Shown: in pieces, positions 1-64,000 of the stretch
How positions within the stretch are numbered: the stretch's first letter is position 1
Layout: each line of letters starts with the position of its first letter
Source: Dehalococcoidia bacterium
GTDB taxonomy: Bacteria > Chloroflexota > Dehalococcoidia > Lucifugimonadales > JAGWBF01
DNA length: 64,000 nucleotides
Assembly: GCA_965226865.1 (NCBI GenBank)
Contig: CBDDEH010000004.1
Location: 1,704,586-1,768,585, forward strand
Direction: 5' to 3'
Program-made: the position numbers and the translations under genes
Notes under the pieces: generated by a model
The model's input: the letters and a program-made list of their open reading frames with translations, nothing else
Database searches by the model: none
What the model was told of the DNA's origin: nothing

Positions 1-543
1 AACCAGGTGTTCTTTGACAACGTCAGGGTACCCAAAAAGAACCTCATAGGTGAAGAGAACAGGGGTTGGTATGTGGCGATGTCCCTGCTGGATTTTGAGC
101 GGTCCGCGATGGAGTATTCGGCCAACTCGCGGCGGCTAATCAAAGAGCTGGTCGAATACGTCAAGACTGCCAAAGCCAATGGGAAACCCCTCTCCCCCAA
201 CTCTAGAGTGCGCAACGCCATCATAGACAGGCACATCGAAGCGGAAACCGCGCGCCTGCTAGCCTACAAAGTTGCGTGGATGCAGGGAGAAGGTGGATCG
301 CCCAACAAAGAAGCTTCGATCAACAAGATATTCGGGTCAGAGACAGTCAAACGGACATCAGAAACGGCCTTGGAGGTTCTTGGCCTTAGCGGGCCCTTGC
401 TACCGGGAAGCAAATGGGCCAAGCTCAACGGTCGAGTTCCCAGTCTGTGGGTATTCCATATCCCCAACTCCATTGCCTCTGGCACAAATGAGATTCAGCG
501 TAATATCGTATCGACCAGAGGGCTGGGGCTTCCCAGAGGTTAA
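1..543 (+). CDS. acyl-CoA dehydrogenase, C-terminal part (gene begins upstream of the window)
   Basis: The frame is open from base 1. The translation (FDNVRVPKKNLIGEENRGW ... IFGSETV ... ASGTNEIQRNIV) looks like the C-terminal helical domain of ACAD flavoenzymes. Confidence 0.85.
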   Translation, partial: NQVFFDNVRVPKKNLIGEENRGWYVAMSLLDFERSAMEYSANSRRLIKELVEYVKTAKANGKPLSPNSRVRNAIIDRHIEAETARLLAYKVAWMQGEGGSPNKEASINKIFGSETVKRTSETALEVLGLSGPLLPGSKWAKLNGRVPSLWVFHIPNSIASGTNEIQRNIVSTRGLGLPRG

Positions 544-599
544 CAGGTCTAACCGGACAAACGCCTACAACAATCAGCCATGATGATCGGGAGGAATCG

Positions 600-1724
600 A
601 TGGACCTTGGTTTGAGCGATACCCAGGAGATGCTGAAGGCCAGTGCCAGGGAGTTTCTGGAGCGCGAATGTCCGCACACGCTCGTAAGGGAGGTCGAAGA
701 CGACCAAAAGGGCTACTCCCAGAAGCTGTGGCAGCAAATAGTCGAGCTTGGGTGGACTGGCGTCGCCTTTCCGGAGCAGTATGGGGGGACTGGCGGTGAT
801 TTCCTGGATCTCATGGTGCTTGTCGAGGAAGCAGGGCGATCCTTGGCGCCCGCGCCATTTTTCTCCACCGTGGTTCTTGGGGGGCTTACCGTTCTAGATG
901 CCGGTACACAACCTCAGAAGGAAGATATTCTTCCCAAAATATGCAACGGGCAGACCATCATGACGCTGGCCCTCACAGAGCCCACAGGGACGTTTGAACC
1001 AAGCGGAGTCCAGCTAGAGGCCAAGCGGGATGGCGACGACTTCATCCTTAATGGCACCAAGTTATTCGTATACGACGCCCAAATCGCGGACTTATTAATC
1101 GTTGCCGCTCGCACCTCAAAATCCGACGGTGGCATCACTCTGTTTCTGGTCTCCACGGACTCTCCCGGAGTGTCCGCATCGGTCCTCAACACTATTAGCG
1201 GCGACAACCAGTGTGAGGTCGCCTTCAAGGACGTCAGGGTTCCACCAATCGCAGTTTTAGGCGAGATAGACAAGGGTTGGCCAATCGTAGAGCGGTCTCT
1301 CTCGAGAGCGGCTGCGGCCAAGTGTGTCGAAACCCTCGGGAGTGCCGACGCCGTGCTCGATATGACGTTGGACTACGCAAAACAGAGAGTCCAGTTTGGC
1401 AGACCCATTGGGGCATTCCAGGCTGTACAGCATCATCTGGCCAACATGGCGGTGGACGTGGAATCCTGTCGCCAGACTACTTATCGTGCCGCGTGGAAAG
1501 TATCGGAAGGATTGCCGGCTTCTGAGGAAATTTCGGTTGCCAAGGCGATTATGAGCGAGGCCTACAGAAGGGTTTGTACCCTTGCCCATCAGTGCCACGG
1601 AGCTATAGGCTTCACCCAGGAGCACGACCTCCAGCTCTACACCCGCCGGTCTAGGTCACAGGTCGTAGCCTTCGGTGACGTCAACTACTACAAGGAAGTA
1701 GTCGCCCAGTCCCTCGGCCTCTAG
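600..1724 (+). CDS. acyl-CoA dehydrogenase family protein
   Basis: 374 aa ORF with ACAD-like N-terminal, middle and C-terminal domains (FPEQYGG ... QFGRPIGAFQAVQHHLANM). It lies 57 nt downstream of the previous ACAD gene. Confidence 0.9.
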   Translation: MDLGLSDTQEMLKASAREFLERECPHTLVREVEDDQKGYSQKLWQQIVELGWTGVAFPEQYGGTGGDFLDLMVLVEEAGRSLAPAPFFSTVVLGGLTVLDAGTQPQKEDILPKICNGQTIMTLALTEPTGTFEPSGVQLEAKRDGDDFILNGTKLFVYDAQIADLLIVAARTSKSDGGITLFLVSTDSPGVSASVLNTISGDNQCEVAFKDVRVPPIAVLGEIDKGWPIVERSLSRAAAAKCVETLGSADAVLDMTLDYAKQRVQFGRPIGAFQAVQHHLANMAVDVESCRQTTYRAAWKVSEGLPASEEISVAKAIMSEAYRRVCTLAHQCHGAIGFTQEHDLQLYTRRSRSQVVAFGDVNYYKEVVAQSLGL

Positions 1725-1861
1725 CTCTGATCCATTTTCGATCATCGTTTCCCCTCTCGTGCCGATCATGCCGGTGGTAAGGCACCCCACCGTTGACCAA
1801 CTCGGCGACTCTAAGTAGACTCCACTCCGTCCCCGGTACGCAGGCAGCGGAGGTATGGACA

Positions 1862-2662
1862 ATGGCCAAGTTCGAGCAGTACGCCAACAAATACGAAAAC
1901 ATTCGCATGGAACGGCGCAATGGAATACTTCAGATTACGTTCCATACAAACGGCGATAGCCTGAAGTGGTCGAAGCAAACACATCTTGAGTTCGGCGATG
2001 CCTTCTATGACATCGGAAGCGATTCAGAAAACAAAGTCGTAATCATGACCGGCGCTGGAGATGATTTTCTGGCCGAATTGGGGCCTCCGAGACCGGTTCG
2101 GGGCACACCTCGGAATTGGGATCTGATGTATTGGGAAGGAAAGCGTCTTCTGATGAACCTCCTGGATATCGGGGTTCCGATTATCGGAGCGGTAAACGGC
2201 CCGGCCCTAACCCATGCGGAGATGCCCCTGCTGTCGGACATTACGCTGGCTTCAGAGACCGCCGTCTTTCAAGACGAGTCCCACTTCTTGCATGGGACAG
2301 TCCCCTCCGATGGGGTTCACGTATTCTGGCCTTTGATCCTAGGACCAAACCGAGGCAGGTATTTCCTCCTCACGGGTCAGAAGCTCTCGGCCCAAGAGGC
2401 TTTGGAGCTAGGGGTAGTCAACGAAGTCCTTCCCAAAGAGAAGCTCCTCCCGAGAGCGTGGGATCTGGCTGAGCAATTGGCGGACAAACCGCCTCTTACC
2501 CTGCGCTATACCCGAGTAGCGTTGACTATGCATCTGAAAAGGCTCATGCAGGACATGCTGGGCTATGGCTTGGCCTTGGAGGGTCTAGGGGTCGTGGACG
2601 TCTCCATGGACAAGGGACTGAACGACAAATGGAACGCCTTCTACAGAAAGACCGGCGAATAG
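1862..2662 (+). CDS. enoyl-CoA hydratase/isomerase (crotonase) family protein
   Basis: Crotonase-fold signature ([11 protein letters not shown] ... [10 protein letters not shown]). I prefer the ATG at 1862, which has GGAGG about 10 nt upstream, over the longer ORF start at 1793. Confidence 0.85.
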
Positions 2663-2776
2663 AGAATCTACCGGAACCCAACATTTGACAGCGATAAACG
2701 GAGAATATAGGATTCACGTAGACCACACTACCACCATATCGTCAGGACGTTGGGCGACAGAAATCTGGAGGACTAA

Positions 2777-4462
2777 ATGGCCGAATATGATCTCGTAATT
2801 CGTGGCGGAACAATTGTCGATGGAACCGGAATTCCCCGGTTCAAGGCGGACTTGGCCACGAAGAACGGCAGGATTGCTCTTATCAGTGGAACTATCAGGG
2901 GCGGTGGCGCTAAAGAAATCGACGCCAGCGGGTGCATCGTAGCCCCGGGTGTTATCGACATGCATACCCACTACGACGGTCAGGTCCAGTGGGACCCATA
3001 CTGCTCTCTCTCAGGTTGGTTTGGAGTAACTTCGGTCAGCATAGGACAATGCGGCTTCGGCTTCGCTCCGGTGAGGCCCGAAGACCGGGAGAAGTCTATG
3101 CTGATGATGAACAGGATCGAGGCGATCCCTCTGGAGTCGATGCGACAGGGGATGCGCTGGGACTGGGTGACCTATCCCGAGTTCCTAGACAGCCTCGACA
3201 AACAAGGTTTAGGAATCAACATAGGCTCCATGTTTCCTTTCCAGCCTCTCCGGGGTTGGGTTCTTGGGGTACAGGAAGCCAGGGAGAGAAAGTCGGTTAC
3301 AGAGAAGGAGCTGAATCAGATGAAACAGCTCTTTGATGAGGCGATGAGGGCAGGGGCCTTCGGCTTCTCTGCCGACAAGAACCTGGAAGACCGGCCGGAG
3401 GACGGCAGTTGGCTGCCAAGCCAGGTGGCCTCCGAGGAAGAGTTCCTTGCCCTGGCTGATGTGCAAAGACGGTTTGGTGTCGGACTCATTGGCTGGACTA
3501 TCGGTTTTTCCGAACCGGAGGACCGGGCATGGCAGCAGGAACTCGTCACGAAGATGCTTCGTATCAGCGGTAGGCCTTTGCACGTTGGCATCCCCGACGA
3601 CGAAGAGGGCAACCGATGGCTGAACGAGAGTCGGGCAGAAGGACTTCCCTTGGTATCCCAGGAGGTCATCTTCAACAACGTATCGGAGTTCAAGATGGCC
3701 GAGTACAATCTGTTCGACTATATGCAAAGTTGGGTTATGCCAATGATTGGCACAGCAGAAGAAAGGGCGGCCAAGCTTCGTGACCCCGAGAACCGTGCCA
3801 AGATGAAGCAGGACGTCATCGATAATCCCCATGTGAGGACAGACTACGAAAAGATTGCCGTCGCCCAGGTGGTCCATGAACGAAACCATAAGTACGAGGG
3901 CTTCAGCGTTGCCGAAATAGGAAGGATGGAGGGCAAGCATCCCTTGGACGCCTGGTTCGATCTGGCCCTGGACGAAGACCTTCAGACCGAGTTTACCCAC
4001 TGGCTCGTAGAAGCCAGTGACGATGCTTTAGCTGTACGTATAAAACATCCGTATACCCACATATCCGTATCCGACGGTGGTGCCCACACCCGCTACACCA
4101 CGATCAGCTCCTGGCCTGCTTACTTCCTATCACATTGGATCAGGGAGAAAGAAGTCATGACTTTAGAAGAGGCCCACTACAAGATGAGCGCTTTGCCCGC
4201 ATGGCTCGCAGATTTCAAGGACCGGGGCTATCTCCGCAAAGGCGCGTGGGCAGATGTAATCGTTTACGACCCGGAAAAGATCGGGTTGATGTATGAAAAA
4301 CCAACCTTCGCCAACGACTTCCCTGGTGGAGAGCGGCGCATAATACAGAAGCCCACCGGCCTCAGGTACGTCGTCGTAAATGGCGGAGTTACCTTTGAGG
4401 ACAATGTGTGCACGGGTGCCCTGCCCGGCAAACTCATGCGCAGCTACGATATGGTGGGCTGA
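2777..4462 (+). CDS. metal-dependent amidohydrolase, N-acyl-D-amino-acid deacylase (D-aminoacylase) family
   Basis: 561 aa ORF. The N-terminus (DLVIRGGTIVDGTG ... APGVIDMHTHYD) is typical of D-aminoacylase-type amidohydrolases. Confidence 0.8.
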   Translation: MAEYDLVIRGGTIVDGTGIPRFKADLATKNGRIALISGTIRGGGAKEIDASGCIVAPGVIDMHTHYDGQVQWDPYCSLSGWFGVTSVSIGQCGFGFAPVRPEDREKSMLMMNRIEAIPLESMRQGMRWDWVTYPEFLDSLDKQGLGINIGSMFPFQPLRGWVLGVQEARERKSVTEKELNQMKQLFDEAMRAGAFGFSADKNLEDRPEDGSWLPSQVASEEEFLALADVQRRFGVGLIGWTIGFSEPEDRAWQQELVTKMLRISGRPLHVGIPDDEEGNRWLNESRAEGLPLVSQEVIFNNVSEFKMAEYNLFDYMQSWVMPMIGTAEERAAKLRDPENRAKMKQDVIDNPHVRTDYEKIAVAQVVHERNHKYEGFSVAEIGRMEGKHPLDAWFDLALDEDLQTEFTHWLVEASDDALAVRIKHPYTHISVSDGGAHTRYTTISSWPAYFLSHWIREKEVMTLEEAHYKMSALPAWLADFKDRGYLRKGAWADVIVYDPEKIGLMYEKPTFANDFPGGERRIIQKPTGLRYVVVNGGVTFEDNVCTGALPGKLMRSYDMVG

Positions 4463-4471
4463 GCCCAGAAC

Positions 4472-4517
4472 GAGGCAGTAAGAGGGGCCGCTTGCAAGCG
4501 GCCCCTCTTACTGCCTC
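4472..4517. terminator. 46 bp perfect palindrome between convergent genes (candidate bidirectional terminator)
   Basis: gaggcagtaagaggggccgcttgcaagcggcccctcttactgcctc is its own reverse complement. It lies between the stop at 4462 (+) and the stop at 4516 (-). Confidence 0.6.
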
Positions 4518-5520
4518 AAGCTTTCAATCCGTTTATTCCTCTGAGGATTGACTCGCCTGGGTCGGGACCTCCAGGAAACAGGAATATAATGGGCAGGCCA
4601 ATTCCCGCTTCCCGGTACCGGTCCAGCTTATCCGACCACTTTCGAGGGTCACCCACCAGCGCCAGGGCATCCAGCATTCTCGAAGAAACGTACCTGGCAC
4701 CCTCCGAATCTCCACCCAGTTGGACCGCTTTCGTTATCTTCTCCACCTCTTCACCGAAGCCGCTATCCGTCAGATGCTTCCGGTAAAAGGGCATCGTGTG
4801 GTAGTGAGCGATGCGCTCCCGGCACACCAGCTCGCCGTACGTAGGGTCGGCGCAAGCCAGCGCGAAGCATGAGATATCAACTGCACCGGGATCCCTACCA
4901 GCCCGGCGCGTCGCTCCTCGCACCCTCGGGATCACCTCTGCCAGATACTCGAAGGTGACCATGTTCAGCATGACCCCGTCGGCGATTTCCCCCGCCAGCT
5001 CAGCGAGCTTCGGGCGAAGCACCCCTACGTAGATGGGCACCTCGAAGTCCGGGTTGGGCCGTAGAAGTTCTAGATCTGGGATGTTGTATATTTCCCCCTT
5101 GAAGCTCAACTTACCCTTGGTAAGAGCTTCTTTAACGATCAGAATATACTCCCGCATATGCTGTAACGGATGCTCGATAATAATTCCATGATTGTCTGCC
5201 AGGTTGCTACTGTGTCCGCTACCCAGACCAAGAACGAATCGTCCGTTGGATATCTCGCTAAGGCTGGTGGCCAACTGGGCAATAAGAGTGGGAGTACGTG
5301 TGTAGATTGGTATTATCGACGTGCCCAGCTTGATGTTCGACGTGCGAACCGCGGCAGCGGCGAGTTGGGATGAGACATCCTTGCCGTATCCCGTAGAGGT
5401 CTCGGTAAGACAGAATATTTCGAGTCCGGCTTCTTCAGACGCCTTAGCCGCTGCCTGGACAACGCCAGTTGGCAATGTGTTGAGTAGCGCCACCCCAACT
5501 CGCTTCACAAGAACCTCCAA
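4516..5520 (-). CDS. luciferase-like (LLM class) flavin/F420-dependent oxidoreductase
   Basis: 334 aa ORF with a TIM-barrel LLM-like sequence (GRFVLGLGSGHS ... GVMLNMV). Confidence 0.8.
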   Translation of the reverse strand: MEVLVKRVGVALLNTLPTGVVQAAAKASEEAGLEIFCLTETSTGYGKDVSSQLAAAAVRTSNIKLGTSIIPIYTRTPTLIAQLATSLSEISNGRFVLGLGSGHSSNLADNHGIIIEHPLQHMREYILIVKEALTKGKLSFKGEIYNIPDLELLRPNPDFEVPIYVGVLRPKLAELAGEIADGVMLNMVTFEYLAEVIPRVRGATRRAGRDPGAVDISCFALACADPTYGELVCRERIAHYHTMPFYRKHLTDSGFGEEVEKITKAVQLGGDSEGARYVSSRMLDALALVGDPRKWSDKLDRYREAGIGLPIIFLFPGGPDPGESILRGINGLKA

Positions 5521-5666
5521 AGTTAGCCCTTGGCCAATCCAAATCGAAAGGGAGTATAGTTTCGTGTCGAGAGTCCGTCAATCGGAAATCTTGGGAAAGC
5601 GCTTCTAGTACGTGGTAAAATCCCCTCTGGCATTCGCTGTCTAAAGTCTTCATCTCGGGAGAGACC

Positions 5667-6995
5667 GTGGTTTTGCGAAGACCCCTCGATGGCATACGAA
5701 TCATAGACTTCACTTGGGTTCGGGCTGGACCCTGGGCCACCCGCTGGTTAGGCGCGCTGGGCGCAGACATCATCAAGGTCGAATGGCCCGAACGCCCCGA
5801 CACAATAAGAGGATTTCCCTACTCCATGCCTCCAGATGTAGAGCCGGGCCTGAACTCCAGCGGCCAGTTCAACGAGTCCAACGCCAACAAGCGTGGTATC
5901 AGCCTCAACGTACGCTCCCCTAAAGGCTTCGAACTCCTGAAGCGGCTCATCGGTTCCTCAGACGTCGTCGTCGAGAACTTCAGCTCGAGGATAATGCAAA
6001 ACTGGGGCCTGGGTTACGCCGATATGGAGAAAATACGACCGGGTATCATCTACGTTTCCATGTGCGGCTATGGTCATACCGGACCTTATCATAGCTACAC
6101 AACCATGGGTGCTACCGCTCAGGCCATTTCGGGATTGACCGTTTTGTCCGGGTTGCCGGGAAAACCGCCGGCCGGATGGGGCTGGGCGTACATGGACGAA
6201 ATGGGAGGTCTGTATATGATCATGGGTGTCCTGACGGCCCTGCACCATCGTAACCTGACCGGCAAGGGACAGCACTACGATCTTTCTCAGGTTGCCGTGG
6301 GGGTCTCATATACAGGTGCTGCCTTCCTGGACAGGACAGTAAACCGACGGCCCTCACACAGGGAAGGATTCCCCCCTGGCAATCGCACGGTGTGGCCCGG
6401 TGCACCCAAGCTCAACAACTACCGGGGGCCCATCGCGGCACCCCACAACGCATACCGCACCGCGGGCGGCGGCTATAACGACTGGTGCACCATCGTCTGC
6501 CTCTCCGACGAGGAGTGGCAAAAGCTTGTGGGGGTCATGGGCAACCCCAGGTGGGCCGCCGACATCAGGTTCTCCACGGTCGGTGACCGCATCGACAACC
6601 AGGAGGAGATGGACAGGGGTATAGAGGAATGGACCCTGACCCTGGACAAGTATGAGGTCATGGCCAGGTGCCAGGACGTGGGGGTGAGGGCCATGCCGGT
6701 GCAGGATGCCCAGGACATAGTGGAACACGATGCCCAACTCAAGGCCAGAGACGTGTGTACCGTGTTGGACCATCCCCTGCTGGGCGAGAGGAGGTTCCAG
6801 AACGCCCCCTTCAGGATGAGCAAGACACCTCCCAAGATGCACTCCTCCGCCCCCATGATAGGCCAGCACACCCGGGAGGTGCTGGAGGAGGTGCTGGGAC
6901 TGGACATAGAGGAGATAAGGGAGGGGTTTGAGGACGGTACCTTCTGGCCCACCACCATGCCCAAGTACCCCTACCTCGAGGAGTCGTTGAGATGA
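5667..6995 (+). CDS. family III CoA-transferase (CaiB/BaiF type)
   Basis: The N-terminus (LDGIRIIDFTWVRAGPWATRWLGALGADIIKVE) is the classic CaiB-family signature. GTG start. Confidence 0.85.
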   Translation: MVLRRPLDGIRIIDFTWVRAGPWATRWLGALGADIIKVEWPERPDTIRGFPYSMPPDVEPGLNSSGQFNESNANKRGISLNVRSPKGFELLKRLIGSSDVVVENFSSRIMQNWGLGYADMEKIRPGIIYVSMCGYGHTGPYHSYTTMGATAQAISGLTVLSGLPGKPPAGWGWAYMDEMGGLYMIMGVLTALHHRNLTGKGQHYDLSQVAVGVSYTGAAFLDRTVNRRPSHREGFPPGNRTVWPGAPKLNNYRGPIAAPHNAYRTAGGGYNDWCTIVCLSDEEWQKLVGVMGNPRWAADIRFSTVGDRIDNQEEMDRGIEEWTLTLDKYEVMARCQDVGVRAMPVQDAQDIVEHDAQLKARDVCTVLDHPLLGERRFQNAPFRMSKTPPKMHSSAPMIGQHTREVLEEVLGLDIEEIREGFEDGTFWPTTMPKYPYLEESLR

Positions 6996-8254
6996 CGCAG
7001 GAGCCTACCCCCCATGGGCCCCTGTCGGGGCTGAGGGTGCTGGAGATGGCCGACGAGAAGGGGCAGTTCTGCGGGAAGCTGATGGGAGACCTGGGTGCCG
7101 ACGTGATCAAGATAGAGCCCCCCGGTGGGGAACGTACCCGCTCCGTGGGCCCCTTCCTGGACGACATACCACATCCCGATAGGAGCCTGTACTTCTGGCA
7201 CTACAACACCTCAAAGAGGGGGATAACCCTGGACCTGAATACCGGGGATGGGCGGGAGCTGTTCAAGGGGCTGGTGGCCACAGCCGACGTGGTGCTGGAG
7301 ACCAGACCTCCGGGGTACCTCCCTGGTCTCGGCTTGGGGTATGAGGAGCTGAGCGCCATCAACCCCAGGCTGATCATGTGCTCGCTGACTCCCTTTGGGC
7401 AGACCGGGCCTTGGAGGGACTACCTGGCTTCTGACCTGGTGCACATGGCTGGGGGTGGGCAGATGGCCTCCTGTGGGTATGAGGACGATGACGTTCCCGA
7501 CGCCCCTCCCATAGCGCCGGGTGGCGGTAACGTTGGCCACATCGGCGGCGCCTACGCTCAAGTGGCCCTATTAGCCGCCATTTTTTACCGAGACATCAGC
7601 GGAGAAGGACAATACATCGACATCTCGATACACGAGGCCTGTACCCACTCTTCAGAGATCGCGGTGCCTATATATGTCTACGAGGGGCAGGTGGTGTTGC
7701 GCCACACAGGACGCACGGCGTTGCCTGACATATCTCCCAAGACCCAGCTCCGCTGTAAGGATGGCAAGTGGATCAATATCAATCGTATCGCCAGTCGGAT
7801 GGAGCCTCCCCGACTCAGGTTGCTTGCCGAATGGATGGATAAGCACGGACTGGCCCAGGACTTGCTGGACGAGAAGTACCAGGACCTGCAGACAATACAG
7901 GACGAAATAAACCACATAAACGATGCGGTCGAGAACTTCTTCGCGAACATAACTCAAGAAGAGGCCTACCATGGCGGCCAGGCACTTGGCTTTCCCTGGG
8001 GAGCGGTCCAGACGATTGAGGATGTTGAACTGGACCCCGGGTTGATCGAGCGGGGCTTCTTCGTGGAAGTAGAGCACGCTGAGTTGGACAAAAGCTTTAC
8101 TTACACGGGTCCTGCGGCCATTTACAGCACCCTGTCTTGGGGAATCTCACGTAGGGCGCCAGGTGTAGGAGAGCATAACGAGCAAGTGCTGTGCGCTGAG
8201 ATGGGCCTCTCAAAGGACGATTTAATGATGCTGGTGAGCGCTGGAGCCATCTAG
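6992..8254 (+). CDS. family III CoA-transferase (CaiB/BaiF type), second paralogue
   Basis: LSGLRVLEMADEKGQFCGKLMGDLGADVIKIEPP. Its start overlaps the previous stop (ATGA), suggesting translational coupling. Confidence 0.85.
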   Translation: MTQEPTPHGPLSGLRVLEMADEKGQFCGKLMGDLGADVIKIEPPGGERTRSVGPFLDDIPHPDRSLYFWHYNTSKRGITLDLNTGDGRELFKGLVATADVVLETRPPGYLPGLGLGYEELSAINPRLIMCSLTPFGQTGPWRDYLASDLVHMAGGGQMASCGYEDDDVPDAPPIAPGGGNVGHIGGAYAQVALLAAIFYRDISGEGQYIDISIHEACTHSSEIAVPIYVYEGQVVLRHTGRTALPDISPKTQLRCKDGKWININRIASRMEPPRLRLLAEWMDKHGLAQDLLDEKYQDLQTIQDEINHINDAVENFFANITQEEAYHGGQALGFPWGAVQTIEDVELDPGLIERGFFVEVEHAELDKSFTYTGPAAIYSTLSWGISRRAPGVGEHNEQVLCAEMGLSKDDLMMLVSAGAI

Positions 8255-8363
8255 CGCTATCTACCGAAAAGCCTGGTAAGCTGCTTGCGGTTGACAGCCT
8301 ATCCACACCCAACTACTATCCCGTTGAGATGCGAACGAGGATTCGGGAGAGGAGGCACCGAGC

Positions 8364-9252
8364 ATGCCGAAAGTCGGTAGCGGACAGTTTATCTATGACC
8401 TCATTGAAGGTTGGGGAGAACTGCCACCTGATCTGAGCTTTGGTGTAGTCGCCGACGTAGCTGTCGACTCGCGCGACAGGCTTTACTGCTTTCAACGCAA
8501 AGACCCGCCGGTCATCGTGTTGGACAGTTCGGGCAACTACCTCACGTCCTGGGGCGATGGGACTATGGCCTACGCCCATGGAATATCAGTTGGGCCTGAC
8601 GACAACATCTATTTGATTTTTAGGGACGACCACATCGCCTTGAAGTGCACACCAGACGGCGACATTCTCTTCACCATCGGCACAAGGGGCAAGGCCTCAG
8701 ACGTTGTCTACGAGGGCGACTTTGAGGACGCCCCCGGGGGGCGTCCTCAAAGTAACAAAGGCTGGCGGACCGTTCAACAGACCTTGCAGACTGGTTCAGT
8801 CACCTTCGGGCGACCTGTATGCCGCTGACGGTTACAGCAACGCCCGTATCCATAGATTCTCCGCCAAGGGCGATCTGAAATCCTCCTGGGGAGAACCCGG
8901 AACCTCGGAGCCTGGACAGTTCCACGTACCCCACAGTGTATTGGTGGACAAACGGGGTGTCGTTTACGTGTGCGACCGGGAAAACAATCAAATACAGATG
9001 TTTACGGGAGATGGGGAATTCATAACCGAGTGGACTGACCTCCTGCTCCCCACAGACATCTACCAGGATGCAAGCGGAAACTTCTTCGTCACCGAAATAA
9101 CGGACCGGTTTAGCGTATTGGACCAGCAGGGTAGATTGCTTGCCCATGTGGAAACCGTCCCCGGCCATGGGGTCGCCGGAGATTCGAAAGGAAATATCTA
9201 TATGGCTGAGGCCTATGGAGGTCGGTTGGACAAGTTCGTGAAACGATCCTGA
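8364..9252 (+). pseudogene. NHL-repeat beta-propeller protein (PAL-like), frameshifted
   Basis: ORFs 8364-8828 and 8704-9252 together align end to end with the intact paralogue at 9275-10141. The frame switches inside the C5G6 run at 8731-8741. Confidence 0.75.
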
Positions 9253-9274
9253 TCGCTAATGGAACGAGCGTGAA

Positions 9275-10141
9275 GTGGCGACAGTAGGAACTGGAGCCTA
9301 TACCTACGAGGTTGTCGAGAACTGGGGCGAGTTGCCGTCGGGATGGAGTTTTGGCGTCGTGACCGACGTGGCAGTGGACTCCAAGGACAGGGTCTATGTA
9401 TTTCAGCGCAAAGACCCGCCGATAATCGTCTTCGACACCGACGGAAAATACTTAAGCTCTTGGGGAAGCGGCGCCATAACATTCGGCCATGGCATACATG
9501 TCGGCCCGGGCGACGTGGTCTACCTGACCGACCGGGAGGAGCACGTAGCGCTCAAGTACTCCAGTGAAGGCGTGCTTCTGATGACCCTGGGAACTAGGGG
9601 GCAGCCTTCGGACACCGGCTGTACCGAGGACATGACCCTGGTTCCACGTCCGGGTGAGCCATTTAATAAGCCCACGAAGATGGTCCCTTCACCGACAGGA
9701 GAACTATACGTCAGCGACGGGTACCGTAACAGTAGGGTACACAGGTTCTCGCCGGATGGACAGCTCATTTCCTCCTGGGGCAACTCGGGTAAGAGCGCTC
9801 CAGGCGAGTTCCATCTTCCCCACAGCGTCTGGGTTGATGATCAGCAATTGGTATACGTATGCGACCGGGAAAACGATCGTATCCAGATATTCTCTGCCTC
9901 AGGAGATTTCGTTGACCAGTGGACTGGGTTCGATTTACCCGCCGACCTCCATATGGACGCACAAGAGGTGGCCTATATCAGCGAGCTCGGATACCGGGTG
10001 AGCGTTGTCGACAAGAGTGGGAATCTTCTCGCGCGTTGGGAAGCGCCCAGGGGCCACGGGATCAGTGGGGACTCAGGGGGTGACATCTACCTGGCCGAGG
10101 TCCACCGGAAGATGGTCACCAAGTACGTGCGAGGGCGCTAG
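9275..10141 (+). CDS. NHL-repeat beta-propeller protein (PAL-like)
   Basis: 288 aa ORF with repeated NHL-like blades (YVCDRENDRIQIF, LYVSDGYRNSRVHRF). GTG start. Paralogue of the upstream gene. Confidence 0.8.
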   Translation: MATVGTGAYTYEVVENWGELPSGWSFGVVTDVAVDSKDRVYVFQRKDPPIIVFDTDGKYLSSWGSGAITFGHGIHVGPGDVVYLTDREEHVALKYSSEGVLLMTLGTRGQPSDTGCTEDMTLVPRPGEPFNKPTKMVPSPTGELYVSDGYRNSRVHRFSPDGQLISSWGNSGKSAPGEFHLPHSVWVDDQQLVYVCDRENDRIQIFSASGDFVDQWTGFDLPADLHMDAQEVAYISELGYRVSVVDKSGNLLARWEAPRGHGISGDSGGDIYLAEVHRKMVTKYVRGR

Positions 10142-10142
10142 T

Positions 10143-11099
10143 TCAAAGCAGCGGTTGGAGTGCCTGCTCCAACTCCTCCAGTGTGGCGTAGGCCTCGAAT
10201 CTGGCAGCCACCTTGCCTTCCCTGTCGATCACAAAAGACCATTCGGTGCTGGGTAACATCCATTCCGTGACAGCGGGCGACAGGCGGGCTATGCTCAGGT
10301 CTCCCTGTATCTCATGAGGGTTATCGTAAAAATCGACGTGTACGAAGTTGGCCTGCCCTTTATACTCCTCTTTCAACTCATGCAGCGTTTTGACTTGGGG
10401 GCCGCAAACCGCGTTGGTGCAGAAAGCCGGGCTCGCTATGACCAGCACAGAGGGCAGACCATTTTCCACTGCCTTTTCGATCGTCAGTTGGTATAGTTCT
10501 GGGTCGTGAAGAGATCCGGTTGTCAACTCGTCGATGCTATCCACATCGTTGATGGTCTTACTCTTACTCTTTATGGCCGGTGAGCCTACGGCAGGGGCCG
10601 AAGTGGCCTGCCTTACCTCAAATCGAAGTTGTGCTGTGCTGTCAGACCCATCTTCATCAGAGATGCTTACTTCGATTCCCCAGTTCCCCGGCCTGTCGAA
10701 GTTCAGGCGAGTTGTGTAAAGGCCACGCGTTCCGTAGGGCCACGGACGGAAGGTTGCTGAGGCCGTCTGTCTGACCTCTCCTGCGGAGTCTCCGTCCGCG
10801 AAGTACAAAGAGGAAACCATCGCTTCAGGTGCACGTATCAAGGCATCCGGAGACGTCAGCACGAAGCCAAAGCGGTTCTCTCCGACGCTTACATCTGGGG
10901 TTCCAAATATGATCTGCAGCCCATCGGCCGAAAGAGGGCCGGTTAACAAATCCACCTCGTCCGGCCTCAGTTCACCAGGCGAGGTAGATGCCCCGCTATC
11001 TTGGGGGGTCGCCGTTGCTCGCTTGTCATCGCCTGAACAGGCCGCCGCCACAGCTAATATGGCGATCAAAATCAAAGCGAGATATCTGCCTGGAAACAT
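10143..11099 (-). CDS. lipoprotein with C-terminal thioredoxin-like fold
   Basis: Signal peptide with lipobox (LAVAAAC). The C-terminal segment (VLVIASPAFCTNAVCGP ... FVIDREGKV) resembles a thioredoxin-fold domain. Confidence 0.55.
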   Translation of the reverse strand: MFPGRYLALILIAILAVAAACSGDDKRATATPQDSGASTSPGELRPDEVDLLTGPLSADGLQIIFGTPDVSVGENRFGFVLTSPDALIRAPEAMVSSLYFADGDSAGEVRQTASATFRPWPYGTRGLYTTRLNFDRPGNWGIEVSISDEDGSDSTAQLRFEVRQATSAPAVGSPAIKSKSKTINDVDSIDELTTGSLHDPELYQLTIEKAVENGLPSVLVIASPAFCTNAVCGPQVKTLHELKEEYKGQANFVHVDFYDNPHEIQGDLSIARLSPAVTEWMLPSTEWSFVIDREGKVAARFEAYATLEELEQALQPLL

Positions 11100-11114
11100 A
11101 GCCGACCTAACTGG

Positions 11115-12374
11115 TCAAATGCCACTTTCGTAAAAGCCGAAGGTGAAGGCGAATATCGCGAAGTTTGGCGAGTTGGAGCTGAACTTCAGCTCGTGGGTGT
11201 CGAATTTTGGACCCTGAACGATGGAGTACAACCGGGGCTCCTCTACGTAGACGAAGCTCCGTCCATCTTCTTCGATTACCACGTCTTCGCCTTTGTAGGT
11301 CTCATCAAGGAAGTCGCCGTCCAGGGTAACCAACACTTTGAACGGCTCTGCGTTTTCTTCAGGACTGATGACAAGGTTGACGCTCTTTGCATTGTATTTA
11401 AGGTAGATGTAGTCTTCGTAGTCGGAGGTTTCTCTGGCGTGTTTCAGGCTCTCCGGACCGTTGTGCCAGGCACCCTGGAGGTATATCAGGTTATCCGCGT
11501 GTTCGTCCAGGTCCTCGTAAAAGAGAGGCGTGCCAAAGTCCTGATAATACGCCCGGTTTCCTATATATCCGCCGGATCCGAAGAGGATGTCGTTATAGTT
11601 CCTCTCGTGCCCGGCGTATAGCTCCCGAGTTGGGCTGGAAGATGGGTTCTGCTGATAGGTTGGGTCCAACGCCTGGTCTTCGGGCAATACGTTGTCAAAC
11701 TCCAGATTGGCTCCAGCTTCCTCCAGCAACTTGCGGATTTCCTCCTCGGTTTCCGCGTACGCCCCTTCGCCAAAATGGGTGTAGCGTATGACTCCATCCC
11801 GGTCTATGAGGTATTTGGCGGGCCAGAATCTGTTTTTGTAGGCCCTCCAGGTCGTATAGTCGTTGTCCAAAGCCACTGGCCAACCGATACCGTTTTCCTC
11901 GACGGCCTGTTGGACGTTCTCCAGCTTCCTCTCGAATTCGAACTCTGGAGCGTGGACACCCAGGATCACTAACCCGTCGTCGGCGTACTTGGCATGCCAA
12001 GTCTTGAGGAAGGGGAAGGTGCGTATGCAGTTGACGCACGTATAGGTCCAGAAGTCCACCAGCACAACCTTACCCTTCAGTTCGGAAATCATGAGCGGCT
12101 GGGAGTTGATCCACGCGTGTATTCCCTCCACCTCCGGAGCTGTGGGGCCACTTGCAACCTCTCGGGTAGAAGTGGGGTCTGGGGACGGTTCAGATGGCTC
12201 CTGAGTCGATGTGAGAGTGGCGGTTTCTTCAGTCACATCCTGGCCCGCCGAACCAGGCGCTTCCGTCCTTACGACATCAGCGGTTTCGGCAGTTTCATCC
12301 GCAGTTCCGCAGGCTCCGACGACTAAGAAGACTGCTATCAATAGCAGAGCAAGAACGCTGATACGCTTCATCAC
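11115..12374 (-). CDS. thioredoxin-like (TlpA / DipZ C-terminal type) lipoprotein
   Basis: Lipobox (LVVGAC). Redoxin motif VVLVDFWTYTCVNCIRT with a CxxC pair, followed by a DipZ-like C-terminal domain. Confidence 0.7.
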   Translation of the reverse strand: MMKRISVLALLLIAVFLVVGACGTADETAETADVVRTEAPGSAGQDVTEETATLTSTQEPSEPSPDPTSTREVASGPTAPEVEGIHAWINSQPLMISELKGKVVLVDFWTYTCVNCIRTFPFLKTWHAKYADDGLVILGVHAPEFEFERKLENVQQAVEENGIGWPVALDNDYTTWRAYKNRFWPAKYLIDRDGVIRYTHFGEGAYAETEEEIRKLLEEAGANLEFDNVLPEDQALDPTYQQNPSSSPTRELYAGHERNYNDILFGSGGYIGNRAYYQDFGTPLFYEDLDEHADNLIYLQGAWHNGPESLKHARETSDYEDYIYLKYNAKSVNLVISPEENAEPFKVLVTLDGDFLDETYKGEDVVIEEDGRSFVYVEEPRLYSIVQGPKFDTHELKFSSNSPNFAIFAFTFGFYESGI

Positions 12375-12520
12375 AGTAATTCTACGGTGGAACTTCCCAG
12401 AAGGATTGCTATAGTTGTCAGCTTATCACACACTTATGGGGGAAGAACGCGGCTAGGAGCTGTCCGGGTTCCCTCATGGTTGCTGGAGGCGGGTTATGAG
12501 TTTATATTATAAAACAACCC

Positions 12521-13021
12521 ATGAGTAAGCTGTACTATCATGTTCTACCTACCGACCTGGGCTGGGTTGGCATCCTGGCTTCCTCCAAAGGCCTGCGCAA
12601 GATCGTGCTGAAGCGGTCGCCTGAAGAGGCCCTGGACGGGCTGGGGCTGGGGAGCTCGGAAGTGGATGAGGCCCAGAACGGATTAGGTGAAATAGGCGAG
12701 TTGCTGAAGGCCTACTTCAGAGGAGAGCCTGTCAGCCTTGAGAGCATATCTGTGGACCTGGACGGCGCACCACCCTTCTTCAGGACAGCCTGGGAAGCGT
12801 GCAGGGCCATACCACGCGGCGAGACCCGTAGCTATGGATGGCTAGCTGCGGCAGCGGGTAGTCCCAGAGCTGTGAGAGCGGCAGGTCAAGCTATGGCCCA
12901 TAACCCGTTGGCTTTCGTGGTTCCTTGTCATAGAGTGGTGGCCAGCGATGGTAGCCTCCACGGCTACGGTGGCGGTTTGGACCAAAAGGCCGGGCTGTTA
13001 GAACTGGAACGTCACGTCTAG
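12521..13021 (+). CDS. ogt: methylated-DNA-protein-cysteine methyltransferase
   Basis: 166 aa ORF with the active-site PCHRVV and the preceding RAVRAAGQAMAHNP helix. Confidence 0.85.
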   Translation: MSKLYYHVLPTDLGWVGILASSKGLRKIVLKRSPEEALDGLGLGSSEVDEAQNGLGEIGELLKAYFRGEPVSLESISVDLDGAPPFFRTAWEACRAIPRGETRSYGWLAAAAGSPRAVRAAGQAMAHNPLAFVVPCHRVVASDGSLHGYGGGLDQKAGLLELERHV

Positions 13022-13046
13022 AAGCAAGCTGTCCGAAATCGCCTGC

Positions 13047-16000
13047 TTATTGACTTTCCATCACACGAGATTCTTCCAACCGTACTGAGTCTTCCCCAAG
13101 AAGTGTCGTAAGTCGATGATGCAGCTCCGTACAATAGCCGGTCGTTATCTTGGGCATCTCCAATGACACCCTCTTGGTTTTAGTGCTTACTTCGACGTTG
13201 ACCCGATATGCTCCTGCATACTCCAGAAGGATTTGTATTGCATTCTTCAGAAGGTAGGCATCCTCCGTCGCATCCTCGGATTCAACCAGCTTTATACAAA
13301 CGCCTCCAGGGGTTTCATGCCCATTGGTGGAGCCGTTGGTATAGGCCGTCTTCCCACCCGGTCCATTGGGTTTAGAGGTGTCCCTTTGATGCCCAACAGT
13401 TTGCTCGTGAACCTGGACGTGGTCGCAATGCACGGACACTTCATCTCCTCGAGCCTTCACCTTCCCCCACACCTTGAGAAGGTTGCCCTCATGCCATTGG
13501 TCCCGAGTCTTTTCCAGTGTGTCTGACCACGAGACGACTTCGATGTTCCCTCCCAGTAATGACAAGGTTGCTATAAGGTATGGCCGGTTATTTCGGGTCA
13601 TTCGCTCTGAAAAAGACACGACTTGGCCCAGAAGGCTGACTTTCTGACCCTCCATGTCGACATCGATCTGGTCCCTCGACGTCAAAGCGCCGTTGGAGTT
13701 GACCGAAGCAACGGACTTAAGAGGATTGTGCGAAAGGGATACGCCCAACAGTTCCATTTCCCAGGCCACCTTCTCCTTGGGGGAAACGTCTGTGTTGTTA
13801 AGATGGATGCCGCCTCCATTACTAGCTTTTTGGTCGCTAGGCATCATGTCGAACATACTGGACTGGCCCGACTCTTTGCGTCTGGCCTCCCTCTGAGCGA
13901 TGGCAAGGATCTGGTCAGCCGCCTCCAAGAGGCCGCCTCTTTTGCCCAATCCGTCGAAGGCGCCGACCTTTATTAGGCTCTCCAGCACCCGCCGGTTTAG
14001 TCCGCGCAAATCCACACGGCTGCATAAGTCCTCGATACTCTTGAAGAGTCCATTGGCGTCTCGCTCTTCTATCACCGGCCGTAAAGCGCCCTCACCCACG
14101 TTCTTGATCGCGGCGAGGCCGAATCTAAGCCCAAGCTTGCCTGAGGCGTCCTTGTCGATGGAGAAGAGAACCCCACTGCGGTTTATGTCGGGCGGAAGCA
14201 CTGGTATTCCAATACGGAAACATTCGTTGATTGAGCTTGCCATTTTTTCAGTGTTGTCAAATCGTGAGTTGAGCGCCGAGGCCATGTATTCATGAGGATA
14301 GTTGGCTTTGAAGTAGGCTGTCCAATAAGAGATCAGCGCATAGCTCACGCTGTGGGCCTTGTTGAACGCGTAGCCGGCGAAGGGCTCTATCAAGTTGAAG
14401 ACTTCCTGCGCCAACTCTTTGGTGAATCCCTTGCCCACGGCGCCTTCTATAAACCGCTCTCGCTCTTTGCGCATCAGCGCGGGGATCTTCTTCCCCATAG
14501 CCTTTCTGACAATGTCAGCTTGGCCCAGAGAGTATCCGGCGAAGGTCTGGAGGATGAATAGCACCTGGTCCTGGTAGACGATGACCCCATGTGTCTCCTC
14601 CAGGATCTCCTCAAGGCTATGGTGCGGGTATTTGATGGGGGCACGGCCGTGCTTGGCTTCGATGAAGGTGGTTATATGTTCCATCGGCCCGGGCCGGTAC
14701 AGGGCGATCATCGCCGCGATGTCCCCCAGCGACGAGGGCTTCAGCTCCTTGACGTATCGCTGCATACCGGCGCTTTCAAGCTGGAAAATGTCGTTGGTTT
14801 CTCCCGACGACAAGGACTCGAAGGTCTTCTGATCGTCTAGTGGCAGTTTGTGGAGGTCTATCTTGAGTCCCCGCCTCTGCTCGACCATCTTTATGGCCCT
14901 GTCCAGAATAGTCAGATTGGTCAGACCCAAGAAATCCATTTTTAGGAGACCGAGTTTGGCCACGTGGTCCATGGCGTACTGGGTCATGGCCAGATCACTG
15001 TCCTCGTCTCCCCTGGTCGGCCTCTGGAGAGGTACGTACTCTGTGAGGGGTTCGCTGGCGATAACGACTCCGGCAGCATGGGTGCTAACGTGGTGGACTG
15101 TGCCTTCCAGTGCCTTCGCCGTGTCCACCAGGGTTTTTATTGCCTCATCCGACTCGTAAATAGAGCTTAGTTCCGTGCTGGCGGAGAGGGCGTCATTGAG
15201 TGTTCGTGCCTTGAAGGGCACCAGCCGGGCGACCCGGTCGACGTCCCCGTAGCTCATACCTAGAGTACGTCCCACGTCCCTCAGGGACGCCTTGGCGCCC
15301 AGCGTCCCGAAAGTAATGATCTGGGCAACCTTGTCTTTCCCATACGTCTTTGTTACGTAGTCGAGAACTTCTTCCCGCCGGTCGTCCTGGAAGTCCATGT
15401 CGATGTCCGGCATCTCCCTGCGCTCCAGATTCAAAAAACGCTCGAAGACCAACGAATACTCGAGGGGGTCTACCTGGGTCACGTCCAAACAATAGAGCAC
15501 CAGACTCGCCGCTGCGCTGCCCCTGACGCCGAACAGGATGTTGTTCTTGTGGACGAAAGAGGTGATGTCCCAGACCACGAGGAAATAGTTGGCGAACTGG
15601 GTCTGCTTGATTACCTCCAGTTCGTATGTGAGGCGGTCCTTGGCCTCCTGGGTAGACTTGCGGTATTTGGCGTTGAGCCCCTCCCAGCACAGCTTAGACA
15701 GATATTCGTCGGGTTCGAGTTTATCCGGAACCGGAAACCGGGGCAGGCGGAGCTCACCCGTAGCCAGTTTGACGTCGCACATCTCGGCGATCCGTTGAGT
15801 GTTATGGACAGCGACCGGGTGTTCACTGAAAATCTCCTCCATCTCCTCGTTGCTCTTGAGATAGTAGGAGTCATCCTCCATCTTGAGACGTTTCTCGTCG
15901 TAGATAGTCGTATTCGTGTGGATGCATATCAGGACGTCCTGAAGCTCGGAGTCTTCTTTGTGGACATAGTGGCAATCATTGGTGGCTACAAGGGGAATAT

Positions 16001-16586
16001 CCATCTCACCGCTGAAGTCTATTAAGGCTTTGTTGATAGCGGGAAGCTGCTCCACGTGAGCGTGTTGCTGCAGTTCCAGAAAGAAGGAGTCTTCTCCTAG
16101 TAGTTCCTTATACCAGGTGGCCGCCTCTTTGGCGTCTTGCATGCGGTTCTCAGTGATAAACCGCGGTATTTCCGCGGTTGGACAGCCGGAGAGGACTATG
16201 AGCCCATCGTGGTATTGCTCTAGCAACTCCTTGTCGATTCTGGGTCGGTAATAGTACCCTTCCATATGGGCTTGGGTGATCAGCTTGATCAGGTTGTGAT
16301 AGCCCTGATTGTTCTTCGCTAGGACTGTAAGGTGGTAGGGACTTCTGCTTGCGGCCCCTCTATCGTGGCGGCTCCCCTGGGCTACGTACACCTCGCATCC
16401 GATAATGGGCTTGATCCCCGCCTCCAGGCACTCGGAGTAAAACTCGACGACGCCGTAGAGCGCTCCGTGGTCGGTTATCGCGAGAGATTCCATCCCGAGC
16501 TCTTTGGCGTGGGCCACCAGCTTAGGAATGCGGCTGACACCGTCTAGAAGGCTATATTCCGTGTGTACGTGGAGATGGGTAAACAT
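13047..16586 (-). CDS. dnaE: DNA polymerase III alpha subunit
   Basis: 1179 aa ORF with a PHP domain start (FTHLHVHTEYSLLDG) and polymerase core motifs throughout. Confidence 0.97.
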   Translation of the reverse strand: MFTHLHVHTEYSLLDGVSRIPKLVAHAKELGMESLAITDHGALYGVVEFYSECLEAGIKPIIGCEVYVAQGSRHDRGAASRSPYHLTVLAKNNQGYHNLIKLITQAHMEGYYYRPRIDKELLEQYHDGLIVLSGCPTAEIPRFITENRMQDAKEAATWYKELLGEDSFFLELQQHAHVEQLPAINKALIDFSGEMDIPLVATNDCHYVHKEDSELQDVLICIHTNTTIYDEKRLKMEDDSYYLKSNEEMEEIFSEHPVAVHNTQRIAEMCDVKLATGELRLPRFPVPDKLEPDEYLSKLCWEGLNAKYRKSTQEAKDRLTYELEVIKQTQFANYFLVVWDITSFVHKNNILFGVRGSAAASLVLYCLDVTQVDPLEYSLVFERFLNLERREMPDIDMDFQDDRREEVLDYVTKTYGKDKVAQIITFGTLGAKASLRDVGRTLGMSYGDVDRVARLVPFKARTLNDALSASTELSSIYESDEAIKTLVDTAKALEGTVHHVSTHAAGVVIASEPLTEYVPLQRPTRGDEDSDLAMTQYAMDHVAKLGLLKMDFLGLTNLTILDRAIKMVEQRRGLKIDLHKLPLDDQKTFESLSSGETNDIFQLESAGMQRYVKELKPSSLGDIAAMIALYRPGPMEHITTFIEAKHGRAPIKYPHHSLEEILEETHGVIVYQDQVLFILQTFAGYSLGQADIVRKAMGKKIPALMRKERERFIEGAVGKGFTKELAQEVFNLIEPFAGYAFNKAHSVSYALISYWTAYFKANYPHEYMASALNSRFDNTEKMASSINECFRIGIPVLPPDINRSGVLFSIDKDASGKLGLRFGLAAIKNVGEGALRPVIEERDANGLFKSIEDLCSRVDLRGLNRRVLESLIKVGAFDGLGKRGGLLEAADQILAIAQREARRKESGQSSMFDMMPSDQKASNGGGIHLNNTDVSPKEKVAWEMELLGVSLSHNPLKSVASVNSNGALTSRDQIDVDMEGQKVSLLGQVVSFSERMTRNNRPYLIATLSLLGGNIEVVSWSDTLEKTRDQWHEGNLLKVWGKVKARGDEVSVHCDHVQVHEQTVGHQRDTSKPNGPGGKTAYTNGSTNGHETPGGVCIKLVESEDATEDAYLLKNAIQILLEYAGAYRVNVEVSTKTKRVSLEMPKITTGYCTELHHRLTTLLGEDSVRLEESRVMESQ

Positions 16587-16692
16587 GATGGGTGGAGGAT
16601 AGGATACACCAGGCTAGATGTGGCCGGTCAAGGGAAAAACTGAGGAACTTTTTAACCGGTTTCCCTCCAGATGTTCCCTGCGGATTTCAGGC

Positions 16693-17466
16693 TTAGAACA
16701 GGGACTTGCTTTGGGCGCCGTCCACGTTGATACAGGCGCCCGCGATCAGGCTTGCCCGCTCCGATGCGAGAAACGCAACGATATCCCCTATGGGCTCGGG
16801 CCACCCGAATTTCCCGGAGGGAAGGTTATGGTCGATGAACTCCTTGACCACTTCCGGAGGCTGCTGTTTTGAGAACCGGTCCCAGCTCCCTCCTGGATGA
16901 ATTGTCGACCCTGGAGCGACGCTATTGATGAGAACGTTATCTTTGACCAGCTCCCGCGCTGCATACTTGGTAGCTGCGATAAGCGCCGCTTTAGCCACCA
17001 TGTAGTCAGGAGCTCCGCCATACTCCCTGCCCCATATGGACGCGATGTTAATTACGCGTCCCCACTTTCCTTCCTGCATGCCCGGCACCGCCAGCCACAT
17101 CAATCTCAGGGCCCCGAACAGGTTGATCTGAAAAGTCTCTTGGAATTGCTCTTCCGTGGTGGCCATCATCGTTTCGCCCCGGCGGCCGCCCACGTTGTTG
17201 ACCAGAATATCCACCGGCCCGAGCGCGTCTACGGTCACGTCGTATATCGTTTTGGCGGACTCGCGCTGTGATACATCGGCCACAATGCCAACTGACGAAA
17301 CGCCCACAGCCTTTATTTCCTCCACAGCTTTGTTAAGGGCTTCCTCAGTCCTGGCACATATGGCAACGTTTACTCCTTCACGAGCCAGCGCTAGGGCGGA
17401 ATACTTGCCCAGCCCTTTGCTTCCGCCGGTCACTATCGCTACCTTCCCTTTTATCCCCAGGTCCAT
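16693..17466 (-). CDS. short-chain dehydrogenase/reductase (SDR)
   Basis: TGGSKGLG cofactor motif, NNVG, and YxxxK (YMVAKAAL). 257 aa. Confidence 0.85.
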   Translation of the reverse strand: MDLGIKGKVAIVTGGSKGLGKYSALALAREGVNVAICARTEEALNKAVEEIKAVGVSSVGIVADVSQRESAKTIYDVTVDALGPVDILVNNVGGRRGETMMATTEEQFQETFQINLFGALRLMWLAVPGMQEGKWGRVINIASIWGREYGGAPDYMVAKAALIAATKYAARELVKDNVLINSVAPGSTIHPGGSWDRFSKQQPPEVVKEFIDHNLPSGKFGWPEPIGDIVAFLASERASLIAGACINVDGAQSKSLF

Positions 17467-17474
17467 GTTTTTAC

Positions 17475-20252
17475 CTACTCCAAATCGCCCCAGGAGGCGC
17501 CCATTTTTATGTCGACGTTGAGTGGCACGTCGAGGTGCAGCACGGCAGGCATTTCGTCAGTAATTATCCCCTGAAGAGATTCGATTTCCTGATTGGGCAA
17601 TTCGAACAAAAGCTCATCATGTACTTGTAAGAGCATCTTTGACTGCAGTCCTTGCTCCTCCATCCGCTGGTGCACTCGTATCATGGCCAGCTTTATTATG
17701 TCGGCCGCCGTTCCCTGGATTGGCATGTTAATCGCTATCCGTTCCGCTGCCTGCCTCACGTGCATGTTGCTAGCTTCGATATCCGGTATGTACCTGCGGC
17801 GACCAAGCAACGTCGAGACGTAGCCTAGGTCCCGGGCTTGCTTCTTTGTCGATTCGACATAGTCCCTGATGCCTGGGTAGCTGGCGAAGTAGGAGTCGAT
17901 GAACTTCTGTCCCTGGTCAGGACTGAACTCGGTCTGTTGCGCAATGCCGTATGCGGACAGGCCGTAGATGACTCCGAAGTTAAGAACCTTCGCTATGCGC
18001 CGCATGTCCGAGGTAACCTTGTCTATCGGCACCTCGTACATCAATGCTCCAGTCGTGGTGTGGATATCTTCGTCCTTTCCGAAGGCATCCACCAAAGCCT
18101 GGTCCTTGCAGATGTGGGCAAGGACTCGGAGCTCAATTTGAGAATAGTCAGCAGACATCAGGATCCAGTCAGGTGAATTTTCGGCCACGAACGCCCTCCT
18201 CACCTGCCTTCCCAGTTCTGTGCGAATGGGAATGTTCTGGAGGTTTGGGTCGCTGCTGGAGACCCTCCCCGTGGCGGACCCGGTCTGGTTATAGCTAGTA
18301 TGAATTCTGCCCGTACGAGGGTTGATCAATTCGGGCAGGCTATCTAAATAGGTTGACTTCAGCTTCGACAATTGGCGGTAGTCAAGAATTTTGCTAACGA
18401 CCGGATGATGGTCCTTGAGGAATTCCAGGGAGTTAGCGTCGGTGGAGTACCCGTTCTTGGTTCGCTTGGTCTTTGGTAGCTGTAATTCATTGAAAAGGAG
18501 GTCGCTCAGTTGCTGCGGCGAGTTGATGTTGACCGTGTGGCCTACGGAGTTATAAATCTCTAGTACCAGCTCGGTCAACTGGTCATTTAGGTTGCGGGAC
18601 ATCTCATGGAGCATTCCAGCGTCCAGAGCGATGCCATGGCGTTGCATAGTTACCAGGATAGGCAAGAGGGGTATCTCCACCTGGCTCAAGATGTGCCGGA
18701 GTTCTTGTTTGTGGAGCTCGTCTTCGAATTTCGCCCATAGCTGACCGGTGTAGTCGGCGTCGGCACAGGCGTAGTAGGTAACATCCTGGATCGAGACCTG
18801 ATCCATGGTCTTCTGCTTGCGTCCGGTGCCCAGCAGCTCCGATATGGGCGTCATCTCGACGCCCATGACGTCCAGAGCAAGGTTCTTGAGTCCCAATGCC
18901 TTCTTGCCCAGAACGTGGGCGGCAATCATCGTATCGAAGTCCACGTTCCTTGGAACGAAGTCATAGTTACCCAACACAGTGAGGTCGTAGTTGGCGTTGT
19001 GAGCGCACTTGGCGACACCGGGGTCTTCCATCACAGGCTTTATCTTTGCCAGAACCTGCTCGACAGGTACCTGCTCGCCTTCACGATGGCCTACAGGCAC
19101 GTACCAGGCTTTACCTGGAGCCGTTGCGAAACTTAAACCGACCAGATCGGCTCGCATTGGGTCTGTGTTCGTGGTCTCGGTATCGAAGGCGAATTGCCCG
19201 GCATTAGAGAGCTCCTCCAGCATCGCCTCCAGCTTGTCTTCGCGGTCAACCAACCGGTAGTCTTCGGAGCCGGACCGGGCCTTGGCCGGGGCTGGAGAAA
19301 TCCCTTCTGCGGTTTGCTGCGTTCCAACGGAGGGGTCAGGCACCCTGGGTACGACTGTATTGAATTCAAGCTCCCTGAGAAGGTCCACTACATCCTGCCT
19401 GCGGAAGTTCCAGAATTGGAAGTTCTCAACGTCCAACTCGATGGGCACATCCCTTCTGATCGTAGTAAGCTCCTTGCCCTGAAGTGCCTGCTCTTTGTGT
19501 GCGATAAGGGCTTCCTTGACCCGTTCAGGAGAGACCTTATCTATATTTTCGTAGAGCCCTTCCAGACTGCCGAATTCGAGGATAAGTTTTATCGCTGTTT
19601 TGTCGCCGATACCTGGTACGCCCGGTATGTTGTCGGAGGGGTCTCCCTTTAACGCCTTGATGTCTGGCTGCTGCACGGGGGTCAATCCTCCGTACCTGGC
19701 CAGTATCTCGTTCTCGTTGTATGTCTTTTTGTCCTGGAATCCACGATATAGGGATACGCGGACAAGGGGTGAAACGAGTTGAAAAGTGTCGGTATCACCC
19801 GTTAGTATCACGGTCTCCAGTTCCTGGCCCTCCGCGTTCCGACAGATAGTCCCGATGATGTCATCCGCCTCGTAGCCTTCCCGCTCGAATATGGGTACGT
19901 TGAAAGCTCTCATCAACTGCTTGACCCGCTCAAATTGGGAACGCAGCTCCGGAGGAGACGGGGGGCGCTGAGCCTTGTATTCGGGGAACTGGACATGGCG
20001 GAACGTCGGAGCGGGCAGATCGAAGGCGATTGCACAGTGAGAAGGGTTCCAGTCCTGGATCGCCCTCAGGAATGTATTGGTGAACCCGAAAACCGCGGTG
20101 ATGTCCTCTCCAGTGGTACCGACTGATAGGTGCTGCTGTACGCTGATGGCGTGCCATGACCTGTGCACCATGGCGTGGCCGTCTATTACCATCAACAACG
20201 GCTTCTCTCGGGCGAACAGCATAGGGATTGTTTCGTCTTTGACGCTGGTCAT
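17475..20252 (-). CDS. polA: DNA polymerase I
   Basis: 5-prime nuclease, 3-5 exonuclease and polymerase motifs A/B/C are present (DYSQIELRVLAH, RRIAKVLNFGVIYG, QVHDELLFE). The ATG at 20252 has GGAG upstream. The ORF track also allows a TTG start at 20267. Confidence 0.96.
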   Translation of the reverse strand: MTSVKDETIPMLFAREKPLLMVIDGHAMVHRSWHAISVQQHLSVGTTGEDITAVFGFTNTFLRAIQDWNPSHCAIAFDLPAPTFRHVQFPEYKAQRPPSPPELRSQFERVKQLMRAFNVPIFEREGYEADDIIGTICRNAEGQELETVILTGDTDTFQLVSPLVRVSLYRGFQDKKTYNENEILARYGGLTPVQQPDIKALKGDPSDNIPGVPGIGDKTAIKLILEFGSLEGLYENIDKVSPERVKEALIAHKEQALQGKELTTIRRDVPIELDVENFQFWNFRRQDVVDLLRELEFNTVVPRVPDPSVGTQQTAEGISPAPAKARSGSEDYRLVDREDKLEAMLEELSNAGQFAFDTETTNTDPMRADLVGLSFATAPGKAWYVPVGHREGEQVPVEQVLAKIKPVMEDPGVAKCAHNANYDLTVLGNYDFVPRNVDFDTMIAAHVLGKKALGLKNLALDVMGVEMTPISELLGTGRKQKTMDQVSIQDVTYYACADADYTGQLWAKFEDELHKQELRHILSQVEIPLLPILVTMQRHGIALDAGMLHEMSRNLNDQLTELVLEIYNSVGHTVNINSPQQLSDLLFNELQLPKTKRTKNGYSTDANSLEFLKDHHPVVSKILDYRQLSKLKSTYLDSLPELINPRTGRIHTSYNQTGSATGRVSSSDPNLQNIPIRTELGRQVRRAFVAENSPDWILMSADYSQIELRVLAHICKDQALVDAFGKDEDIHTTTGALMYEVPIDKVTSDMRRIAKVLNFGVIYGLSAYGIAQQTEFSPDQGQKFIDSYFASYPGIRDYVESTKKQARDLGYVSTLLGRRRYIPDIEASNMHVRQAAERIAINMPIQGTAADIIKLAMIRVHQRMEEQGLQSKMLLQVHDELLFELPNQEIESLQGIITDEMPAVLHLDVPLNVDIKMGASWGDLE

Positions 20253-20284
20253 TGTATGCAACTCCAAGGGGCTGCAGGGCCAAC

Positions 20285-20296
20285 TGCATTATACAA
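20285..20296 (-). promoter_or_regulatory. candidate -10 element TGTATAATGCAG upstream of polA
   Basis: The minus strand reads tgTATAATgcag about 35 nt upstream of the polA ATG. The same 12-mer occurs upstream of the PrpD-family gene. Confidence 0.35.
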
Positions 20297-20355
20297 TGGT
20301 AGCCGACGGGAGGCTGACGCCTCATGGCGAGCCCGACTAATCCTGAGCTCAGATA

Positions 20356-21768
20356 TTAAGAAGTATGGCTAGACGGTTCAGCGGGAGCCAATGAACCCAA
20401 CAAGTCTTCAACCCTTGGTAGCTGGTCCAGGTTCCTCACCATTTCGATTGATGGGGCTACATCGACGCCCTTTTCCGCAAGACCTGAATAGTCGAAGCAC
20501 TCGCGATACTTCTCCACTATCTCTTCCCATCCCATGGACTTGTTTGGGTATCCTCTACGCTTTTCGGAGATGACCCTGCCGTCCTTCAGCTCGATGGTGA
20601 CCTCGGTTATCCCAAGCAGTGGGTATTGTATCTGGTCACGTTCTCGCTCGATCTCCGCGTCAACATTTATTTCGATCCGTTCGAGCATCGCTGCGACGTC
20701 CGGTCTCCGAACCCGCTCGGTGGTGTACTGACGGAGTTGCGCCTGGCGTTCGAGAATACTGATGGCGACGTTATACCAGAGGCTGTAGCGAGCCTGGTAC
20801 CCGTCCGCGGGATGGGGACCTTGTTGGGTGACCATTACATATGGCGAAATGGAGACCTGTACCCTCTCCACGTCTTCTGGCTTTATGTCGTGTTTTGTGA
20901 CTAGGTCCAGTGTGAGGTCGGTCGGCAAACATGCCGCCGATGGCCCGGGGTGATGTTTGGATTGGGTGTGAACCAGCTCCCAGGATTCTCCCAGCCCTTC
21001 GACCATCACTTCCAGATCGTAATTTCCATCTCGATTGAACGTCTCGCAAAACCCGAAGTGGTCGAAGGCCGTTCCCGGCTCAGAATCCAACACGTCCAAC
21101 GGCGCGTTGTATCCGCGAGATGCTAACAGTGCAGCCACGATCCCGTTTCTAGAGGCGTTGCCCGCAACGTAAGGCTTTGTCATCGTACCGTAATGCTTGA
21201 TGATTCCGCTCGCCGAGCCCCCCGCTATGCCCAAGGCTGTTCTAGTCTGGTCCAGGTCCAGTCCGAGGATTTTGGCGCCGCTCACTGCGGCCCCAAAACA
21301 GTTAATGGTTCCCTGGGGCGCCCAGCCCAGGAAGAAGTGGGGCTTCATCCCCTTGCCAATGCGGGCCACAACTTCATAGCCTAGGATGTAAGCCAGGAGG
21401 ACGTCCGCGCCCCTGTGTTCCAGAGCCTCAGCCAATGCCAACGATGCCGGGAATACTGTCGTGCTGATGTGGTTAAGGGAGGCGTCAGGGATGTCGTCGT
21501 AATCCAGGGCGTGGGCTGCCACTCCGTTGACGAAAGCAGCGTTCAGACGTGAGGTTTGAACGTTATGGCCGACGATATTGCACTCCGGGTTTCCGCCGCT
21601 TTCCTCGCATATCGCCAGGGTCATCTTTGTACAGTCATCTACGGAACCACCGACCATTACGCCGAGGGTATCCAGGATGCGCAGTTTGCCTGCCTGGATC
21701 ACCTCAGCCGGAATATCTTCTAGGGTTGTTTCAACCGCAAAGCGGGCTAAGGTCTCAGTGACTCCCAT
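20356..21768 (-). CDS. MmgE/PrpD family protein (2-methylcitrate dehydratase-like)
   Basis: 470 aa ORF. The N-terminus (ETLARFAVETTLEDIPAEVIQAGKLRILDTLGVMVGG) is typical of the family. Confidence 0.85.
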   Translation of the reverse strand: MGVTETLARFAVETTLEDIPAEVIQAGKLRILDTLGVMVGGSVDDCTKMTLAICEESGGNPECNIVGHNVQTSRLNAAFVNGVAAHALDYDDIPDASLNHISTTVFPASLALAEALEHRGADVLLAYILGYEVVARIGKGMKPHFFLGWAPQGTINCFGAAVSGAKILGLDLDQTRTALGIAGGSASGIIKHYGTMTKPYVAGNASRNGIVAALLASRGYNAPLDVLDSEPGTAFDHFGFCETFNRDGNYDLEVMVEGLGESWELVHTQSKHHPGPSAACLPTDLTLDLVTKHDIKPEDVERVQVSISPYVMVTQQGPHPADGYQARYSLWYNVAISILERQAQLRQYTTERVRRPDVAAMLERIEINVDAEIERERDQIQYPLLGITEVTIELKDGRVISEKRRGYPNKSMGWEEIVEKYRECFDYSGLAEKGVDVAPSIEMVRNLDQLPRVEDLLGSLAPAEPSSHTS

Positions 21769-21817
21769 AGGCTCTCCAGTCTAGCATCTTCTTACAATGC
21801 TGGCCGGTCGGAATGGC

Positions 21818-21829
21818 TGCATTATACAC
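21818..21829 (-). promoter_or_regulatory. candidate -10 element TGTATAATGCAG upstream of the PrpD-family gene
   Basis: The minus strand reads tgTATAATgcag about 50 nt upstream of the ATG at 21768, which is preceded by GGAGAG. Confidence 0.35.
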
Positions 21830-21873
21830 ACGGCCAACGGGGTTGAAAAGCTAGCTCCGCGGGCGCGGCGAAA

Positions 21874-21925
21874 CCATAGAACCCAAGGCGCACCGGATCC
21901 CTCCCGGCAGCATTGGGTTCTATGG
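21874..21925 (-). terminator. 13 bp perfect inverted repeat downstream of the coaD operon (possible terminator or structured element)
   Basis: ccatagaacccaa (21874-21886) pairs with ttgggttctatgg (21913-21925). On the minus strand it is followed by TTT. The 26 nt loop is long for a canonical terminator. Confidence 0.3.
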
Positions 21926-21963
21926 CAGATTCGAGCGGAATCCCTTGTTGGTGAGAGAGCGGC

Positions 21964-22452
21964 CTAGACCTGGACGGTAGCCCCCACGGTGTCCAATCCC
22001 TTTCTGACGGTGGAAAGGACCGTTGTCAGTTCTCGCTCCAGGCTGCGGAGGGACTGAACTATATAGGCGTCGGTTTCGGCTCTATTGTTCCGAGACTCCG
22101 CGTCTGCCTGCTGGATCATGCGGTCAGCCCTGCGCTCAGACTCGCTGATCAGCTCGTCTGCCTTATCCTGGGCGACGATTGCGAGATCGTGTTGGTCGAG
22201 CTTGGCCTTGAACTCTTCTTCGGCCTCGCCTCTTATCCGCCTTGCCTCGATTTGGGCCTGACTCACCAAGGAGTCCTTATTCTGGAGCACCTCCTGAGCA
22301 GCCCTAATGTCCTGCGGTATCGACAGGCGGAGCTGCTCTACTAGCTCCATTACCTTTTCCACGTCAACTAGCCTAGAGCTTGTCCCAGGCAGCTTGCGGC
22401 TCGTATTTACCAGGGCATCGAGTTTGTCTATTACGTTGGTGGTATCCATCAC
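21964..22452 (-). CDS. coiled-coil protein of unknown function (ATP-synthase-b/DivIVA-like composition)
   Basis: 162 aa ORF, charged and heptad-rich (QAQIEARRIRGEAEEEFKAKL). It is the last gene of the rsmD-coaD operon. I recognise no catalytic motif. Confidence 0.4.
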   Translation of the reverse strand: MMDTTNVIDKLDALVNTSRKLPGTSSRLVDVEKVMELVEQLRLSIPQDIRAAQEVLQNKDSLVSQAQIEARRIRGEAEEEFKAKLDQHDLAIVAQDKADELISESERRADRMIQQADAESRNNRAETDAYIVQSLRSLERELTTVLSTVRKGLDTVGATVQV

Positions 22453-22472
22453 ATCCCCCTTTCACTTCGTTT

Positions 22473-22961
22473 CTATTTTTGGGAAGCCAACCGATCCTTG
22501 AGGGCCTTCACAACGTGTTGTGGGACCAGACCGGTTATGTCTCCTCCTAGCCCTGCCACCTCTTTTATGAGCGTTGAACTCACGTATTGGAAGTTGAGAT
22601 CTGCTATGAAGTAAACGATCTCAATATCTGAAGCCAGCTTCTTGTTCATATAGTTCATCTCGAACTCATACTCAAAGTCCGACCCGCTTCGTAACCCTCT
22701 GACCATGACTCCGGCGCCGACTTCCGCGGCACACTCTACAGCCAGGCCGGTGAAGTTGGTCACCTCCACGTTTGACAGGTGTTGAATCGAACGACGGAAC
22801 AGGTCTACCCTCTCCTCCGTATCGAACATCAACTCCTTTGCCGGTGCCCCATAGACTCCAACCACGACATTGTCGAAGATGGCTGAGGCGCGAGACACTA
22901 TGTCCACGTGACCCAGAGACACCGGATCGAAGGAACCTGGATACAACACTTTAGCCGTCAT
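22473..22961 (-). CDS. coaD: phosphopantetheine adenylyltransferase
   Basis: YPGSFDPVSLGHVDIV nucleotidyltransferase motif. 162 aa. Confidence 0.93.
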   Translation of the reverse strand: MTAKVLYPGSFDPVSLGHVDIVSRASAIFDNVVVGVYGAPAKELMFDTEERVDLFRRSIQHLSNVEVTNFTGLAVECAAEVGAGVMVRGLRSGSDFEYEFEMNYMNKKLASDIEIVYFIADLNFQYVSSTLIKEVAGLGGDITGLVPQHVVKALKDRLASQK

Positions 22962-23509
22962 GGTTCTCCCATCTCGAAGAACTCTATGATCGAGCCGCCA
23001 TAACGGTAGGTCCTGATGCGAGATAGACCGTCGTAGGTTTCTCTTAACGTTAGTTGTTTCGGGTGGCCCACCACGGCCGTAGCACCCGCTTCCATGATTT
23101 CCGATTCAGCAACGTCCAGTAAGACCCTATCCAGTGACCCGAGCTTGTAGGGAGGGTCCATCATCACGAGTTGGTAGCAGCATCTCAAAAGCGTAAGCGC
23201 CTTTTCTACCGGAACGCAGTGGACGGATGCCCTGTCTGCAAGGTTAGTGGCAGCCAGGTTGTCTCTGATGACGGAGCATTGGCGTGGATGGGATTCGACG
23301 AAGTCTGCCCAGGTTGCGCCGCGGCTCAACGCTTCGATACCTAATGACCCAGTCCCCGCGTATAGATCGAGGACTCTCGTGGACTGGCCATCTAGTGGAC
23401 CTAAGGCGTTGAAAATCGCTCCCCGTGCTAGCTCCGTGGTTGGCCTAGCACCGGATATCACGGCCCCTTTCAATCTTCTTCCCTTCGCAACACCGCCTAC
23501 CACCCTCAT
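22958..23509 (-). CDS. rsmD: 16S rRNA (guanine966-N2)-methyltransferase
   Basis: LDLYAGTGSLGIEALSRG SAM motif and MDPPY. It overlaps the coaD start by 4 nt. Confidence 0.85.
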   Translation of the reverse strand: MRVVGGVAKGRRLKGAVISGARPTTELARGAIFNALGPLDGQSTRVLDLYAGTGSLGIEALSRGATWADFVESHPRQCSVIRDNLAATNLADRASVHCVPVEKALTLLRCCYQLVMMDPPYKLGSLDRVLLDVAESEIMEAGATAVVGHPKQLTLRETYDGLSRIRTYRYGGSIIEFFEMGEP

Positions 23510-23520
23510 AAGACTGTGAA

Positions 23521-23531
23521 CGCATTATAAT
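23521..23531 (-). promoter_or_regulatory. candidate -10 element TATAATGCG upstream of rsmD
   Basis: The minus strand reads atTATAATgcg only about 15 nt upstream of the rsmD ATG (23509), implying a near-leaderless mRNA. ATTATAAT is palindromic and could also serve the plus strand. Confidence 0.3.
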
Positions 23532-23733
23532 TTTTAAGACTTTTCTTAGTAAAGGTAAAAAATCCACGTTATTTACAGGTTTTCGCCGATTCTGAGACAC
23601 CTGGTTCATAGTGCTGCCTTCAAAGGCCCCAGACTTTACAAGAATCCTCGGCTCCAGTACAATCCGGAATTGACTGGGGTGCTGCCTGCTATCCAGGCGC
23701 TCAGTCATTTCTCTTTTTGTAGCGGAGGACGCT

Positions 23734-24201
23734 ATGGCTCAGCCAACTTACCTTACGCCAGGGGGTCTAGCAAACCTCAAGCAGGAGCTTGAAGAGCTTC
23801 GTACCCATCGTCGACAGGGAGTTGCCGAGCGGATTCAAAAAGCTAAGGAAATCGGCGGGACCGTTGACAACGCCGAATATGATGAGGCCAAGAACGAGCA
23901 GGCTTTTATCGAGGGTCGTATCCTAACCCTCGATAGCTTGATAAACAATGCAGTCATTATCTCCACTGATTCGGGTTCATCTGACATGGTGATAATCGGC
24001 TCGAAGGTCTCAGTGGTCGATCAAAGGGGCAAAAAGCAAACATACTCCATAGTCGGCAGCACTGAAGCTGATCCAGTGAAGGGCAAGATCTCAAACGTAT
24101 CTCCCATAGGTAAGGCCTTGCTAGGGAAAAAAGTTGGAGATATAACCGAAGCAAACGTACCGGCCGGGAAGATAAAGCTCGAGATTGTTGAAATCCGATA
24201 G
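23734..24201 (+). CDS. greA: transcription elongation factor GreA
   Basis: 155 aa ORF with LTPGGLANLKQELEELR ... AEYDEAKNEQAFIEGRI. Confidence 0.93.
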   Translation: MAQPTYLTPGGLANLKQELEELRTHRRQGVAERIQKAKEIGGTVDNAEYDEAKNEQAFIEGRILTLDSLINNAVIISTDSGSSDMVIIGSKVSVVDQRGKKQTYSIVGSTEADPVKGKISNVSPIGKALLGKKVGDITEANVPAGKIKLEIVEIR

Positions 24202-24226
24202 CTCTACTGGCTATGATTCATTCATC

Positions 24227-25714
24227 ATGCCAGAAAGAGGAAATGAGCTTCTTCGTAACCGCCGAGAAAAGCTGAACAACCTTCGCCGGCTCGATATCGA
24301 TCCCTATCCCCCGCGCTTCAAGCGCACAGCCACTGCGGGCGAAGCCGTCGCTCTATTTCAGTCAGAAGAGAAAGCCAAAGGGGAAGGTGCGCATACTGCA
24401 CCGGTCTCTGTTGCCGGGCGCATCATGGCCTTGCGGGTCATGGGCAAGAACGCCTTCATCGACCTCAAGGACGGCTCAGGCAAGATTCAGGTGCATCTAA
24501 AGAAAGACATTCTCGGCGAGGACTATCAGCTAATAAAAGAGCTTGACCTGGGGGATTTCCTGGGCGTCAGTGGTCAACTATTCCGGACTCGCACCGCCGA
24601 GATAACCGTGGAGGCTAAGTCCTTGACGGTTCTTTCCAAGTCACTACGACCCCTCCCTGAGAAGTGGCACGGCCTCAAGGACGTCGAGCAGAGGTACCGC
24701 CAGCGTTATGTCGACCTGATCGCAAATGCCGAGGTGATGCCGGTATTCGTGCTCCGCAGCAAAATCATTAACGGAATCCGTTCCTTCCTGGATGGACGAG
24801 GCTTTGTCGAGGTGGATACTCCGGTCCTCGTACCGATAGCAGCCGGCGCCCTAGCGCGGCCCTTCGTCACCCATCACAACACCCTGGACCAGCAGCTATA
24901 TTTGCGGATCGCTACCGAGCTATATCTTAAGAAGCTGATTGTTGGGGGTTTCGACAAGGTCTACGAAATCGGTAGGGTTTTCAGAAACGAGGGAGTCGAT
25001 CAGGGCCACAACCCAGAGTTTACCTTGCTGGAGAGCTATGAGGCATACGCCGATTACGACGACGTGATGGAGATGGTGGAGCAGATGGTTTCGACCGTTG
25101 CCACAGAGGTTCTCGGCTCGACCCAGGTCCAGTACGGAGAGCATACTATCGACTTGACTCCCCCATGGAAGCGAGTCAGCCTTAGAGAAGAGTTACATTT
25201 GAGAAGCGGCGTCCAGATAGACGAATATCCGTCGGCCTCGGCCCTAGCCGCCAAGCTCCAAGATCTCGGCGTTGTCGCCAGAGCGCAGGAGAGCAGGGGA
25301 CGACTCATCGACAAGCTTCTGGGGGTCTACGTTGAGCCCAACCTCATTCAGCCCACATTTATCATCGACTACCCGGATGAGATGTCGCCTCTGGCAAAGC
25401 CGAAACCGGAAACCCCCGGCTACGTTGAGCGTTTCGAGGCATTCGCCGCGGGCATGGAGATCGCCAACGCTTATACCGAGCTAAACGACCCAGATCTCCA
25501 AAGGGAAAGAATCCTCGCCCAAGAAGAGCTTGGGAAGCTCTACCAGGAGGAGGAAGTCGACCGGCTGGACGAAGACTTCCTGCTTGCCCTGGAGTACGGA
25601 ATGCCCCCCACGGGTGGGTTGGGAGTGGGTATAGACAGGTTGGTGATGTTGCTCACTGGCCAGCAGACCATTCGCGGCGTCTTGGTTTTCCCCCAGTTAC
25701 GTCAGCTCAAATAG
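24227..25714 (+). CDS. lysS: lysine--tRNA ligase (class II)
   Basis: Class II motifs are present (FRNEGVDQGHNPEFTLLE, GGLGVGIDRLVML). I prefer the ATG at 24227. The ORF track start at 24185 would overlap greA. Confidence 0.95.
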   Translation: MPERGNELLRNRREKLNNLRRLDIDPYPPRFKRTATAGEAVALFQSEEKAKGEGAHTAPVSVAGRIMALRVMGKNAFIDLKDGSGKIQVHLKKDILGEDYQLIKELDLGDFLGVSGQLFRTRTAEITVEAKSLTVLSKSLRPLPEKWHGLKDVEQRYRQRYVDLIANAEVMPVFVLRSKIINGIRSFLDGRGFVEVDTPVLVPIAAGALARPFVTHHNTLDQQLYLRIATELYLKKLIVGGFDKVYEIGRVFRNEGVDQGHNPEFTLLESYEAYADYDDVMEMVEQMVSTVATEVLGSTQVQYGEHTIDLTPPWKRVSLREELHLRSGVQIDEYPSASALAAKLQDLGVVARAQESRGRLIDKLLGVYVEPNLIQPTFIIDYPDEMSPLAKPKPETPGYVERFEAFAAGMEIANAYTELNDPDLQRERILAQEELGKLYQEEEVDRLDEDFLLALEYGMPPTGGLGVGIDRLVMLLTGQQTIRGVLVFPQLRQLK

Positions 25715-25753
25715 TTATTTTTCTAATAGCCCTGATTCAGGGGCGGAAATCAT

Positions 25754-27019
25754 ATGCTCTCACTGGAATTAATCAGAAAAGACCCGGATTATGTTAAGAA
25801 AGCCCTTCTTACCAAGGGGGAACAGCCCCCTATTGACGAGCTTCTGGAAATCGATAAACGTCGCCGGCAGGCCATCCAAAGGGGCGATGAGCTGAGGGCC
25901 CGGCGCAACGAGACCAGCAAAGAGATCGCTCAGATGAAAGAGAAGCCCCAGGAACTCATCGAGGAGATGCGCAGCCTGGGTGACGAGATAAAACGACTGG
26001 AACAGCAGGCAACCGAGCTCGATTCCTCCACCCAAGCCCTTCTCATGGAGCTGCCTAACATCCCTATCGACGATGTGCCTATTGGGGCGGGTGAGGAAGA
26101 CAACGTCGTCGTGCGTACCTGGGGAGAGATGCCCTCCTTCGATTTCACTCCGGTACCCCACTGGGAGATCGCGGAGAGCCTGAGAATCATAGACTTCCAG
26201 CGGGGCGCCAAGCTATCCGGCTCCAGGTTCTTCGTCATGATGGGTATGGGCGCGAAGCTGGAGCGGGCCCTCATCAACTGGATGTTGGACCTTCATACGG
26301 CAAAGCATGGATACAAGGAAGTCTACCTACCGGCCATGGTGAAAAAGGAGGTCATGGAGGGCTCCGGTAACCTGCCCAAATTCGGCGACAATCTTTATCA
26401 CGATGCTGAAGACGACCTATGGATGATACCGACAGCCGAGGTGCCCCTGACCAGCCTTCATCGAGACGAGATCCTACCTCCCGGTAGCTTGCCCTTGCGC
26501 TACACCGCCTACACCCCGTGTTTCAGGCGCGAGAAGGCGGCGGCCGGAAGGGACACCCGGGGCATCAAAAGGGTCCACCAGTTCGATAAGGTGGAGATGT
26601 ACAAGTTTGTGGAACCCGAGACCTCCGACGCCGAGCTGGAAAAGCTCGTGGCCGATGCCGAAGAGGTGTGCAAGCAGTTGGGCTTACACTATCGAGTTCT
26701 GCAGTTGTGCACAGGCGACCTGGGATTCGCCTCCGCCAAGTCCTTCGACCTGGAGGTCTGGGCGCCAGGCTGCGGCGAGTGGCTGGAAGTGAGCTCCTGC
26801 TCCAACTGCAGGGACTTCCAGGCGCGGCGCGCGAAGATCCGTTACCGCCCCGAGCCCGAGGCCCGGCCAGAGTACGTTCATACACTGAACGGATCGGGCC
26901 TTGCCTTGCCTCGGGTGGTGATAGCCATACTGGAGAACTATCAGCAACCCGATGGCTCCGTGGCAGTGCCCGGAGTCCTAAAACCCTATCTCGGCGCCGA
27001 GATGATACGCCCCGAGTAA
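25754..27019 (+). CDS. serS: serine--tRNA ligase
   Basis: 421 aa ORF with an N-terminal coiled-coil arm and class II core (TPCFRREKAAAGRDTRGIKRVHQFDKVE). Confidence 0.96.
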   Translation: MLSLELIRKDPDYVKKALLTKGEQPPIDELLEIDKRRRQAIQRGDELRARRNETSKEIAQMKEKPQELIEEMRSLGDEIKRLEQQATELDSSTQALLMELPNIPIDDVPIGAGEEDNVVVRTWGEMPSFDFTPVPHWEIAESLRIIDFQRGAKLSGSRFFVMMGMGAKLERALINWMLDLHTAKHGYKEVYLPAMVKKEVMEGSGNLPKFGDNLYHDAEDDLWMIPTAEVPLTSLHRDEILPPGSLPLRYTAYTPCFRREKAAAGRDTRGIKRVHQFDKVEMYKFVEPETSDAELEKLVADAEEVCKQLGLHYRVLQLCTGDLGFASAKSFDLEVWAPGCGEWLEVSSCSNCRDFQARRAKIRYRPEPEARPEYVHTLNGSGLALPRVVIAILENYQQPDGSVAVPGVLKPYLGAEMIRPE

Positions 27020-27074
27020 TCATCTATTACGGCAGATTGTGTACCGGCGCGGCCTCTGCTATATTGTCCAAGGT

Positions 27075-27150
27075 GGGGCTGTAGCTCACCCGGGAGAGCG
27101 CTTCAATGGCATTGAAGAGGTAGAGGGTTCGAGTCCCTCCAGCTCCACCA
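27075..27150 (+). tRNA. tRNA-Ala (anticodon GGC)
   Basis: 76 nt cloverleaf folded by hand. Acceptor GGGGCTG/CAGCTCC with the G3:U70 Ala identity pair. Anticodon stem CTTCA/TGAAG with loop ATGGCAT. T arm GAGGG-TTCGAGT-CCCTC. Encoded CCA. Confidence 0.93.
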
Positions 27151-27429
27151 GACTTGACGAAATCAAGAACTTTCACCCTGAGGTTCACGCTGGCCCTCTA
27201 ACTCGGAATGACCACAGCGACCTCAGGTCTATCATGAGGGGGCACTTCCTGCCCCCTGGCAAAGTCGACAGTCAGGCTCCCCGTGCGCGTAGGGATTCGT
27301 CGGCTCCATCCCCTGCGGCGCTCGTCGCCGACGGCATCTCGCATCAACAGTCTCGGCTATATCGTCGGCGGGGGTAGGAACACACGATGATCGACCAGTG
27401 GCGTATCGAACACCGGGAGGTCAGCCTGG

Positions 27430-30400
27430 TCAACTGAGGAGGAAATCGGTCCAACTGGGCTGGTCTCGTCGTTCGACTATCTTGAGGATACCGTCGCGGC
27501 ACAGTTTCGTAGCCCTGTCGACCAAAGCCACATCCGCCTTCTTAGTGAGTGTCGCACCGTGGATGACTCTTGAAGCGAGTCCGTAGAAATCCACCAACGT
27601 TTTTCGTATGGCCCTGCGTTCCTCCAGACTGGCGCCCAAGTGCCGAGCTCCAGTGACGGACAGACGGAATCCCAACTCCCCATCGTTCGAATCGAGACAC
27701 AGGGATTCTAGCGCGATGCGAAGATCAATGAGGCGGTCTGGATTCAACACGCCGGGCGTAGCCGCCTCGGTCCAGCGAGTCACGGCAGTTTGAAACCTTT
27801 CATCAGAGTCAAGGCGTCGTTGCAACTCGCTGCTCAGTGCCCAAGCTCTCCGCAAGCCCTTCCTGCACAGGTTTCGGGTGGGTGGATCAAACGACGACAG
27901 CTTGGTGACCCCCGTGTAGAGACTGTGTGTCACGTCCTTACTAAGCCGCTTGATTGCGAGTCCCGGTCCGGCCAAGCCAATGCGCCTTCCGGTTGTGAAG
28001 GCACTCGCATCACCGAAATCGTTCCAACTCCATGCTGAGCCAACCCGCCGGTTGCAGACCAGAGACAACGCGAGGAAGAACGTGTCGAGTGAAACCTCAC
28101 CCAGTGCCGTGCAAGTCTGGAGAGGAGGATGTGCATCGGCGCTTTGCCGCGGAACAAAGAGGGCAGAGTGCGTTGACGCGTCCACCTCCAATACGGCGTG
28201 CCCAAGTATGTCAGCCACCAATTCCCATCGCAGATCGGGCATCGAAATCGGCAATGAATCTGACGAGACTGGCAGCCGATACATGTGCAGGCCTTCATCT
28301 AAGCCCGAATCCACCGAAGGACGGCCTTGGGGACAGCCTTGAAGAAGCCAGCGGGTGCTCCTCTGAATCTGGGATAATGGTTTTGGAACAGAAACCCGCC
28401 CGGAAACAAGGAGCACCCAATAGATGCTGCCACAGAACAAACCCGACCGTATCCGCATCCTCTTTGACGACCATCGCCTGGTGGCCAATGCCGGCCTGCT
28501 CCTTCCGGCCACCCTAGCCCGGCACCTGGGCCTGCGGGAACTCGTCGACCATCACCTTGACCTCGGCGGAGCGCCGGGACGGGCGAACACCGGGGACAAG
28601 ATGCTGACGCTGGTCGCTTCCGCGCTGGCAGGCGGCGACTGCATCGACGACGCCGATGCGCTGCGCGCTGGTGGGACGGTCGGTGTTCTAGGCTGCGTGG
28701 TCAAGGCGCCATCCACCCTGGGGACCTTCCTGCGCAGCTTCCGGTGGGGGCATGTCCGTCAACTCGACCGCGTGAGCCGCCAGTTGTTGGCCCGGGCCTG
28801 GGCCGCTGGGGCCGGACCCGGCGACTCGCCCCTGACCATCGACCTGGACTCGACCATCTGCGAGACCTACGGACTGGCCAAGGAGGGAGCGCGCCACCAC
28901 GGCTATACCGGCGCCCGCGGCTATCACCCGCTGCTGGCCATTGCCGCCGGCACCGGAGACGTGCTGATGTCCCGGCTGCGCGAGGGCCCGGGCCAACACC
29001 GCCCGTGGCGCCGCCCACTTCCTGCGTGAGACGGTGGGGCGGGTGCGCTACGGCGGGGCCAGGGGACAACTCACGGTGCGGGCCGACAGCGGCTTCTACA
29101 CCCACACTGTCGTTGCCGCCTGCCGGGAAATGGATGTCCGCTTCTCCATCACCATCCGCCAGCGTGCCAGCCTGCGGGACCTGATCGAGGCGATACCAGA
29201 GGAGGACTGGACTCCCATTCCCTACTGGATGGACGGCGCCGCCGATGTCGCCGAGACGACTTACACCCCGTTCCAGACCAAGCCGGACGCCCCGCCGGCG
29301 CGGCTCATTGTCCGGCGGGTGAAGCCGACACCCGGTTCCCAGCTGGCCCTCTTCGCCAGATACAGCTATCACGGCTTCATCACCGACCGGGACGGGGAGT
29401 TGCTCGAACTGGAGGCCGATCATCGCCGCCACGCCGAGGTCGAGAACGCCATACGCGACCTCAAGTACGGCGTCGGGCTGAACCACATGCCGTCGGGGCG
29501 CTTCGCCGCCAACGGCGCCTGGCTGGCGGTACAGGTGATGGCGCATAACCTGGCCCGCTGGACGGCGCGGATTGGTCTGGGCGAGCGGACCGTGATCACC
29601 AAGACCCTCAGGCGGCGGGTCTTTGCCTGGTGGGACGGATCACCCGCTCGGCACGCCGCCTCACTTTGCATCTCCCCCGGCGCTGGCCCTGGGAAACCCA
29701 GTTCAGTCGCGCCTTGGCCCGGCTGCAAGCCATTCCGTTCCCGGCCTGACGGCCAGCCTGCAACTGACCCAACGTCCCCGCAATCTCGCGCCACCCCGGT
29801 CGCGAGAGTCCCCTGCTGCGTATCCTCTCGCCATCCCGCGCATCGCAACTCCCGCATAGGGCCTTAGGGGCCCTGTGCGGCGACTGAAGACCGTCCGCCG
29901 GCCTCCCATCTACCCCAAGACCCCAGGCCATCTCCCCTGTAGCTCCCTCACCCACCCCCTTCCGCTGTCCTCACGCCGTCCATCAGTGTCCTTCGGTGGA
30001 TTCGGGCTAATTCAATGCTCTCGTCGATGTATACGCCAGCCAACACCACATAAATCTTGTAATGCCTCGGTTTCCCGCCAGTCCATAGACTGACCAACTT
30101 GGCCGCGCGGTCAGGTCCAAGGACTGCCGCAGCACGAATAAGACCTCTGGCAAAACCTGGCAAAGAAGAACTTGAGTGAATCTCCAGCACTAGGTCAGGC
30201 GTTCCGCGCAGATAGGCTTGTCTGTCGCCAATAATGGGAAACGAGTGCCCGATACGGTCGGTGCCAGCGTCTATGTACCCGCTCAGCCGATCACGAAGAT
30301 GGGCGGCCACCGAACCGATCCAGACATCGTCGACTTCGAGATACGCAGACAAGACCTCCCGCGTCTCGGACACATGGCCTGAAGTCTGAGAGAGTGTCTC

Positions 30401-30493
30401 TTGTAAGCCTTCTGCTGAATAGACTCTTCCCTCTTCAGTTCGGAACGTGGTGGCAGGCAATGCCTGAGCCAACAAAGAAGCCAACTCTGTCAT
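27430..30493 (-). pseudogene. ORF of unknown function (about 451 codons) interrupted by the IS1380-family element
   Basis: ORF 29948-30514 runs into the IS right end. ORF 27430-28512 starts inside the IS left end. Removing 28303-30006 plus one CTAA copy joins them in frame (...YIDESIE-L-DEGLHMYRLPV...). The probable start is the ATG at 30493, with GAGG upstream. Confidence 0.7.
28303..30006 (+). mobile_element. IS1380-family insertion sequence, copy 1 (transposase frameshifted twice)
   Basis: Terminal inverted repeats (G)CCCGAATCCACCGAAGG. 4 bp duplication CTAA at 28299-28302 and 30007-30010. The transposase (DSTICETYGLAKEGA, GYHPLLA, VRADSGFY) is split at the C-run 28987-28989 and again near 29625. 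Confidence 0.85.
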
Positions 30494-30544
30494 GGTACTT
30501 GCCTCAATGAACACATACGAGGGTGGGACGCTGTCACCGGTGCA

Positions 30545-33500
30545 TCAAACTGTCGCCCAGCCTTCAAACACGACCTCAGCCTGCTCAAGGACAGTGACTG
30601 TCGCCTTCTCCTGCTTGTCGGGCGGGTAGCCGTGCTTGCGCAGGATGCGCTTGACCATTGCCCGGAGCTTGGCGCGGACGTTCTCCCGAAGCGTCCAGTC
30701 GATAGTGACGTTGTTCCGCACGGTGTCGACCAGTTCACGGGCGATGTCACGGAGTGTATCGTCGCCGAGCACCTGCACCGCGCTGTCGTTGGTTTCTAGC
30801 GCGTCGTAGAAGGCCAATTCATCATCGCTCAGACCCAGTCGCTCGCCGCGGGCGTTGGCCTCCCGCATCTCCTTCGCAAGCTGGATCAACTCCTCAATGA
30901 CCTGCGCCGCCTCAATAGCCCGGTTCTGGTAGCGGCGTAGGGTCTGCTCCAGCATCTCGGCGAAGGAGCGAGCCTGCACCACGTTCTTGCGGCGTCGGAC
31001 ATGCAACTCACCCTTGAGCAGCTTCTGTAGAAGTTCGACGGCGAGGTTGCGTTGAGGCATTCCCTGCACCTCGGCCAGAAACTCGTCGGAGAGCACCGAG
31101 ATGTCCGGCTTGTCCAGTCCCGCGGCGGCGAAGATGTCCAGCACACCCTCGGATGCCACCGCCCGGGAGATGATCTGCCGCACGGCCAAGTCCAGATCCT
31201 CCTCGGGGCGGGCCTCGCCCGTTGCCCGCTTAGACAGCGCCGCCCTCACCGCCTGGAAGAATCCCACGTCGTCCCGAATGCGAAACGTCTCCGGGTGCGG
31301 CACGGCTAGGGCAAAGGCTTGCGACAGATCGCGGACGGCGTTCAGGCAGCGTTCCTTGCCGTCCTCTTGGGCTAGGACGTGCTCTTGAGCGGGCGGAAGC
31401 AGCCCCAACCGTTTCTGCGCATTGCCTCCCGTCCACATAGACCAGTCGAAGCCGTGAAAGAGCGCGCAACAGACCTCGTACTTCTCCAGCATCACCGCCA
31501 CCGCTTCGCCCTGGTCCAGCGCCGTTCGCCCCGTGCCCCCGCTCTCGGTGTAGGTTGCCAAGGCTGTCTTGAGGTCCTGAGCCAGACCCAGGTAGTCCAC
31601 CACCAGACCGCCGGGCTTGTCCTTGAACACCCGGTTCACCCGGGCGATGGCTTGCATCAGCCCGTGGCCACGCATCGGCTTGTCCACGTACATCGTGTGC
31701 AGGCTGGGCGCGTCGAACCCCGTGAGCCACACGTCCCGCACCAGCACAATCTGGAGTGGGTCGGCGGGATCCGCGGAAGCGGTTCGCCAACGCCTCCCGA
31801 CGAGCCTTGTTGCGGATGTGCGGCTGCCAATCCAGGGGGTCCGAAGCAGAGCCGGTCATCACGACCTTGACGCTTCCCTTGTCGTCATCGTCGTTGTGCC
31901 AACCGGGGCGCAGGCGCGCCAACTCCCGGTAGAGGTCAATGCAGATGCGCCGGCTCATGCAGACGACCATCGCTTTGCCGTCCAGTGCCTCCAGCCTCTG
32001 CTCGAAGTGGGCCACGATGTCCTCGGCGATCTGCCCTACCCGCTTCTCCGCGCCGACTACCGCCTCCGGCTGTGCCCATTTGGTCTTGAGCCTCTCCCTG
32101 CGCTCGACCTCTTCGCCCTCGGTGGCCTCCTCGAACTCCGGGTCTATGGACGGCCTCTCGCGCTCATCCAGAGACAGCTTGGCGAGACGGCTCTCGTAGT
32201 AGATGGGCACTGTGGCCCCGTCCTCAACGGAACGCTGGATGTCGTAGATGCTGATGTAGTTTCCGAACACGGCGCGCGTGTTGGCGTCCTGTAGCTCGAT
32301 GGGCGTCCCCGTGAAGCCAACGAAGGAGGCGTTGGGCAGGGCGTCCCGCATGTGACGGGCGTAGCCGTCGATGAAGTCGTACTGGCTGCGGTGGGCCTCA
32401 TCGGCGATGACCACTATGTTCTGCCTCCCCGATAGCGTAGGGTGTGTATCGCCCTTCTCCTCCGGGAAGAACTTCTGGATGGTTGTGAAGACCACTCCCC
32501 CGGCGTTCACCGACAGCTTGTTGCGCAGGTCGGCGCGACTCTCCGCCTGGGTTGGAGGCTGGCGCAGCAGGTCCTGGCAGCGGGAGAAGGTGCCAAAGAG
32601 CTGGTCGTCCAGGTCGTTGCGGTCCGTCAGGACCACGACAGTCGGGTTCTCCATGGCCTGCTCTCGGACGATGGCGCCGGCGTAGAAGGCCATGGTCAGG
32701 CTCTTGCCTGATCCTTGGGTATGCCAGACCACGCCGATGCGCCGGTCGCCAAGCTCTCCACCGGGTTTGCGGCCTGCCTCGTACCGTCCGCCCTCCTCGG
32801 CGACCTGTGCCTCGTCGCGTTGCAGCTTCGCAGCCCGCAGGGTCTCATTCACCGCGACCTTGACGGCGTGGAACTGGTGATAGCCTGCCATCTTCTTGAC
32901 CAGAGCGCCGCTGCCGTCGTCGTCAAACACGATGAAGTCGCGGACGAGGGCGAGGAAGCGGCCCGGCTCAAAGACGCCTTCAGCATCACCTGTAGCTCGG
33001 TCATGTGGGGGCCAGCCAGCGTCTCCCCAGTGACGGTGCGCCAGGGCTTGAACCACTCCCGACCGGAGGTCAGCGTGCCGATGCGGGCATCGGTCCCGTC
33101 GGAGACCATGAGCGCCTCGTTCATGGAGAACAGGGTTGGCAGTTCCGCCTTGTAGGTCTGGAACTGCTGCCAGGCCGTCCAGATGGTGGCGTCCTCGTCC
33201 GCAGGGTTCTTCAGCTCGATGACGCCTAATGGCAGCCCGTTGACGAACAGCGCGATGTCCGGCCTACGGGTGTTCCTGTTCTCGGTGACGGTGAACTGGT
33301 TGACGGCCAGCCAGTCATTGTTGGCGGGGTTGTCGAAATCGATGACCTGCGCCTGCGCTCCGCGAATGGCTCCACCGTCAGCCCGGTACTCTACCGCCAC
33401 CCCCTCGACGAGCATTCGGTGGAAGGCACGGTTGCGGGATTCAAGGGTCGAACCCTCGGGGCGGGTGAGCTTGCGGAAGGCGTCGTCCAGCGCCGGTGGG

Positions 33501-33688
33501 GGCAGGCTGGGGTTCAACTCGGCGAGGGAGTCCGGCACCCGACGCTCCAGAACCACCTGCCCATAGTCGGTGCGCTCGGCGTTGGGCGTGCCCGGCGCGA
33601 TGTCCGGGCCGTGGGCCACCTGCCAGCCCAGGGCGGAAAGCCAGTCAAGGGCGGCTTGCTCAACATCACCTTCATTTAGGTTGGTCAT
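30545..33688 (-). pseudogene. hsdR: type I restriction enzyme R subunit, two frameshifts
   Basis: Three overlapping ORFs (32849-33688, 31230-33056, 30545-31747) together carry an HsdR N-terminal nuclease region plus helicase motifs ([31 protein letters not shown]). The sense frame switches near 32977 (one G missing) and near 31771 (one extra G). Confidence 0.9.
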
Positions 33689-34741
33689 GGGTGCTCCCAG
33701 AGATGAACTCGGGGCCTATATGCAAATCGCCGTTATCAACAGGAGTCATTTGCAGTCCCTCCTGTGCGAAGTAATTGATTAGGGCTGTCTTGTAATCGTC
33801 TAGGGGTTCCGCCCGCACCACTTGGGATAACTCTAATCCCGATTGGCTAAGCGAGGCGCCACGAAGCGGGAAGCCTGGAGAACGCGGCTTCATAGAACGG
33901 GGTCCACCGACTGGATAGAGCACCCAGTACTGACTTTGAAAACGAAAAGGATATCGGTTCGTTTGATCGGGTTGGATTCTTCCAAACCCAATGGCGGATT
34001 GCATGTCATGCCAGGAATCATAGTTTGGGTTGACCAGACCATGGGTGTTGAGCAAATCCAGGTAACTGCTGCGAAAACCATGTGTCGTAATGCGGTCGAA
34101 ACACGCATTACAGACTCTACCGTCGTCGTCGCTGGCATAACGGGTTCCCTCCGAGTAGACACAAAGAACGCAAAACCAACTAAAGATGCGAGCTACGTGT
34201 TGATTCATATCCTTCAGAACACGCAGGGTTCTAAAGGACGTGCTTCCAGGCCGTTCTACTTCACCTGCAAGTATTTTCGCCCATAGTTGCTGCATATCTT
34301 CGGAGGATACGTCTTGAACATCGTCGAAGAATCGAGCAGTCCAGTCGTGATCAACTTCGTGGTCTTGGACTTCCTTGTCTCCAAGCTCCAGTGCTGCCTG
34401 TCTTACTATGCTGCCAATGTTGGCCTGTCGCTTCTCCTCCTGAAACTGAATCCTCTGCGTAACCACCGTTCCAAATTCCAACTGGCCCTGCACGGTAGCG
34501 TCTGGTGATACCAGCTTAGCGCGGGCATCTGCCTGAGCACTGGCAATGATGCCATGGTAGTTGCTTGACCTTCTGCGAGGATCCTCTGTGCTTCAGCTTC
34601 TCCTTGGGCAACTATAGATTTAGCCTTGGCTTCTTGCCGGGCTTTCCAGGAGGCCAACATGGGGCCCGCTACGCTACCTATCCCACTGGCAGCATAGTCA
34701 AGTAATTTCTCAATGGCAGGAACTTTTAGGTTGATGTCCAT
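33672..34741 (-). pseudogene. DUF2806-like protein, one frameshift
   Basis: ORF 34406-34741 gives the N-terminal helical part (IEKLLDYAASGIGSVAGPMLASWKARQEAKA). ORF 33672-34493 gives the core (EDMQQLWAKILAGEVERPGSTSFRTLRVLKDM). The frames switch near 34550. It overlaps the hsdS stop and the hsdR start. Confidence 0.6.
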
Positions 34742-36363
34742 CGGCTCACTCCGTTAACTCCAACCTCCCCCGACACCAACCCCGGCAGCAGCGCATCCCG
34801 TTGCGCAGCGAGGGTATGGGACTCGTGGATTGCCGATACGATTCGATTAACGCATGGCTCGACCAGTCTGGTGAAGGCTTTGGACACTTCTATGCTTGGA
34901 AGTGCGACCTTGTAGCGAGCCATGTCTGCCCAATTGGTGCGCGGCATCCTTGTGCCGGTAGACGTGGCATCAGTATAGGCTACAAACTCTGCGCTAGATG
35001 TATGACCAAGGACAAATCCAGACCACAGATTCGACTTGGGCTGCACAACAACAATGTCTGTTGAGCACACCCCATCCAATGGAGCGACGCCAACCTTGTG
35101 AAAGTATGGTCGCAGTTTCCCGAACAAGATGTCTCCCTGCTCGAACTTGAACTTGCCGCTGGCTAGTCCATCTGCGTTGCTCCATTGCGTAAGCGCGATG
35201 CAACGCTTGGGCATGTGTTCAAGCGCAATGTAGTGTGACTCTGCGTCAATCTCCTCCGGTTTTACTCCCGACCGGCGTTGCTTTGCCACCTCCCCAAGCG
35301 CCTTCACCCCCCACCCCTCCGGGATCTCCCCCAGCTCCGAGTCCACGAGGCGGTCGGGGAACAAGTCGTAGTGTCCGGCAGGGAGGCCGGGGAGCGACTC
35401 GCCCCTACGCCAGCGGCCCTCCATCTTGGCCCGCACCGGGTCGAAGTTCACGAACCACGACTTGAACAGCGCCCGCGCCATCGCTTCCAGCATCTCGTTC
35501 ATGCGCCGGTTCAACTCGATCTTGTCGTCCAGCACACCAAGGACGTGGGCGATGGCCCGCTGCTCCGATAGGGGTGGGAGGGGAACGGTCAAATGGTCCA
35601 GGGAGTCCACCGGTACCCGCTGGCGTCCGGAAGTGCCGGTCATTTGGCCAATAGCGTAGTTACGAACTTCCTCCCATTTGGTCAAGTAGTAGGCAAAGTT
35701 GGTGTCGGTTACGTCAGCGCGTCCTCGTATCACGATGAATTCTGTTGAGCCGTGGGCCTCTAGTTTGTCGCCCACAGCTTGGTATCGGGCGATTTTGCCA
35801 TTCTCAAGACAAGGGGTAATGCGGGCCATCAGAGTGTCACCACTCTGGAACCTGGAACCGCTGCCCTTGAATGTCCGTTCCTCCACCGAGACAGTGGTTC
35901 TCGAATCCGCATTCACAGCTGCCATGTCAACGAAGGGATAAATTGCACCCCGGTCAAGCCGAGTCGGCGGGTTGACCAGCACCGCTTCGCTGAACAGCGC
36001 CACGCGCCACGCGCCATCCACCCTCCCTGGGGCGCGTACCAATGGCAGAGCTACCCTTTGCTCCTTCACGATCTGCTTGAAGGCATGGCTGACGGCGTTT
36101 AGGTCCACCACGTCCACCGTGTAGGGAAGTGTCGAGTCCTCAAATGCGCCTTTCAACGCTCCCAACAACTTGTGGCTGAGCTTGCTCTCACCATCCAGGG
36201 CCAGGTCCAGGTCTGACGAATCCTTCGTAGTCCAATTAGTGCGGCTCCCGAACACCCAGACCTTGACATCCACAGGCAGATGCTCGCGCAGAATGCCCTG
36301 CACGATTTCAAGATGGTCAGGCCGGATGTCCACCGGGCTAGTCAAGGGATTCGATCCTCTCAT
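34726..36363 (-). CDS. hsdS: minimal nucleotidyltransferase (MNT) domain fused in frame to type I specificity subunit HsdS
   Basis: Residues about 1-105 form an MNT domain (VWVFGSRTNWTTKDSSDLDLAL ... YTVDVVDL). The rest is an HsdS with two TRDs, the central conserved helix (LPPLSEQRAIAHVLGVLDDKIELNRRMNEMLEAMARALFKSWFV) and the C-terminal helix. There is no stop between the two parts. Confidence 0.8.
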   Translation of the reverse strand: MRGSNPLTSPVDIRPDHLEIVQGILREHLPVDVKVWVFGSRTNWTTKDSSDLDLALDGESKLSHKLLGALKGAFEDSTLPYTVDVVDLNAVSHAFKQIVKEQRVALPLVRAPGRVDGAWRVALFSEAVLVNPPTRLDRGAIYPFVDMAAVNADSRTTVSVEERTFKGSGSRFQSGDTLMARITPCLENGKIARYQAVGDKLEAHGSTEFIVIRGRADVTDTNFAYYLTKWEEVRNYAIGQMTGTSGRQRVPVDSLDHLTVPLPPLSEQRAIAHVLGVLDDKIELNRRMNEMLEAMARALFKSWFVNFDPVRAKMEGRWRRGESLPGLPAGHYDLFPDRLVDSELGEIPEGWGVKALGEVAKQRRSGVKPEEIDAESHYIALEHMPKRCIALTQWSNADGLASGKFKFEQGDILFGKLRPYFHKVGVAPLDGVCSTDIVVVQPKSNLWSGFVLGHTSSAEFVAYTDATSTGTRMPRTNWADMARYKVALPSIEVSKAFTRLVEPCVNRIVSAIHESHTLAAQRDALLPGLVSGEVGVNGVSRWTST

Positions 36364-36769
36364 GGAGTCGATTCAGGAGATACCGGGCTTCCTGTAGGAA
36401 GTCGGGAACGCTCTCGAATACCTCCTGAGCTTTCTCTTCGTTGTAGGTGTGGCTGGTCGTCCCACGGTTCCTGCGAAACTCAAGCCACTCAGGGAGTTCG
36501 GACCTGAGCAGAGATTGCCTGTAGGCTTCCCGTACAACGTCATTGAAGACGAGTTCGTCGATCTCGGCTGGATTGGCTGACGCAAGCTCCAGATACCGCC
36601 TCAGCATCCTGAAGGAGAGCTCGTAGGTGAACTCGAACGCCTGGATTACGGCGGCCCTCAGGTGTCTCTTGAGGCGAGGGTGATCCAAGGCTAAGTCGGA
36701 ATGGTAGATGTCCAGGGCTTCTTCCAACTGGGCAACGGCATCCTCAAGCGGTGTCAAGTCCAGCTTCAT
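36338..36769 (-). CDS. HEPN-type protein, HI0074 family (nucleotidyltransferase substrate-binding protein)
   Basis: 143 aa from the ATG at 36769, 4 nt after the hsdM stop. Motif FRRNRGTTSHTYNEE matches RNxxxHxY. The longer ORF-track start at 37078 lies inside hsdM in another frame. Confidence 0.8.
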   Translation of the reverse strand: MKLDLTPLEDAVAQLEEALDIYHSDLALDHPRLKRHLRAAVIQAFEFTYELSFRMLRRYLELASANPAEIDELVFNDVVREAYRQSLLRSELPEWLEFRRNRGTTSHTYNEEKAQEVFESVPDFLQEARYLLNRLHERIESLD

Positions 36770-36773
36770 CAGA

Positions 36774-38378
36774 CTACCTCTGTGCCCCGAATCCCAAGCG
36801 TGCCAAGTTCGCCTCGATCTCCGCGTCCAGCCGATGGGCCTCAGCCTGCTGCTCCCTCCATTGAGCAGAGAGTCGAGCCATCTTCTCCTCGAAGGGCTCG
36901 CCGTCGTCCTCCTGCGGCTCCGCGCCGACGTAGCGGCCGGGGGTGAGAACGTGGCCGTGCTTGCGGACCTCCTCCAGCGCCGCACTCTTGCAGAAGCCGG
37001 GTACGTCGGCGTACTCGCCGGAATGTTCCTCCCCGCGCCAGGCGTGGTAGGCGTCGGCGATGCGGGCGATGTCATCACCGGTCAGCTCCCGGTGGGTGCG
37101 GTCAACCATGCGCCCTAGCTTGCGGGCGTCGATGAACAGCAGTTCGCCCCGCCGGTCCCGGTGCTTGCCGCCTCTACGGTCCCTGGACAAGAACCAGAGG
37201 CAGACGGGTATCTGCGTGGAGTAGAAGAGTTGACCGGGCAGGGCCACCATGCAGTCCACCAGGTCCGCTTCTATGAGGTTCTTGCGGATCTCGCCCTCGC
37301 CTGACTGGTTCGACGACATGGAGCCGTTGGCCAGGACGAAGCCGGCAGCGCCGCGCGGCGACAGGTGATGGGCCATGTGCTGCACCCAGGCGAAGTTGGC
37401 GTTTCCCGTGGGCGGGACGCCATACTGCCACCGCTTGTCGTCCCGCAGCCGATCGCCGCCCCAGTCGGAGATGTTGAAGGGGGGATTGGCGAGGATGTAG
37501 TCGGCCTTCAGGTCGGGGTGGCGGTCGTTGTGGAAGCTGTCGCCGTGGGCGATGTTGCCCTCAATCCCGCGAAGAGCCAAGTTCATCCTGGCCAGCTTCC
37601 AGGTGGTGTGGTTGGACTCCTGGCCCCAGATGGAGATGTCGCCGCGCGCCCTGCCCCCATTACCGTTCCCGCTAACGTGGGCATTGATGAACTCTATCGA
37701 CTGCACGAACATGCCGGATGAGCCGCAGCAGGGGTCGTAGACACGGCCTTGGTAGGGTTCTAGCATCTCCACCAGGAGCTTGACGACGCAGCGCGGGGTG
37801 TAGAACTCGCCGCCCTTCTTGCCCTCGGCGCTGGCGAACTGGGAGAGGAAGTACTCGTACACCCGTCCCAGCACGTCTTTCGAGCGGGCTTCCGCGTCTC
37901 CAACCTGGATATTGGTGATCAGATCGATGAGCTGGCCCAGACGGGTCTTGTCCAGGGCGGGCCGGGCGTAGTCCTTGGGCAGCACGTCCTTGAGCGCCGG
38001 GTTGTCTCGCTCAATGGCGGTCATGGCGTCGTCCACCAGTTGGCCGATGACCGGCTGCCGCGCCTGCGCTTTGAGGTGAGGCCAACGAGCCTCCGGAGGC
38101 ACCCAGAAGATGTTCTCGCCGCGGTACTCGTCCATGTCTTCGGGGTCATACCCTTCTTCGGTCCTCGACTCCAGCCAGGCGTGCAACTCTTGGAAGGCGT
38201 CGGAGATGTACTTGAGGAAGATGAGGCCGAGGACGACGTGCTTGTACTCGGCGGCGTCCATGCTGCCCCGAAGGGCGTCGGCCAACCGCCAGAGCTCGGC
38301 CTCGTAACCTGTCAGAGCGCCACTGCTCGATTCGGTGTTCGCGCCGGAGGCAGTCCGTCTCTGTGGCACAGTCGTCAT
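36774..38378 (-). CDS. hsdM: type I restriction-modification N6-adenine DNA methyltransferase subunit
   Basis: 534 aa ORF with an HsdM N-terminal domain, the SAM motif [12 protein letters not shown] and the catalytic NPPF ([15 protein letters not shown]). Confidence 0.93.
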
Positions 38379-38626
38379 GATGCCTCACCCCTTGGTTTGC
38401 TCTTGGAACGCCACCTGTCTACTTCGCGTAGGGCGTTCTTGCCCCCCGGTCCGTATCCGTGATGGACCAGGAAGCCGGGGACGCCGCCGTACTCGACGGA
38501 TATCACCGCAGACTCGGCGGTCTTGTCGTGGCCGGGCAGGAAGAATGAGCCGATTGCCGTCTCCGCGCCGCAGCCGCACCAGCACTCGCCGGTCGGCAGC
38601 AGGCGTTTGGTTGAAGCCATTCTCAT
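38375..38626 (-). CDS. small Cys-rich protein of unknown function, coupled to hsdM
   Basis: 83 aa from the ATG at 38626, with GGGAG upstream. It contains CWCGCG ... FFLPGHDK. Its stop overlaps the hsdM start (ATGA). Confidence 0.5.
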
Positions 38627-38927
38627 ATCTCCCGAAACGAGACCATTGGAATGCCCTTGGACACTGTCCAAGGATACGTTCCTAGGTGCTTCCGAGTCAA
38701 TGCGGAATGGGGAGTTTGATGCCCCACGTCCCTCCTTATGGCCGTGCTCAGGGGCGCTACAACCTATCTCCCAGCCCATCGCAGCCGCTCTAACCAGCAA
38801 CCCTTTTGCCCTCACCACAAGATTGGACTCGACACAATGGCTTGCAAGGCATTACATGCCCGGGTTTTCCGTTCACAATGGGATGTTGGGTAACTGCTTA
38901 CTAAAGCAATGCGCGACTCTGGCACAG

Positions 38928-40661
38928 ATGGGAACGAGGACCTCTAATATGGCTGCGTCCGACCGACAGATGCTTGACTCCCTCAGCCGGATGCCATTCG
39001 TTGATTCGGCGGAGCTGGCGGGCATCCTGGGCGAGCCGCACACGACGGTTCACCGAACCCTGGCCGGCCTGCTGGCTGACGGCATCATCGGGAGGGTGAG
39101 TCACGGCACAGCCCACCTGCCGTCGAGCCAGAGATTCCACCTTACGACCAACGGCATCAGACAGGCCGCCGAAGTACTCGGCTTTGCGACTCCCTCGGAT
39201 TTCGTGCGCGCCTACCCTGTGTCCAGGGAGTGGCTCACGCTGCTCCTCCGCCGGATGGACGCGGTGGCCGCCGTCTACCGACTCGCCGCCTCGATGTCGC
39301 CCGGCATCGACGGGCTACGTTCGCACGTGGAGTTCCACCGGCGGGGGCGCTTCGACGCCACAATCATCAGGCACGACGGCCGCAGCTTCGGCGTGGTGCG
39401 CCAGGGCCTGGCCCTGCGGCGCCGGTCGCTCTACGATCGGCTGAGAGCCATAGCCGAGTACGACTACACGCGCCGCCCCGACACCGTTCTGGTCCTTGTG
39501 CCCAGCGTCTGGGAGGAGAGGCTGACAACGAGGTTCTGCGGGAACCGGAACCTCCGTGACTGCTTCGTCGCCGTGGAGCCCAGGGACGCTCTGGAAAAAC
39601 GGGACCTTCGCCTCTGGTGTTGCACCTCGTGGGTGATCGGTAGCAGGTTCTTCTCCCTGGGGGCCATCAGCTCCCGCGCCAGCCCCGGCGGAGGGCCTCG
39701 CACGGAGTCGCCGGAGCGGAAACGGGCGTCGCTGCCCCGCCCCGAGCGGATGGTGAAAGGTGCGCCGGCCTTCGGCGTCAGCCCGTCTGAGAAGCGGACG
39801 CTCGACCTCGTGACCGACCACCCGATGATCCCCCGTGAGCACCTGGCCCTCTGGCTCGGCATCTCCGAGGGACGGGTCAGCCAGATGATGCGCGGCCTCA
39901 TCAACACCTGGGGCCTCGTCGAGCGTCATGGAAAACGCGGAGACACCCGCTATACGCTGTCCGCCGAGGGCATACGCTACGTCACCCACAGGGACCGCGC
40001 CCAGCTTCCCACCACGCGGGGCATCTGGAGCACCGCCCTCACCACAGACAAACAGGGCTGCAGACGGTACGTGGGCCACCGCATCGAGACGTGGGCGAAG
40101 CAGACGAGGCACGCCGACGGCATCACGTGGTTCCTGTCGAAGCTGGAGGCCGAGGCCAGGGCAGACCCCGACAACGAGCTGGTGTGGTCCGTCCCCACCG
40201 CCAGGTCCGACAGGGCCTACAACTGGGGCGATTCAGCCATCGCACCCGATGCCGTGGGGCAGATGACCGCCCAGGGCCTTCAGATACCGTTCTACTTCGA
40301 GTACGAGCTCCGTGCCCGGCATCCCCAGGGAGTCATTGCCCGCCTGGACCCCTACATGAGCTACTACTGGTCAAACGAGCCTAAGGACGACCAGCCGCCG
40401 TACCCCGTCACCCTGTTCGTCGTGGACACCGAGGAGGTGGAGGCAACCTACGTGCGCACCGCCGCCCGGATGAGCCGGATGTCGCCGCCCATCTTCGTGT
40501 CCTGCGTGCCTGTTCTGTCCCACACGGGGGTACTGGGACGTTCCTGGCGTCCACTGTGGGAGCCGGAGTCCCCACGACTGCCCCTGTCCGCGCTGCGTGC
40601 CTACCAGTGGGACTCACTCCACCACCGGATGCGTCATCGTCCTGTAGGGGGGAATAGATAG
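38928..40661 (+). CDS. tandem winged-HTH / replication-relaxation (Replic_Relax-like) protein
   Basis: There are two successive modules, each a MarR-like wHTH followed by a Replic_Relax-like region (second copy: APDAVGQM ... IPFYFEYELRARHP ... VTLFVVD). The start is uncertain (ATG at 38928 or 38949). The ORF-track start at 38523 overlaps the divergent gene. Confidence 0.55.
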   Translation: MGTRTSNMAASDRQMLDSLSRMPFVDSAELAGILGEPHTTVHRTLAGLLADGIIGRVSHGTAHLPSSQRFHLTTNGIRQAAEVLGFATPSDFVRAYPVSREWLTLLLRRMDAVAAVYRLAASMSPGIDGLRSHVEFHRRGRFDATIIRHDGRSFGVVRQGLALRRRSLYDRLRAIAEYDYTRRPDTVLVLVPSVWEERLTTRFCGNRNLRDCFVAVEPRDALEKRDLRLWCCTSWVIGSRFFSLGAISSRASPGGGPRTESPERKRASLPRPERMVKGAPAFGVSPSEKRTLDLVTDHPMIPREHLALWLGISEGRVSQMMRGLINTWGLVERHGKRGDTRYTLSAEGIRYVTHRDRAQLPTTRGIWSTALTTDKQGCRRYVGHRIETWAKQTRHADGITWFLSKLEAEARADPDNELVWSVPTARSDRAYNWGDSAIAPDAVGQMTAQGLQIPFYFEYELRARHPQGVIARLDPYMSYYWSNEPKDDQPPYPVTLFVVDTEEVEATYVRTAARMSRMSPPIFVSCVPVLSHTGVLGRSWRPLWEPESPRLPLSALRAYQWDSLHHRMRHRPVGGNR

Positions 40662-41216
40662 CGCCGATGCGTCCCTACCTTCCCTCCATGCTGTCTGGGG
40701 GGTGCAAATCGGGGCATCTTGCCTGTCGGCGAGCTTTCGAGAGGCCACAGACCGCCCGATTTGCCCCTGTTTCAGCTATGAAACGGGCTGATGGACCCTC
40801 TGACCGGTCAATGCCTGAAAATGCAAATGGATGGGAAGCCATGCTAAACTACACTGCCTCTCCAATGACACCTCGTTTGCACTTTGCAACCCCTGACGTG
40901 TCATCCGATAGTGAGGGAAACAGCTATGAATGAACCTGTCCGACGTGTGCGGAGAGCTGATGCGGACAGGATTTGGCGCGTTGCGGCGGGTGGCGGCCCA
41001 GTTTGGGCCATCGGTTTTGGCTCGAAACGGCCCGAAACGATGTGGGGGTGGGCGACGCCAATTTATGGCATGAGTAGGAACGGACATCCTGGGCCAATCA
41101 ACTAGGAAATCGTGCAAATAGCGGGGCGGATTCACAGGCGACGGTGACCGGTCATCGTTGGGGCTGGTTCCGCCGGAAGACGGTGTTGATGACAAAAGCG
41201 GGCCACCCCATAGAGG

Positions 41217-41705
41217 ATGGAAATGACCTCTCGGAAGTCTAAGATGAGTGATGGACGGGCATCAAGGGCCGGAGACGATCAGCCCGACCTCAAGTGGGTC
41301 GTGGAGTGGCTCGTCGAGCGGGAAGGACAACGCCGGACGGCGGCGCTGCTGGGCGTGAATCGGAAGACGGTGGCGCTGGCCCTGCAACGGGAGCGATTGA
41401 CGGGCAGGATGACCCTGGCCGTGCAGCGGCTCATGGCGAACCTGGACGATCCCGGATGGGAGAAGACGATCCCGGTGGACCGGTTGGAGGCGAGGATCAG
41501 GCTGGCGATTGAGGCAGTGGACGATCTTGCGAGGCTGGTGGAGCGTCTGACCCGGCGCGTGGAGACCTTGGAGGCGGCGCAGACGACCGGGGACGCCGCC
41601 GGAGACCAGGAGGCGGATGCGCCCGATTCCGAGAGCCGGGGCTTACGTCTGTTCAACTGGAGGCGGAGGCACCAGCCGCATGGCGAGGAAGAGAGCGATG
41701 GCTGA
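41217..41705 (+). CDS. hypothetical protein with putative HTH (AALLGVNRKTVALAL)
   Basis: 162 aa ORF in a GC-rich segment. It has a coiled-coil C-terminal half. I recognise no family. Confidence 0.4.
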   Translation: MEMTSRKSKMSDGRASRAGDDQPDLKWVVEWLVEREGQRRTAALLGVNRKTVALALQRERLTGRMTLAVQRLMANLDDPGWEKTIPVDRLEARIRLAIEAVDDLARLVERLTRRVETLEAAQTTGDAAGDQEADAPDSESRGLRLFNWRRRHQPHGEEESDG

Positions 41706-42141
41706 GCAGGTCCGCTGGGTCTCGAAAGCGGAGGCGGCGCGGGAGCTGGAGGTCTCCATCTCAACCCTCGACCGGATGATCCGGAGGGGGGAGATTGAGG
41801 TCCGCAGGGAGGGCCGCCGGGTCTACGTGCGGCAGAAGGGGCCGGAGTACGTGAGCGACGACGAGCTGTTGCGCCGGTCCCTTGTTCGGGAGGACAAGCT
41901 TCAGCGGACCGTGTGGGAGCTGGATGGGCGAGCATCGGAGTTGGAGCGGGAGAGCGACGAGGCCAGGGAGTCCGCGTCCGCCAGCCGCCAGGCGTATGAG
42001 GAGCTGGAGGAGGAGTACCGGAAGGAGCGAGCCGCACACAAGGTGACGAGGGAAGGGCTCATCGCGGTCCGCGTGACCGCCTTCGTGCTGTTGGCGCTGC
42101 TGGTCGGCAGCGTTCTCCTGTGGTGGTTTGTGCTGAGGTAG
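41698..42141 (+). CDS. excisionase/MerR-type HTH protein with C-terminal transmembrane helix
   Basis: The ATG at 41698 overlaps the previous stop. WVSKAEAARELEVSISTLDRMIRRGEI is Xis-type HTH-like. The C-terminus VTAFVLLALLVGSVLLWWFVL is hydrophobic. Confidence 0.5.
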   Translation: MAEQVRWVSKAEAARELEVSISTLDRMIRRGEIEVRREGRRVYVRQKGPEYVSDDELLRRSLVREDKLQRTVWELDGRASELERESDEARESASASRQAYEELEEEYRKERAAHKVTREGLIAVRVTAFVLLALLVGSVLLWWFVLR

Positions 42142-42189
42142 GGCAGTGGCACGGAGTCAATCACAGCAAACCTTCTCGGGTGGCCATAG

Positions 42190-45100
42190 TCAACCAATAG
42201 TTTGCGTGCTCTTCGGTGAAGAAGAATGACACAGGGGTCTGACGCTGAGGAGGTTGAATAGTGATGACCCTGCCTGAAGAGACGTGGACACGCCGTTGCC
42301 TGAATTGAACGTCAGTGTGCGGGTATTCGCTTGACCGAAGGCTCGAGTGATCTCGGTCCGACTGACGGCGTCGCCAAGGTCGCCATGGTGGTAGATGCAT
42401 AGCAGAATGATGTTACCCGCGTGACGAGCACCACCAGCATTAACGTGATCACAATGCTGCGCTTCCATAATCCGCCGTCGATGTTCGGAAACCTCGACAT
42501 AGCTTGATAGCGGTGCCAGGGTCTGGGGTTCGGCCTCGGCAAGGCAGGCTTGGCAATGCCAAGCATACTGCTTCTCTTTGAGGTCGGCAATCTGGGAACT
42601 CTCATCCGCTGGCTGAGTCCGGCTATTGTTGTTCCTACCTTTGCTAATTCTTTTGATGACCCCGTCACCTTTGACTCCGTTATTCTTCGGAATGGGACCA
42701 AGGTTGGGAAGATTCTTTGACGGGTCAATCTTTGGCACTCGGTGGATAGCTGATGTTTCAAAGGGACTCACGTCTCTGCTATCTCGACTAGTGGTTTCAC
42801 CGTTCTCTACATCCTCCGGAGGTTGTACTCCTTCTGAATACTCCAGAGGATAGCTTTCTCTCATCTCCATCTTCAACGCTAGATCAAGGACGGAGCCGTA
42901 GTACTTCTTGGGGCGTTCGAATGCTCGATCAGCGAGTGCGTCGAAGAAGACCGCCCGTAGGTCCGAAGCTGATCTGATCCAGAGTGTGCCGGACTCTGTG
43001 TCGAGCTTCCCATCTACTGCAACTTGGAATCTGTTCCTCCCCAACTTATAGGTTGCGATGACAGAATCCGAAGTCCGTATGCCTTGGATACTAGCTAGGC
43101 GTTCACGCCAGTTGCTTCTGAGCGCGCCTTGGCGCGCATCAAGGTCGAGTTTGGCCAGCCTCCTTTGCAGCTGCCTTCCCTTCAGGCCGGATATGAGAGA
43201 GTCAAGTATGCGCCTAAAGTCGAATTTTCGAGTAGGTTTGTCCTCTCCCGTTCCTATTGTCGCGATTGGTTCTCCGGCATAGTCACTCAGTGTCCTCACT
43301 TGAAACTCTCGTAGGCGGGCAGTGACCGGCTCGGTTACTCGGGGGCTCTCCACGATGGTTAACTCCACCGGGCGCCGTCCCGTATGCTGCCTTATCGCCT
43401 GTTCTAGCTCCTCGAAGTCAGGGATTACTACCTTACTCCTGCTCTTGGTAGCATCCGCCTTTGTCACTAACCGTACTTTGCCTCCATCGTCCTCGACCAT
43501 AATGAACGGAACCAGAGGGAACATGTCGCTCCATGCGCGTGGTCCGGATTCATGATTGATGTGACGGAGGACTTGATCAGTATGCCTAACAACGACGTCA
43601 GCTTGCTGAGATGCTAGCCACTGAAAGGATTGTCTAGAGCTGTTAGCACTAGGCGTCCCACCGACGACGCCTATCTGTCTATACAGCCTTTGCGTTTCGG
43701 GATTGATATCGGCAACTGGAGCGTGTATCTTCCAGTCGCCCCAGAAGTCCCGGCTTCCTCGCAGTGCAATTTGCTTTGGAGAGCGCAGTTCCCCCTCCAC
43801 GGGTATGCAAGGGATATCGAGCAAGCCGTCGGGTTCTAAGTCCTGGCGTCTGGACTGTTTCACGTATTCTTGAAGCCTCGGCACATGTGCCTCACTGCGG
43901 GCAGCATCCTCACGAAGAGTGTCAACGATTTGGTCAGTCGAGGGAGCGGGCCGCGGCCTCCAGCCATCGATCCTGTCGAGGACACTGTTGGGGCGATCAA
44001 TTATGTGTTCACCCAGCAAGTGAAGACGTAGCATTGCCCCTTCGTTTCTCACCAACTCGCCTGGAACCCTCAAGTTCCCGTTCTTGTCTAAGGCAACGCT
44101 ATACACCTCAGCCAACTCGCCCAGGTATTCCTTCAGTTGTGGTGTAGAGGAGGCGAGGACCGCAAGGTCTTTCTCAAGCTTGTGGAATTCGCGTCGCTCA
44201 TTGGCGGTCAGCTTTCTCTCACGGGGAAATCTGTCGATTCGCTCCGATAAGAATTTCTCGAACTCCTGGAAGGAAGGCACGTTCCTGAAAGTCAGCCGTC
44301 CCCTCCCTTTCCTACTTACAAGGCCACTTCTCAGAAGCTCGCGAGAGGATCGTACGACCACATCACCCATGATGGATGCGACGCGAGTGTGACCTGCCCC
44401 CCAAAAACTGGTCCAGTTATAAACTCGTAAAGTGGAGCTGGTGAGAGGGGGTAGTCAATGGCGAGTAAAAAGCGCAGTGTAGAAGAGATCATAGGGAAGC
44501 TGCGGGAAGCGGAGGTGGCCCTGGCGCAAGGGGAGACGGTGGCCCAGGCATGCAGGGGTATCGGGGTATCAGACCATACGTTTTACCGGTGGCGGCAGCA
44601 GTATGGGGGCTGAGAATAGACCAGGCGAGGCGGTTGCGGGAGATGGAAGCGGAGAACGGACGACTCAGGCGTGCGGTAGCGGACCTGACGTTGGACAACC
44701 AGATTCTGAAGGAGGCAGCACGGGGAAACTTCTGAGCCCGGCCCGCCGGCGGAGATGCGTGGAGTTGGCACGGGAACGGTATGGCATCTCTGAGCGGCGC
44801 GCTTGCCGGGCGCTTGAGCAACCCCAGTCAACACAGAGGTACACTGCAACAGTGGCCGATGATGAGGAGGCCCTGACGATGGCAGTGGTTCGGCTGGCCA
44901 GTCGGTACGGACGGTATGGGTACCGGCGGGTGACTGCCATGCTGCAATGGGAGGGATGGAGAGTGAACCACAAGCGGGTGGAGCGGATCTGGCGACGGGA
45001 AGGACTCAAGGTACCAGCCAAACAGCCCAAACGGGGCCGACTCTGGCTTACTGACGGCTCCTGCGTGCGGCTGAGGCCACAACGACGGAACCACGTCTGG

Positions 45101-47633
45101 GCATACGACTTTGTGGCCCTTCGTACCAGTGACGGCAAACCCGTTCGTCTCCTGACAGTGGTGGATGAGTATACCAGGGAGTGTCTGGCCATCCATGTGG
45201 GTCGCTCGTTACGCTCACCCCATGTCATTGAATGCCTGGGGGACCTCATGGTCCAGCGTGGCGTGCCGGAGCACCTCCGCTCGGACAACGGGCCGGAGTT
45301 CACCGCCAGGGCGGTGCGGTTGTGGCTCCAAGGGGTGGGAGTCACAACCCTCTTCATCACACCGGGTAGCCCTTGGGAGAATGGGTATGTTGAGAGCTTC
45401 AACGGCAAGCTTAGGGACGAACTCTTGGACCGGGAGCTCTTCGATACCCTCTGGGAGGTGCAGGTCCTCACCGAGCAGTGGCGCCACGAGTACAACCACC
45501 AACGCCCCCACAGCGCCCTGGGCTATCGCCCTCCTGCTCCAGAGGCCATCCTCACCTCCTCTGCTCCAAGCGCTATCAGTGTCTCATGATTTGCGGTACA
45601 ACTATTGGGGGCAGGTCAAGTGTTACGAGGCTCACACAGGCTGTTCAGGGGCAGCATGTTGCCATTGGAACTTGGCCACACGGGCAAGTCGGCGATTCGT
45701 GTCAGAGTTTTCCTTCGCTTGACTTTTCTCCAGTTATTGTGGAGCCACGTCCAAAACGACTTACGCTCAGCCAGTGAAGCCGTTTCGAGTTGACCATTAT
45801 CGAGGTAGTCGTCCAACGTAAATGGCTTGGGTCTCCAAGCTCTCCGCTTCAGGAGACGGTGATCCCGTAGCTCTGGATGAACAATCGGCACGTACCCCCG
45901 CTGCCCGAGATCTGGCGGTAGATTCACGGCACTAAACATTTCCGCCAGTGGCCTCGCCGTGCCGCCAGCGTCGGGCAGGTAGGCATTCTCTATGACCTCT
46001 GATTCAACTGGCGCTCTACGTTCGTAGAAGGCCTTGTATGCGACATCCAAGTAGGTTCTTGCAACTGAAGTGTTACCTAGAGCCGCTTGCCATTCGGGTT
46101 CGTCCTTCCATGGAAAGTGTTCAGCTTCCTGTTGAGGCTGTAGGCGTTCGATGGCATCGTCTTCATCGAAAGTAGTCACGAGGTCATCAAAGCCGTCGTT
46201 AGGCAGATAACAGTTGTCGCCCAGATAAGACAAGATAGCCCTAGGGACAGTCCTGTCAATCTGATCTTCGCCATGTGGACATATGTCCGAGAGAAGATCA
46301 GAGATTCGCTGGCGGTCCCATGTAAACATTGGCAAGACGACCCTGCGAAGAGTGCCGTCGGATGTCTTCCTTGGTCCCAGCACAAGCCTCTTGGGTCGAC
46401 TTGATGCCCGTACTCTGTCTGCAAGTGGCAACGCCCGCCTGTCAAGTGTGCGGCCCAAGAGATCCTTCAGGGGTTCATTCCATGGAGTATGAGGATCGGC
46501 CAGGTAGAGCTCCATCGCCCTCCCGCCGTGTCGATGAAGCAGATAACTGGCCATGATATCTACAAGTGCGTCTTTGCACCCATCGTCAATGTAGTCGTTC
46601 AGAGAGTCTATCTGACTGGTGCCATGTCTTTCGGCATCAGAGAGGTAAGGACCTGAGAAGTGGACGCCCACTCCACTTAGCGCCGATTGCGATGTAGCGT
46701 CATATCCAATCGGGTATCTTCGAACTCCCTTGGCTGACTTCGGAGTGCCTCTCTTGTCTGTGAGCCACGCTATCTCTGCCGTGAAGGATTTCCCGTCCCT
46801 CGCGAAGAAGTCTGGAATCTCGGGGCGCCTTCCTGTAGGGAATGGGAGCCTGAACGTGCAGGCCTGCTCGTGTATGGAAGTTGAAGGTACGTCAGGCACG
46901 TTCGAGGTGGTGGTACACTCCCTGCCAATGCTGTAAACCGTCTTCGACCCCTGCCATTGACGTTCCGCCCTCTCTTGGCTCGCCAATGAATTTCGACAGA
47001 CCCTAGAGTGTGGTGGCTCAGGCGAAGCGTGTACTGATCACGAATTCCAGGACGGACTACACCCATCAGCCTGCCCGGTAGAAGTTCGCAGGCGTTCCTG
47101 AAGAGTGCCTCTAGTGAGATTTCATCAGGGATTCCAATCGTTAGAGCTTCACCCTTCTCAACTACTAACTCCCGTTCGCGGTAAGGGACTTCAATGGAGC
47201 ACCCGGTAGGCGGAGCCGTATTGTCCGGGACCGGCTCCAGAAACGTTCCCGGCGATGGCTGATTCTCATAGCCGTACTGATACAAGGTCTGGACCATCCT
47301 GAGGCCATCTGACCGCACAATGAATTCATCGCCGAGCCAGAAACACGCCTTCAGGCCGTGGTTCTTAACGCCTATCTGGAACCGCTTGCTCTCAACCCTG
47401 ACACCCGCGCCCATCACATAGGAGAGCCGGCACCAGCCATCACCGCTTACGGGTTCACCGTCTCCCTGGCAGATCAGCCGGTCAGAAGTGAAGGTGATGG
47501 AAGTACGGGATGCTTTGGCGTCCAAATCATTCTGAATAAGCTCAACTATCAGGTCAGCGGAGCGCAAGCCCTTTAGGAACTGCCAAAACCGTGGCTCATC
47601 ATCGAACCTCTGGACATATCCCGGACCTTCCAA
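42190..47633 (-). pseudogene. giant ORF of about 1400 codons with a GHKL (sacsin/MORC-type) ATPase head and a C-terminal HNH nuclease, split by an IS3-family insertion and one frameshift
   Basis: N-terminal Bergerat motifs ELIQNDLDA, QGDGEPVSGDGW and IGVKNHGLKACF. C-terminal WHCQAC ... HCDHVNAGGARHAGNIILLCIYHH. The stop of ORF 45616-46986 is the IS terminal TGA. Removing the IS plus one AGTG joins it in frame to ORF 42190-44370. There is a frameshift near 46.97-46.99 kb. Confidence 0.75.
44390..45618 (+). mobile_element. IS3-family insertion sequence (IS407-like ends)
   Basis: Inverted repeats TGACCTGCCCCC(C)AA at both ends. 4 bp duplication AGTG (44386-44389 and 45619-45622). orfA starts at 44458 and is broken at the G5 run 44605-44609. 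orfB with its DDE domain runs to 45589 (WAYDFV, TVVDEYTRE, SDNGPEF). Confidence 0.9.
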
Positions 47634-47719
47634 GGCTAACCTCCTACTTCACCCTATTGAGACATCATCAGGCTGCTGAGAGCACCTTTGACAACCAGTC
47701 GCGTGCGAATGCTCAGTAT

Positions 47720-47758
47720 CCTTGACATTATTAACTCACTGCGTTAATAATGTCAAGG
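47720..47758 (+). promoter_or_regulatory. higBA promoter embedded in a perfect 16 bp inverted repeat (candidate HigA operator)
   Basis: CCTTGACATTATTAAC-7 nt-GTTAATAATGTCAAGG. It contains TTGACA (47722-47727), a 17 nt spacer and TAATAA (47745-47750). The higB ATG at 47759 lies 8 nt after the -10 element. Confidence 0.6.
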
Positions 47759-48037
47759 ATGAACCGATTCAGACACGACGACGCCCAGCGGCTCTTCGCC
47801 GGAGACCCGGTCCGACGCTTGCCGCCCGACATCCAGCGACGGGCGCGAGTGAGATTGCAGCGAGTCGTAGCAGCTGCGGCGCTCACCGACCTTCGGGTGC
47901 CGCCCTCCCACCGGCTAGAAGCCCTGCGTGGGAACCGGGAGGGGCAGTACAGCATCCGGATCAACGACCAGTGGCGCGTGTGTTTCATCTGGACTGGCCA
48001 AGGTGCGATGGAAATAGAAATCACCGACTACCACTGA
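47759..48037 (+). CDS. higB: HigB-type toxin (RelE/ParE superfamily, plasmid maintenance killer protein)
   Basis: LTDLRVPPSHRLEALRGNREGQYSIRINDQWRVCFIW ... EIEITDYH. The ORF track starts 9 nt earlier, at 47750 inside the palindrome. Confidence 0.85.
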   Translation: MNRFRHDDAQRLFAGDPVRRLPPDIQRRARVRLQRVVAAAALTDLRVPPSHRLEALRGNREGQYSIRINDQWRVCFIWTGQGAMEIEITDYH

Positions 48038-48048
48038 GGAGGGAATTC

Positions 48049-49436
<1,388 letters not shown>

Positions 49437-49643
49437 TACGCTCGGTCAATAGGCCTATTGGCTGGGCAGGCGGGGAGGGCGCGTCGTAAGCAACTGGGTG
49501 AGCCAGGCGGAACCCTGGACTGCACCGGCGAACAGTGAGACACCCTTCCCTCCGTACTGGTCGCTCCGAACGGATACACGGGCTTCGGGCCCGCATCTAC
49601 AAGTGTGGAGGACACAGGCACCATCAAACCGGGAGGGTAAGAC

Positions 49644-50576
49644 ATGGAAGTGGTAGCAGGCATTGACGTAGGCAAAGTCAGCTTGGACGTTTCGGTATCA
49701 GAGGGTCCGGTACTCCGGTTCGGCAACACGGCGAAAAGCATTACCAGGCTGCTGAGACATCTGAAGGAGCAGTGCACCACCATGACCGTGTGCGAATCCA
49801 CCGGCGGGTACGAGCGGCTACTGGTCAGCCGGTTGCGGAAGGCCGAGATAGCAGTGCGCGTGGCTCACCCGAGCCGGGTGCGTTCCTTCGCCCGGGCCTG
49901 CGGCTACGAAGCCAAAACCGATCCTAGAGACGCTCAGGTGCTGTCCCGTTTCGGCCAGGTGTTCCCTGATTCAGACACGCCGGAACTGGAGCCGGAACGC
50001 GAGGAATTGCAGGACTTGCTGCGCAGGCGGCGGCAGTTCGTGGAACAGCGAGTCCAGGAGCTGAACCGGCTGGACAAGGGCGTCTCCGCTGCCGTTGCCA
50101 ACTCTACCAAGCGCCACATCGCCTGGCTGGATAAGGAGATTGCGCAGCTGGAGGAGGAGTACCAGGAAGCGCTGCAGAGTAGCTCTTCCCTGGCCCAGCG
50201 CGCCGCGTTGTACCGCACCGTGCCTGGTGTGGGACCATTGACCGCTGCCATCCTGGTAGCCCATCTGCCCGAACTGGGCCATTGGGACAGCAAAGCATTG
50301 ACCTCCCTGGTGGGTCTGGCCCCCTGGTCTCGAGATAGCGGCCAGAAGCGAGGCCAGAGGGCAATCCGGGGCGGCCGCGGCATAGTGCGTAAAGCCCTCT
50401 ACCTCTGTGCATGCTCAGTGATTCAGGTCAATGGCGAACTACGCCGTTTCTACCAGAACCTGCGTCAACGTGGGAAACCCGGAAACTTGGCCTTGGTGGC
50501 AGTGATGCGCAAGCTGCTGTTGCAGTTGAACGCGCTAGCTCGGCGGCAAACACCCTGGGTTGTGCGGCCCGGATAG
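49644..50576 (+). CDS. IS110-family transposase (intact)
   Basis: 310 aa ORF with VAGIDVGKVSLDV ... TVPGVGPLTAAILVAHLPELG ... LAPWSRDSG ... AVMRKLL. It lies head to head with the other IS110 copy. Confidence 0.85.
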   Translation: MEVVAGIDVGKVSLDVSVSEGPVLRFGNTAKSITRLLRHLKEQCTTMTVCESTGGYERLLVSRLRKAEIAVRVAHPSRVRSFARACGYEAKTDPRDAQVLSRFGQVFPDSDTPELEPEREELQDLLRRRRQFVEQRVQELNRLDKGVSAAVANSTKRHIAWLDKEIAQLEEEYQEALQSSSSLAQRAALYRTVPGVGPLTAAILVAHLPELGHWDSKALTSLVGLAPWSRDSGQKRGQRAIRGGRGIVRKALYLCACSVIQVNGELRRFYQNLRQRGKPGNLALVAVMRKLLLQLNALARRQTPWVVRPG

Positions 50577-50724
50577 AGGTATCTACTCCTCAATTTGGCA
50601 AAGACCTTGACACCCAACCACGGATACTGTTCGGGCTCTGTTCGGGAGGGGTGCGGCGACCCTCGCTTCGTGACGGTCTTCTATGACCTGGGAGGTTGCG
50701 GTCTGCCGCGCCCCGATCCACCTA

Positions 50725-50766
50725 AGTGAAGTGATTGTTACACACCAAAACCAAGATACAAGGAGG
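50725..50766 (+). repeat. 42 bp leader repeat, copy A (5-prime UTR and RBS of the serine recombinase gene)
   Basis: agtgaagtgattgttacacaccaaaaccaagatacaaggagg is identical to 60066-60107. Confidence 0.9.
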
Positions 50767-50771
50767 ACAGC

Positions 50772-51905
50772 ATGAAGAAGAAGCACCTACAGCCGCTTAC
50801 ACCTGCGGCACTCTACGCCAGGGTATCCAGCGACCGGCAGGACGTGGACCTGTCCGTGTCCGCCCAGCTTCGGGCGCTCAAGGACTACGCCAGGGCCAAC
50901 GACTACTCCGTAGCCCGCGAGTACGTGGACGAGGCCGAGAGCGGCCGAGTGGCAGACAGGCCCCAGTTCCGGGAGATGATCGAGGAGGGCGGCAAGGCGA
51001 AGTCCCCCTTCGACGTGATTCTCGTATGGAAGTTCAGCCGCTTCACCAGGAAGCGCGAGCACGCCGTCGCCTTCAAGTCAATGCTACGGCGCAAGGGCAT
51101 CAGAGTGGTGTCCATCACCGAACAGGCAGAGGACAACGCCACCGGCAGGCTGCTTGAGGGAATCATCGAGAGCGTGGACGAATTCTACAGCGAAAGTCTT
51201 GCCCAGGACGTCGTCCGGGGGATGAGAGAGGCCGCATCGAGGGGCTTCTTCCTCGCTTCCAACGCTCCCTTCGGCTACAAGCGGGTCAAGGTGAACGACG
51301 GGGTGAAGGAGCGTCCCACGCTGGAGGTTGACCCGGCCACCGCCCCCATAGTGAGGGAGATATTCGAGAAGTCGCTCAGGGGCAGCGGCCTCAAGGAGAT
51401 ATGCAAGGAACTGAACGACCGGGGCATCACCAACCGTGGCAAGCGCTGGTACAAGGGAACGGTCCACTACGTCCTGAGAAACGAGGCGTACACTGGAACC
51501 GCCGTCTGGGGCAAGACGAGCAAGGGCCAGGAGGCCCAGGACCCTGTAAGGGTGGAAGGAGCGTGGCCCGCGCTGGTGTCGAGGGAGCTGTTCGACGAGG
51601 TGCAGCAGGCGATGCGGGACCGTGCGCCGAAGGTGCGGAGGCCCGCGAGAGTGGGGAGCAGGTTCCTGCTGAGCGGGCTACTCAAGTGCGGAGTCTGCGG
51701 CAGGCCCTACTCCGCCCAGGGAGCCAAGAGCGGCCAGTTCGCCTACTGCATCTGCGGCACCCTGTTCAGGGAGGGCGCGGGGACGTGCAGCGCCCGCTAC
51801 CTAAACGCCCCGAAGCTGGAGACGTTCGTGGTGGAGAATATGGATGAGAGACAATCGACACGAAAAACTACGGTACTCGTGGGCGGTGGGCCTAGAGCCG
51901 GTTGA
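50772..51905 (+). CDS. large serine recombinase, C-terminally truncated
   Basis: Catalytic YARVSSDRQ, the recombinase domain and the Zn-ribbon (CGVCG ... YCICG ... C) are present. The usual coiled-coil and C-terminal region are absent. The last 20 or so codons look unrelated, and composition changes near 51840. Confidence 0.8.
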   Translation: MKKKHLQPLTPAALYARVSSDRQDVDLSVSAQLRALKDYARANDYSVAREYVDEAESGRVADRPQFREMIEEGGKAKSPFDVILVWKFSRFTRKREHAVAFKSMLRRKGIRVVSITEQAEDNATGRLLEGIIESVDEFYSESLAQDVVRGMREAASRGFFLASNAPFGYKRVKVNDGVKERPTLEVDPATAPIVREIFEKSLRGSGLKEICKELNDRGITNRGKRWYKGTVHYVLRNEAYTGTAVWGKTSKGQEAQDPVRVEGAWPALVSRELFDEVQQAMRDRAPKVRRPARVGSRFLLSGLLKCGVCGRPYSAQGAKSGQFAYCICGTLFREGAGTCSARYLNAPKLETFVVENMDERQSTRKTTVLVGGGPRAG

Positions 51906-52434
51906 CTAGGACAACAGTTCATGGGGCCTCGTGTGGTTCGAACCCCCGTGAGCGGGCCTGACTTGACGGCAGGCAGTACCATCTTCGAGTTGCTCGTGGC
52001 CCTGTGCACCCCCCGGATCTGCAACTCAACCATTATGATAGGACGGTGCAGGTGGGGGGAATACTTCCAATGCCCTTGGAACTTGTAAGTTACAAGACGG
52101 GGAGTTGGTGCCAGAGAAACAAGCAAACGGTACCGCGAAGCCGTCACACCGCTCGCCAGAATACGCGCTGCCTTGAATTCCCTTTGGTTAGCCCATCCCC
52201 CTTCCTTCAAACAAACAAATTTCGGGATGACTCACGTGGTAAGGTTTGCTAACTGCAGGCTATGCTGGTTACTTGCCAACGCGGGCGTCTACCTTATCAA
52301 GTAGAGTCCCAGGGAGCGGTGTAGGAGACAAGAAGCCCTGGCAGCCAGAGGCCACCGGGTCACCCTCGATATTGAGCATTGCCTCAGGTCTACCGACTGT
52401 TGGGCAGTGAGGCTGACCGGGTCGTTCATACCTG

Positions 52435-54081
52435 CTACACCATTTCTGACTTGGTGTGGATTCCGGATGCGCCATCGGGCCTTGGCGGGCCGTCTTCCTC
52501 GATCTGCGGAGTTCCGTCCGCCTCCACGCAGCGGACGTGGAAGTCATGGCGTCCTTCTCCGAACGGCCAATCGTAGCGCCAGATCACCCATGTAACATCC
52601 GACAGCGGGGTACGTAATTCCGCCTCCCGCCATTCGGGTTCGTCGTCCAAACGCACCTCCACCTTGGAGATGCCACGGGCACCAGCGTAGGCGATTCCAC
52701 CAATGGGGACCAGCTTCCGGTCACCATCTTGGATCACCGAGTCCACCGCCACCGTATCCACCACAGATGTGGCCTTGACTATTGCCTCCTTGGACCAACC
52801 GCGTTCGACCCAGTAGCCCTCCTTGTACTGGCCGATGACCTCGATGCCGGTGATCCACTTGGGCTGTTTCATGCCGTAGCGATCAGGGAGCCAAATCCGC
52901 AGCGGGAACCCATGATCGAACGGTATCGGTCCGCCGTCCCAGTTGTATGCGAGCATGATCCGATCGTCGGAGTCGATCAAATCAAGATCGACCGTCTCGT
53001 AAAACCCGTCACCGCTGGTAATTAGCAAGTAGCGCGCGTCACCTTGGGGTCTAACATCGGCAAGGATGTCCCGTAGGCTGGCGCCGGTCCAGTAGGTGGT
53101 ACCTATTAGTGGTCCACCCACCCGATTGGAGATGCAGCTCAAGGTGACAAACTCATTGCGAGCCTCGTACCTGGTCCGGAAGTCATCCAGCGTCAATTCC
53201 ACCGGGTTATCCACGAGGCCGGTGATCGGCAGGGTCCATGTTGCGCCATCGATCACCGTTGGCTCCGAACGGATGAAGACCTTGTAGTGATCTCTGACGG
53301 CGGTATATTCGGGCCGCGTCCCGAGAGCCGGTTTGAGGGGGTCGTTTTCGTTGGGCAGATCGATAACCGCTGCGGTCTTGGGCATGTTGGCTTTTATCGC
53401 CTCCAATTCGGCTTCCAAGCGGTTGCGCTCGTCTATTTCGAGGACGCGCCCCAAGCCTGTGCCGACAACCGTGACGGTAGCCGTAGCCGCACCCATTTGG
53501 ATGAGGAACTGCCGCCTGCCGACCACTTCGACGGACCGCGTGTCCTCCTGCGCCGACGGACCGATCGTCGTGGAGGAGCACTGAGGTAGGAGTCTGCGGG
53601 CCGTGGCGACCGTGGCGACGCCCCAGACACAGAACACGCCGAGGACCCACAGGAAGATGAATGACACGGGGGTCGAGGATTGGGCCATGCTTGCTGAGAT
53701 GATCGCTATCGGCAGGCCCAAGACGGCACCCAGCAGGAGGCCCAAACCGGGTCCGCTACCGGCAAGCCGGCGTCCAACAACACCATATACGATGACGGTT
53801 GCCACGATTCCGGCGATGGCGAACGTTAGCACCGCCAGGATATTTTCGGCGGTCTTCGCAGTTGCCGCGACGTTGAGGCCCAGCGTTTCCAGGCTATCAA
53901 TCATCAGATCAATGCCGAACGTCACGACCGGCCCAGGCAGAATGCGGGCAATCCAGTCGAAGATGTCATACGGTGCGAATGAGAGGTCGAGCCACTTGTC
54001 TGCCAGGTACATCACTGCAACCATCGGTACAGTGAGCAAGCCACCGACCAGAGCCCCGAGCCCGATGGTCTGAATCTTCAT
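52435..54081 (-). CDS. molybdopterin-dependent oxidoreductase (sulfite-oxidase fold) with N-terminal membrane domain
   Basis: About 170 N-terminal residues form several hydrophobic helices. They are followed by SUOX-type Moco domain motifs (FVTLSCISNRVGGPLIGTTYWTGASLRD ... HGFPLRIWLPDRYGMKQPKWI) and an Ig-like C-terminal domain. Confidence 0.75.
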   Translation of the reverse strand: MKIQTIGLGALVGGLLTVPMVAVMYLADKWLDLSFAPYDIFDWIARILPGPVVTFGIDLMIDSLETLGLNVAATAKTAENILAVLTFAIAGIVATVIVYGVVGRRLAGSGPGLGLLLGAVLGLPIAIISASMAQSSTPVSFIFLWVLGVFCVWGVATVATARRLLPQCSSTTIGPSAQEDTRSVEVVGRRQFLIQMGAATATVTVVGTGLGRVLEIDERNRLEAELEAIKANMPKTAAVIDLPNENDPLKPALGTRPEYTAVRDHYKVFIRSEPTVIDGATWTLPITGLVDNPVELTLDDFRTRYEARNEFVTLSCISNRVGGPLIGTTYWTGASLRDILADVRPQGDARYLLITSGDGFYETVDLDLIDSDDRIMLAYNWDGGPIPFDHGFPLRIWLPDRYGMKQPKWITGIEVIGQYKEGYWVERGWSKEAIVKATSVVDTVAVDSVIQDGDRKLVPIGGIAYAGARGISKVEVRLDDEPEWREAELRTPLSDVTWVIWRYDWPFGEGRHDFHVRCVEADGTPQIEEDGPPRPDGASGIHTKSEMV

Positions 54082-54280
54082 TGGATACCCCTTTCACTAG
54101 GCCTTAACGACCCGGGCAATTTACCAGATGCCTATGAAGCTGGAGTTACCCCAGTTCAGTGGACAGTCAATGGTTCGACTTGCTGATTGCTGAAAGTATA
54201 CTTCCTCTCAAAGGCTATTGGTGGTCCTGTGTTGTTGTCCAGCGAAAATGTCCACCAAATTGGTCTGCGAAAATGGCCGG

Positions 54281-54475
54281 TTAGGCAGATGCTACCGTTT
54301 CAGGCTGTGGTGTCCTTGCGGCGCTTTTCTTCTTCCTCAGTGGCGGGCTTTCAGCCAAGGCGTACTTACGTACGGTGTTTCTGTGGATGCCCAGGTCACG
54401 GGCGGTCGCCCTGAGGGAGAGTCCTCTGGGGTTGGTGAAGGAGTAAGCTGATAGAGACAACTGGCAGGTACGATA
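54281..54475 (-). pseudogene. remnant of an IS transposase N-terminal HTH (IS21 IstA-like)
   Basis: The minus-strand frame reads ...NPRGLSLRATARDLGIHRNTVRKYALAE..., an IstA-type HTH, with nothing further downstream. It abuts the IS1182-family element. Confidence 0.35.
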
Positions 54476-54477
54476 CT

Positions 54478-55854
54478 ATGGCTTATAACCTTCTGCGCTG
54501 GGAGCGAGACCTTCGCTACTTGATGCCGCCGTCCATGAGGGATTGGTTGAGCGAGGGTCACCTGGCCTGGCTCATTGTGGATGCAGTAGGGCAGATGGAT
54601 CTGAGGGAGTTCTATGCAGCCTACCGAAGTGATGGCTGGGGTGCAGCGGCCTACGATCCGGGAATGATGGCGGCCATCCTGTTGTACGCCTACTGTCTGG
54701 GTCTACGGAGTTCCAGGCGCATAGCCCGTGCTCTCGAGGAAGATGTAGGTTTCCGGGTGGTGGCGGCCAACCGGCAGCCAGACTTCCGTGCCATCTGTCG
54801 CTTTAGGGCGGAGCAGGAGGAGGCGCTCGAGGAGCTCTTTGTAGAGGTACTGAGGTTATGCCATGAAGCGGGACTGGTGAAGCTGGGGGTAGTGGCTCTT
54901 GATGGGACGAAGGTGGCAGCCAACGCGGCGCTGGCCACCAACCGGAGCCACCAGGCCATTGAAGAAGAAGTGCAGCGTATGTTGGCAGAGGCCAAGGCAG
55001 CGGATGCTGAAGAGGATGCCCATTACGGTCCCGACCGGCGAGGGGATGATCTACCGGAAGGGCTAGGGGGACGGAGGGAGCGGCGAAAGCGCGTGAAGGA
55101 AGGCAAGGAACGTCTGGAGCGGGAGGCTGAAGCAGCAGCCAAGGCTGTCCAAGAGCACGTGGAGCAACGGCGGGCAGAAGAAGAGGCCACAGGCAAAAAG
55201 AAGCGGGGGCGAAAGCCCAAGGTGGTAGAGCCACTTCCTACCGAAGAGGCGAAGGCTAATACCACCGACCCGGACAGCCGCATCATGAAGACCAGGCAAG
55301 GGTACGTGCAGGGCTACAATGCCCAGGCGGTGGTGAGCGAGGAGCAGATCATAGTAGCCGGTGGAGTGACCCAAGAGGCCAACGATGTGCAGCAACTGGA
55401 GCCGATGCTCCAAACCATGGCGCATACTCTGGAGGCAGCCGGCATAGAGGACCGGCCAAAAGCGGGCCTAGCCGATGCCGGGTACTGGAGTGAGGCCAAC
55501 ATCAGGGCTTGCTCCTGGCCAGAGATGCCTGAGCTTCTTATTGCCACCACCAAGGATTGGAAACAGCGGAAGATGCTACGGGAGAAGGGGTGTCCCCGAG
55601 GACGTATACCAAAGGGACTGAGCCCGAGGGACAGGATGGAGCGCGAGCTTCTGACAAAGGGAGGCCGAGCTCTGTACAAGAAGCGGGGTGTACTGGTGGA
55701 GCCGGTGTTCGGACAGATCAAGGAAGGACAGGGGCTCCGACGGTTTATGAGACGGGGGTTGGGCGCTGCACAGAGTGAGTGGTCGCTGGCAGGGATGACC
55801 CATAACTTGCTCAAGCTATGGCGCAGTGGCCAAGCCCCTTGGGGCTGGGCCTAG
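54478..55854 (+). CDS. IS1182-family (IS5-like DDE) transposase
   Basis: 458 aa ORF with N-terminal DUF772-like region (HLAWLIVDAV ... AAYDPGMMAAILLYAYCLGLRSSRRI ... PDFRAICRFR), ALDGTKVAANA, and C-terminal DAGYWSEAN ... EPVFGQIKE. Element ends are not resolved. Confidence 0.8.
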   Translation: MAYNLLRWERDLRYLMPPSMRDWLSEGHLAWLIVDAVGQMDLREFYAAYRSDGWGAAAYDPGMMAAILLYAYCLGLRSSRRIARALEEDVGFRVVAANRQPDFRAICRFRAEQEEALEELFVEVLRLCHEAGLVKLGVVALDGTKVAANAALATNRSHQAIEEEVQRMLAEAKAADAEEDAHYGPDRRGDDLPEGLGGRRERRKRVKEGKERLEREAEAAAKAVQEHVEQRRAEEEATGKKKRGRKPKVVEPLPTEEAKANTTDPDSRIMKTRQGYVQGYNAQAVVSEEQIIVAGGVTQEANDVQQLEPMLQTMAHTLEAAGIEDRPKAGLADAGYWSEANIRACSWPEMPELLIATTKDWKQRKMLREKGCPRGRIPKGLSPRDRMERELLTKGGRALYKKRGVLVEPVFGQIKEGQGLRRFMRRGLGAAQSEWSLAGMTHNLLKLWRSGQAPWGWA

Positions 55855-56314
55855 GCGCCATGGAACTAAGAGAGGCAGACGACCTTTCTGGGGGCCGACA
55901 AGCGGCCGGTGGAACTGGACGGGCCGACCTCTCTTGAGGCCCATCGCTCCCACACCTGTGTTAGTCAGCTCGCCCACCGGTCTATGAGACAAACTCTATA
56001 GATGTAGGGTTTTTGATAGCGGGAGTGGCCTTGGAGAAGCATTTGCTGGGAAGGGAGAGGGAGAAAGGTGCGGAGCTACGGCAGTAGTCCGAACGTTCCA
56101 ACACTGCCCTGATTCCGATTCCGGCAGCCTCGGTCTGGGCTTGGGGAGTCAGTATAGTTATGCTCGCAGCTGTTGCCGTCTACGATGTGACAAAGGCAAT
56201 TCTCCTTATTCCGGCGGCGTGGATTGGCGGGACTCTCCCGTGTGCAGGCATCGAATTCCACAGGTTGGTTAGCCCTCAATAGGCTAGACGCGTATGTGGG
56301 GCCCCAAGGTGGTA

Positions 56315-56932
56315 TCAGCACTTCTCCTTGGAGAGGGTACTGGAGCCATATCCTATGCCAGCTTCCAGCCCTGATTGAGGGAAAATTCCTTCGGCACATC
56401 CATCACCGCTGAAGCTGACAACGATATGCTCGGGTTCCAAATCTAGTGTCGACAGGGTCCGCAAGAACTCCTCGGTGTCTCCGGGCACGTTAGTGACCCC
56501 AACGACCGGCCCAAGAGTACGGATATTCTGAAGGACATGGGTAAACACGAGTTCCTTGTGATACACGGCCCCAATGGCTTCAGAATAATCGATGGGTTCC
56601 CTGCTGAGCTGTAACTTGCCATCCACGATCGCCTGAGTATGAATTGCGAGATCACCCTCAATCAAGTCTTGCCAGTCCGTATCCATAAACAAGTCGTAGT
56701 GCAATTCGTCCGTCTTGTCATCTATCCATACGGCAGCAAAGAAGTCGGCAACCCCGTCTCCCGGTGTAATCCTGGGCGAAACCCTCAATGGTGGGTCTTC
56801 TAGGAATGTGCCCCGAATCGTTGAGGGACCGGATATCACTGCAAAGCCAAAGGCTAATGCGTCTTCCTCATGGCTGAGAATAATCCGCTTGGATATCGTT
56901 GGGCTGTCTGAGGTTTGCTCCAGTATCGCCAA
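56315..56932 (-). CDS. hypothetical protein
   Basis: 205 aa ORF with ordinary composition. I recognise no motif. Confidence 0.4.
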   Translation of the reverse strand: MAILEQTSDSPTISKRIILSHEEDALAFGFAVISGPSTIRGTFLEDPPLRVSPRITPGDGVADFFAAVWIDDKTDELHYDLFMDTDWQDLIEGDLAIHTQAIVDGKLQLSREPIDYSEAIGAVYHKELVFTHVLQNIRTLGPVVGVTNVPGDTEEFLRTLSTLDLEPEHIVVSFSGDGCAEGIFPQSGLEAGIGYGSSTLSKEKC

Positions 56933-57379
56933 CCCACGGCCGGCCTCTTCGATGTCTGTACGGACCGCGCCTCCTGACTCTCTGTGTGCGTACGGGGGCA
57001 GCTAGTTGTTGTCTCCGGAAGATGTGCACGAAGCTAGCAGCATGACTACTGCCGTTGCGATCATCATCGACCCCGAATTGCTGTGCCACGTGCCACGTGC
57101 CACGAAACATAAGGTAAGCCCCTTCGCCCTCACAAGACCTCGTCATCCTAGAACAACCTCATCTCAGACCTCACAACGCGTGACCCTCATGCAGTGCTAG
57201 AATAGGAGCCTCGGTAACCTCCAAAGAGAGAGGTCGGTGGCGATGGACGGCGAGCAGTCGTGAGCATGTTTTCGCAAGACCCCGGTTGGTGCTACGCAGA
57301 GGTAGCCCGCCATAGGGACCTCGCGAGAGAAGGCCACAGCACCAACTTGAGCTAGTATAGCCGATGCTATTGTACAGTC

Positions 57380-57742
57380 TTGGGTTATGCTACCATGGTC
57401 ATGTTCTGGACACACATCGCCCCGTACGGTAGTACGCGGTGGTACAATGCCGGAGTGCCTCTCTTCTCTTGGAATCACGACAAGAACCAACTTCTACAGG
57501 AACGAAGAGGGGTCAGTTTCGAGGAAGTGATCTTCCATATAGACCAGGGGGACCTGCTGGACATACTGGAGCACCCGAACCAGGAGATGTACGCAGGCCA
57601 GCGCATATTCGTCGTCAGAATCAGAGACTACGCATACCTGGTTCCATTCGTGGAATCTGAATCTGAGGTGTTTCTGAAGACGAATATCCCCAGCCGAAAG
57701 GCCACGAGAACCTATCTGTCCAAGAGTTATGAAGATGAGTGA
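57380..57742 (+). CDS. brnT: BrnT-family toxin
   Basis: FSWNHDKNQLLQERRGVSFEEV ... FLKTNIPSRKATRTYL resembles BrnT ribonuclease toxins. The exact start is uncertain. Confidence 0.7.
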   Translation: MGYATMVMFWTHIAPYGSTRWYNAGVPLFSWNHDKNQLLQERRGVSFEEVIFHIDQGDLLDILEHPNQEMYAGQRIFVVRIRDYAYLVPFVESESEVFLKTNIPSRKATRTYLSKSYEDE

Positions 57743-58016
57743 GATTGATAGGGAAGAAAAGGACATGCTGACGACGTTCGAGCGTGACGAGTGGCGTCCG
57801 ATAGCGGAGCGCGACGCCGAGATTGAACGGTACAGAGCATACGCTCGCGCCACCTTCGAGAAGGATAGCCAGGTCAACATCCACATCTCCGGCAATGATC
57901 TGGAGGCCATCCAAAGGCAGGCGGACGAGAAAGGGATACCCTACCAGGCGCTCATGTCGAGTGTCCTACACAAGTACGTGAGTGGTCGGCTAATCGAAAG
58001 TCCTCCATCTATCTGA
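57729..58016 (+). CDS. brnA: BrnA-type antitoxin (CopG/RHH-like C-terminus)
   Basis: It overlaps the brnT stop. The C-terminus is IPYQALMSSVLHKYVSGRL. Confidence 0.7.
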   Translation: MKMSEIDREEKDMLTTFERDEWRPIAERDAEIERYRAYARATFEKDSQVNIHISGNDLEAIQRQADEKGIPYQALMSSVLHKYVSGRLIESPPSI

Positions 58017-58356
58017 TGATCCTGGTCCCATACTGTGCCGCGAACGTGCCCAACCACAGGAGCGTTCAACGAGCTGTGATAGACCGCGTTGCCCCGGACA
58101 CGACTCCGGGGCTTATCGGGTCCCGTCCTGGTCTGGCCGGGGCGGCAACAAAACAAGGGACACGCATTGGGAGATTGACGCCTTGCCGCTTGCATACGAG
58201 CGATGTGTCCTGAACGACAAAAGGCCACACACATAGACGAGCAGGGGCAGCCATCGTGTCCAAGCAGTGGCTGCCCCTGTAATTGATGAGTCAGCGCCCT
58301 GCGCCTGCCTAGCCAGCAGGCAGGCCGACCAACTCCTCCTCTCTTTCTTCATCTAA

Positions 58357-60062
58357 GCCCGAATCCACCGAAGGACGGCCTTGGGGACAGGCCTTGAAGA
58401 AGCCAGCGGGTGCTCCTCTGAATCTGGGATAATGGTTTTGGAACAGAAACCCGCCCGGAAACAAGGAGCACCCAATAGATGCTGCCACAGAACAAACCCG
58501 ACCGTATCCGCATCCTCTTTGACGACCATCGCCTGGTGGCCAATGCCGGCCTGCTCCTGCCGGCCACCCTAGCCCGGCACCTGGGCCTGCGGGAACTCGT
58601 CGACCATCACCTTGACCTCGGCGGAGCGCCGGGACGGGCGAACACTGGGGACAAGATGCTGACGCTGGTCGCTTCCGCGCTGGCAGGCGGCGACTGCATC
58701 GACGACGCCGATGCGCTGCGCGCTGGTGGGACGGTCGGTGTTCCAGGCTGCGTGGTCAAGGCGCCATCCACCCTGGGGACCTTCCTGCGCAGCTTCCGGT
58801 GGGGGCATGTCCGTCAACTCGACCGCGTGAGCCGCCAGTTGTTGGCCCGGGCCTGGGCCGCTGGGGCCGGACCCGGCGACTCGCCCCTGACCATCGACCT
58901 GGACTCGACCATCTGCGAGACCTACGGACTGGCCAAGGAGGGAGCGCGCCACCACGGCTATACCGGCGCCCGGGGCTATCACCCGCTGCTGGCCATTGCC
59001 GCCGGCACCGGAGACGTGCTGATGTCCCGGCTGCGCGAGGGCCCGTGCCAACACCGCCCGTGGCGCCGCCCACTTCCTGCGTGAGACGGTGGGACGGGTG
59101 CGCTACGGCGGGGCCAGGGGGCAACTCACGGTGCGGGCCGACAGCGGCTTCTACGCCCACACTGTCGTTGCCGCCTGCCGGGAAATGGATGTCCGCTTCT
59201 CCATCACCATCCGCCAGCGCGCCAGCCTGCGGGACCTGATCGAGGCGATACCAGAGGAGGACTGGACTCCCATTCCCCACTGGATGGACGGCGCCGCCGA
59301 TGTCGCCGAGACGACTTACACCCCGTTCCAGACCAAGCCGGACGCCCCGCCGGCGCGGCTCATTGTCCGGCGGGTGAAGCCGACACCCGGTTCCCAGCTG
59401 GCCCTCTTCGCCAGATACAGCTATCACGGCTTCATCACCGACCGGGACGGGGAGTTGCTCGAACTGGAGGCTGACCATCGCCGCCACGCCGAGGTCGAGA
59501 ACGCCATACGCGACCTCAAGTACGGCGTCGGGCTGAACCACATGCCGTCGGGGCGCTTCGCCGCCAACGGCGCCTGGCTGGCGGTCCAGGTGATGGCGCA
59601 CAACCTGGCCCGCTGGACAGCCCGCATCGGCCTGGGTCAGCAGATCGTGACCACCAAGACCCTCAGACGACGGGTCTTCGCTCTGGTGGGACGGATCACC
59701 CGCTCGGCGCGCCGCCTCACTTTGCATCTCCCCCGGCGCTGGCCCTGGGAAACCCAGTTCAGTCGCGCCTTGGCCCGGCTGCAAGCCATTCCGTTCCCGG
59801 CCTGACGGCCAGCCTGCAACTGACCCAACGTCCCCGCAATCTCGCGCCACCCCGGTCGCGAGAGTCCCCTGCTGCGTATCCTCTCGCCATCCCGCGCATC
59901 GCAACTCCCGCATAGGGCCTTAGGGGCCCTGTGCGGCGACTGAAGACCGTCCGCCGGCCTCCCATCTACCCCAAGACCCCAGGCCATCTCCCCTGTAGCT
60001 CCCTCACCCACCCCCTTCCGCTGTCCTCACGCCGTCCATCGGTGTCCTTCGGTGGATTCGGG
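58357..60062 (+). mobile_element. IS1380-family insertion sequence, copy 2 (transposase frameshifted once)
   Basis: It has the same ends as copy 1 and the same extra C (59042-59044) splitting the transposase into 58479-59084 and 59089-59805. The left flank is CTAA and the right flank is TTTA, so the duplication is not matched. Confidence 0.85.
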
Positions 60063-60065
60063 TTT

Positions 60066-60107
60066 AGTGAAGTGATTGTTACACACCAAAACCAAGATAC
60101 AAGGAGG
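60066..60107 (+). repeat. 42 bp leader repeat, copy B (5-prime UTR and RBS of the Cys/His-TM protein gene)
   Basis: Identical to 50725-50766. It begins 4 nt after the IS1380 copy 2 right end. Confidence 0.9.
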
Positions 60108-60108
60108 T

Positions 60109-60672
60109 ATGACAAGCATGGAAGCATTGCGGACACACGACATTGGGGAAGGAGGCGACTTGGAATCGGAACGGACGGACATCGACGACGAGGGAGGCAT
60201 GGACGTGAGGGAGCAGTACGTGGGACCAAGCGCATTGTGGATCGCCAATCGGCTGCCGCATCACGTCAGCTTCGAGCGGGGCTGGTTCTGGACGACGGCG
60301 GTCTGCCATGGCGGGGAGTCGGACCGGCTGGCGTTCAGGCAAAGGCCCGGCGGCAACGGCATTGACGCGCGCTGCCACACCGGGGGCTGCTCTCGCGAGA
60401 TGGCGGCGGACGCCCTGGGGGTGCAGATAGGGTGGCCCCTTCGGAGCGCCTACGAATCTCTGGCCGAGCCGGTTGACAGGCTCTGGTGGCTCAGGGAGTG
60501 GCCTAGGTGGAGGTTCGAGTGGTACGCAGTGGCTGGGCTGGCATTCTCCGCTCCGTTGCTGCTCGGCCATGGCCTGGAGGTGGCGATCCTCACCTGTCTC
60601 GGGTTCCGCGTAGGCTCGTGGCTGACGTCACGAGCCCTGATGCGACGCCGGGCAGGGAGGTTCCGCCGCTGA
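60109..60672 (+). CDS. hypothetical protein with Cys/His cluster and C-terminal transmembrane helices
   Basis: The ATG at 60109 follows AAGGAGG. CHGGESDRLAF ... IDARCHTGGC suggests a zinc-binding module. The C-terminal half has two hydrophobic helices. Confidence 0.5.
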   Translation: MTSMEALRTHDIGEGGDLESERTDIDDEGGMDVREQYVGPSALWIANRLPHHVSFERGWFWTTAVCHGGESDRLAFRQRPGGNGIDARCHTGGCSREMAADALGVQIGWPLRSAYESLAEPVDRLWWLREWPRWRFEWYAVAGLAFSAPLLLGHGLEVAILTCLGFRVGSWLTSRALMRRRAGRFRR

Positions 60673-60705
60673 CGGATTTGAGCCGCACATAGCACGTCCC
60701 AACCA

Positions 60706-60745
60706 GAAGGGTCGGTTCCAACCGGAGCCGGCCCTTCTTCTTTGC
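60706..60745 (+). terminator. rho-independent terminator candidate
   Basis: The 10 bp stem gaagggtcgg/ccggcccttc has one G-U pair and a 12 nt loop, and is followed by ttctttg. Confidence 0.55.
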
Positions 60746-60791
60746 CCGCAACCGGGCGCAACGCAAAGGCAACACAACGCACAGGAGGTAC

Positions 60792-61271
60792 ATGATGACA
60801 ACAGCAACATTGGCAACTGGCAATCGGACGATGGCGACGGTGGGAAAGCCCCGGCGCAGCCTGGAAGAGCTGGTCGACCGGGTGATGGCGGCGCTGTTCT
60901 CGGAGCAGCCGGAGACGGCACTGGCGACGGAGACACCGAGCGTGGCCAAGAGCGTTCACGAGGCGCGGCGGCTCAGGTAGGCCGGGGACGTTGACGCGGC
61001 TCTGGCGGTACTCGCCGGCACGGACACGACGAAGGCTGAGCCGCATCAGGCTCGGTGGGCCTACGCCGAGTGGACGGACCTGGTGAAGCGGCGGTTCGGG
61101 GACCGGGACGCGCTGGTCTACAACCAGGGCACGGGCCGGGCCGCCGCCCTGGTTCCCACCAGAGACGGCGGGACGCTTGAGGTCGATGCGGTCCTTGGGA
61201 TGCGCTGGAAGCCGGGCAAGCTGGTCTCTCGGCGCAGCCTGCGGGGGCTGAGGCCCTTGGTGAAGGTTTGA
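60792..61271 (+). pseudogene. hypothetical 159-codon ORF with an in-frame amber codon
   Basis: ORFs 60792-60980 and 61083-61271 are in the same frame. The only interruption is the TAG at 60978-60980 (...HEARRLR*AGDVDAALAVL...). Confidence 0.55.
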
Positions 61272-61632
61272 CTCGCACTCTCGGCGCAATCCCGAACTGA
61301 AACGCACGTCCTCCCCGGGCCTCTGCGACTCGCAGGGACCTGGGCTGCGCCTGCTTAAACGGGCGGAGCGAGCCGCCCGGTAGCAGCCTCTATCGAGGGT
61401 ATCCGGCCCTCCCCACTCCCTCAGCCCGCACTCCCTGCGGGCCTCCATCCCCCTTTTCCCAACTCCACAGCCATCGCATGGGTCCTCTCCCGACCCCCTT
61501 CAACGGGGAAGACCTGTGCCCGATGCGAGACGAGGCTTGCCCTTGATCTGACTCAGAGGACTTGCCTTGCACACGGCGTCCCCTATGGGTACGCCGCAAC
61601 CGGCCGTGCGACACGGCCACAACGCCACTCAC

Positions 61633-61698
61633 GGAGACAGTCCCGGCCACCGGGACGCGATACCGAGCGGGACTGTCTCCCACAGGGGGGCGGTCCCG
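61633..61698 (+). promoter_or_regulatory. GTCCCG/CGGGAC motif array and nested hairpins upstream of the multi-HTH gene (candidate operator)
   Basis: 13 bp inverted repeat ggagacagtcccg (61633-61645) and cgggactgtctcc (61668-80). Inner hairpin gtcccgg-cca-ccgggac. A fourth gtcccg lies at 61693-61698, 13 nt before the RBS. Confidence 0.4.
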
Positions 61699-61724
61699 CT
61701 TCTTCATTACAAGGAGGAAGCGAC

Positions 61725-62845
61725 ATGACGACGGCAACGACGGCACAGACCAATCGGACCAAGGAGACGGCGGGAGCTGAGAGCGAGCTCAGGGCCGCGG
61801 CCAGGCGGCGGGGGCTCACCATGAAGGAGCTTGCGGCCCTGATGGGCGTGTCCGCGGGATACCTGTCCCAGATTGCGAACGGGGCAGGCCGTGGACTCCG
61901 AAGATGCGGGAGAAGGTCGTGGCGGTGCTGGGAGAGGTTCCCGGCCAGGGGATCGTCTACCGCCAGGGCGGCATGGTGACCGGGGAGAGCAGCTTCATCC
62001 GGGAGCGCGCCCGCACGCTGGGCATGACCATGAAGGACCTGGCCGACCGGACTGGGGTGTCCTACAGCTACATGACGCAGGTTGCCCGCGGCCGCCAGAG
62101 CATGGGCGTGAAGGTGCAGGCGCGGGTGGAGTCGGCTTTGGAGGCTCCGGCGAAGGTCGCGCCCGCACAGTGCGCCAACCGCCAGGGCGGCATGGTGACC
62201 GGGGAGAGCAGCTTCATCCGGGAGCGCGCCCGCACGCTGGGCATGACCATGAAGGACCTGGCCGACCGGACTGGGGTGTCCTACAGCTACATGACGCAGG
62301 TTGCCCGCGGCCGCCAGAGCATGGGCGTGAAGGTGCAGGCGCGGGTGGAGTCGGCTTTGGAGGCTCCGGCGAAGGTTGCCCCTGCCAGGTGCGCCTCCGT
62401 TGATCGCCAAGCCGTGTGGGAGCTGATGGACGCTCATGGGGTCAGCCAGAACGAGGTTGCCCGGCGTGCCGGAATCAGCTCCGCTCATCTCTCCCAGATC
62501 ATGACCGGCAGGAACAATCCGTCGCCGGGGGCCCTGAAGAAGCTGCACGGGGTCCTGTTCCAGCGGTCGAAGGCGGAGGAGCGGGTCATGCCCGCCGAGG
62601 TGAAGGTGCTAGGCTGGCGGAAGGGCGAGCGGAGCGGGATGGTGGTGCGCGGCGCCGGTGGGCCTGGGCGTGGCAGTAAGGACGGCGGCGGCTCCATTCG
62701 GGTCGGCGGCCGGGTGCCATGGGGCGCGAAGGCGGAGTACGCCTACCGTGCGGGGTACGACGGCAGGGGCCGGGTGTCTGTGACGCATGTGGTCGAGCGG
62801 GGCTGCTCCGCCATGTTGACACAGCCGGAGGCGACGGCAGCTTAG
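61725..62845 (+). pseudogene. four-HTH (XRE-type) DNA-binding protein, one frameshift
   Basis: HTH1 is LTMKELAALMGVSAGYLSQIANG. The frame slips at the G4 run 61881-61884. HTH2 and HTH3 are identical (MTMKDLADRTGVSYSYMTQVARG). HTH4 is VSQNEVARRAGISSAHLSQIMTG. Confidence 0.7.
61959..62398 (+). repeat. tandem duplication, 2 x 219 bp (73 codons), inside the multi-HTH gene
   Basis: 61959-62157 is identical to 62178-62376 (199 bp with no mismatch). The last 20 or so bp of each unit differ at a few positions. Confidence 0.95.
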
Positions 62846-63094
62846 TCCTCTTCTAATGGGCGCTCTGCTTGGAGCGGGAAACGAAGGTGGTCGACACGGG
62901 TCGCTGGACCGCACGGGAGAAGGGGAGGCCGCCGCTGCGTTGGCGGCCTCCCCAGGCTCGTTCATATATGTCGCCTTTCTTGCGTTTCGGCCCGGACCGC
63001 CAGGCCATGTGTGCACCCCCAGGGTCTTTTCAAAGTCGCTCAACCCTGCCTGATGGTGAGGCAGGTCCGTGAAAGGTGTCTAATGTCCACACCC

Positions 63095-63172
63095 GTCATT
63101 CCCACGAAAGTGGGAATCTACAGCTTGGGCTCCCACTGGATTCCCTGCCTGCCGCAGACAGGCCGGAATGAC
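63095..63172. repeat. small palindromic (MITE/REP-like) element
   Basis: It is bracketed by GTCATTCC ... GGAATGAC. It contains the hairpin ATTCCCAC-GAAA-GTGGGAAT and a second imperfect hairpin ending in CCGGAAT. Confidence 0.45.
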
Positions 63173-63258
63173 GATGTGCGGTTTTACAGAAAATGAAAAG
63201 ACGCAACATGGTAGAATCGCATCGGTAGGAACAATGCCCTGAGAAAGGGGTCGAAGAG

Positions 63259-63531
63259 ATGGCAACGCCAGTCCGCCGGCCTGCCGAGGAGACGGGTCGC
63301 CTCGGCGATGAGATATACGATAGGGACATCCGCCATCTTGTTGAGGCGGACCATCATGGCGAGTTCGTCGCCATCGACGTGGACAGCGGGGACTACGCCA
63401 TCGCCGGTAGCGTCCTTGCCGCAGCGGAGCGTCTGCGTGCCCGACGCCCGGACGCCGATGCCTGGTTGGTGCGGGTGGGGCATCCTACGTTGCGCACCTT
63501 CGGGGGCAGTTCCCTGTGGAGAGCCAAGTGA
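63259..63531 (+). CDS. small protein of unknown function preceding the aspartic protease gene
   Basis: 90 aa ORF (GEFVAIDVDSGDYAIAGSVLAAAERLRARRPDADAWLVRVGH). Its end overlaps the start of the next gene. Confidence 0.5.
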   Translation: MATPVRRPAEETGRLGDEIYDRDIRHLVEADHHGEFVAIDVDSGDYAIAGSVLAAAERLRARRPDADAWLVRVGHPTLRTFGGSSLWRAK

Positions 63532-63904
63532 TAGAGGGTGTGGTGAACGGCTTTCTTGAAGCGGTAGTGAGCCTTCCGGTACGAGGTCCGGAGGACCGGG
63601 AGCGGGAGATAGAAGCCGTGATAGACACCGGGTACAGCGGCAATCTGGCCTTGCCGCCGGAGCTGGTGGCTGAGTTGGAGTTGCCCTTTGTGATCCGTAG
63701 CCGGTCGGCTCTGGCTGACGGTACGGTACGGTGGTGGCCTTCAACGTCCACGGCGCCACAGTGGTCTGGGACGGTCGGCCACGATACGTTGACATTGACG
63801 CAGTGGGCGTCGCACCCCTGCTGGGCATGGACCTGATGGACAGCCATAGCCTGTACGTGGAAATCACTGACGGCGGGCGCGTAATCATAGAACCGAGGGG
63901 GTAA
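63516..63904 (+). pseudogene. retropepsin-like (clan AA) aspartic protease, frameshifted
   Basis: Active-site IDTGYSG. After ALADGT the frame is broken by the tandem GGTAC-GGTAC at 63719-63728. Removing one copy restores ...ADGTVVAFNVHGATVVWDGRPRYVDIDAVGVAPLLGMDLMDSH...EPRG, with the stop at 63902-63904. Confidence 0.7.
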
Positions 63905-64000
63905 CCGCAACACCGTGTTCAACCCTGTTTATCTCCCATTGATGCTTGTGGGCGCGGGCGCTTCCCGCCCCGCCGGGGGGCCTCCCGCGCCCCGCTTACC

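Follow-up and report, generated by a model that had tools for sequence, protein, structure and literature searches.

R-M systems and toxin-antitoxin (TA) or abortive-infection modules are often neighbours, and to our knowledge crosstalk between the two is understood in detail for one case only, PrrC-EcoprrI. The locus described here, in a 64,000-nt stretch of a Dehalococcoidia genome (the window), raises the question of what follows when the link is covalent, i.e. when a predicted antitoxin enzyme is part of the very subunit that organizes the R-M complex. All genes of the operon lie on the minus strand in the order hsdM, HEPN, MNT::hsdS, with hsdR downstream, so that a single locus encodes HsdS together with hsdM and hsdR on the same strand, as in type I R-M systems:

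36774..38378, minus strand: hsdM, type I N6-adenine methyltransferase subunit, 534 aa; PF12161 HsdM_N (1.7e-25) and PF02384 N6_Mtase (2e-107)
36338..36769, minus strand: HEPN gene, 143 aa, HI0074 / NTase_sub_bind family, predicted RNase toxin; PF08780 (8.7e-31; 107 bits, cutoff 31.8) and TIGR01987 (HI0074; 84.9 bits, cutoff 55.8)
34726..36363, minus strand: MNT::HsdS fusion, one ORF without a stop, 545 aa from the ATG at 36363; PF18765, PF01909 and PF01420
36046..36342, minus strand: MNT domain, aa 8-106; catalytic G39-S40, D51, D53 and D84/D87; match to HI0073 (1NO5)
36013..36045, minus strand: inter-domain linker, aa 107-117, PLVRAPGRVDG; pLDDT <50 at residues 109-113
34729..36012, minus strand: HsdS part, aa 118-545; TRD1, central conserved helix (aa 265-305), TRD2, C-terminal helix (aa 491-531)
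33672..34741, minus strand: cargo slot between hsdS and hsdR; a 111-aa ORF (34741-34406) overlapping a 273-aa DUF2806 ORF (34493-33672; PF10987, 2.2e-34)
30545..33688, minus strand: hsdR, broken into three ORFs by two 1-nt indels, a deletion (near 32981) and an insertion (near 31772)

As the initial annotation had stated, a HEPN gene of the HI0074 family is inserted between hsdM and hsdS. Its ATG follows the TAG of hsdM after 4 nt (TCTG) and is preceded, 7 nt upstream, by AGAGG. PDB matches of the product include HI0074 (1JOG, 1.2e-21) and the Legionella pneumophila HEPN toxin (8XDJ, 2.2e-10). The protein carries the RX4HXY motif of type VII toxins (RNRGTTSHTY; R102-x4-H107-x-Y109, with GTTS as x4 and T before the Tyr) as well as Q43/E46. 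NTase_sub_bind is its sole domain; the Pfam scan matched PF08780 rather than PF01934 (HepT), and detected no N-terminal ABC-ATPase of the PrrC type.

The adjoining MNT domain is a minimal Pol-beta-type nucleotidyltransferase of the HI0073 kind. Residues 34-103 of the fusion match PF18765 (Polbeta) and PF01909, and hold the GS...DxD signature (G39-S40, D51-x-D53) plus the third carboxylate (D84/D87). The domain matches HI0073 (1NO5, 7.3e-15) and the Lpg MNT (8XEH_E, 7e-4) in sequence, and Foldseek aligned its fold with 1NO5 (TM 0.87, rmsd 1.4-1.8 Å) and 8XEO (TM 0.83), as well as with 7BXO and 6M6U. It reached 36.6 bits against the NCBIfam MntA equivalog NF047752, below the cutoff of 60, and thus falls outside the type VII MntA family. 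By these family assignments the pair belongs to the HI0073/74 branch, sister to HepT/MntA, although the two separate small proteins typical of HI0073/HI0074 are not what is found here: the MNT domain is the N-terminal part of a 545-aa HsdS.

That a complete MNT domain runs in frame into a full two-TRD HsdS, also claimed at the outset, was upheld by the 545 stop-free codons, by the Pfam and PADLOC matches (Specificity_I, 8.8e-94 over aa 220-537) and by structure prediction. The AlphaFold2 model (mean pLDDT 85.5) comprises an N-terminal alpha/beta domain, a linker (residues 106-117) and a canonical HsdS, in which two TRDs are separated by two conserved helical regions, modelled as long helices at 265-305 and 491-531; Foldseek matched this body to 7VS4_C, 1YF2, 3OKG and 2Y7C. 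As modelled, the protein is a discrete MNT domain joined by a flexible linker to a complete two-TRD HsdS, and from its membership in the HsdS family it is predicted to assemble into M2S1 and to direct methylation of a bipartite site. An alternative start, TTG 36345, would give 539 aa and is equivalent to where the proteins of relatives are annotated to begin (M-TSPVDIR). The fusion ORF overlaps the 3′ end of the HEPN gene by 26 nt from ATG 36363, or by 8 nt from the TTG. The genes hsdM, HEPN and MNT::hsdS are tightly packed, and are probably translationally coupled.

Could the fusion be only apparent, because of a missed stop or frameshift in the assembly or because HsdS is made separately? 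Indels do affect hsdR in the window, and perhaps the DUF2806 gene too. Nevertheless, the same in-frame junction is present in three relatives (L001-L003), whose HsdM proteins are 94-96% identical to that of the window. A genome survey queried with a tight MNT-domain alignment, and hence biased towards the MNT subfamily of the window, found intact in-frame MNT::HsdS fusions, with other linkers, in 43 of 52 species-representative loci with the domain; 38 of the 43 have an intact HEPN gene directly upstream with overlapping stop and start. These loci are mostly from Chloroflexota, and also from Acidobacteriota, Verrucomicrobiota, Actinomycetota and archaea of the Nitrosopumilaceae. Among the best 120 homologs, 90 are fused proteins of ~450-720 aa, most of 500-570 aa; two fused homologs (716 and 723 aa) have an extra DUF559 domain and one homolog is a 448-aa fragment. 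Likewise, 84 of the best 150 MNT-domain cluster representatives are at least 480 aa long. A cultured carrier exists in RefSeq: plasmid pZMOB01 of Zymomonas mobilis ATCC 10988 bears an hsdM-HEPN-MNT::hsdS cassette. Since it is kept in dozens of genomes, the fusion is not a missed stop; judged from these sequences it is real, and conserved across many phyla and into archaea.

The linker contains two in-frame codons from which a separate HsdS might start, TTG at aa 108 (36042-36040) and GTG at aa 115 (36021-36019). Unfused HsdS homologs begin 2-20 aa before the same conserved W-x-E-x-P-F-S-E-A, and the GTG, four codons ahead of the conserved Trp, is placed exactly where such proteins begin (M-x-G-E-W), with GGGAGG just upstream. 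However, this GGGAGG abuts the GTG with zero spacing, an arrangement poor for initiation, while AAGGAG is 18 nt from the TTG; as read from the sequence, the linker offers a weak Shine-Dalgarno and start signal. Moreover, the GTG occurs only in the clade of the window, the linker varies among homologs in sequence and in length (13-45 aa), and a conserved internal HsdS start was not found in the 35 fused loci that could be parsed, 27 of which lack any ATG, GTG or TTG within 12 codons before the Trp. The internal start that the initial annotation had proposed to look for is thus not a conserved one, but in the clade of the window some separate HsdS could be made from the GTG. Even then the full-length fusion would still be produced, and we regard a merely apparent fusion as highly improbable.

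The survey also bears on how the arrangement arose. Fusions occur with several MNT subfamilies, and locus L024 has two MNT domains in tandem. Acetobacter plasmids (e.g. NZ_CP015169) also have HEPN and MNT genes of these families, in this order, inserted between hsdM and hsdS, with hsdR following, but with MNT (100 aa) and HsdS (415 aa) as separate genes 12 nt apart; by its gene arrangement, this unfused operon is an evolutionary intermediate. Both fused and separate MNT genes thus exist, the fusion being widespread. The position of HEPN ahead of MNT, thought unusual in the initial annotation, turned out not to be: the unfused Acetobacter pair has the same order, and so do stand-alone HI0074-family pairs in Gemmobacter, in Zymomonas and in a Bacteroidota metagenome-assembled genome, where the genes overlap as well. 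We found no description of an MNT-HsdS fusion in the literature, including Anantharaman 2013 (whose 'RM_TRD' figure label may depict one), Makarova 2009 and 2013, Payne 2024, the EcoSal R-M review and a BREX survey; Anantharaman 2013 does list clustering with R-M genes for HEPN families. The fusion is apparently undescribed. An hsdS deletion on a plasmid of Z. mobilis ZM4 (PMC8432527) was considered as a natural antitoxin-loss test and rejected, as the HsdS of pZM32 is a plain 420-aa protein without HEPN or MNT.

Is the pair a TA module? The Lpg HEPN of Legionella acts as a toxic RNase, and Y105 in its RX4HXY motif is AMPylated by the partner MNT (PMC11586414); in Shewanella, SoMntA polyadenylylates HepT (PMC7641770). 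TA homology, as initially asserted for the window pair, is borne out by the matches to 1JOG, 8XDJ, 1NO5 and 8XEH and by the conserved residues. The acceptor Tyr of RX4HXY, Q-x-x-E and GSX10DXD of HI0073/HI0074 and of the Legionella type VII module (8XDJ, 8XEH, 8XEO; PMC11586414), both of which consist of the same two families, are all kept, and at the sequence level no catalytic or acceptor residue of the window pair is missing. Among 63 fused homologs, G39, S40, D51 and D53 are invariant and D84/D87 nearly so; RX4HXY is kept at the same position in 46 of 50 homologous loci, and RX4HXY and Q-x-x-E in 45-46 of 50 HEPNs. Losses are asymmetric: the MNT catalytic motif is present wherever HEPN is intact (41 of 41 loci), whereas seven loci have a broken or lost HEPN beside an intact fusion, a pattern that fits a TA pair. 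The only degenerate MNTs, in L052 and L045, are both without HEPN, and in L052 a canonical MntA/HepT pair occupies the HEPN slot, which suggests that the window-type pair is functionally equivalent to a TA module. HEPN toxicity and its neutralization through MNT-mediated AMPylation are predicted for the fused family from these homologs.

Our preferred reading, to which we assign a probability of about 60%, is a type I R-M operon with a built-in TA pair of the HI0073/HI0074 class (type VII-like), whose antitoxin enzyme is the N-terminal domain of the specificity subunit. By analogy with the Legionella and Shewanella homologs, the HEPN dimer or tetramer would be a growth-arresting RNase, and the MNT domain would use ATP to AMPylate Tyr109 of RX4HXY and thereby keep the RNase off. 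As the only antitoxin sits in HsdS, the toxin would stay under control only as long as intact HsdS keeps being made. Stability of HsdS in turn requires assembly with HsdM, so that toxin control probably depends on the M2S1 core too. The most likely consequence would be addiction, i.e. protection of the hsdM-hsdS module from loss or disruption, and a possible second role would be an abortive-infection back-up once the R-M core has been disabled. A large N-terminal attachment to HsdS is tolerated by EcoKI, as the working, laboratory-made HsdM-HsdS 'Type IMS' enzyme demonstrates (PMC3510504); in the window, by contrast, HsdS is joined to a nucleotidyltransferase of antitoxin type, in a fusion that occurs naturally and widely. 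While the fusion itself is real, its function, including toxicity, AMPylation and complex formation, we infer from homology and architecture.

Other readings of the pair have to be weighed against this one. Originally the family was presented as a nucleotidyltransferase made of two proteins (Lehmann 2003, as cited in PMC2701414 and PMC11586414), and HEPN might accordingly be a substrate-binding subunit that, at HsdS, helps to nucleotidylate some other target, be it an R-M subunit whose modification regulates restriction or an invading molecule. Retention of intact MNT::HsdS in the seven loci after HEPN loss and the tandem MNT domains of L024 agree with this; the former indicates either that a useless MNT is not rapidly purged or that it has another role. 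Nevertheless, the proven toxicity of the Legionella homolog and its neutralization by MNT, the conservation of RX4HXY and Q-x-x-E, the TA-like loss asymmetry and the refilled slot of L052 all argue against it, and we consider it improbable.

A more serious rival is a PrrC-like guard, in which the tethered MNT would hold HEPN inactive at M2S1 or R2M2S1 until the complex is bound or distorted by a phage anti-restriction factor, whether an Stp-like peptide or a DNA mimic of the Ocr or ArdA kind, and the freed toxin triggers abortive infection. Like prrC in the type Ic hsd operon of EcoprrI, the window gene encodes an RNase of the HEPN superfamily inside an hsd operon, and the proposed logic, an RNase kept latent through R-M proteins, is shared (PMC3710099, PMC12707154). 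Through the tether, the antitoxin sits on the subunit that organizes the entire complex, the fusion has recurred with several MNT subfamilies, and defence genes lie alongside the cassette (KwaA and ThsB-TIR in L002, DUF2806 in the window). Yet PrrC is regulated by an ABC-ATPase domain of its own and masked through non-covalent binding, whereas Pfam found no comparable sensor domain in the window HEPN, whose control is predicted to be covalent AMPylation by the HsdS-fused domain. Such modification is covalent and catalytic, and disturbance of the complex alone would not reactivate a modified toxin. Finally, the cassette persists beside a broken hsdR both in the window and in L001. The coupling put forward in the initial annotation, in which toxin release would follow from the state of the R-M complex, is a plausible extrapolation from PrrC-EcoprrI, but this guard version of it seems unlikely to us. 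A related possibility, also to be held only tentatively, is that MNT::HsdS acts as an integrity sensor of the methyltransferase core: destabilization of HsdS by an anti-restriction protein, proteolysis or loss of HsdM would lower antitoxin activity, newly made HEPN would escape AMPylation and growth would stop. Genetic addiction to hsdS is the simpler reading and fits the data as well as coupling does.

The state of hsdR is relevant here. Using tblastn, the intact 1047-aa HsdR of L002 aligned with the window in three segments (frames -1, -3 and -1), which carry HSDR_N, SWI2_SNF2/ResIII and T1RH-like_C, respectively, and DNA alignment placed both indels; on this evidence the restriction arm may be dead. 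The initial annotation made no mention of these frameshifts. In the closest relative, L001, hsdR is interrupted by an IS and hsdM is truncated. That the cassette persists at both of these loci, where restriction is probably dead, is more in keeping with addiction than with defence.

Compared with known systems, the window pair differs from HI0073/HI0074 and the Legionella module in that its MNT is the N-terminal domain of HsdS rather than a free protein of ~100 aa, and in being inserted into a type I R-M operon, with hsdM on one side and the TRDs on the other. HepT/MntA of Shewanella oneidensis and Aphanizomenon flos-aquae (PMC7641770) likewise combines a HEPN RNase with an adjacent enzymatic MNT antitoxin, the function predicted here, and is represented among the fold matches (7BXO, 6M6U); it is set apart by HEPN family (PF01934), by an MntA cutoff that the window MNT does not reach, by the reverse gene order and by an unfused antitoxin. 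DarTG2 in EPEC (PMC12255303) is also a TA module embedded in a type I R-M operon, but it occupies the interval from hsdS to hsdR and has no sequence relationship to the window pair.

The fusion has survived TRD swapping and is retained in six or more bacterial phyla as well as in ammonia-oxidizing archaea, and it offers a testable model for immunity-suicide coupling or for addiction to an epigenetic system. Z. mobilis ATCC 10988 provides a cultured host, with a cut in the linker, the catalytic Asp residues and the acceptor Tyr as obvious targets for mutation. Should the integrity-sensor reading be true, the family would constitute a widespread inter-phylum guard, with an enzymatic antitoxin covalently attached to the immune complex being guarded.

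Two minor observations concern the flanks and the annotation of such loci. GC content falls to ~50-55% in the cargo slot, where the DUF2806 ORF has a TIGR03899 match below the cutoff; the two ORFs may be one gene split by a frameshift. The 111-aa ORF, like a 147-aa ORF upstream of hsdM, had no match in the PADLOC, Pfam and NCBIfam scans, and the corresponding slot of L002 holds KwaA, a ThsB-type TIR protein and 8xMP. MNT::HsdS proteins are currently annotated simply as 'restriction endonuclease subunit S', and at least one PADLOC specificity-subunit model takes in the MNT domain without comment.

Open reading frames and domain matches agree with the layout proposed in the initial annotation, in which a HEPN gene lies between hsdM and hsdS and an MNT domain is fused in frame to HsdS. 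The genes concerned are:

38378..36774, minus strand: hsdM, 534 aa, stop codon TAG
36769..36338, minus strand: HEPN gene, 143 aa, with its ATG 4 nt past the hsdM TAG
36363..34726, minus strand: MNT::HsdS fusion ORF, 545 codons, open throughout

The 143-aa product matches PF08780 (NTase_sub_bind, 8.7e-31) and scores above the cutoff of the NCBIfam HI0074 subfamily model (84.9 versus 55.8 bits). Residues 1 to ~105 of the fusion match PF18765 (Polbeta) and PF01909, with G39-S40, D51-x-D53 and D84/D87 in place, and the remainder is a full HsdS (PF01420; PADLOC Specificity_I, 8.8e-94). Relatives are annotated to start at M-TSPVDIR; the equivalent codon in the window is a TTG at 36345 that overlaps with the stop codon of the HEPN gene within the string TTGACTAG, while a start at the ATG at 36363 gives an overlap of 26 nt with the HEPN gene. 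Directly upstream of hsdM, and overlapping its start, is a small Cys-rich ORF (38375-38818, minus strand; ...ECWCGCG...GHDKTAES..., with 18 further residues not shown), kept in several relatives (L002 7726-7971, called as 81 aa; L004 3530-3973). It gave no match in Pfam and PADLOC scans, and may be a regulator.

The fusion is real. When the 545-aa protein was used as query, dozens of 90%-identity clusters matched it with 50-95% identity and ~97% coverage; they combine Polbeta with Methylase_S and are mostly of 500-570 aa. The MNT motif was N-terminal in 90 of the best 120 matches. Some homologues (P0002, P0005 and P0014, for instance) share an identical MNT and linker but carry different TRD1 sequences, and the fusion has therefore outlived TRD swapping. 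We also used an MNT alignment to scan a single genome per species. Of the 52 loci recovered, 43 had an MNT reading frame that stayed open, in frame with the HsdS match, over 480 codons or more, and in two others the frame was interrupted by contig ends; the seed was the window's own MNT subfamily, so these proportions of fused and unfused forms are biased. The comparison of fused with separate MNT genes suggested by the initial annotation gave fusions at these 43 loci and a separate-gene version on Acetobacter plasmids. An intact RX4HXY HEPN gene ended at the MNT start in 38 of the 43 fused loci, and by an adjacency test hsdM was immediately upstream in 27 of these 38. Hosts were chiefly MAGs of Dehalococcoidia, Anaerolineae and Caldilineaceae, and further included Acidobacteriota, Holophagales, Latescibacterota, Opitutales, Acidimicrobiaceae and two archaea (Cenarchaeum sp. 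and a Nitrosopumilaceae MAG). Searched alone, the MNT domain had 874 matches below 1e-10 among 1.8 billion cluster representatives; by length, the best 150 comprised 84 of at least 480 aa, 18 of at most 144 aa and 48 of intermediate length, the last probably fragments.

Some fused S subunits reach 716-843 aa (L024 5998-8529, L035 5989-8466, P0021, P0036) through insertion of a DUF559 domain (Vsr/MTES_1575-like endonuclease fold) between the two TRDs; two such proteins, of 716 and 723 aa, were among the search matches. L024 carries two MNT domains in tandem.

Positions 2-91 of the PADLOC model PDLC03138 (Specificity_I) align to the window's MNT (36333-36061, aa 11-101). It follows that MNT-fused S subunits went into building the model, so that the architecture already stands, without comment, within curated S-subunit models; the same model will label stand-alone MNT antitoxins as 'specificity subunit'. 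Anantharaman et al. (PMC3710099) reported many HEPN-R-M linkages, proposed the analogy to PrrC and noted that HEPN-M family proteins are occasionally fused to MNT and methylase domains; in their text we found no description of an MNT fused to HsdS. Nor did we find one in Makarova 2009/2013, the Payne 2024 embedded-defence preprint, the 2025 EcoSal R-M review or the 2026 BREX survey. MNT::HsdS fusions are abundant in databases, named only 'subunit S', and we found no prior analysis of them. Type I R-M operons with an embedded TA module are already known, e.g. with DarTG2 (PMC12255303); what appears to be new here is an antitoxin-type MNT built into HsdS itself.

Both small components resemble characterized toxin-antitoxin proteins. 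The HEPN matches HI0074 (1JOG, 1e-21) and the Legionella pneumophila HEPN toxin (8XDJ, 2e-10), and the MNT matches HI0073 (1NO5, 7e-15) and the Legionella MNT. The Legionella HEPN acts as a toxic RNase, dependent on Mg and using Q44/E47, and its MNT AMPylates Y105 of the RX4HXY motif (PMC11586414); in Shewanella, HepT is polyadenylylated by MntA (PMC7641770). As in the Legionella pair, the Q/E site and the RX4HXY tyrosine are present in the window's HEPN, which retains Q43, E46, R102, H107 and Y109. Of 50 related HEPN genes, 46 keep RX4HXY and 45 keep Q-x-F-E; those that do not are truncated copies. The MNT G, S, D and D are invariant among 63 fused proteins, and the catalytic motif is kept at all 41 loci with an intact HEPN. 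Seven loci combine an intact fusion with a broken HEPN. Degenerate MNT domains occur only in L052 and L045, both of which lack an HI0074-type HEPN. In L052 (Dehalococcoidia, 5261-7643), a canonical MntA (PF01909) followed by HepT (PF01934) occupies the HEPN slot between hsdM and hsdS; next come a decayed remnant of the old MNT (GS to ES, DLD to YLS) and a separate 439-aa HsdS. Across the loci, the pattern of decay is what would be expected of a toxin and its antitoxin. On the strength of homology, retained residues and decay pattern, we read the cassette as most likely a type VII-like TA pair of the HI0073/74 class, with an antitoxin that HsdS has taken over. Such a fusion would be workable because an enzymatic antitoxin need not be present in stoichiometric amounts.

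In MNT-HEPN dyads, according to Anantharaman et al. (PMC3710099), MNT is 'almost always' first. The HEPN-first order, which the initial annotation regarded as a departure from the usual one, is the norm in this family, since in stand-alone pairs (Gemmobacter, Z. mobilis NCIMB 11163 and the Bacteroidota MAG L054) the HEPN gene also precedes the MNT gene and overlaps it. It is this order that makes an N-terminal fusion of MNT to the next gene possible. The Acetobacter plasmids share it, with the gene order hsdM-HEPN-MNT-hsdS-hsdR, but carry a 100-aa MNT separated by 12 nt from a 415-aa HsdS, and represent an unfused intermediate. A cultured example of the fused form is found in Zymomonas mobilis ATCC 10988, whose plasmid pZMOB01 encodes HsdM, an HI0074-family HEPN, the fusion and HsdR; this fusion is 527 aa long, has Polbeta at aa 17-105 and is named 'restriction endonuclease subunit S'. 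For most stand-alone MNTs, the MNT nearest by identity is a fused one rather than another stand-alone one, which hints, in a sample biased toward fused forms, that fusion or fission occurred repeatedly.

Unfused HsdS homologues start 2-20 residues ahead of the conserved W-x-E-x-P-F-S-E-A. An internal HsdS start, as raised by the initial annotation, has a suitably placed GTG (aa 115, 36021-36019) four codons ahead of the conserved Trp in the window and its closest relatives, abutted by GGGAGG at a spacing poor for initiation; it is not conserved, as 27 of 35 parsed fused relatives (L001-L051) have no ATG, GTG or TTG within 12 codons ahead of the Trp. HsdS could also be initiated separately in the window's clade, but even then the full-length fusion would be produced. 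The linker is of low complexity and varies from ~13 to 45 residues among homologues. In an AlphaFold2 model computed from 63 fused homologues (mean pLDDT 85.5), a compact N-domain is joined to a canonical HsdS through a linker whose pLDDT drops to <50 at 109-113. Using Foldseek, the N-domain matched HI0073 (TM 0.87), the Legionella MNT antitoxin (0.83) and MntA, and the body matched the S subunits of PacII, MJ0130, TTE and EcoKI. Since EcoKI tolerates HsdM fused to the HsdS N-terminus (Roberts et al., PMC3510504), the 12-kDa MNT domain is unlikely to block R-M assembly.

Downstream of the fusion, the region between hsdS and hsdR varies among relatives:

33672-34741, minus strand, window: cargo slot with a lower-GC DUF2806/TIGR03899-like gene, apparently split into overlapping 111-aa and 273-aa ORFs
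11638-14184, L002: cargo slot with KwaA, a 306-aa protein, a ThsB-type TIR protein and 8xMP
L004: cargo slot with a 274-aa protein and two small ORFs
30545-33688, minus strand, window: hsdR, broken into three ORFs, whereas L002 has an intact gene of 1047 aa

The hsdS-hsdR gap is a variable cargo slot. Compared with L002, the window's hsdR has lost 1 nt near 32981 and gained 1 nt near 31772, in each case at a short G run, with the overall length still 3144 nt; it is either a pseudogene or an assembly error. In L001, an IS lies within hsdR and hsdM is truncated. Restriction looks dead in both.

What the tether would do can be read in two ways, both of which fit. Any deletion, recombination or frameshift removing 5' hsdS would remove the antitoxin too, making the hsdM-HEPN-hsdS block hard to lose; we favour this addiction reading because the cassette persists in the window and L001, where restriction looks dead. 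In the other reading, a PrrC-like guard in line with the coupling of toxin release to the R-M complex proposed in the initial annotation, a disabled M2S1 core would release the RNase. This is attractive, but a covalent AMPylation would not obviously be undone by disturbing the complex, and the cassette contains no sensor domain.

Cassette parts of L003-L054 are near-identical across Chloroflexota, Acidobacteriota, Latescibacterota, Verrucomicrobiota, Actinomycetota and Nitrosopumilaceae/Cenarchaeum archaea (HEPN 51-97%, MNT 55-97% identity). From their names, many MAG bins (APA_, RHO1_, SB06xx) presumably stem from sponge-microbiome projects. Together, near-identity and bin names imply that the cassette moved between phyla and domains inside one habitat.

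Features of mobile-element type surround the cassette (27075-27150, 29034-29867, 38523-40661, 41617-42141 and 44603-45589). Its surroundings include a tRNA-Ala(GGC) beside serS, a DDE transposase fragment, a 712-aa MarR/Replic_Relax protein divergent from hsdM, an HTH_17 excisionase-like ORF and an rve-family IS transposase; Replic_Relax and HTH_17 neighbours are also present in L001 and L002.

Follow-up and report, generated by a model that had tools for sequence, protein, structure and literature searches.

An IS3-interrupted stand-alone gene for a 1413-residue GHKL ATPase–HNH protein, a candidate single-protein anti-phage or anti-plasmid factor

Three minus-strand ORFs (46770-47633, 45616-46986 and 42190-44370) in the window, a stretch of Dehalococcoidia DNA of 64,000 nucleotides, raise the question of whether they are the remains of a single gene and, if so, what its product does. 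All three occupy the coordinates given in a first-pass annotation made from the sequence alone. The first part of the question is answered by comparison with a 99%-identical locus from another Dehalococcoidia MAG (L011:10001-14242), which carries a single uninterrupted ORF: the window ORFs are one gene broken by a mobile element. Removal of the insertion sequence (IS) and one AGTG copy, together with restoration of two 1-nt deletions, yields 1413 codons, in agreement with the earlier estimate of about 1400. The gene starts with TTG at 47631-47633, and TTG or GTG starts also occur among its relatives; the proposed span, 42190-47633, holds at this end but not at the other, where the true stop is the TGA at 42161-42163. 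The features of the locus are as follows:

42161-47633, minus strand: whole disrupted gene, 1413 codons after repair, as defined by the intact allele
46929-47633, minus strand: segment 1, codons 1-235, predicted sacsin/Hsp90-type GHKL (Bergerat) ATP-binding head (motifs, Foldseek, NF047352, hhalign)
47517-47543, minus strand: motif I of the head, ELIQNDLDA
47433-47468, minus strand: motif II region of the head, QGDGEPVSGDGW
47340-47375, minus strand: motif III of the head, IGVKNHGLKACF
46927-46928, minus strand: frameshift 1, one nucleotide lost from a T/A triplet at codon 236 (CATTTGG in L011, CATTGG in the window)
45619-46926, minus strand: segment 2, codons ~237-699, predicted Hsp90-middle-like domain and onset of the region without matches (TRAP1/Hsp90 alignments), terminating in the AGTG copy at 45619-45622
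44390-45618, plus strand: IS3-family element, 1229 bp (inverted repeats, AGTG duplication, absence from this site in L011 and L015)
44386-44389, no strand: one copy of the AGTG target-site duplication (the other is at 45619-45622), with only one copy at the L011 empty site
42275-44385, minus strand: segment 3, codons ~700-1376, remainder of the region without matches (predicted alpha/beta), disordered linker and HNH core (model, HNH support)
42544-42567, minus strand: YAWHCQAC, in the HNH part of segment 3
42385-42462, minus strand: AQHCDHVNAGGARHAGNIILLCIYHH, in the HNH part of segment 3
42273-42274, minus strand: frameshift 2, one nucleotide lost (GGG to GG) at codon 1377 (comparison with L011)
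42161-42272, minus strand: segment 4, last ~37 codons and stop, conserved tail (homologue alignment)

The IS3-family element lies exactly where it was first placed, is bounded by perfect 12-nt inverted repeats (TGACCTGCCCCC/GGGGGCAGGTCA, at 44390-44401 and 45607-45618) and is flanked by the AGTG duplication already noticed, which is represented by a single CACT in the intact allele. As originally claimed, the stop codon of ORF 45616-46986 comes from the end of the element (its terminal TCA, read on the minus strand), and deletion of the element with one AGTG leaves the frame open over 1204 codons (...LCEPRNTRVASIMGDVVVRSS...). The element encodes orfB at 44603-45589 (rve/rve_3/HTH_21), and its orfA is itself broken, at a G5 run near 44606. 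A search of the window and of 35 loci found no further copies. In this genome, the gene is knocked out by the insertion.

The single frameshift that had been placed at 46.97-46.99 kb does exist, but it maps to ~46928, a site over which the homologues continue with GRGRRRF-x-x-F/I-GREC, and it is one of two. The second, at codon 1377, had been overlooked; the conserved tail (...RVITIQPPQRQTPVSFFFTEEHANYWLTMATREGLL) falls in another frame, and the gene ends at 42161 instead of 42190. Within this tail, the motif FFTxxHxxYW (42164-42226) contains invariant F, T, H and W residues (F134, T135, H138 and W142 of homologue A7). The two single-base deletions may represent further decay or assembly errors.

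The homologues comprise 528 representatives at 50% identity (E<=1e-3), the full-length ones all of 1348-1443 aa, and 263 clusters at 90% identity that include many intact homologues of ~1400 aa; the intact homologues are single ORFs (about 1350-1440 aa), and none is a gene pair of the kind that would argue against one gene. Its 25 genome loci are spread patchily over six phyla (Chloroflexota, Latescibacterota, Actinomycetota, Verrucomicrobiota, Gemmatimonadota and Proteobacteria), and 7 of these 25 copies are broken or partial. An independent IS3-family insertion interrupts the gene in one of the loci (L014) and a different IS truncates it in another (L015); among three near-identical genomes, the gene is intact in one and broken in two.

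The Bergerat and WHCQAC/HNH motifs quoted in the first-pass annotation are present in the sequence. In the head, E31, N35 and D38 of motif I, as well as G57, G59, G88, K90, N91, H92 and G93, are invariant among the members, whereas motif II reads G-[DN]-G-x-P-V against the canonical DxGxG, so that neither the binding nor the hydrolysis of ATP can be taken for granted. The intact homologues have no Pfam assignment, and profile matches of the head are consistently below threshold: NF047352, "sacsin N-terminal ATP-binding-like", matches 9/9 members, with NCBIfam scores of up to ~30 bits where the cutoff is 50, Pfam HATPase_c_3 matches 5/22 marginally (best E 0.011), and in Pfam/NCBIfam no homologue matches the sacsin or HATPase_c_3 models at curated cutoffs. 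A Foldseek search with an AlphaFold model of residues 6-1120 (pLDDT 85.9) recovers the Bergerat fold: the N-terminal ~600 residues match the N+M domains of Hsp90/TRAP1 (the best hit, E 4e-9), MORC2/3, PMS2 and sacsin SR1 (down to E 5e-6), and the TRAP1/Hsp90 alignments extend over about 560-630 columns. As modelled, the head has the GHKL fold. For the ~600 residues beyond the Hsp90-like part, Foldseek finds no matches.

A flexible linker of ~60 residues (about 42600-42850, pLDDT <50) leads to a predicted C-terminal nuclease domain of the HNH (beta-beta-alpha-metal) type. The triad H1316, N1330 and H1339 (H-x13-N-x8-H) is invariant over members of 24-98% identity, its 14/9 spacing is canonical for HNH, and the model predicts a strand-strand-helix (beta-beta-alpha) arrangement at this core. 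More than 10 PHROG HNH families are matched by up to 12/20 members (best E 1.3e-4), and the best sensible match in a PDB sequence search is the HNH core of Cas8f-HNH. Pfam HNH matches are weak (E>=0.15), the fold search with the whole model gave no HNH structure, and the alphaproteobacterial clade has lost the Zn-ligand cysteines. Support for the HNH tail that had been proposed thus comes from the sequence only.

No neighbour is conserved: every neighbouring gene family occurs in at most 4/28 loci, and thus the gene is stand-alone. Genes for defence or mobile elements are found in 9/10 annotated homologue neighbourhoods as well as in the window itself; the context of one locus (L036), with LigA and glycosyltransferases, is not clearly defensive. 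This agrees with the earlier expectation that homologues would be located in defence islands or mobile elements. The window gene had been placed between a type I R-M operon and higBA; HsdM and HigB/HigA are indeed present, but Replic_Relax and HTH_17 genes intervene on the R-M side. By guilt by association, the product is a plausible candidate for an anti-phage or anti-plasmid factor, and we favour, with moderate confidence, the reading of the locus as an inactivated stand-alone gene for a GHKL ATPase–HNH protein that would act in this way as a single polypeptide. The interpretation offered in the first-pass annotation is supported: the tests by which it could be refuted (gene pairs among homologues, fold searches, homologue context) were all run and refuted nothing. 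By analogy with MutL, MORC, Hsp90 and VcSduA, the head would dimerise when ATP is bound and, together with the middle region, might form a clamp closing on foreign DNA or a phage-derived ligand; closure would then permit DNA cleavage by the tethered HNH domain. Because neither a methyltransferase nor any other partner is conserved, discrimination of self from non-self would fall to the large middle region, which might respond to the modification or structure of the DNA or to a protein of the phage.

A different mode of action is conceivable, namely that the Hsp90/sacsin-like N+M part senses a phage protein in the manner of a chaperone client, rather than DNA, and releases the HNH domain as a toxic effector whose indiscriminate degradation of phage as well as host DNA kills or arrests the infected cell. 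The nearest folds are protein-client clamps of Hsp90/TRAP1 rather than MutL/MORC, a conserved modification enzyme is missing nearby, and frequent inactivation fits a costly or self-toxic gene. However, DNA is the usual target of GHKL modules that are linked or fused to nucleases (PMC2292703), the loci share no conserved antitoxin-like partner, and the present results do not separate protein from DNA sensing; we regard abortive infection as rather unlikely, although it is the foremost of the alternatives.

Less probable again is that the protein serves integrative elements, as cargo used for addiction or to exclude rivals, to the advantage of the island rather than the host. In one locus (L039), the gene is carried by an ICE, with the coupling protein and relaxase genes as neighbours, large serine recombinases adjoin it in 4/28 loci, and the window island contains Replic_Relax, HTH_17 and serine recombinase genes. 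Against this, the family has no record among 72,556 plasmids and 50,697 phage records, and many loci lack a recombinase within 10 kb; the difference from host defence is mostly a matter of the beneficiary, which sequence cannot settle. A MutL-like role in host DNA repair or recombination, unconnected with mobile-element conflict, is slightly more doubtful still: in MutL/PMS2, too, a GHKL head is followed by a second domain, a disordered linker and a C-terminal endonuclease, the Foldseek matches include PMS2/MutL N-terminal domains and the NAD-dependent DNA ligase gene adjoins the L036 homologue, but MutL is a universal repair protein with a MutS partner and another nuclease fold, whereas this family is rare, patchy over six phyla, linked to defence islands and mobile elements, broken in two of three near-identical genomes and found with no MutS-like gene near its loci.

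As to known systems related to the favoured anti-phage or anti-plasmid factor, the family is a GHKL-ATPase-plus-nuclease protein without a system name, as had been suspected: PADLOC gives marginal matches to Tiamat TmtA alone. Defence by a single GHKL–nuclease protein nevertheless has precedents in TmtA and VcSduA. TmtA, annotated "Hsp90, DUF3684, DUF3883" and verified in Bacillus cereus FORC_005 (Millman et al. 2022, bioRxiv 10.1101/2022.05.11.491447, supplementary file 11), is likewise a single large protein (1429-1590 aa versus 1413) of defence islands, with a C-terminal nuclease and a sacsin-type GHKL head of the layout E-x-x-Q-N-x-x-D ... [ND]-G-x-P-[FV] ... IG-x-K-x-x-G. The PADLOC matches, in several members, are weak and colinear (E 1e-4 to 0.07), and no more than ~110 of the ~1500 profile positions are covered; an hhalign comparison of the N-terminal profiles, both of >600 residues, covers only the head (E 4.5e-6, 81 columns), with no similarity detected past ~residue 115. 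Because the similarity ends at this ~80-residue ATP-binding head, the family is distinct from Tiamat; it also lacks Pfam matches to DUF3684 or DUF3883, and its predicted nuclease is HNH whereas that of TmtA is PD-(D/E)xK. VcSduA (Shedu type I-D, Vibrio cholerae WASA lineage), whose anti-phage activity was shown experimentally in work that also tested variants designed against its ATPase and nuclease motifs (PMC12137116), similarly combines a GHKL ATPase at the N-terminus with a middle domain resembling a clamp and a C-terminal nuclease in one polypeptide, but domain descriptions set its canonical HATPase_c head and DUF4263 PD-(D/E)xK nuclease apart from the sacsin-type head, HNH and very large middle region found here. 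ParaMORC3 shares the GHKL-nuclease fusion, stand-alone gene and sporadic distribution; it and other paraMORC/MORC proteins from R-M neighbourhoods are predicted to manipulate DNA for restriction in an ATP-driven manner, and HNH endonucleases are found together with paraMORC1 (Iyer, Abhiman & Aravind 2008, PMC2292703). These proteins contain GHKL and S5 modules with RE-fold, TIR or HEPN C-termini, unlike the present family with its Hsp90/sacsin N+M best folds, fused HNH and marginal HATPase_c_3. Finally, sacsin SR1 (5v44, 5v46; TM-score 0.51-0.54) and Hsp90/TRAP1 (5hph, 4z1i) resemble the first ~600 residues in fold but are eukaryotic chaperone-type proteins without a nuclease.

The gene had also been described as less GC-rich than its neighbours. 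This is correct (54.3% versus 63-64% in the flanks), but the gene is not an outlier: its composition matches that of the window's initial 26 kb (55% GC), and the compositional outliers are the GC-rich flanks.

Three minus-strand ORFs of the window, which the first-pass annotation had joined into a single gene broken by an insertion sequence (IS), are found at the positions it gave, together with the IS:

46770–47633, minus strand: first ORF
45616–46986, minus strand: second ORF
44390–45618: IS3-family element, 1229 bp, with perfect 12-nt terminal inverted repeats, an AGTG duplication and orfB domains
42190–44370, minus strand: third ORF

The one-gene reading is borne out by L011, a locus from a Dehalococcoidia MAG (CBDHEI010000002.1) detected in the species-representative genome collection with 98.8–99.4% identity to window 38818–48383, which contains one uninterrupted ORF of 1413 codons, without the IS and with a single CACT at the site. 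The second ORF ends within the IS, its stop being the element's terminal TCA on the opposite strand, and removal of the IS with one AGTG leaves an open frame of 1204 codons reading ...LCEPRNTRVASIMGDVVVRSS.... The single frameshift proposed previously exists but was misplaced by about 50 bp: the alignment with intact homologues and L011 puts it at codon 236, at approximately 46928, where L011 has CATTTGG and the window CATTGG. At the end of the gene, a second 1-nt loss had been missed, GGG to GG at approximately 42273–42274 (codon 1377). Since the C-terminal tail common to all homologues (...G-[KR]-V-x-T-I-x-P-P-Q-R...FFT-x-x-H-x-x-YWL...) continues in the frame of a small ORF, 42161–42400, the true stop is the TGA at 42161–42163, and the feature spans 42161–47633. 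Beyond the three lesions, 19 codons distinguish the window copy from L011, with no further stop; the split into 10 synonymous and 9 non-synonymous codons is too small a count to tell relaxed from purifying selection. The feature is real and is present here as a recently inactivated pseudogene, the IS insertion being its only certain lesion; apart from the two corrections, the earlier reconstruction is correct. For annotation, the gain is that three "hypothetical" ORFs and a transposase become one named pseudogene.

The inverted repeats, the flanking AGTG and the rve, rve_3 and HTH_21 domains of orfB (E 3e-28 to 5e-14) identify the inserted element as a 1229-bp member of the IS3 family. Its terminal repeats (TGACCTGCCCCC at 44390–44401 and GGGGGCAGGTCA at 45607–45618) are perfect over 12 nt and of the TG...CA type, the AGTG target duplication (44386–44389 and 45619–45622) falls in the 3–5 bp range required for this family, and the orfA zipper segment and orfB lie in the frames expected for an IS3-family DDE transposase (the -1 arrangement). 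L011 and L015, a second near-identical sister genome, both have the empty site. The reading frame of orfA (44459–44737) is lost after ...YRWRQQYGG, where five G stand in a row; this break is upstream of the normal -1 frameshift into orfB and additional to it.

The two 1-nt losses in the studied gene may be assembly errors: both fall in short homopolymers; over the 8.3 kb compared between the window and L011, all five indels are single-base and four of them are in homopolymers, one of which disrupts the Replic_Relax ORF of L011 but leaves that of the window whole; orfA of the IS is itself broken at the G5 run; and the window HsdR is split over three frame segments. Alternatively, they may represent real decay, given that the first 27 kb of the window, the core, are densely filled with intact ORFs, the longest of 1179 aa, so that the frameshifts are concentrated in the island. 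The three further single-base indels between the window and L011 are located at window 38861, 39663 and 40721 (L011:16614–17672 and 15743–16768), and the Replic_Relax ORF (38523–40661, 712 aa), whole in the window, is split in L011 by an indel in a G5/G6 run. The HsdR of the type I R-M system (30797–33682) aligns with the HsdR of locus L001 as three segments, lying in frames -1, -3 and -1, and so carries at least two frameshifts, like the studied gene.

For the repaired protein, the Bergerat ATP-binding fold proposed from motifs is upheld by structure prediction. A Foldseek search with an AF2 model of residues 6–1120 (90-sequence alignment, pLDDT 85.9; the natural fragments P0043 and P0014 are the first rows of the alignments folded) identifies Hsp90/TRAP1, MORC2/3, PMS2, GyrB and the sacsin SR1 domain with the probability of 1.00 and E 4e-9 to 7e-6. 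The best match (E 4e-9) is to the N-terminal and middle domains of Hsp90/TRAP1, over about 560–630 columns; for sacsin SR1, the TM-score to target is 0.51–0.54. Motif I (N-box, E-x-x-x-N-x-x-D) reads ELIQNDLDA, with E31, N35 and D38 invariant in 22 sequences of 25–98% identity and in the set of 90, and G88, K90, N91, H92 and G93 are invariant as well. The canonical motif II (G1 box), D-x-G-x-G, is not present; the family reads C-x-G-[DN]-G-x-P-V, with G57 and G59 invariant, a departure of the sacsin type that recurs in the defence protein TmtA. The sacsin N-terminal model NF047352 matches 9 of 9 members (best E 5e-9), all reported below its cutoff (29.6 bits for the window protein versus 50), and Pfam PF25794 (SACS) matches only 1 of 22 members, with E 0.3. 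The protein combines a GHKL head that retains the catalytic Glu and Asn with an Hsp90-middle-like second domain.

In the model of residues 235–1413 (pLDDT 81.8), a long, confidently folded alpha/beta region leads into a linker of approximately 60–80 residues, where pLDDT drops below 50; a strand-strand-helix unit comes next, and then a small tail of sheet plus helix. The motif site (P0014 numbering) comprises strand 1084–1088, strand 1103–1107 and helix 1108–1114. The claim of an HNH tail draws its support from sequence: H1316, N1330 and H1339 (L011 numbering) are invariant in 20–22 sequences down to 24% identity, with the canonical spacing of 14 and 9, and the core pairs, position by position, with HH..GG..N..L..HH of the Cas8f-HNH core (PDB profile match, E 0.33). 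Among PHROG families, phrog_1271 is matched by 12 of 20 members (best E 8e-4), phrog_8048 by 9 of 20 (best E 1.3e-4) and phrog_7785 by 11 of 20, along with at least 10 further HNH or endonuclease VII families; Pfam HNH and HNH_2 give weak matches only (E 0.15–0.16). A Foldseek search of PDB and BFVD with this model taken whole (1185 residues) retrieves no HNH structure among the top matches and nothing below E 0.1, for the unmatched middle stretch and the HNH domain alike. The CxxC...CxxH zinc ligands are kept in the Chloroflexota clade and lost in the alphaproteobacterial clade, which keeps the catalytic triad. These patterns point to a tethered HNH-type domain with an invariant triad.

With the repaired protein as the query, 263 clusters at 90% identity are retrieved, many with intact members of 1397–1430 aa (97–100% query cover, 36–78% identity); none of these clusters has a precomputed Pfam domain, and the sole name given is "hypothetical protein". 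An exhaustive profile search of 1.84 billion representatives detects 528 proteins at E<=1e-3 and 193 at E<=1e-30, and all its full-length matches are 1348–1443 aa. Homologues accordingly occur whole, as single proteins, which settles the one-gene-or-two check in favour of one, and the family is compact and isolated. Scans of the repaired protein against Pfam, NCBIfam and PADLOC return no significant family, only the sub-threshold sacsin match and marginal TmtA matches, and PDB sequence searches with full-length and C-terminal profiles return nothing below E 0.2. The 25 genome loci belong to Dehalococcoidia, SAR202 and other Chloroflexota, Latescibacterota, Acidimicrobiaceae, Spartobacteria, Gemmatimonadaceae and Alpha- and Gammaproteobacteria (Microvirga, Mesorhizobium, Sphingomonas, Azospirillum, Agrobacterium, Pseudomonas, Methylococcales); a tblastn search of 72,556 plasmids and 50,697 phage records finds no family match.

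The gene is stand-alone, island-borne, patchy and frequently lost. In the window, the gene and its neighbours listed below all lie downstream of tRNA-Ala(GGC) (27075–27150), where the GC content rises from about 55% to 59–66%. The gene is, as had been noticed, less GC-rich than its flanks, but at 54% it matches the core. Along the window, GC is about 55% over 1–26 kb and 59–66% over most of 28–42, 48–52 and 58–64 kb. Past the tRNA, the sequence has the look of integrated elements pieced together as a mosaic. The neighbours in the window and at homologue loci are as follows:

Genes next to the studied gene and its homologues
Window, one side: HsdS (34726–36363), HsdM (36774–38378), Replic_Relax protein, HTH_17 protein
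Window, other neighbours: HigB/HigA, two IS110-family elements, large serine recombinase
P0013: type I R-M, MNT/HepT, TIR and AbiE
P0088: CBASS
P0036: SIR2, PLD nuclease and AbiEii
P0069: integrases and two AAA_15/DUF3226 pairs
P0073: AAA_15, HerA-like ATPase and PIN toxin
P0115: conjugative element with TrwC, coupling protein and integrase
P0008: LigA, HicB and glycosyltransferases; the one weak case for defence context

Apart from P0008, the association with defence or mobile genes extends from the window to the listed loci. Clustering of 1003 neighbouring ORFs from 28 loci yields no family in more than four loci, and a conserved partner gene is rejected, the largest clusters (HsdM and a large serine recombinase) occurring in 4 of 28; the gene therefore seems to act alone. 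The 545-aa ORF at 34726–36363 combines an N-terminal Pol-beta-type nucleotidyltransferase (residues 20–103) with a type I specificity (Methylase_S) domain; in L001, MNT, HepT and HsdS are separate genes, and the window ORF may be a fusion or a merged call. Block 48384–50759, which is without a counterpart in L011 and L015, contains the two IS110-family elements, one with a transposase split over 48261–48767 and 48804–49436 (minus strand) and one with an intact transposase (49644–50576), and sits between higBA and the recombinase gene (50772–51905).

The closest named system is Tiamat TmtA, listed as "Hsp90, DUF3684, DUF3883" (bioRxiv 10.1101/2022.05.11.491447, supplementary file 11) and among single-gene systems with a PD-(D/E)XK domain (bioRxiv 10.1101/2024.10.26.620412). 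Like Tiamat, the family is a single-gene one found in defence islands without a conserved neighbour. The view that it is not a named system nevertheless stands. PADLOC TmtA models match marginally (E 1.3e-4 to 0.07) and cover only 35–110 residues, with no match over most of the protein. Profile-profile hhalign of the N-terminal halves, in which TmtA is represented by an N-terminal profile made from N-terminal fragments, aligns 81 columns of the head only (E 4.5e-6, probability 87%), pairing the family motif II with N-N-G-x-P-F of TmtA. Membership in Tiamat is rejected, as single-sequence and profile hhalign align only about 81–85 head residues. Neither the DUF3684 middle region nor the DUF3883 (PD-(D/E)xK) C-terminus has a Pfam match at E<=10 in 22 N-terminal and 22 C-terminal halves, and the C-terminus is HNH-like in the studied family as opposed to DUF3883 in TmtA. 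In outline, the family would work like Tiamat, VcSduA or paraMORC3, being a member of none. Single-protein immunity by a GHKL ATPase joined to a nuclease is an emerging class, with Tiamat, Shedu type I-D/VcSduA and paraMORC3 as its members. The family studied here brings in a third and independent way of combining such parts, with an HNH nuclease set behind a sacsin-type head and a large new middle region. With both catalytic motif sets invariant across six phyla, intact alleles in cultured Proteobacteria open to direct test and a large region without a matched fold, the family lends itself well to a defence screen.

A defence role for the protein appears reasonably likely. ATP-driven dimerisation of the head would clamp the protein around foreign DNA or some other sign of infection, and this closure would license the HNH domain to cut; these details, modelled on MutL, MORC, VcSduA and the paraMORC predictions, are held less firmly than the role itself, and for Tiamat, no published account was found of the way in which the ATPase controls its nuclease. 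A version acting by abortive infection, with a protein as the cue, is unlikely. It is doubtful, but conceivable, that the Hsp90/sacsin-like N-terminal and middle domains, with the unmatched region of about 600 residues, form a chaperone-derived immune receptor that gates the tethered HNH by an ATP-driven clamp cycle. The cue would then be a phage protein or DNA in an unusual state, and not a sequence or methylation mark; if true, this would amount to a single-protein defence system that is new and distinct in mechanism, with its centre in Chloroflexota and other environmental bacteria that have been little studied. A function serving the mobile element rather than the host is improbable, and a MutL-like repair role is the least probable of these readings.

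Damaged copies of the gene are frequent (7 of 25 genome loci broken or partial), and the locus turns over fast. Among the three Dehalococcoidia genomes that are near-identical, the gene is intact in one, cut by the IS3-family element in another and truncated by a different IS in the third; in a more distant relative, an IS3-family element has inserted separately. In L015 (99% identical to L011), the gene is truncated at codon 772 by a 1.7-kb IS with a DDE transposase and has a premature stop near codon 630. In L014, the locus of the more distant relative, the gene is about 74–79% identical to that in the window and carries a different IS3-family element, with intact orfA and orfB (L014:11843–13124). 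An insertion hotspot is ruled out, as the L014 IS differs from that in the window both in the element and in the codon (approximately 612 versus 699). The window itself holds two copies of a 1.7-kb element with a 432-aa DDE-type transposase (28299–30019 and 58353–60067), both 83% identical to the element that truncates the gene in L015 (L015:12314–14006).
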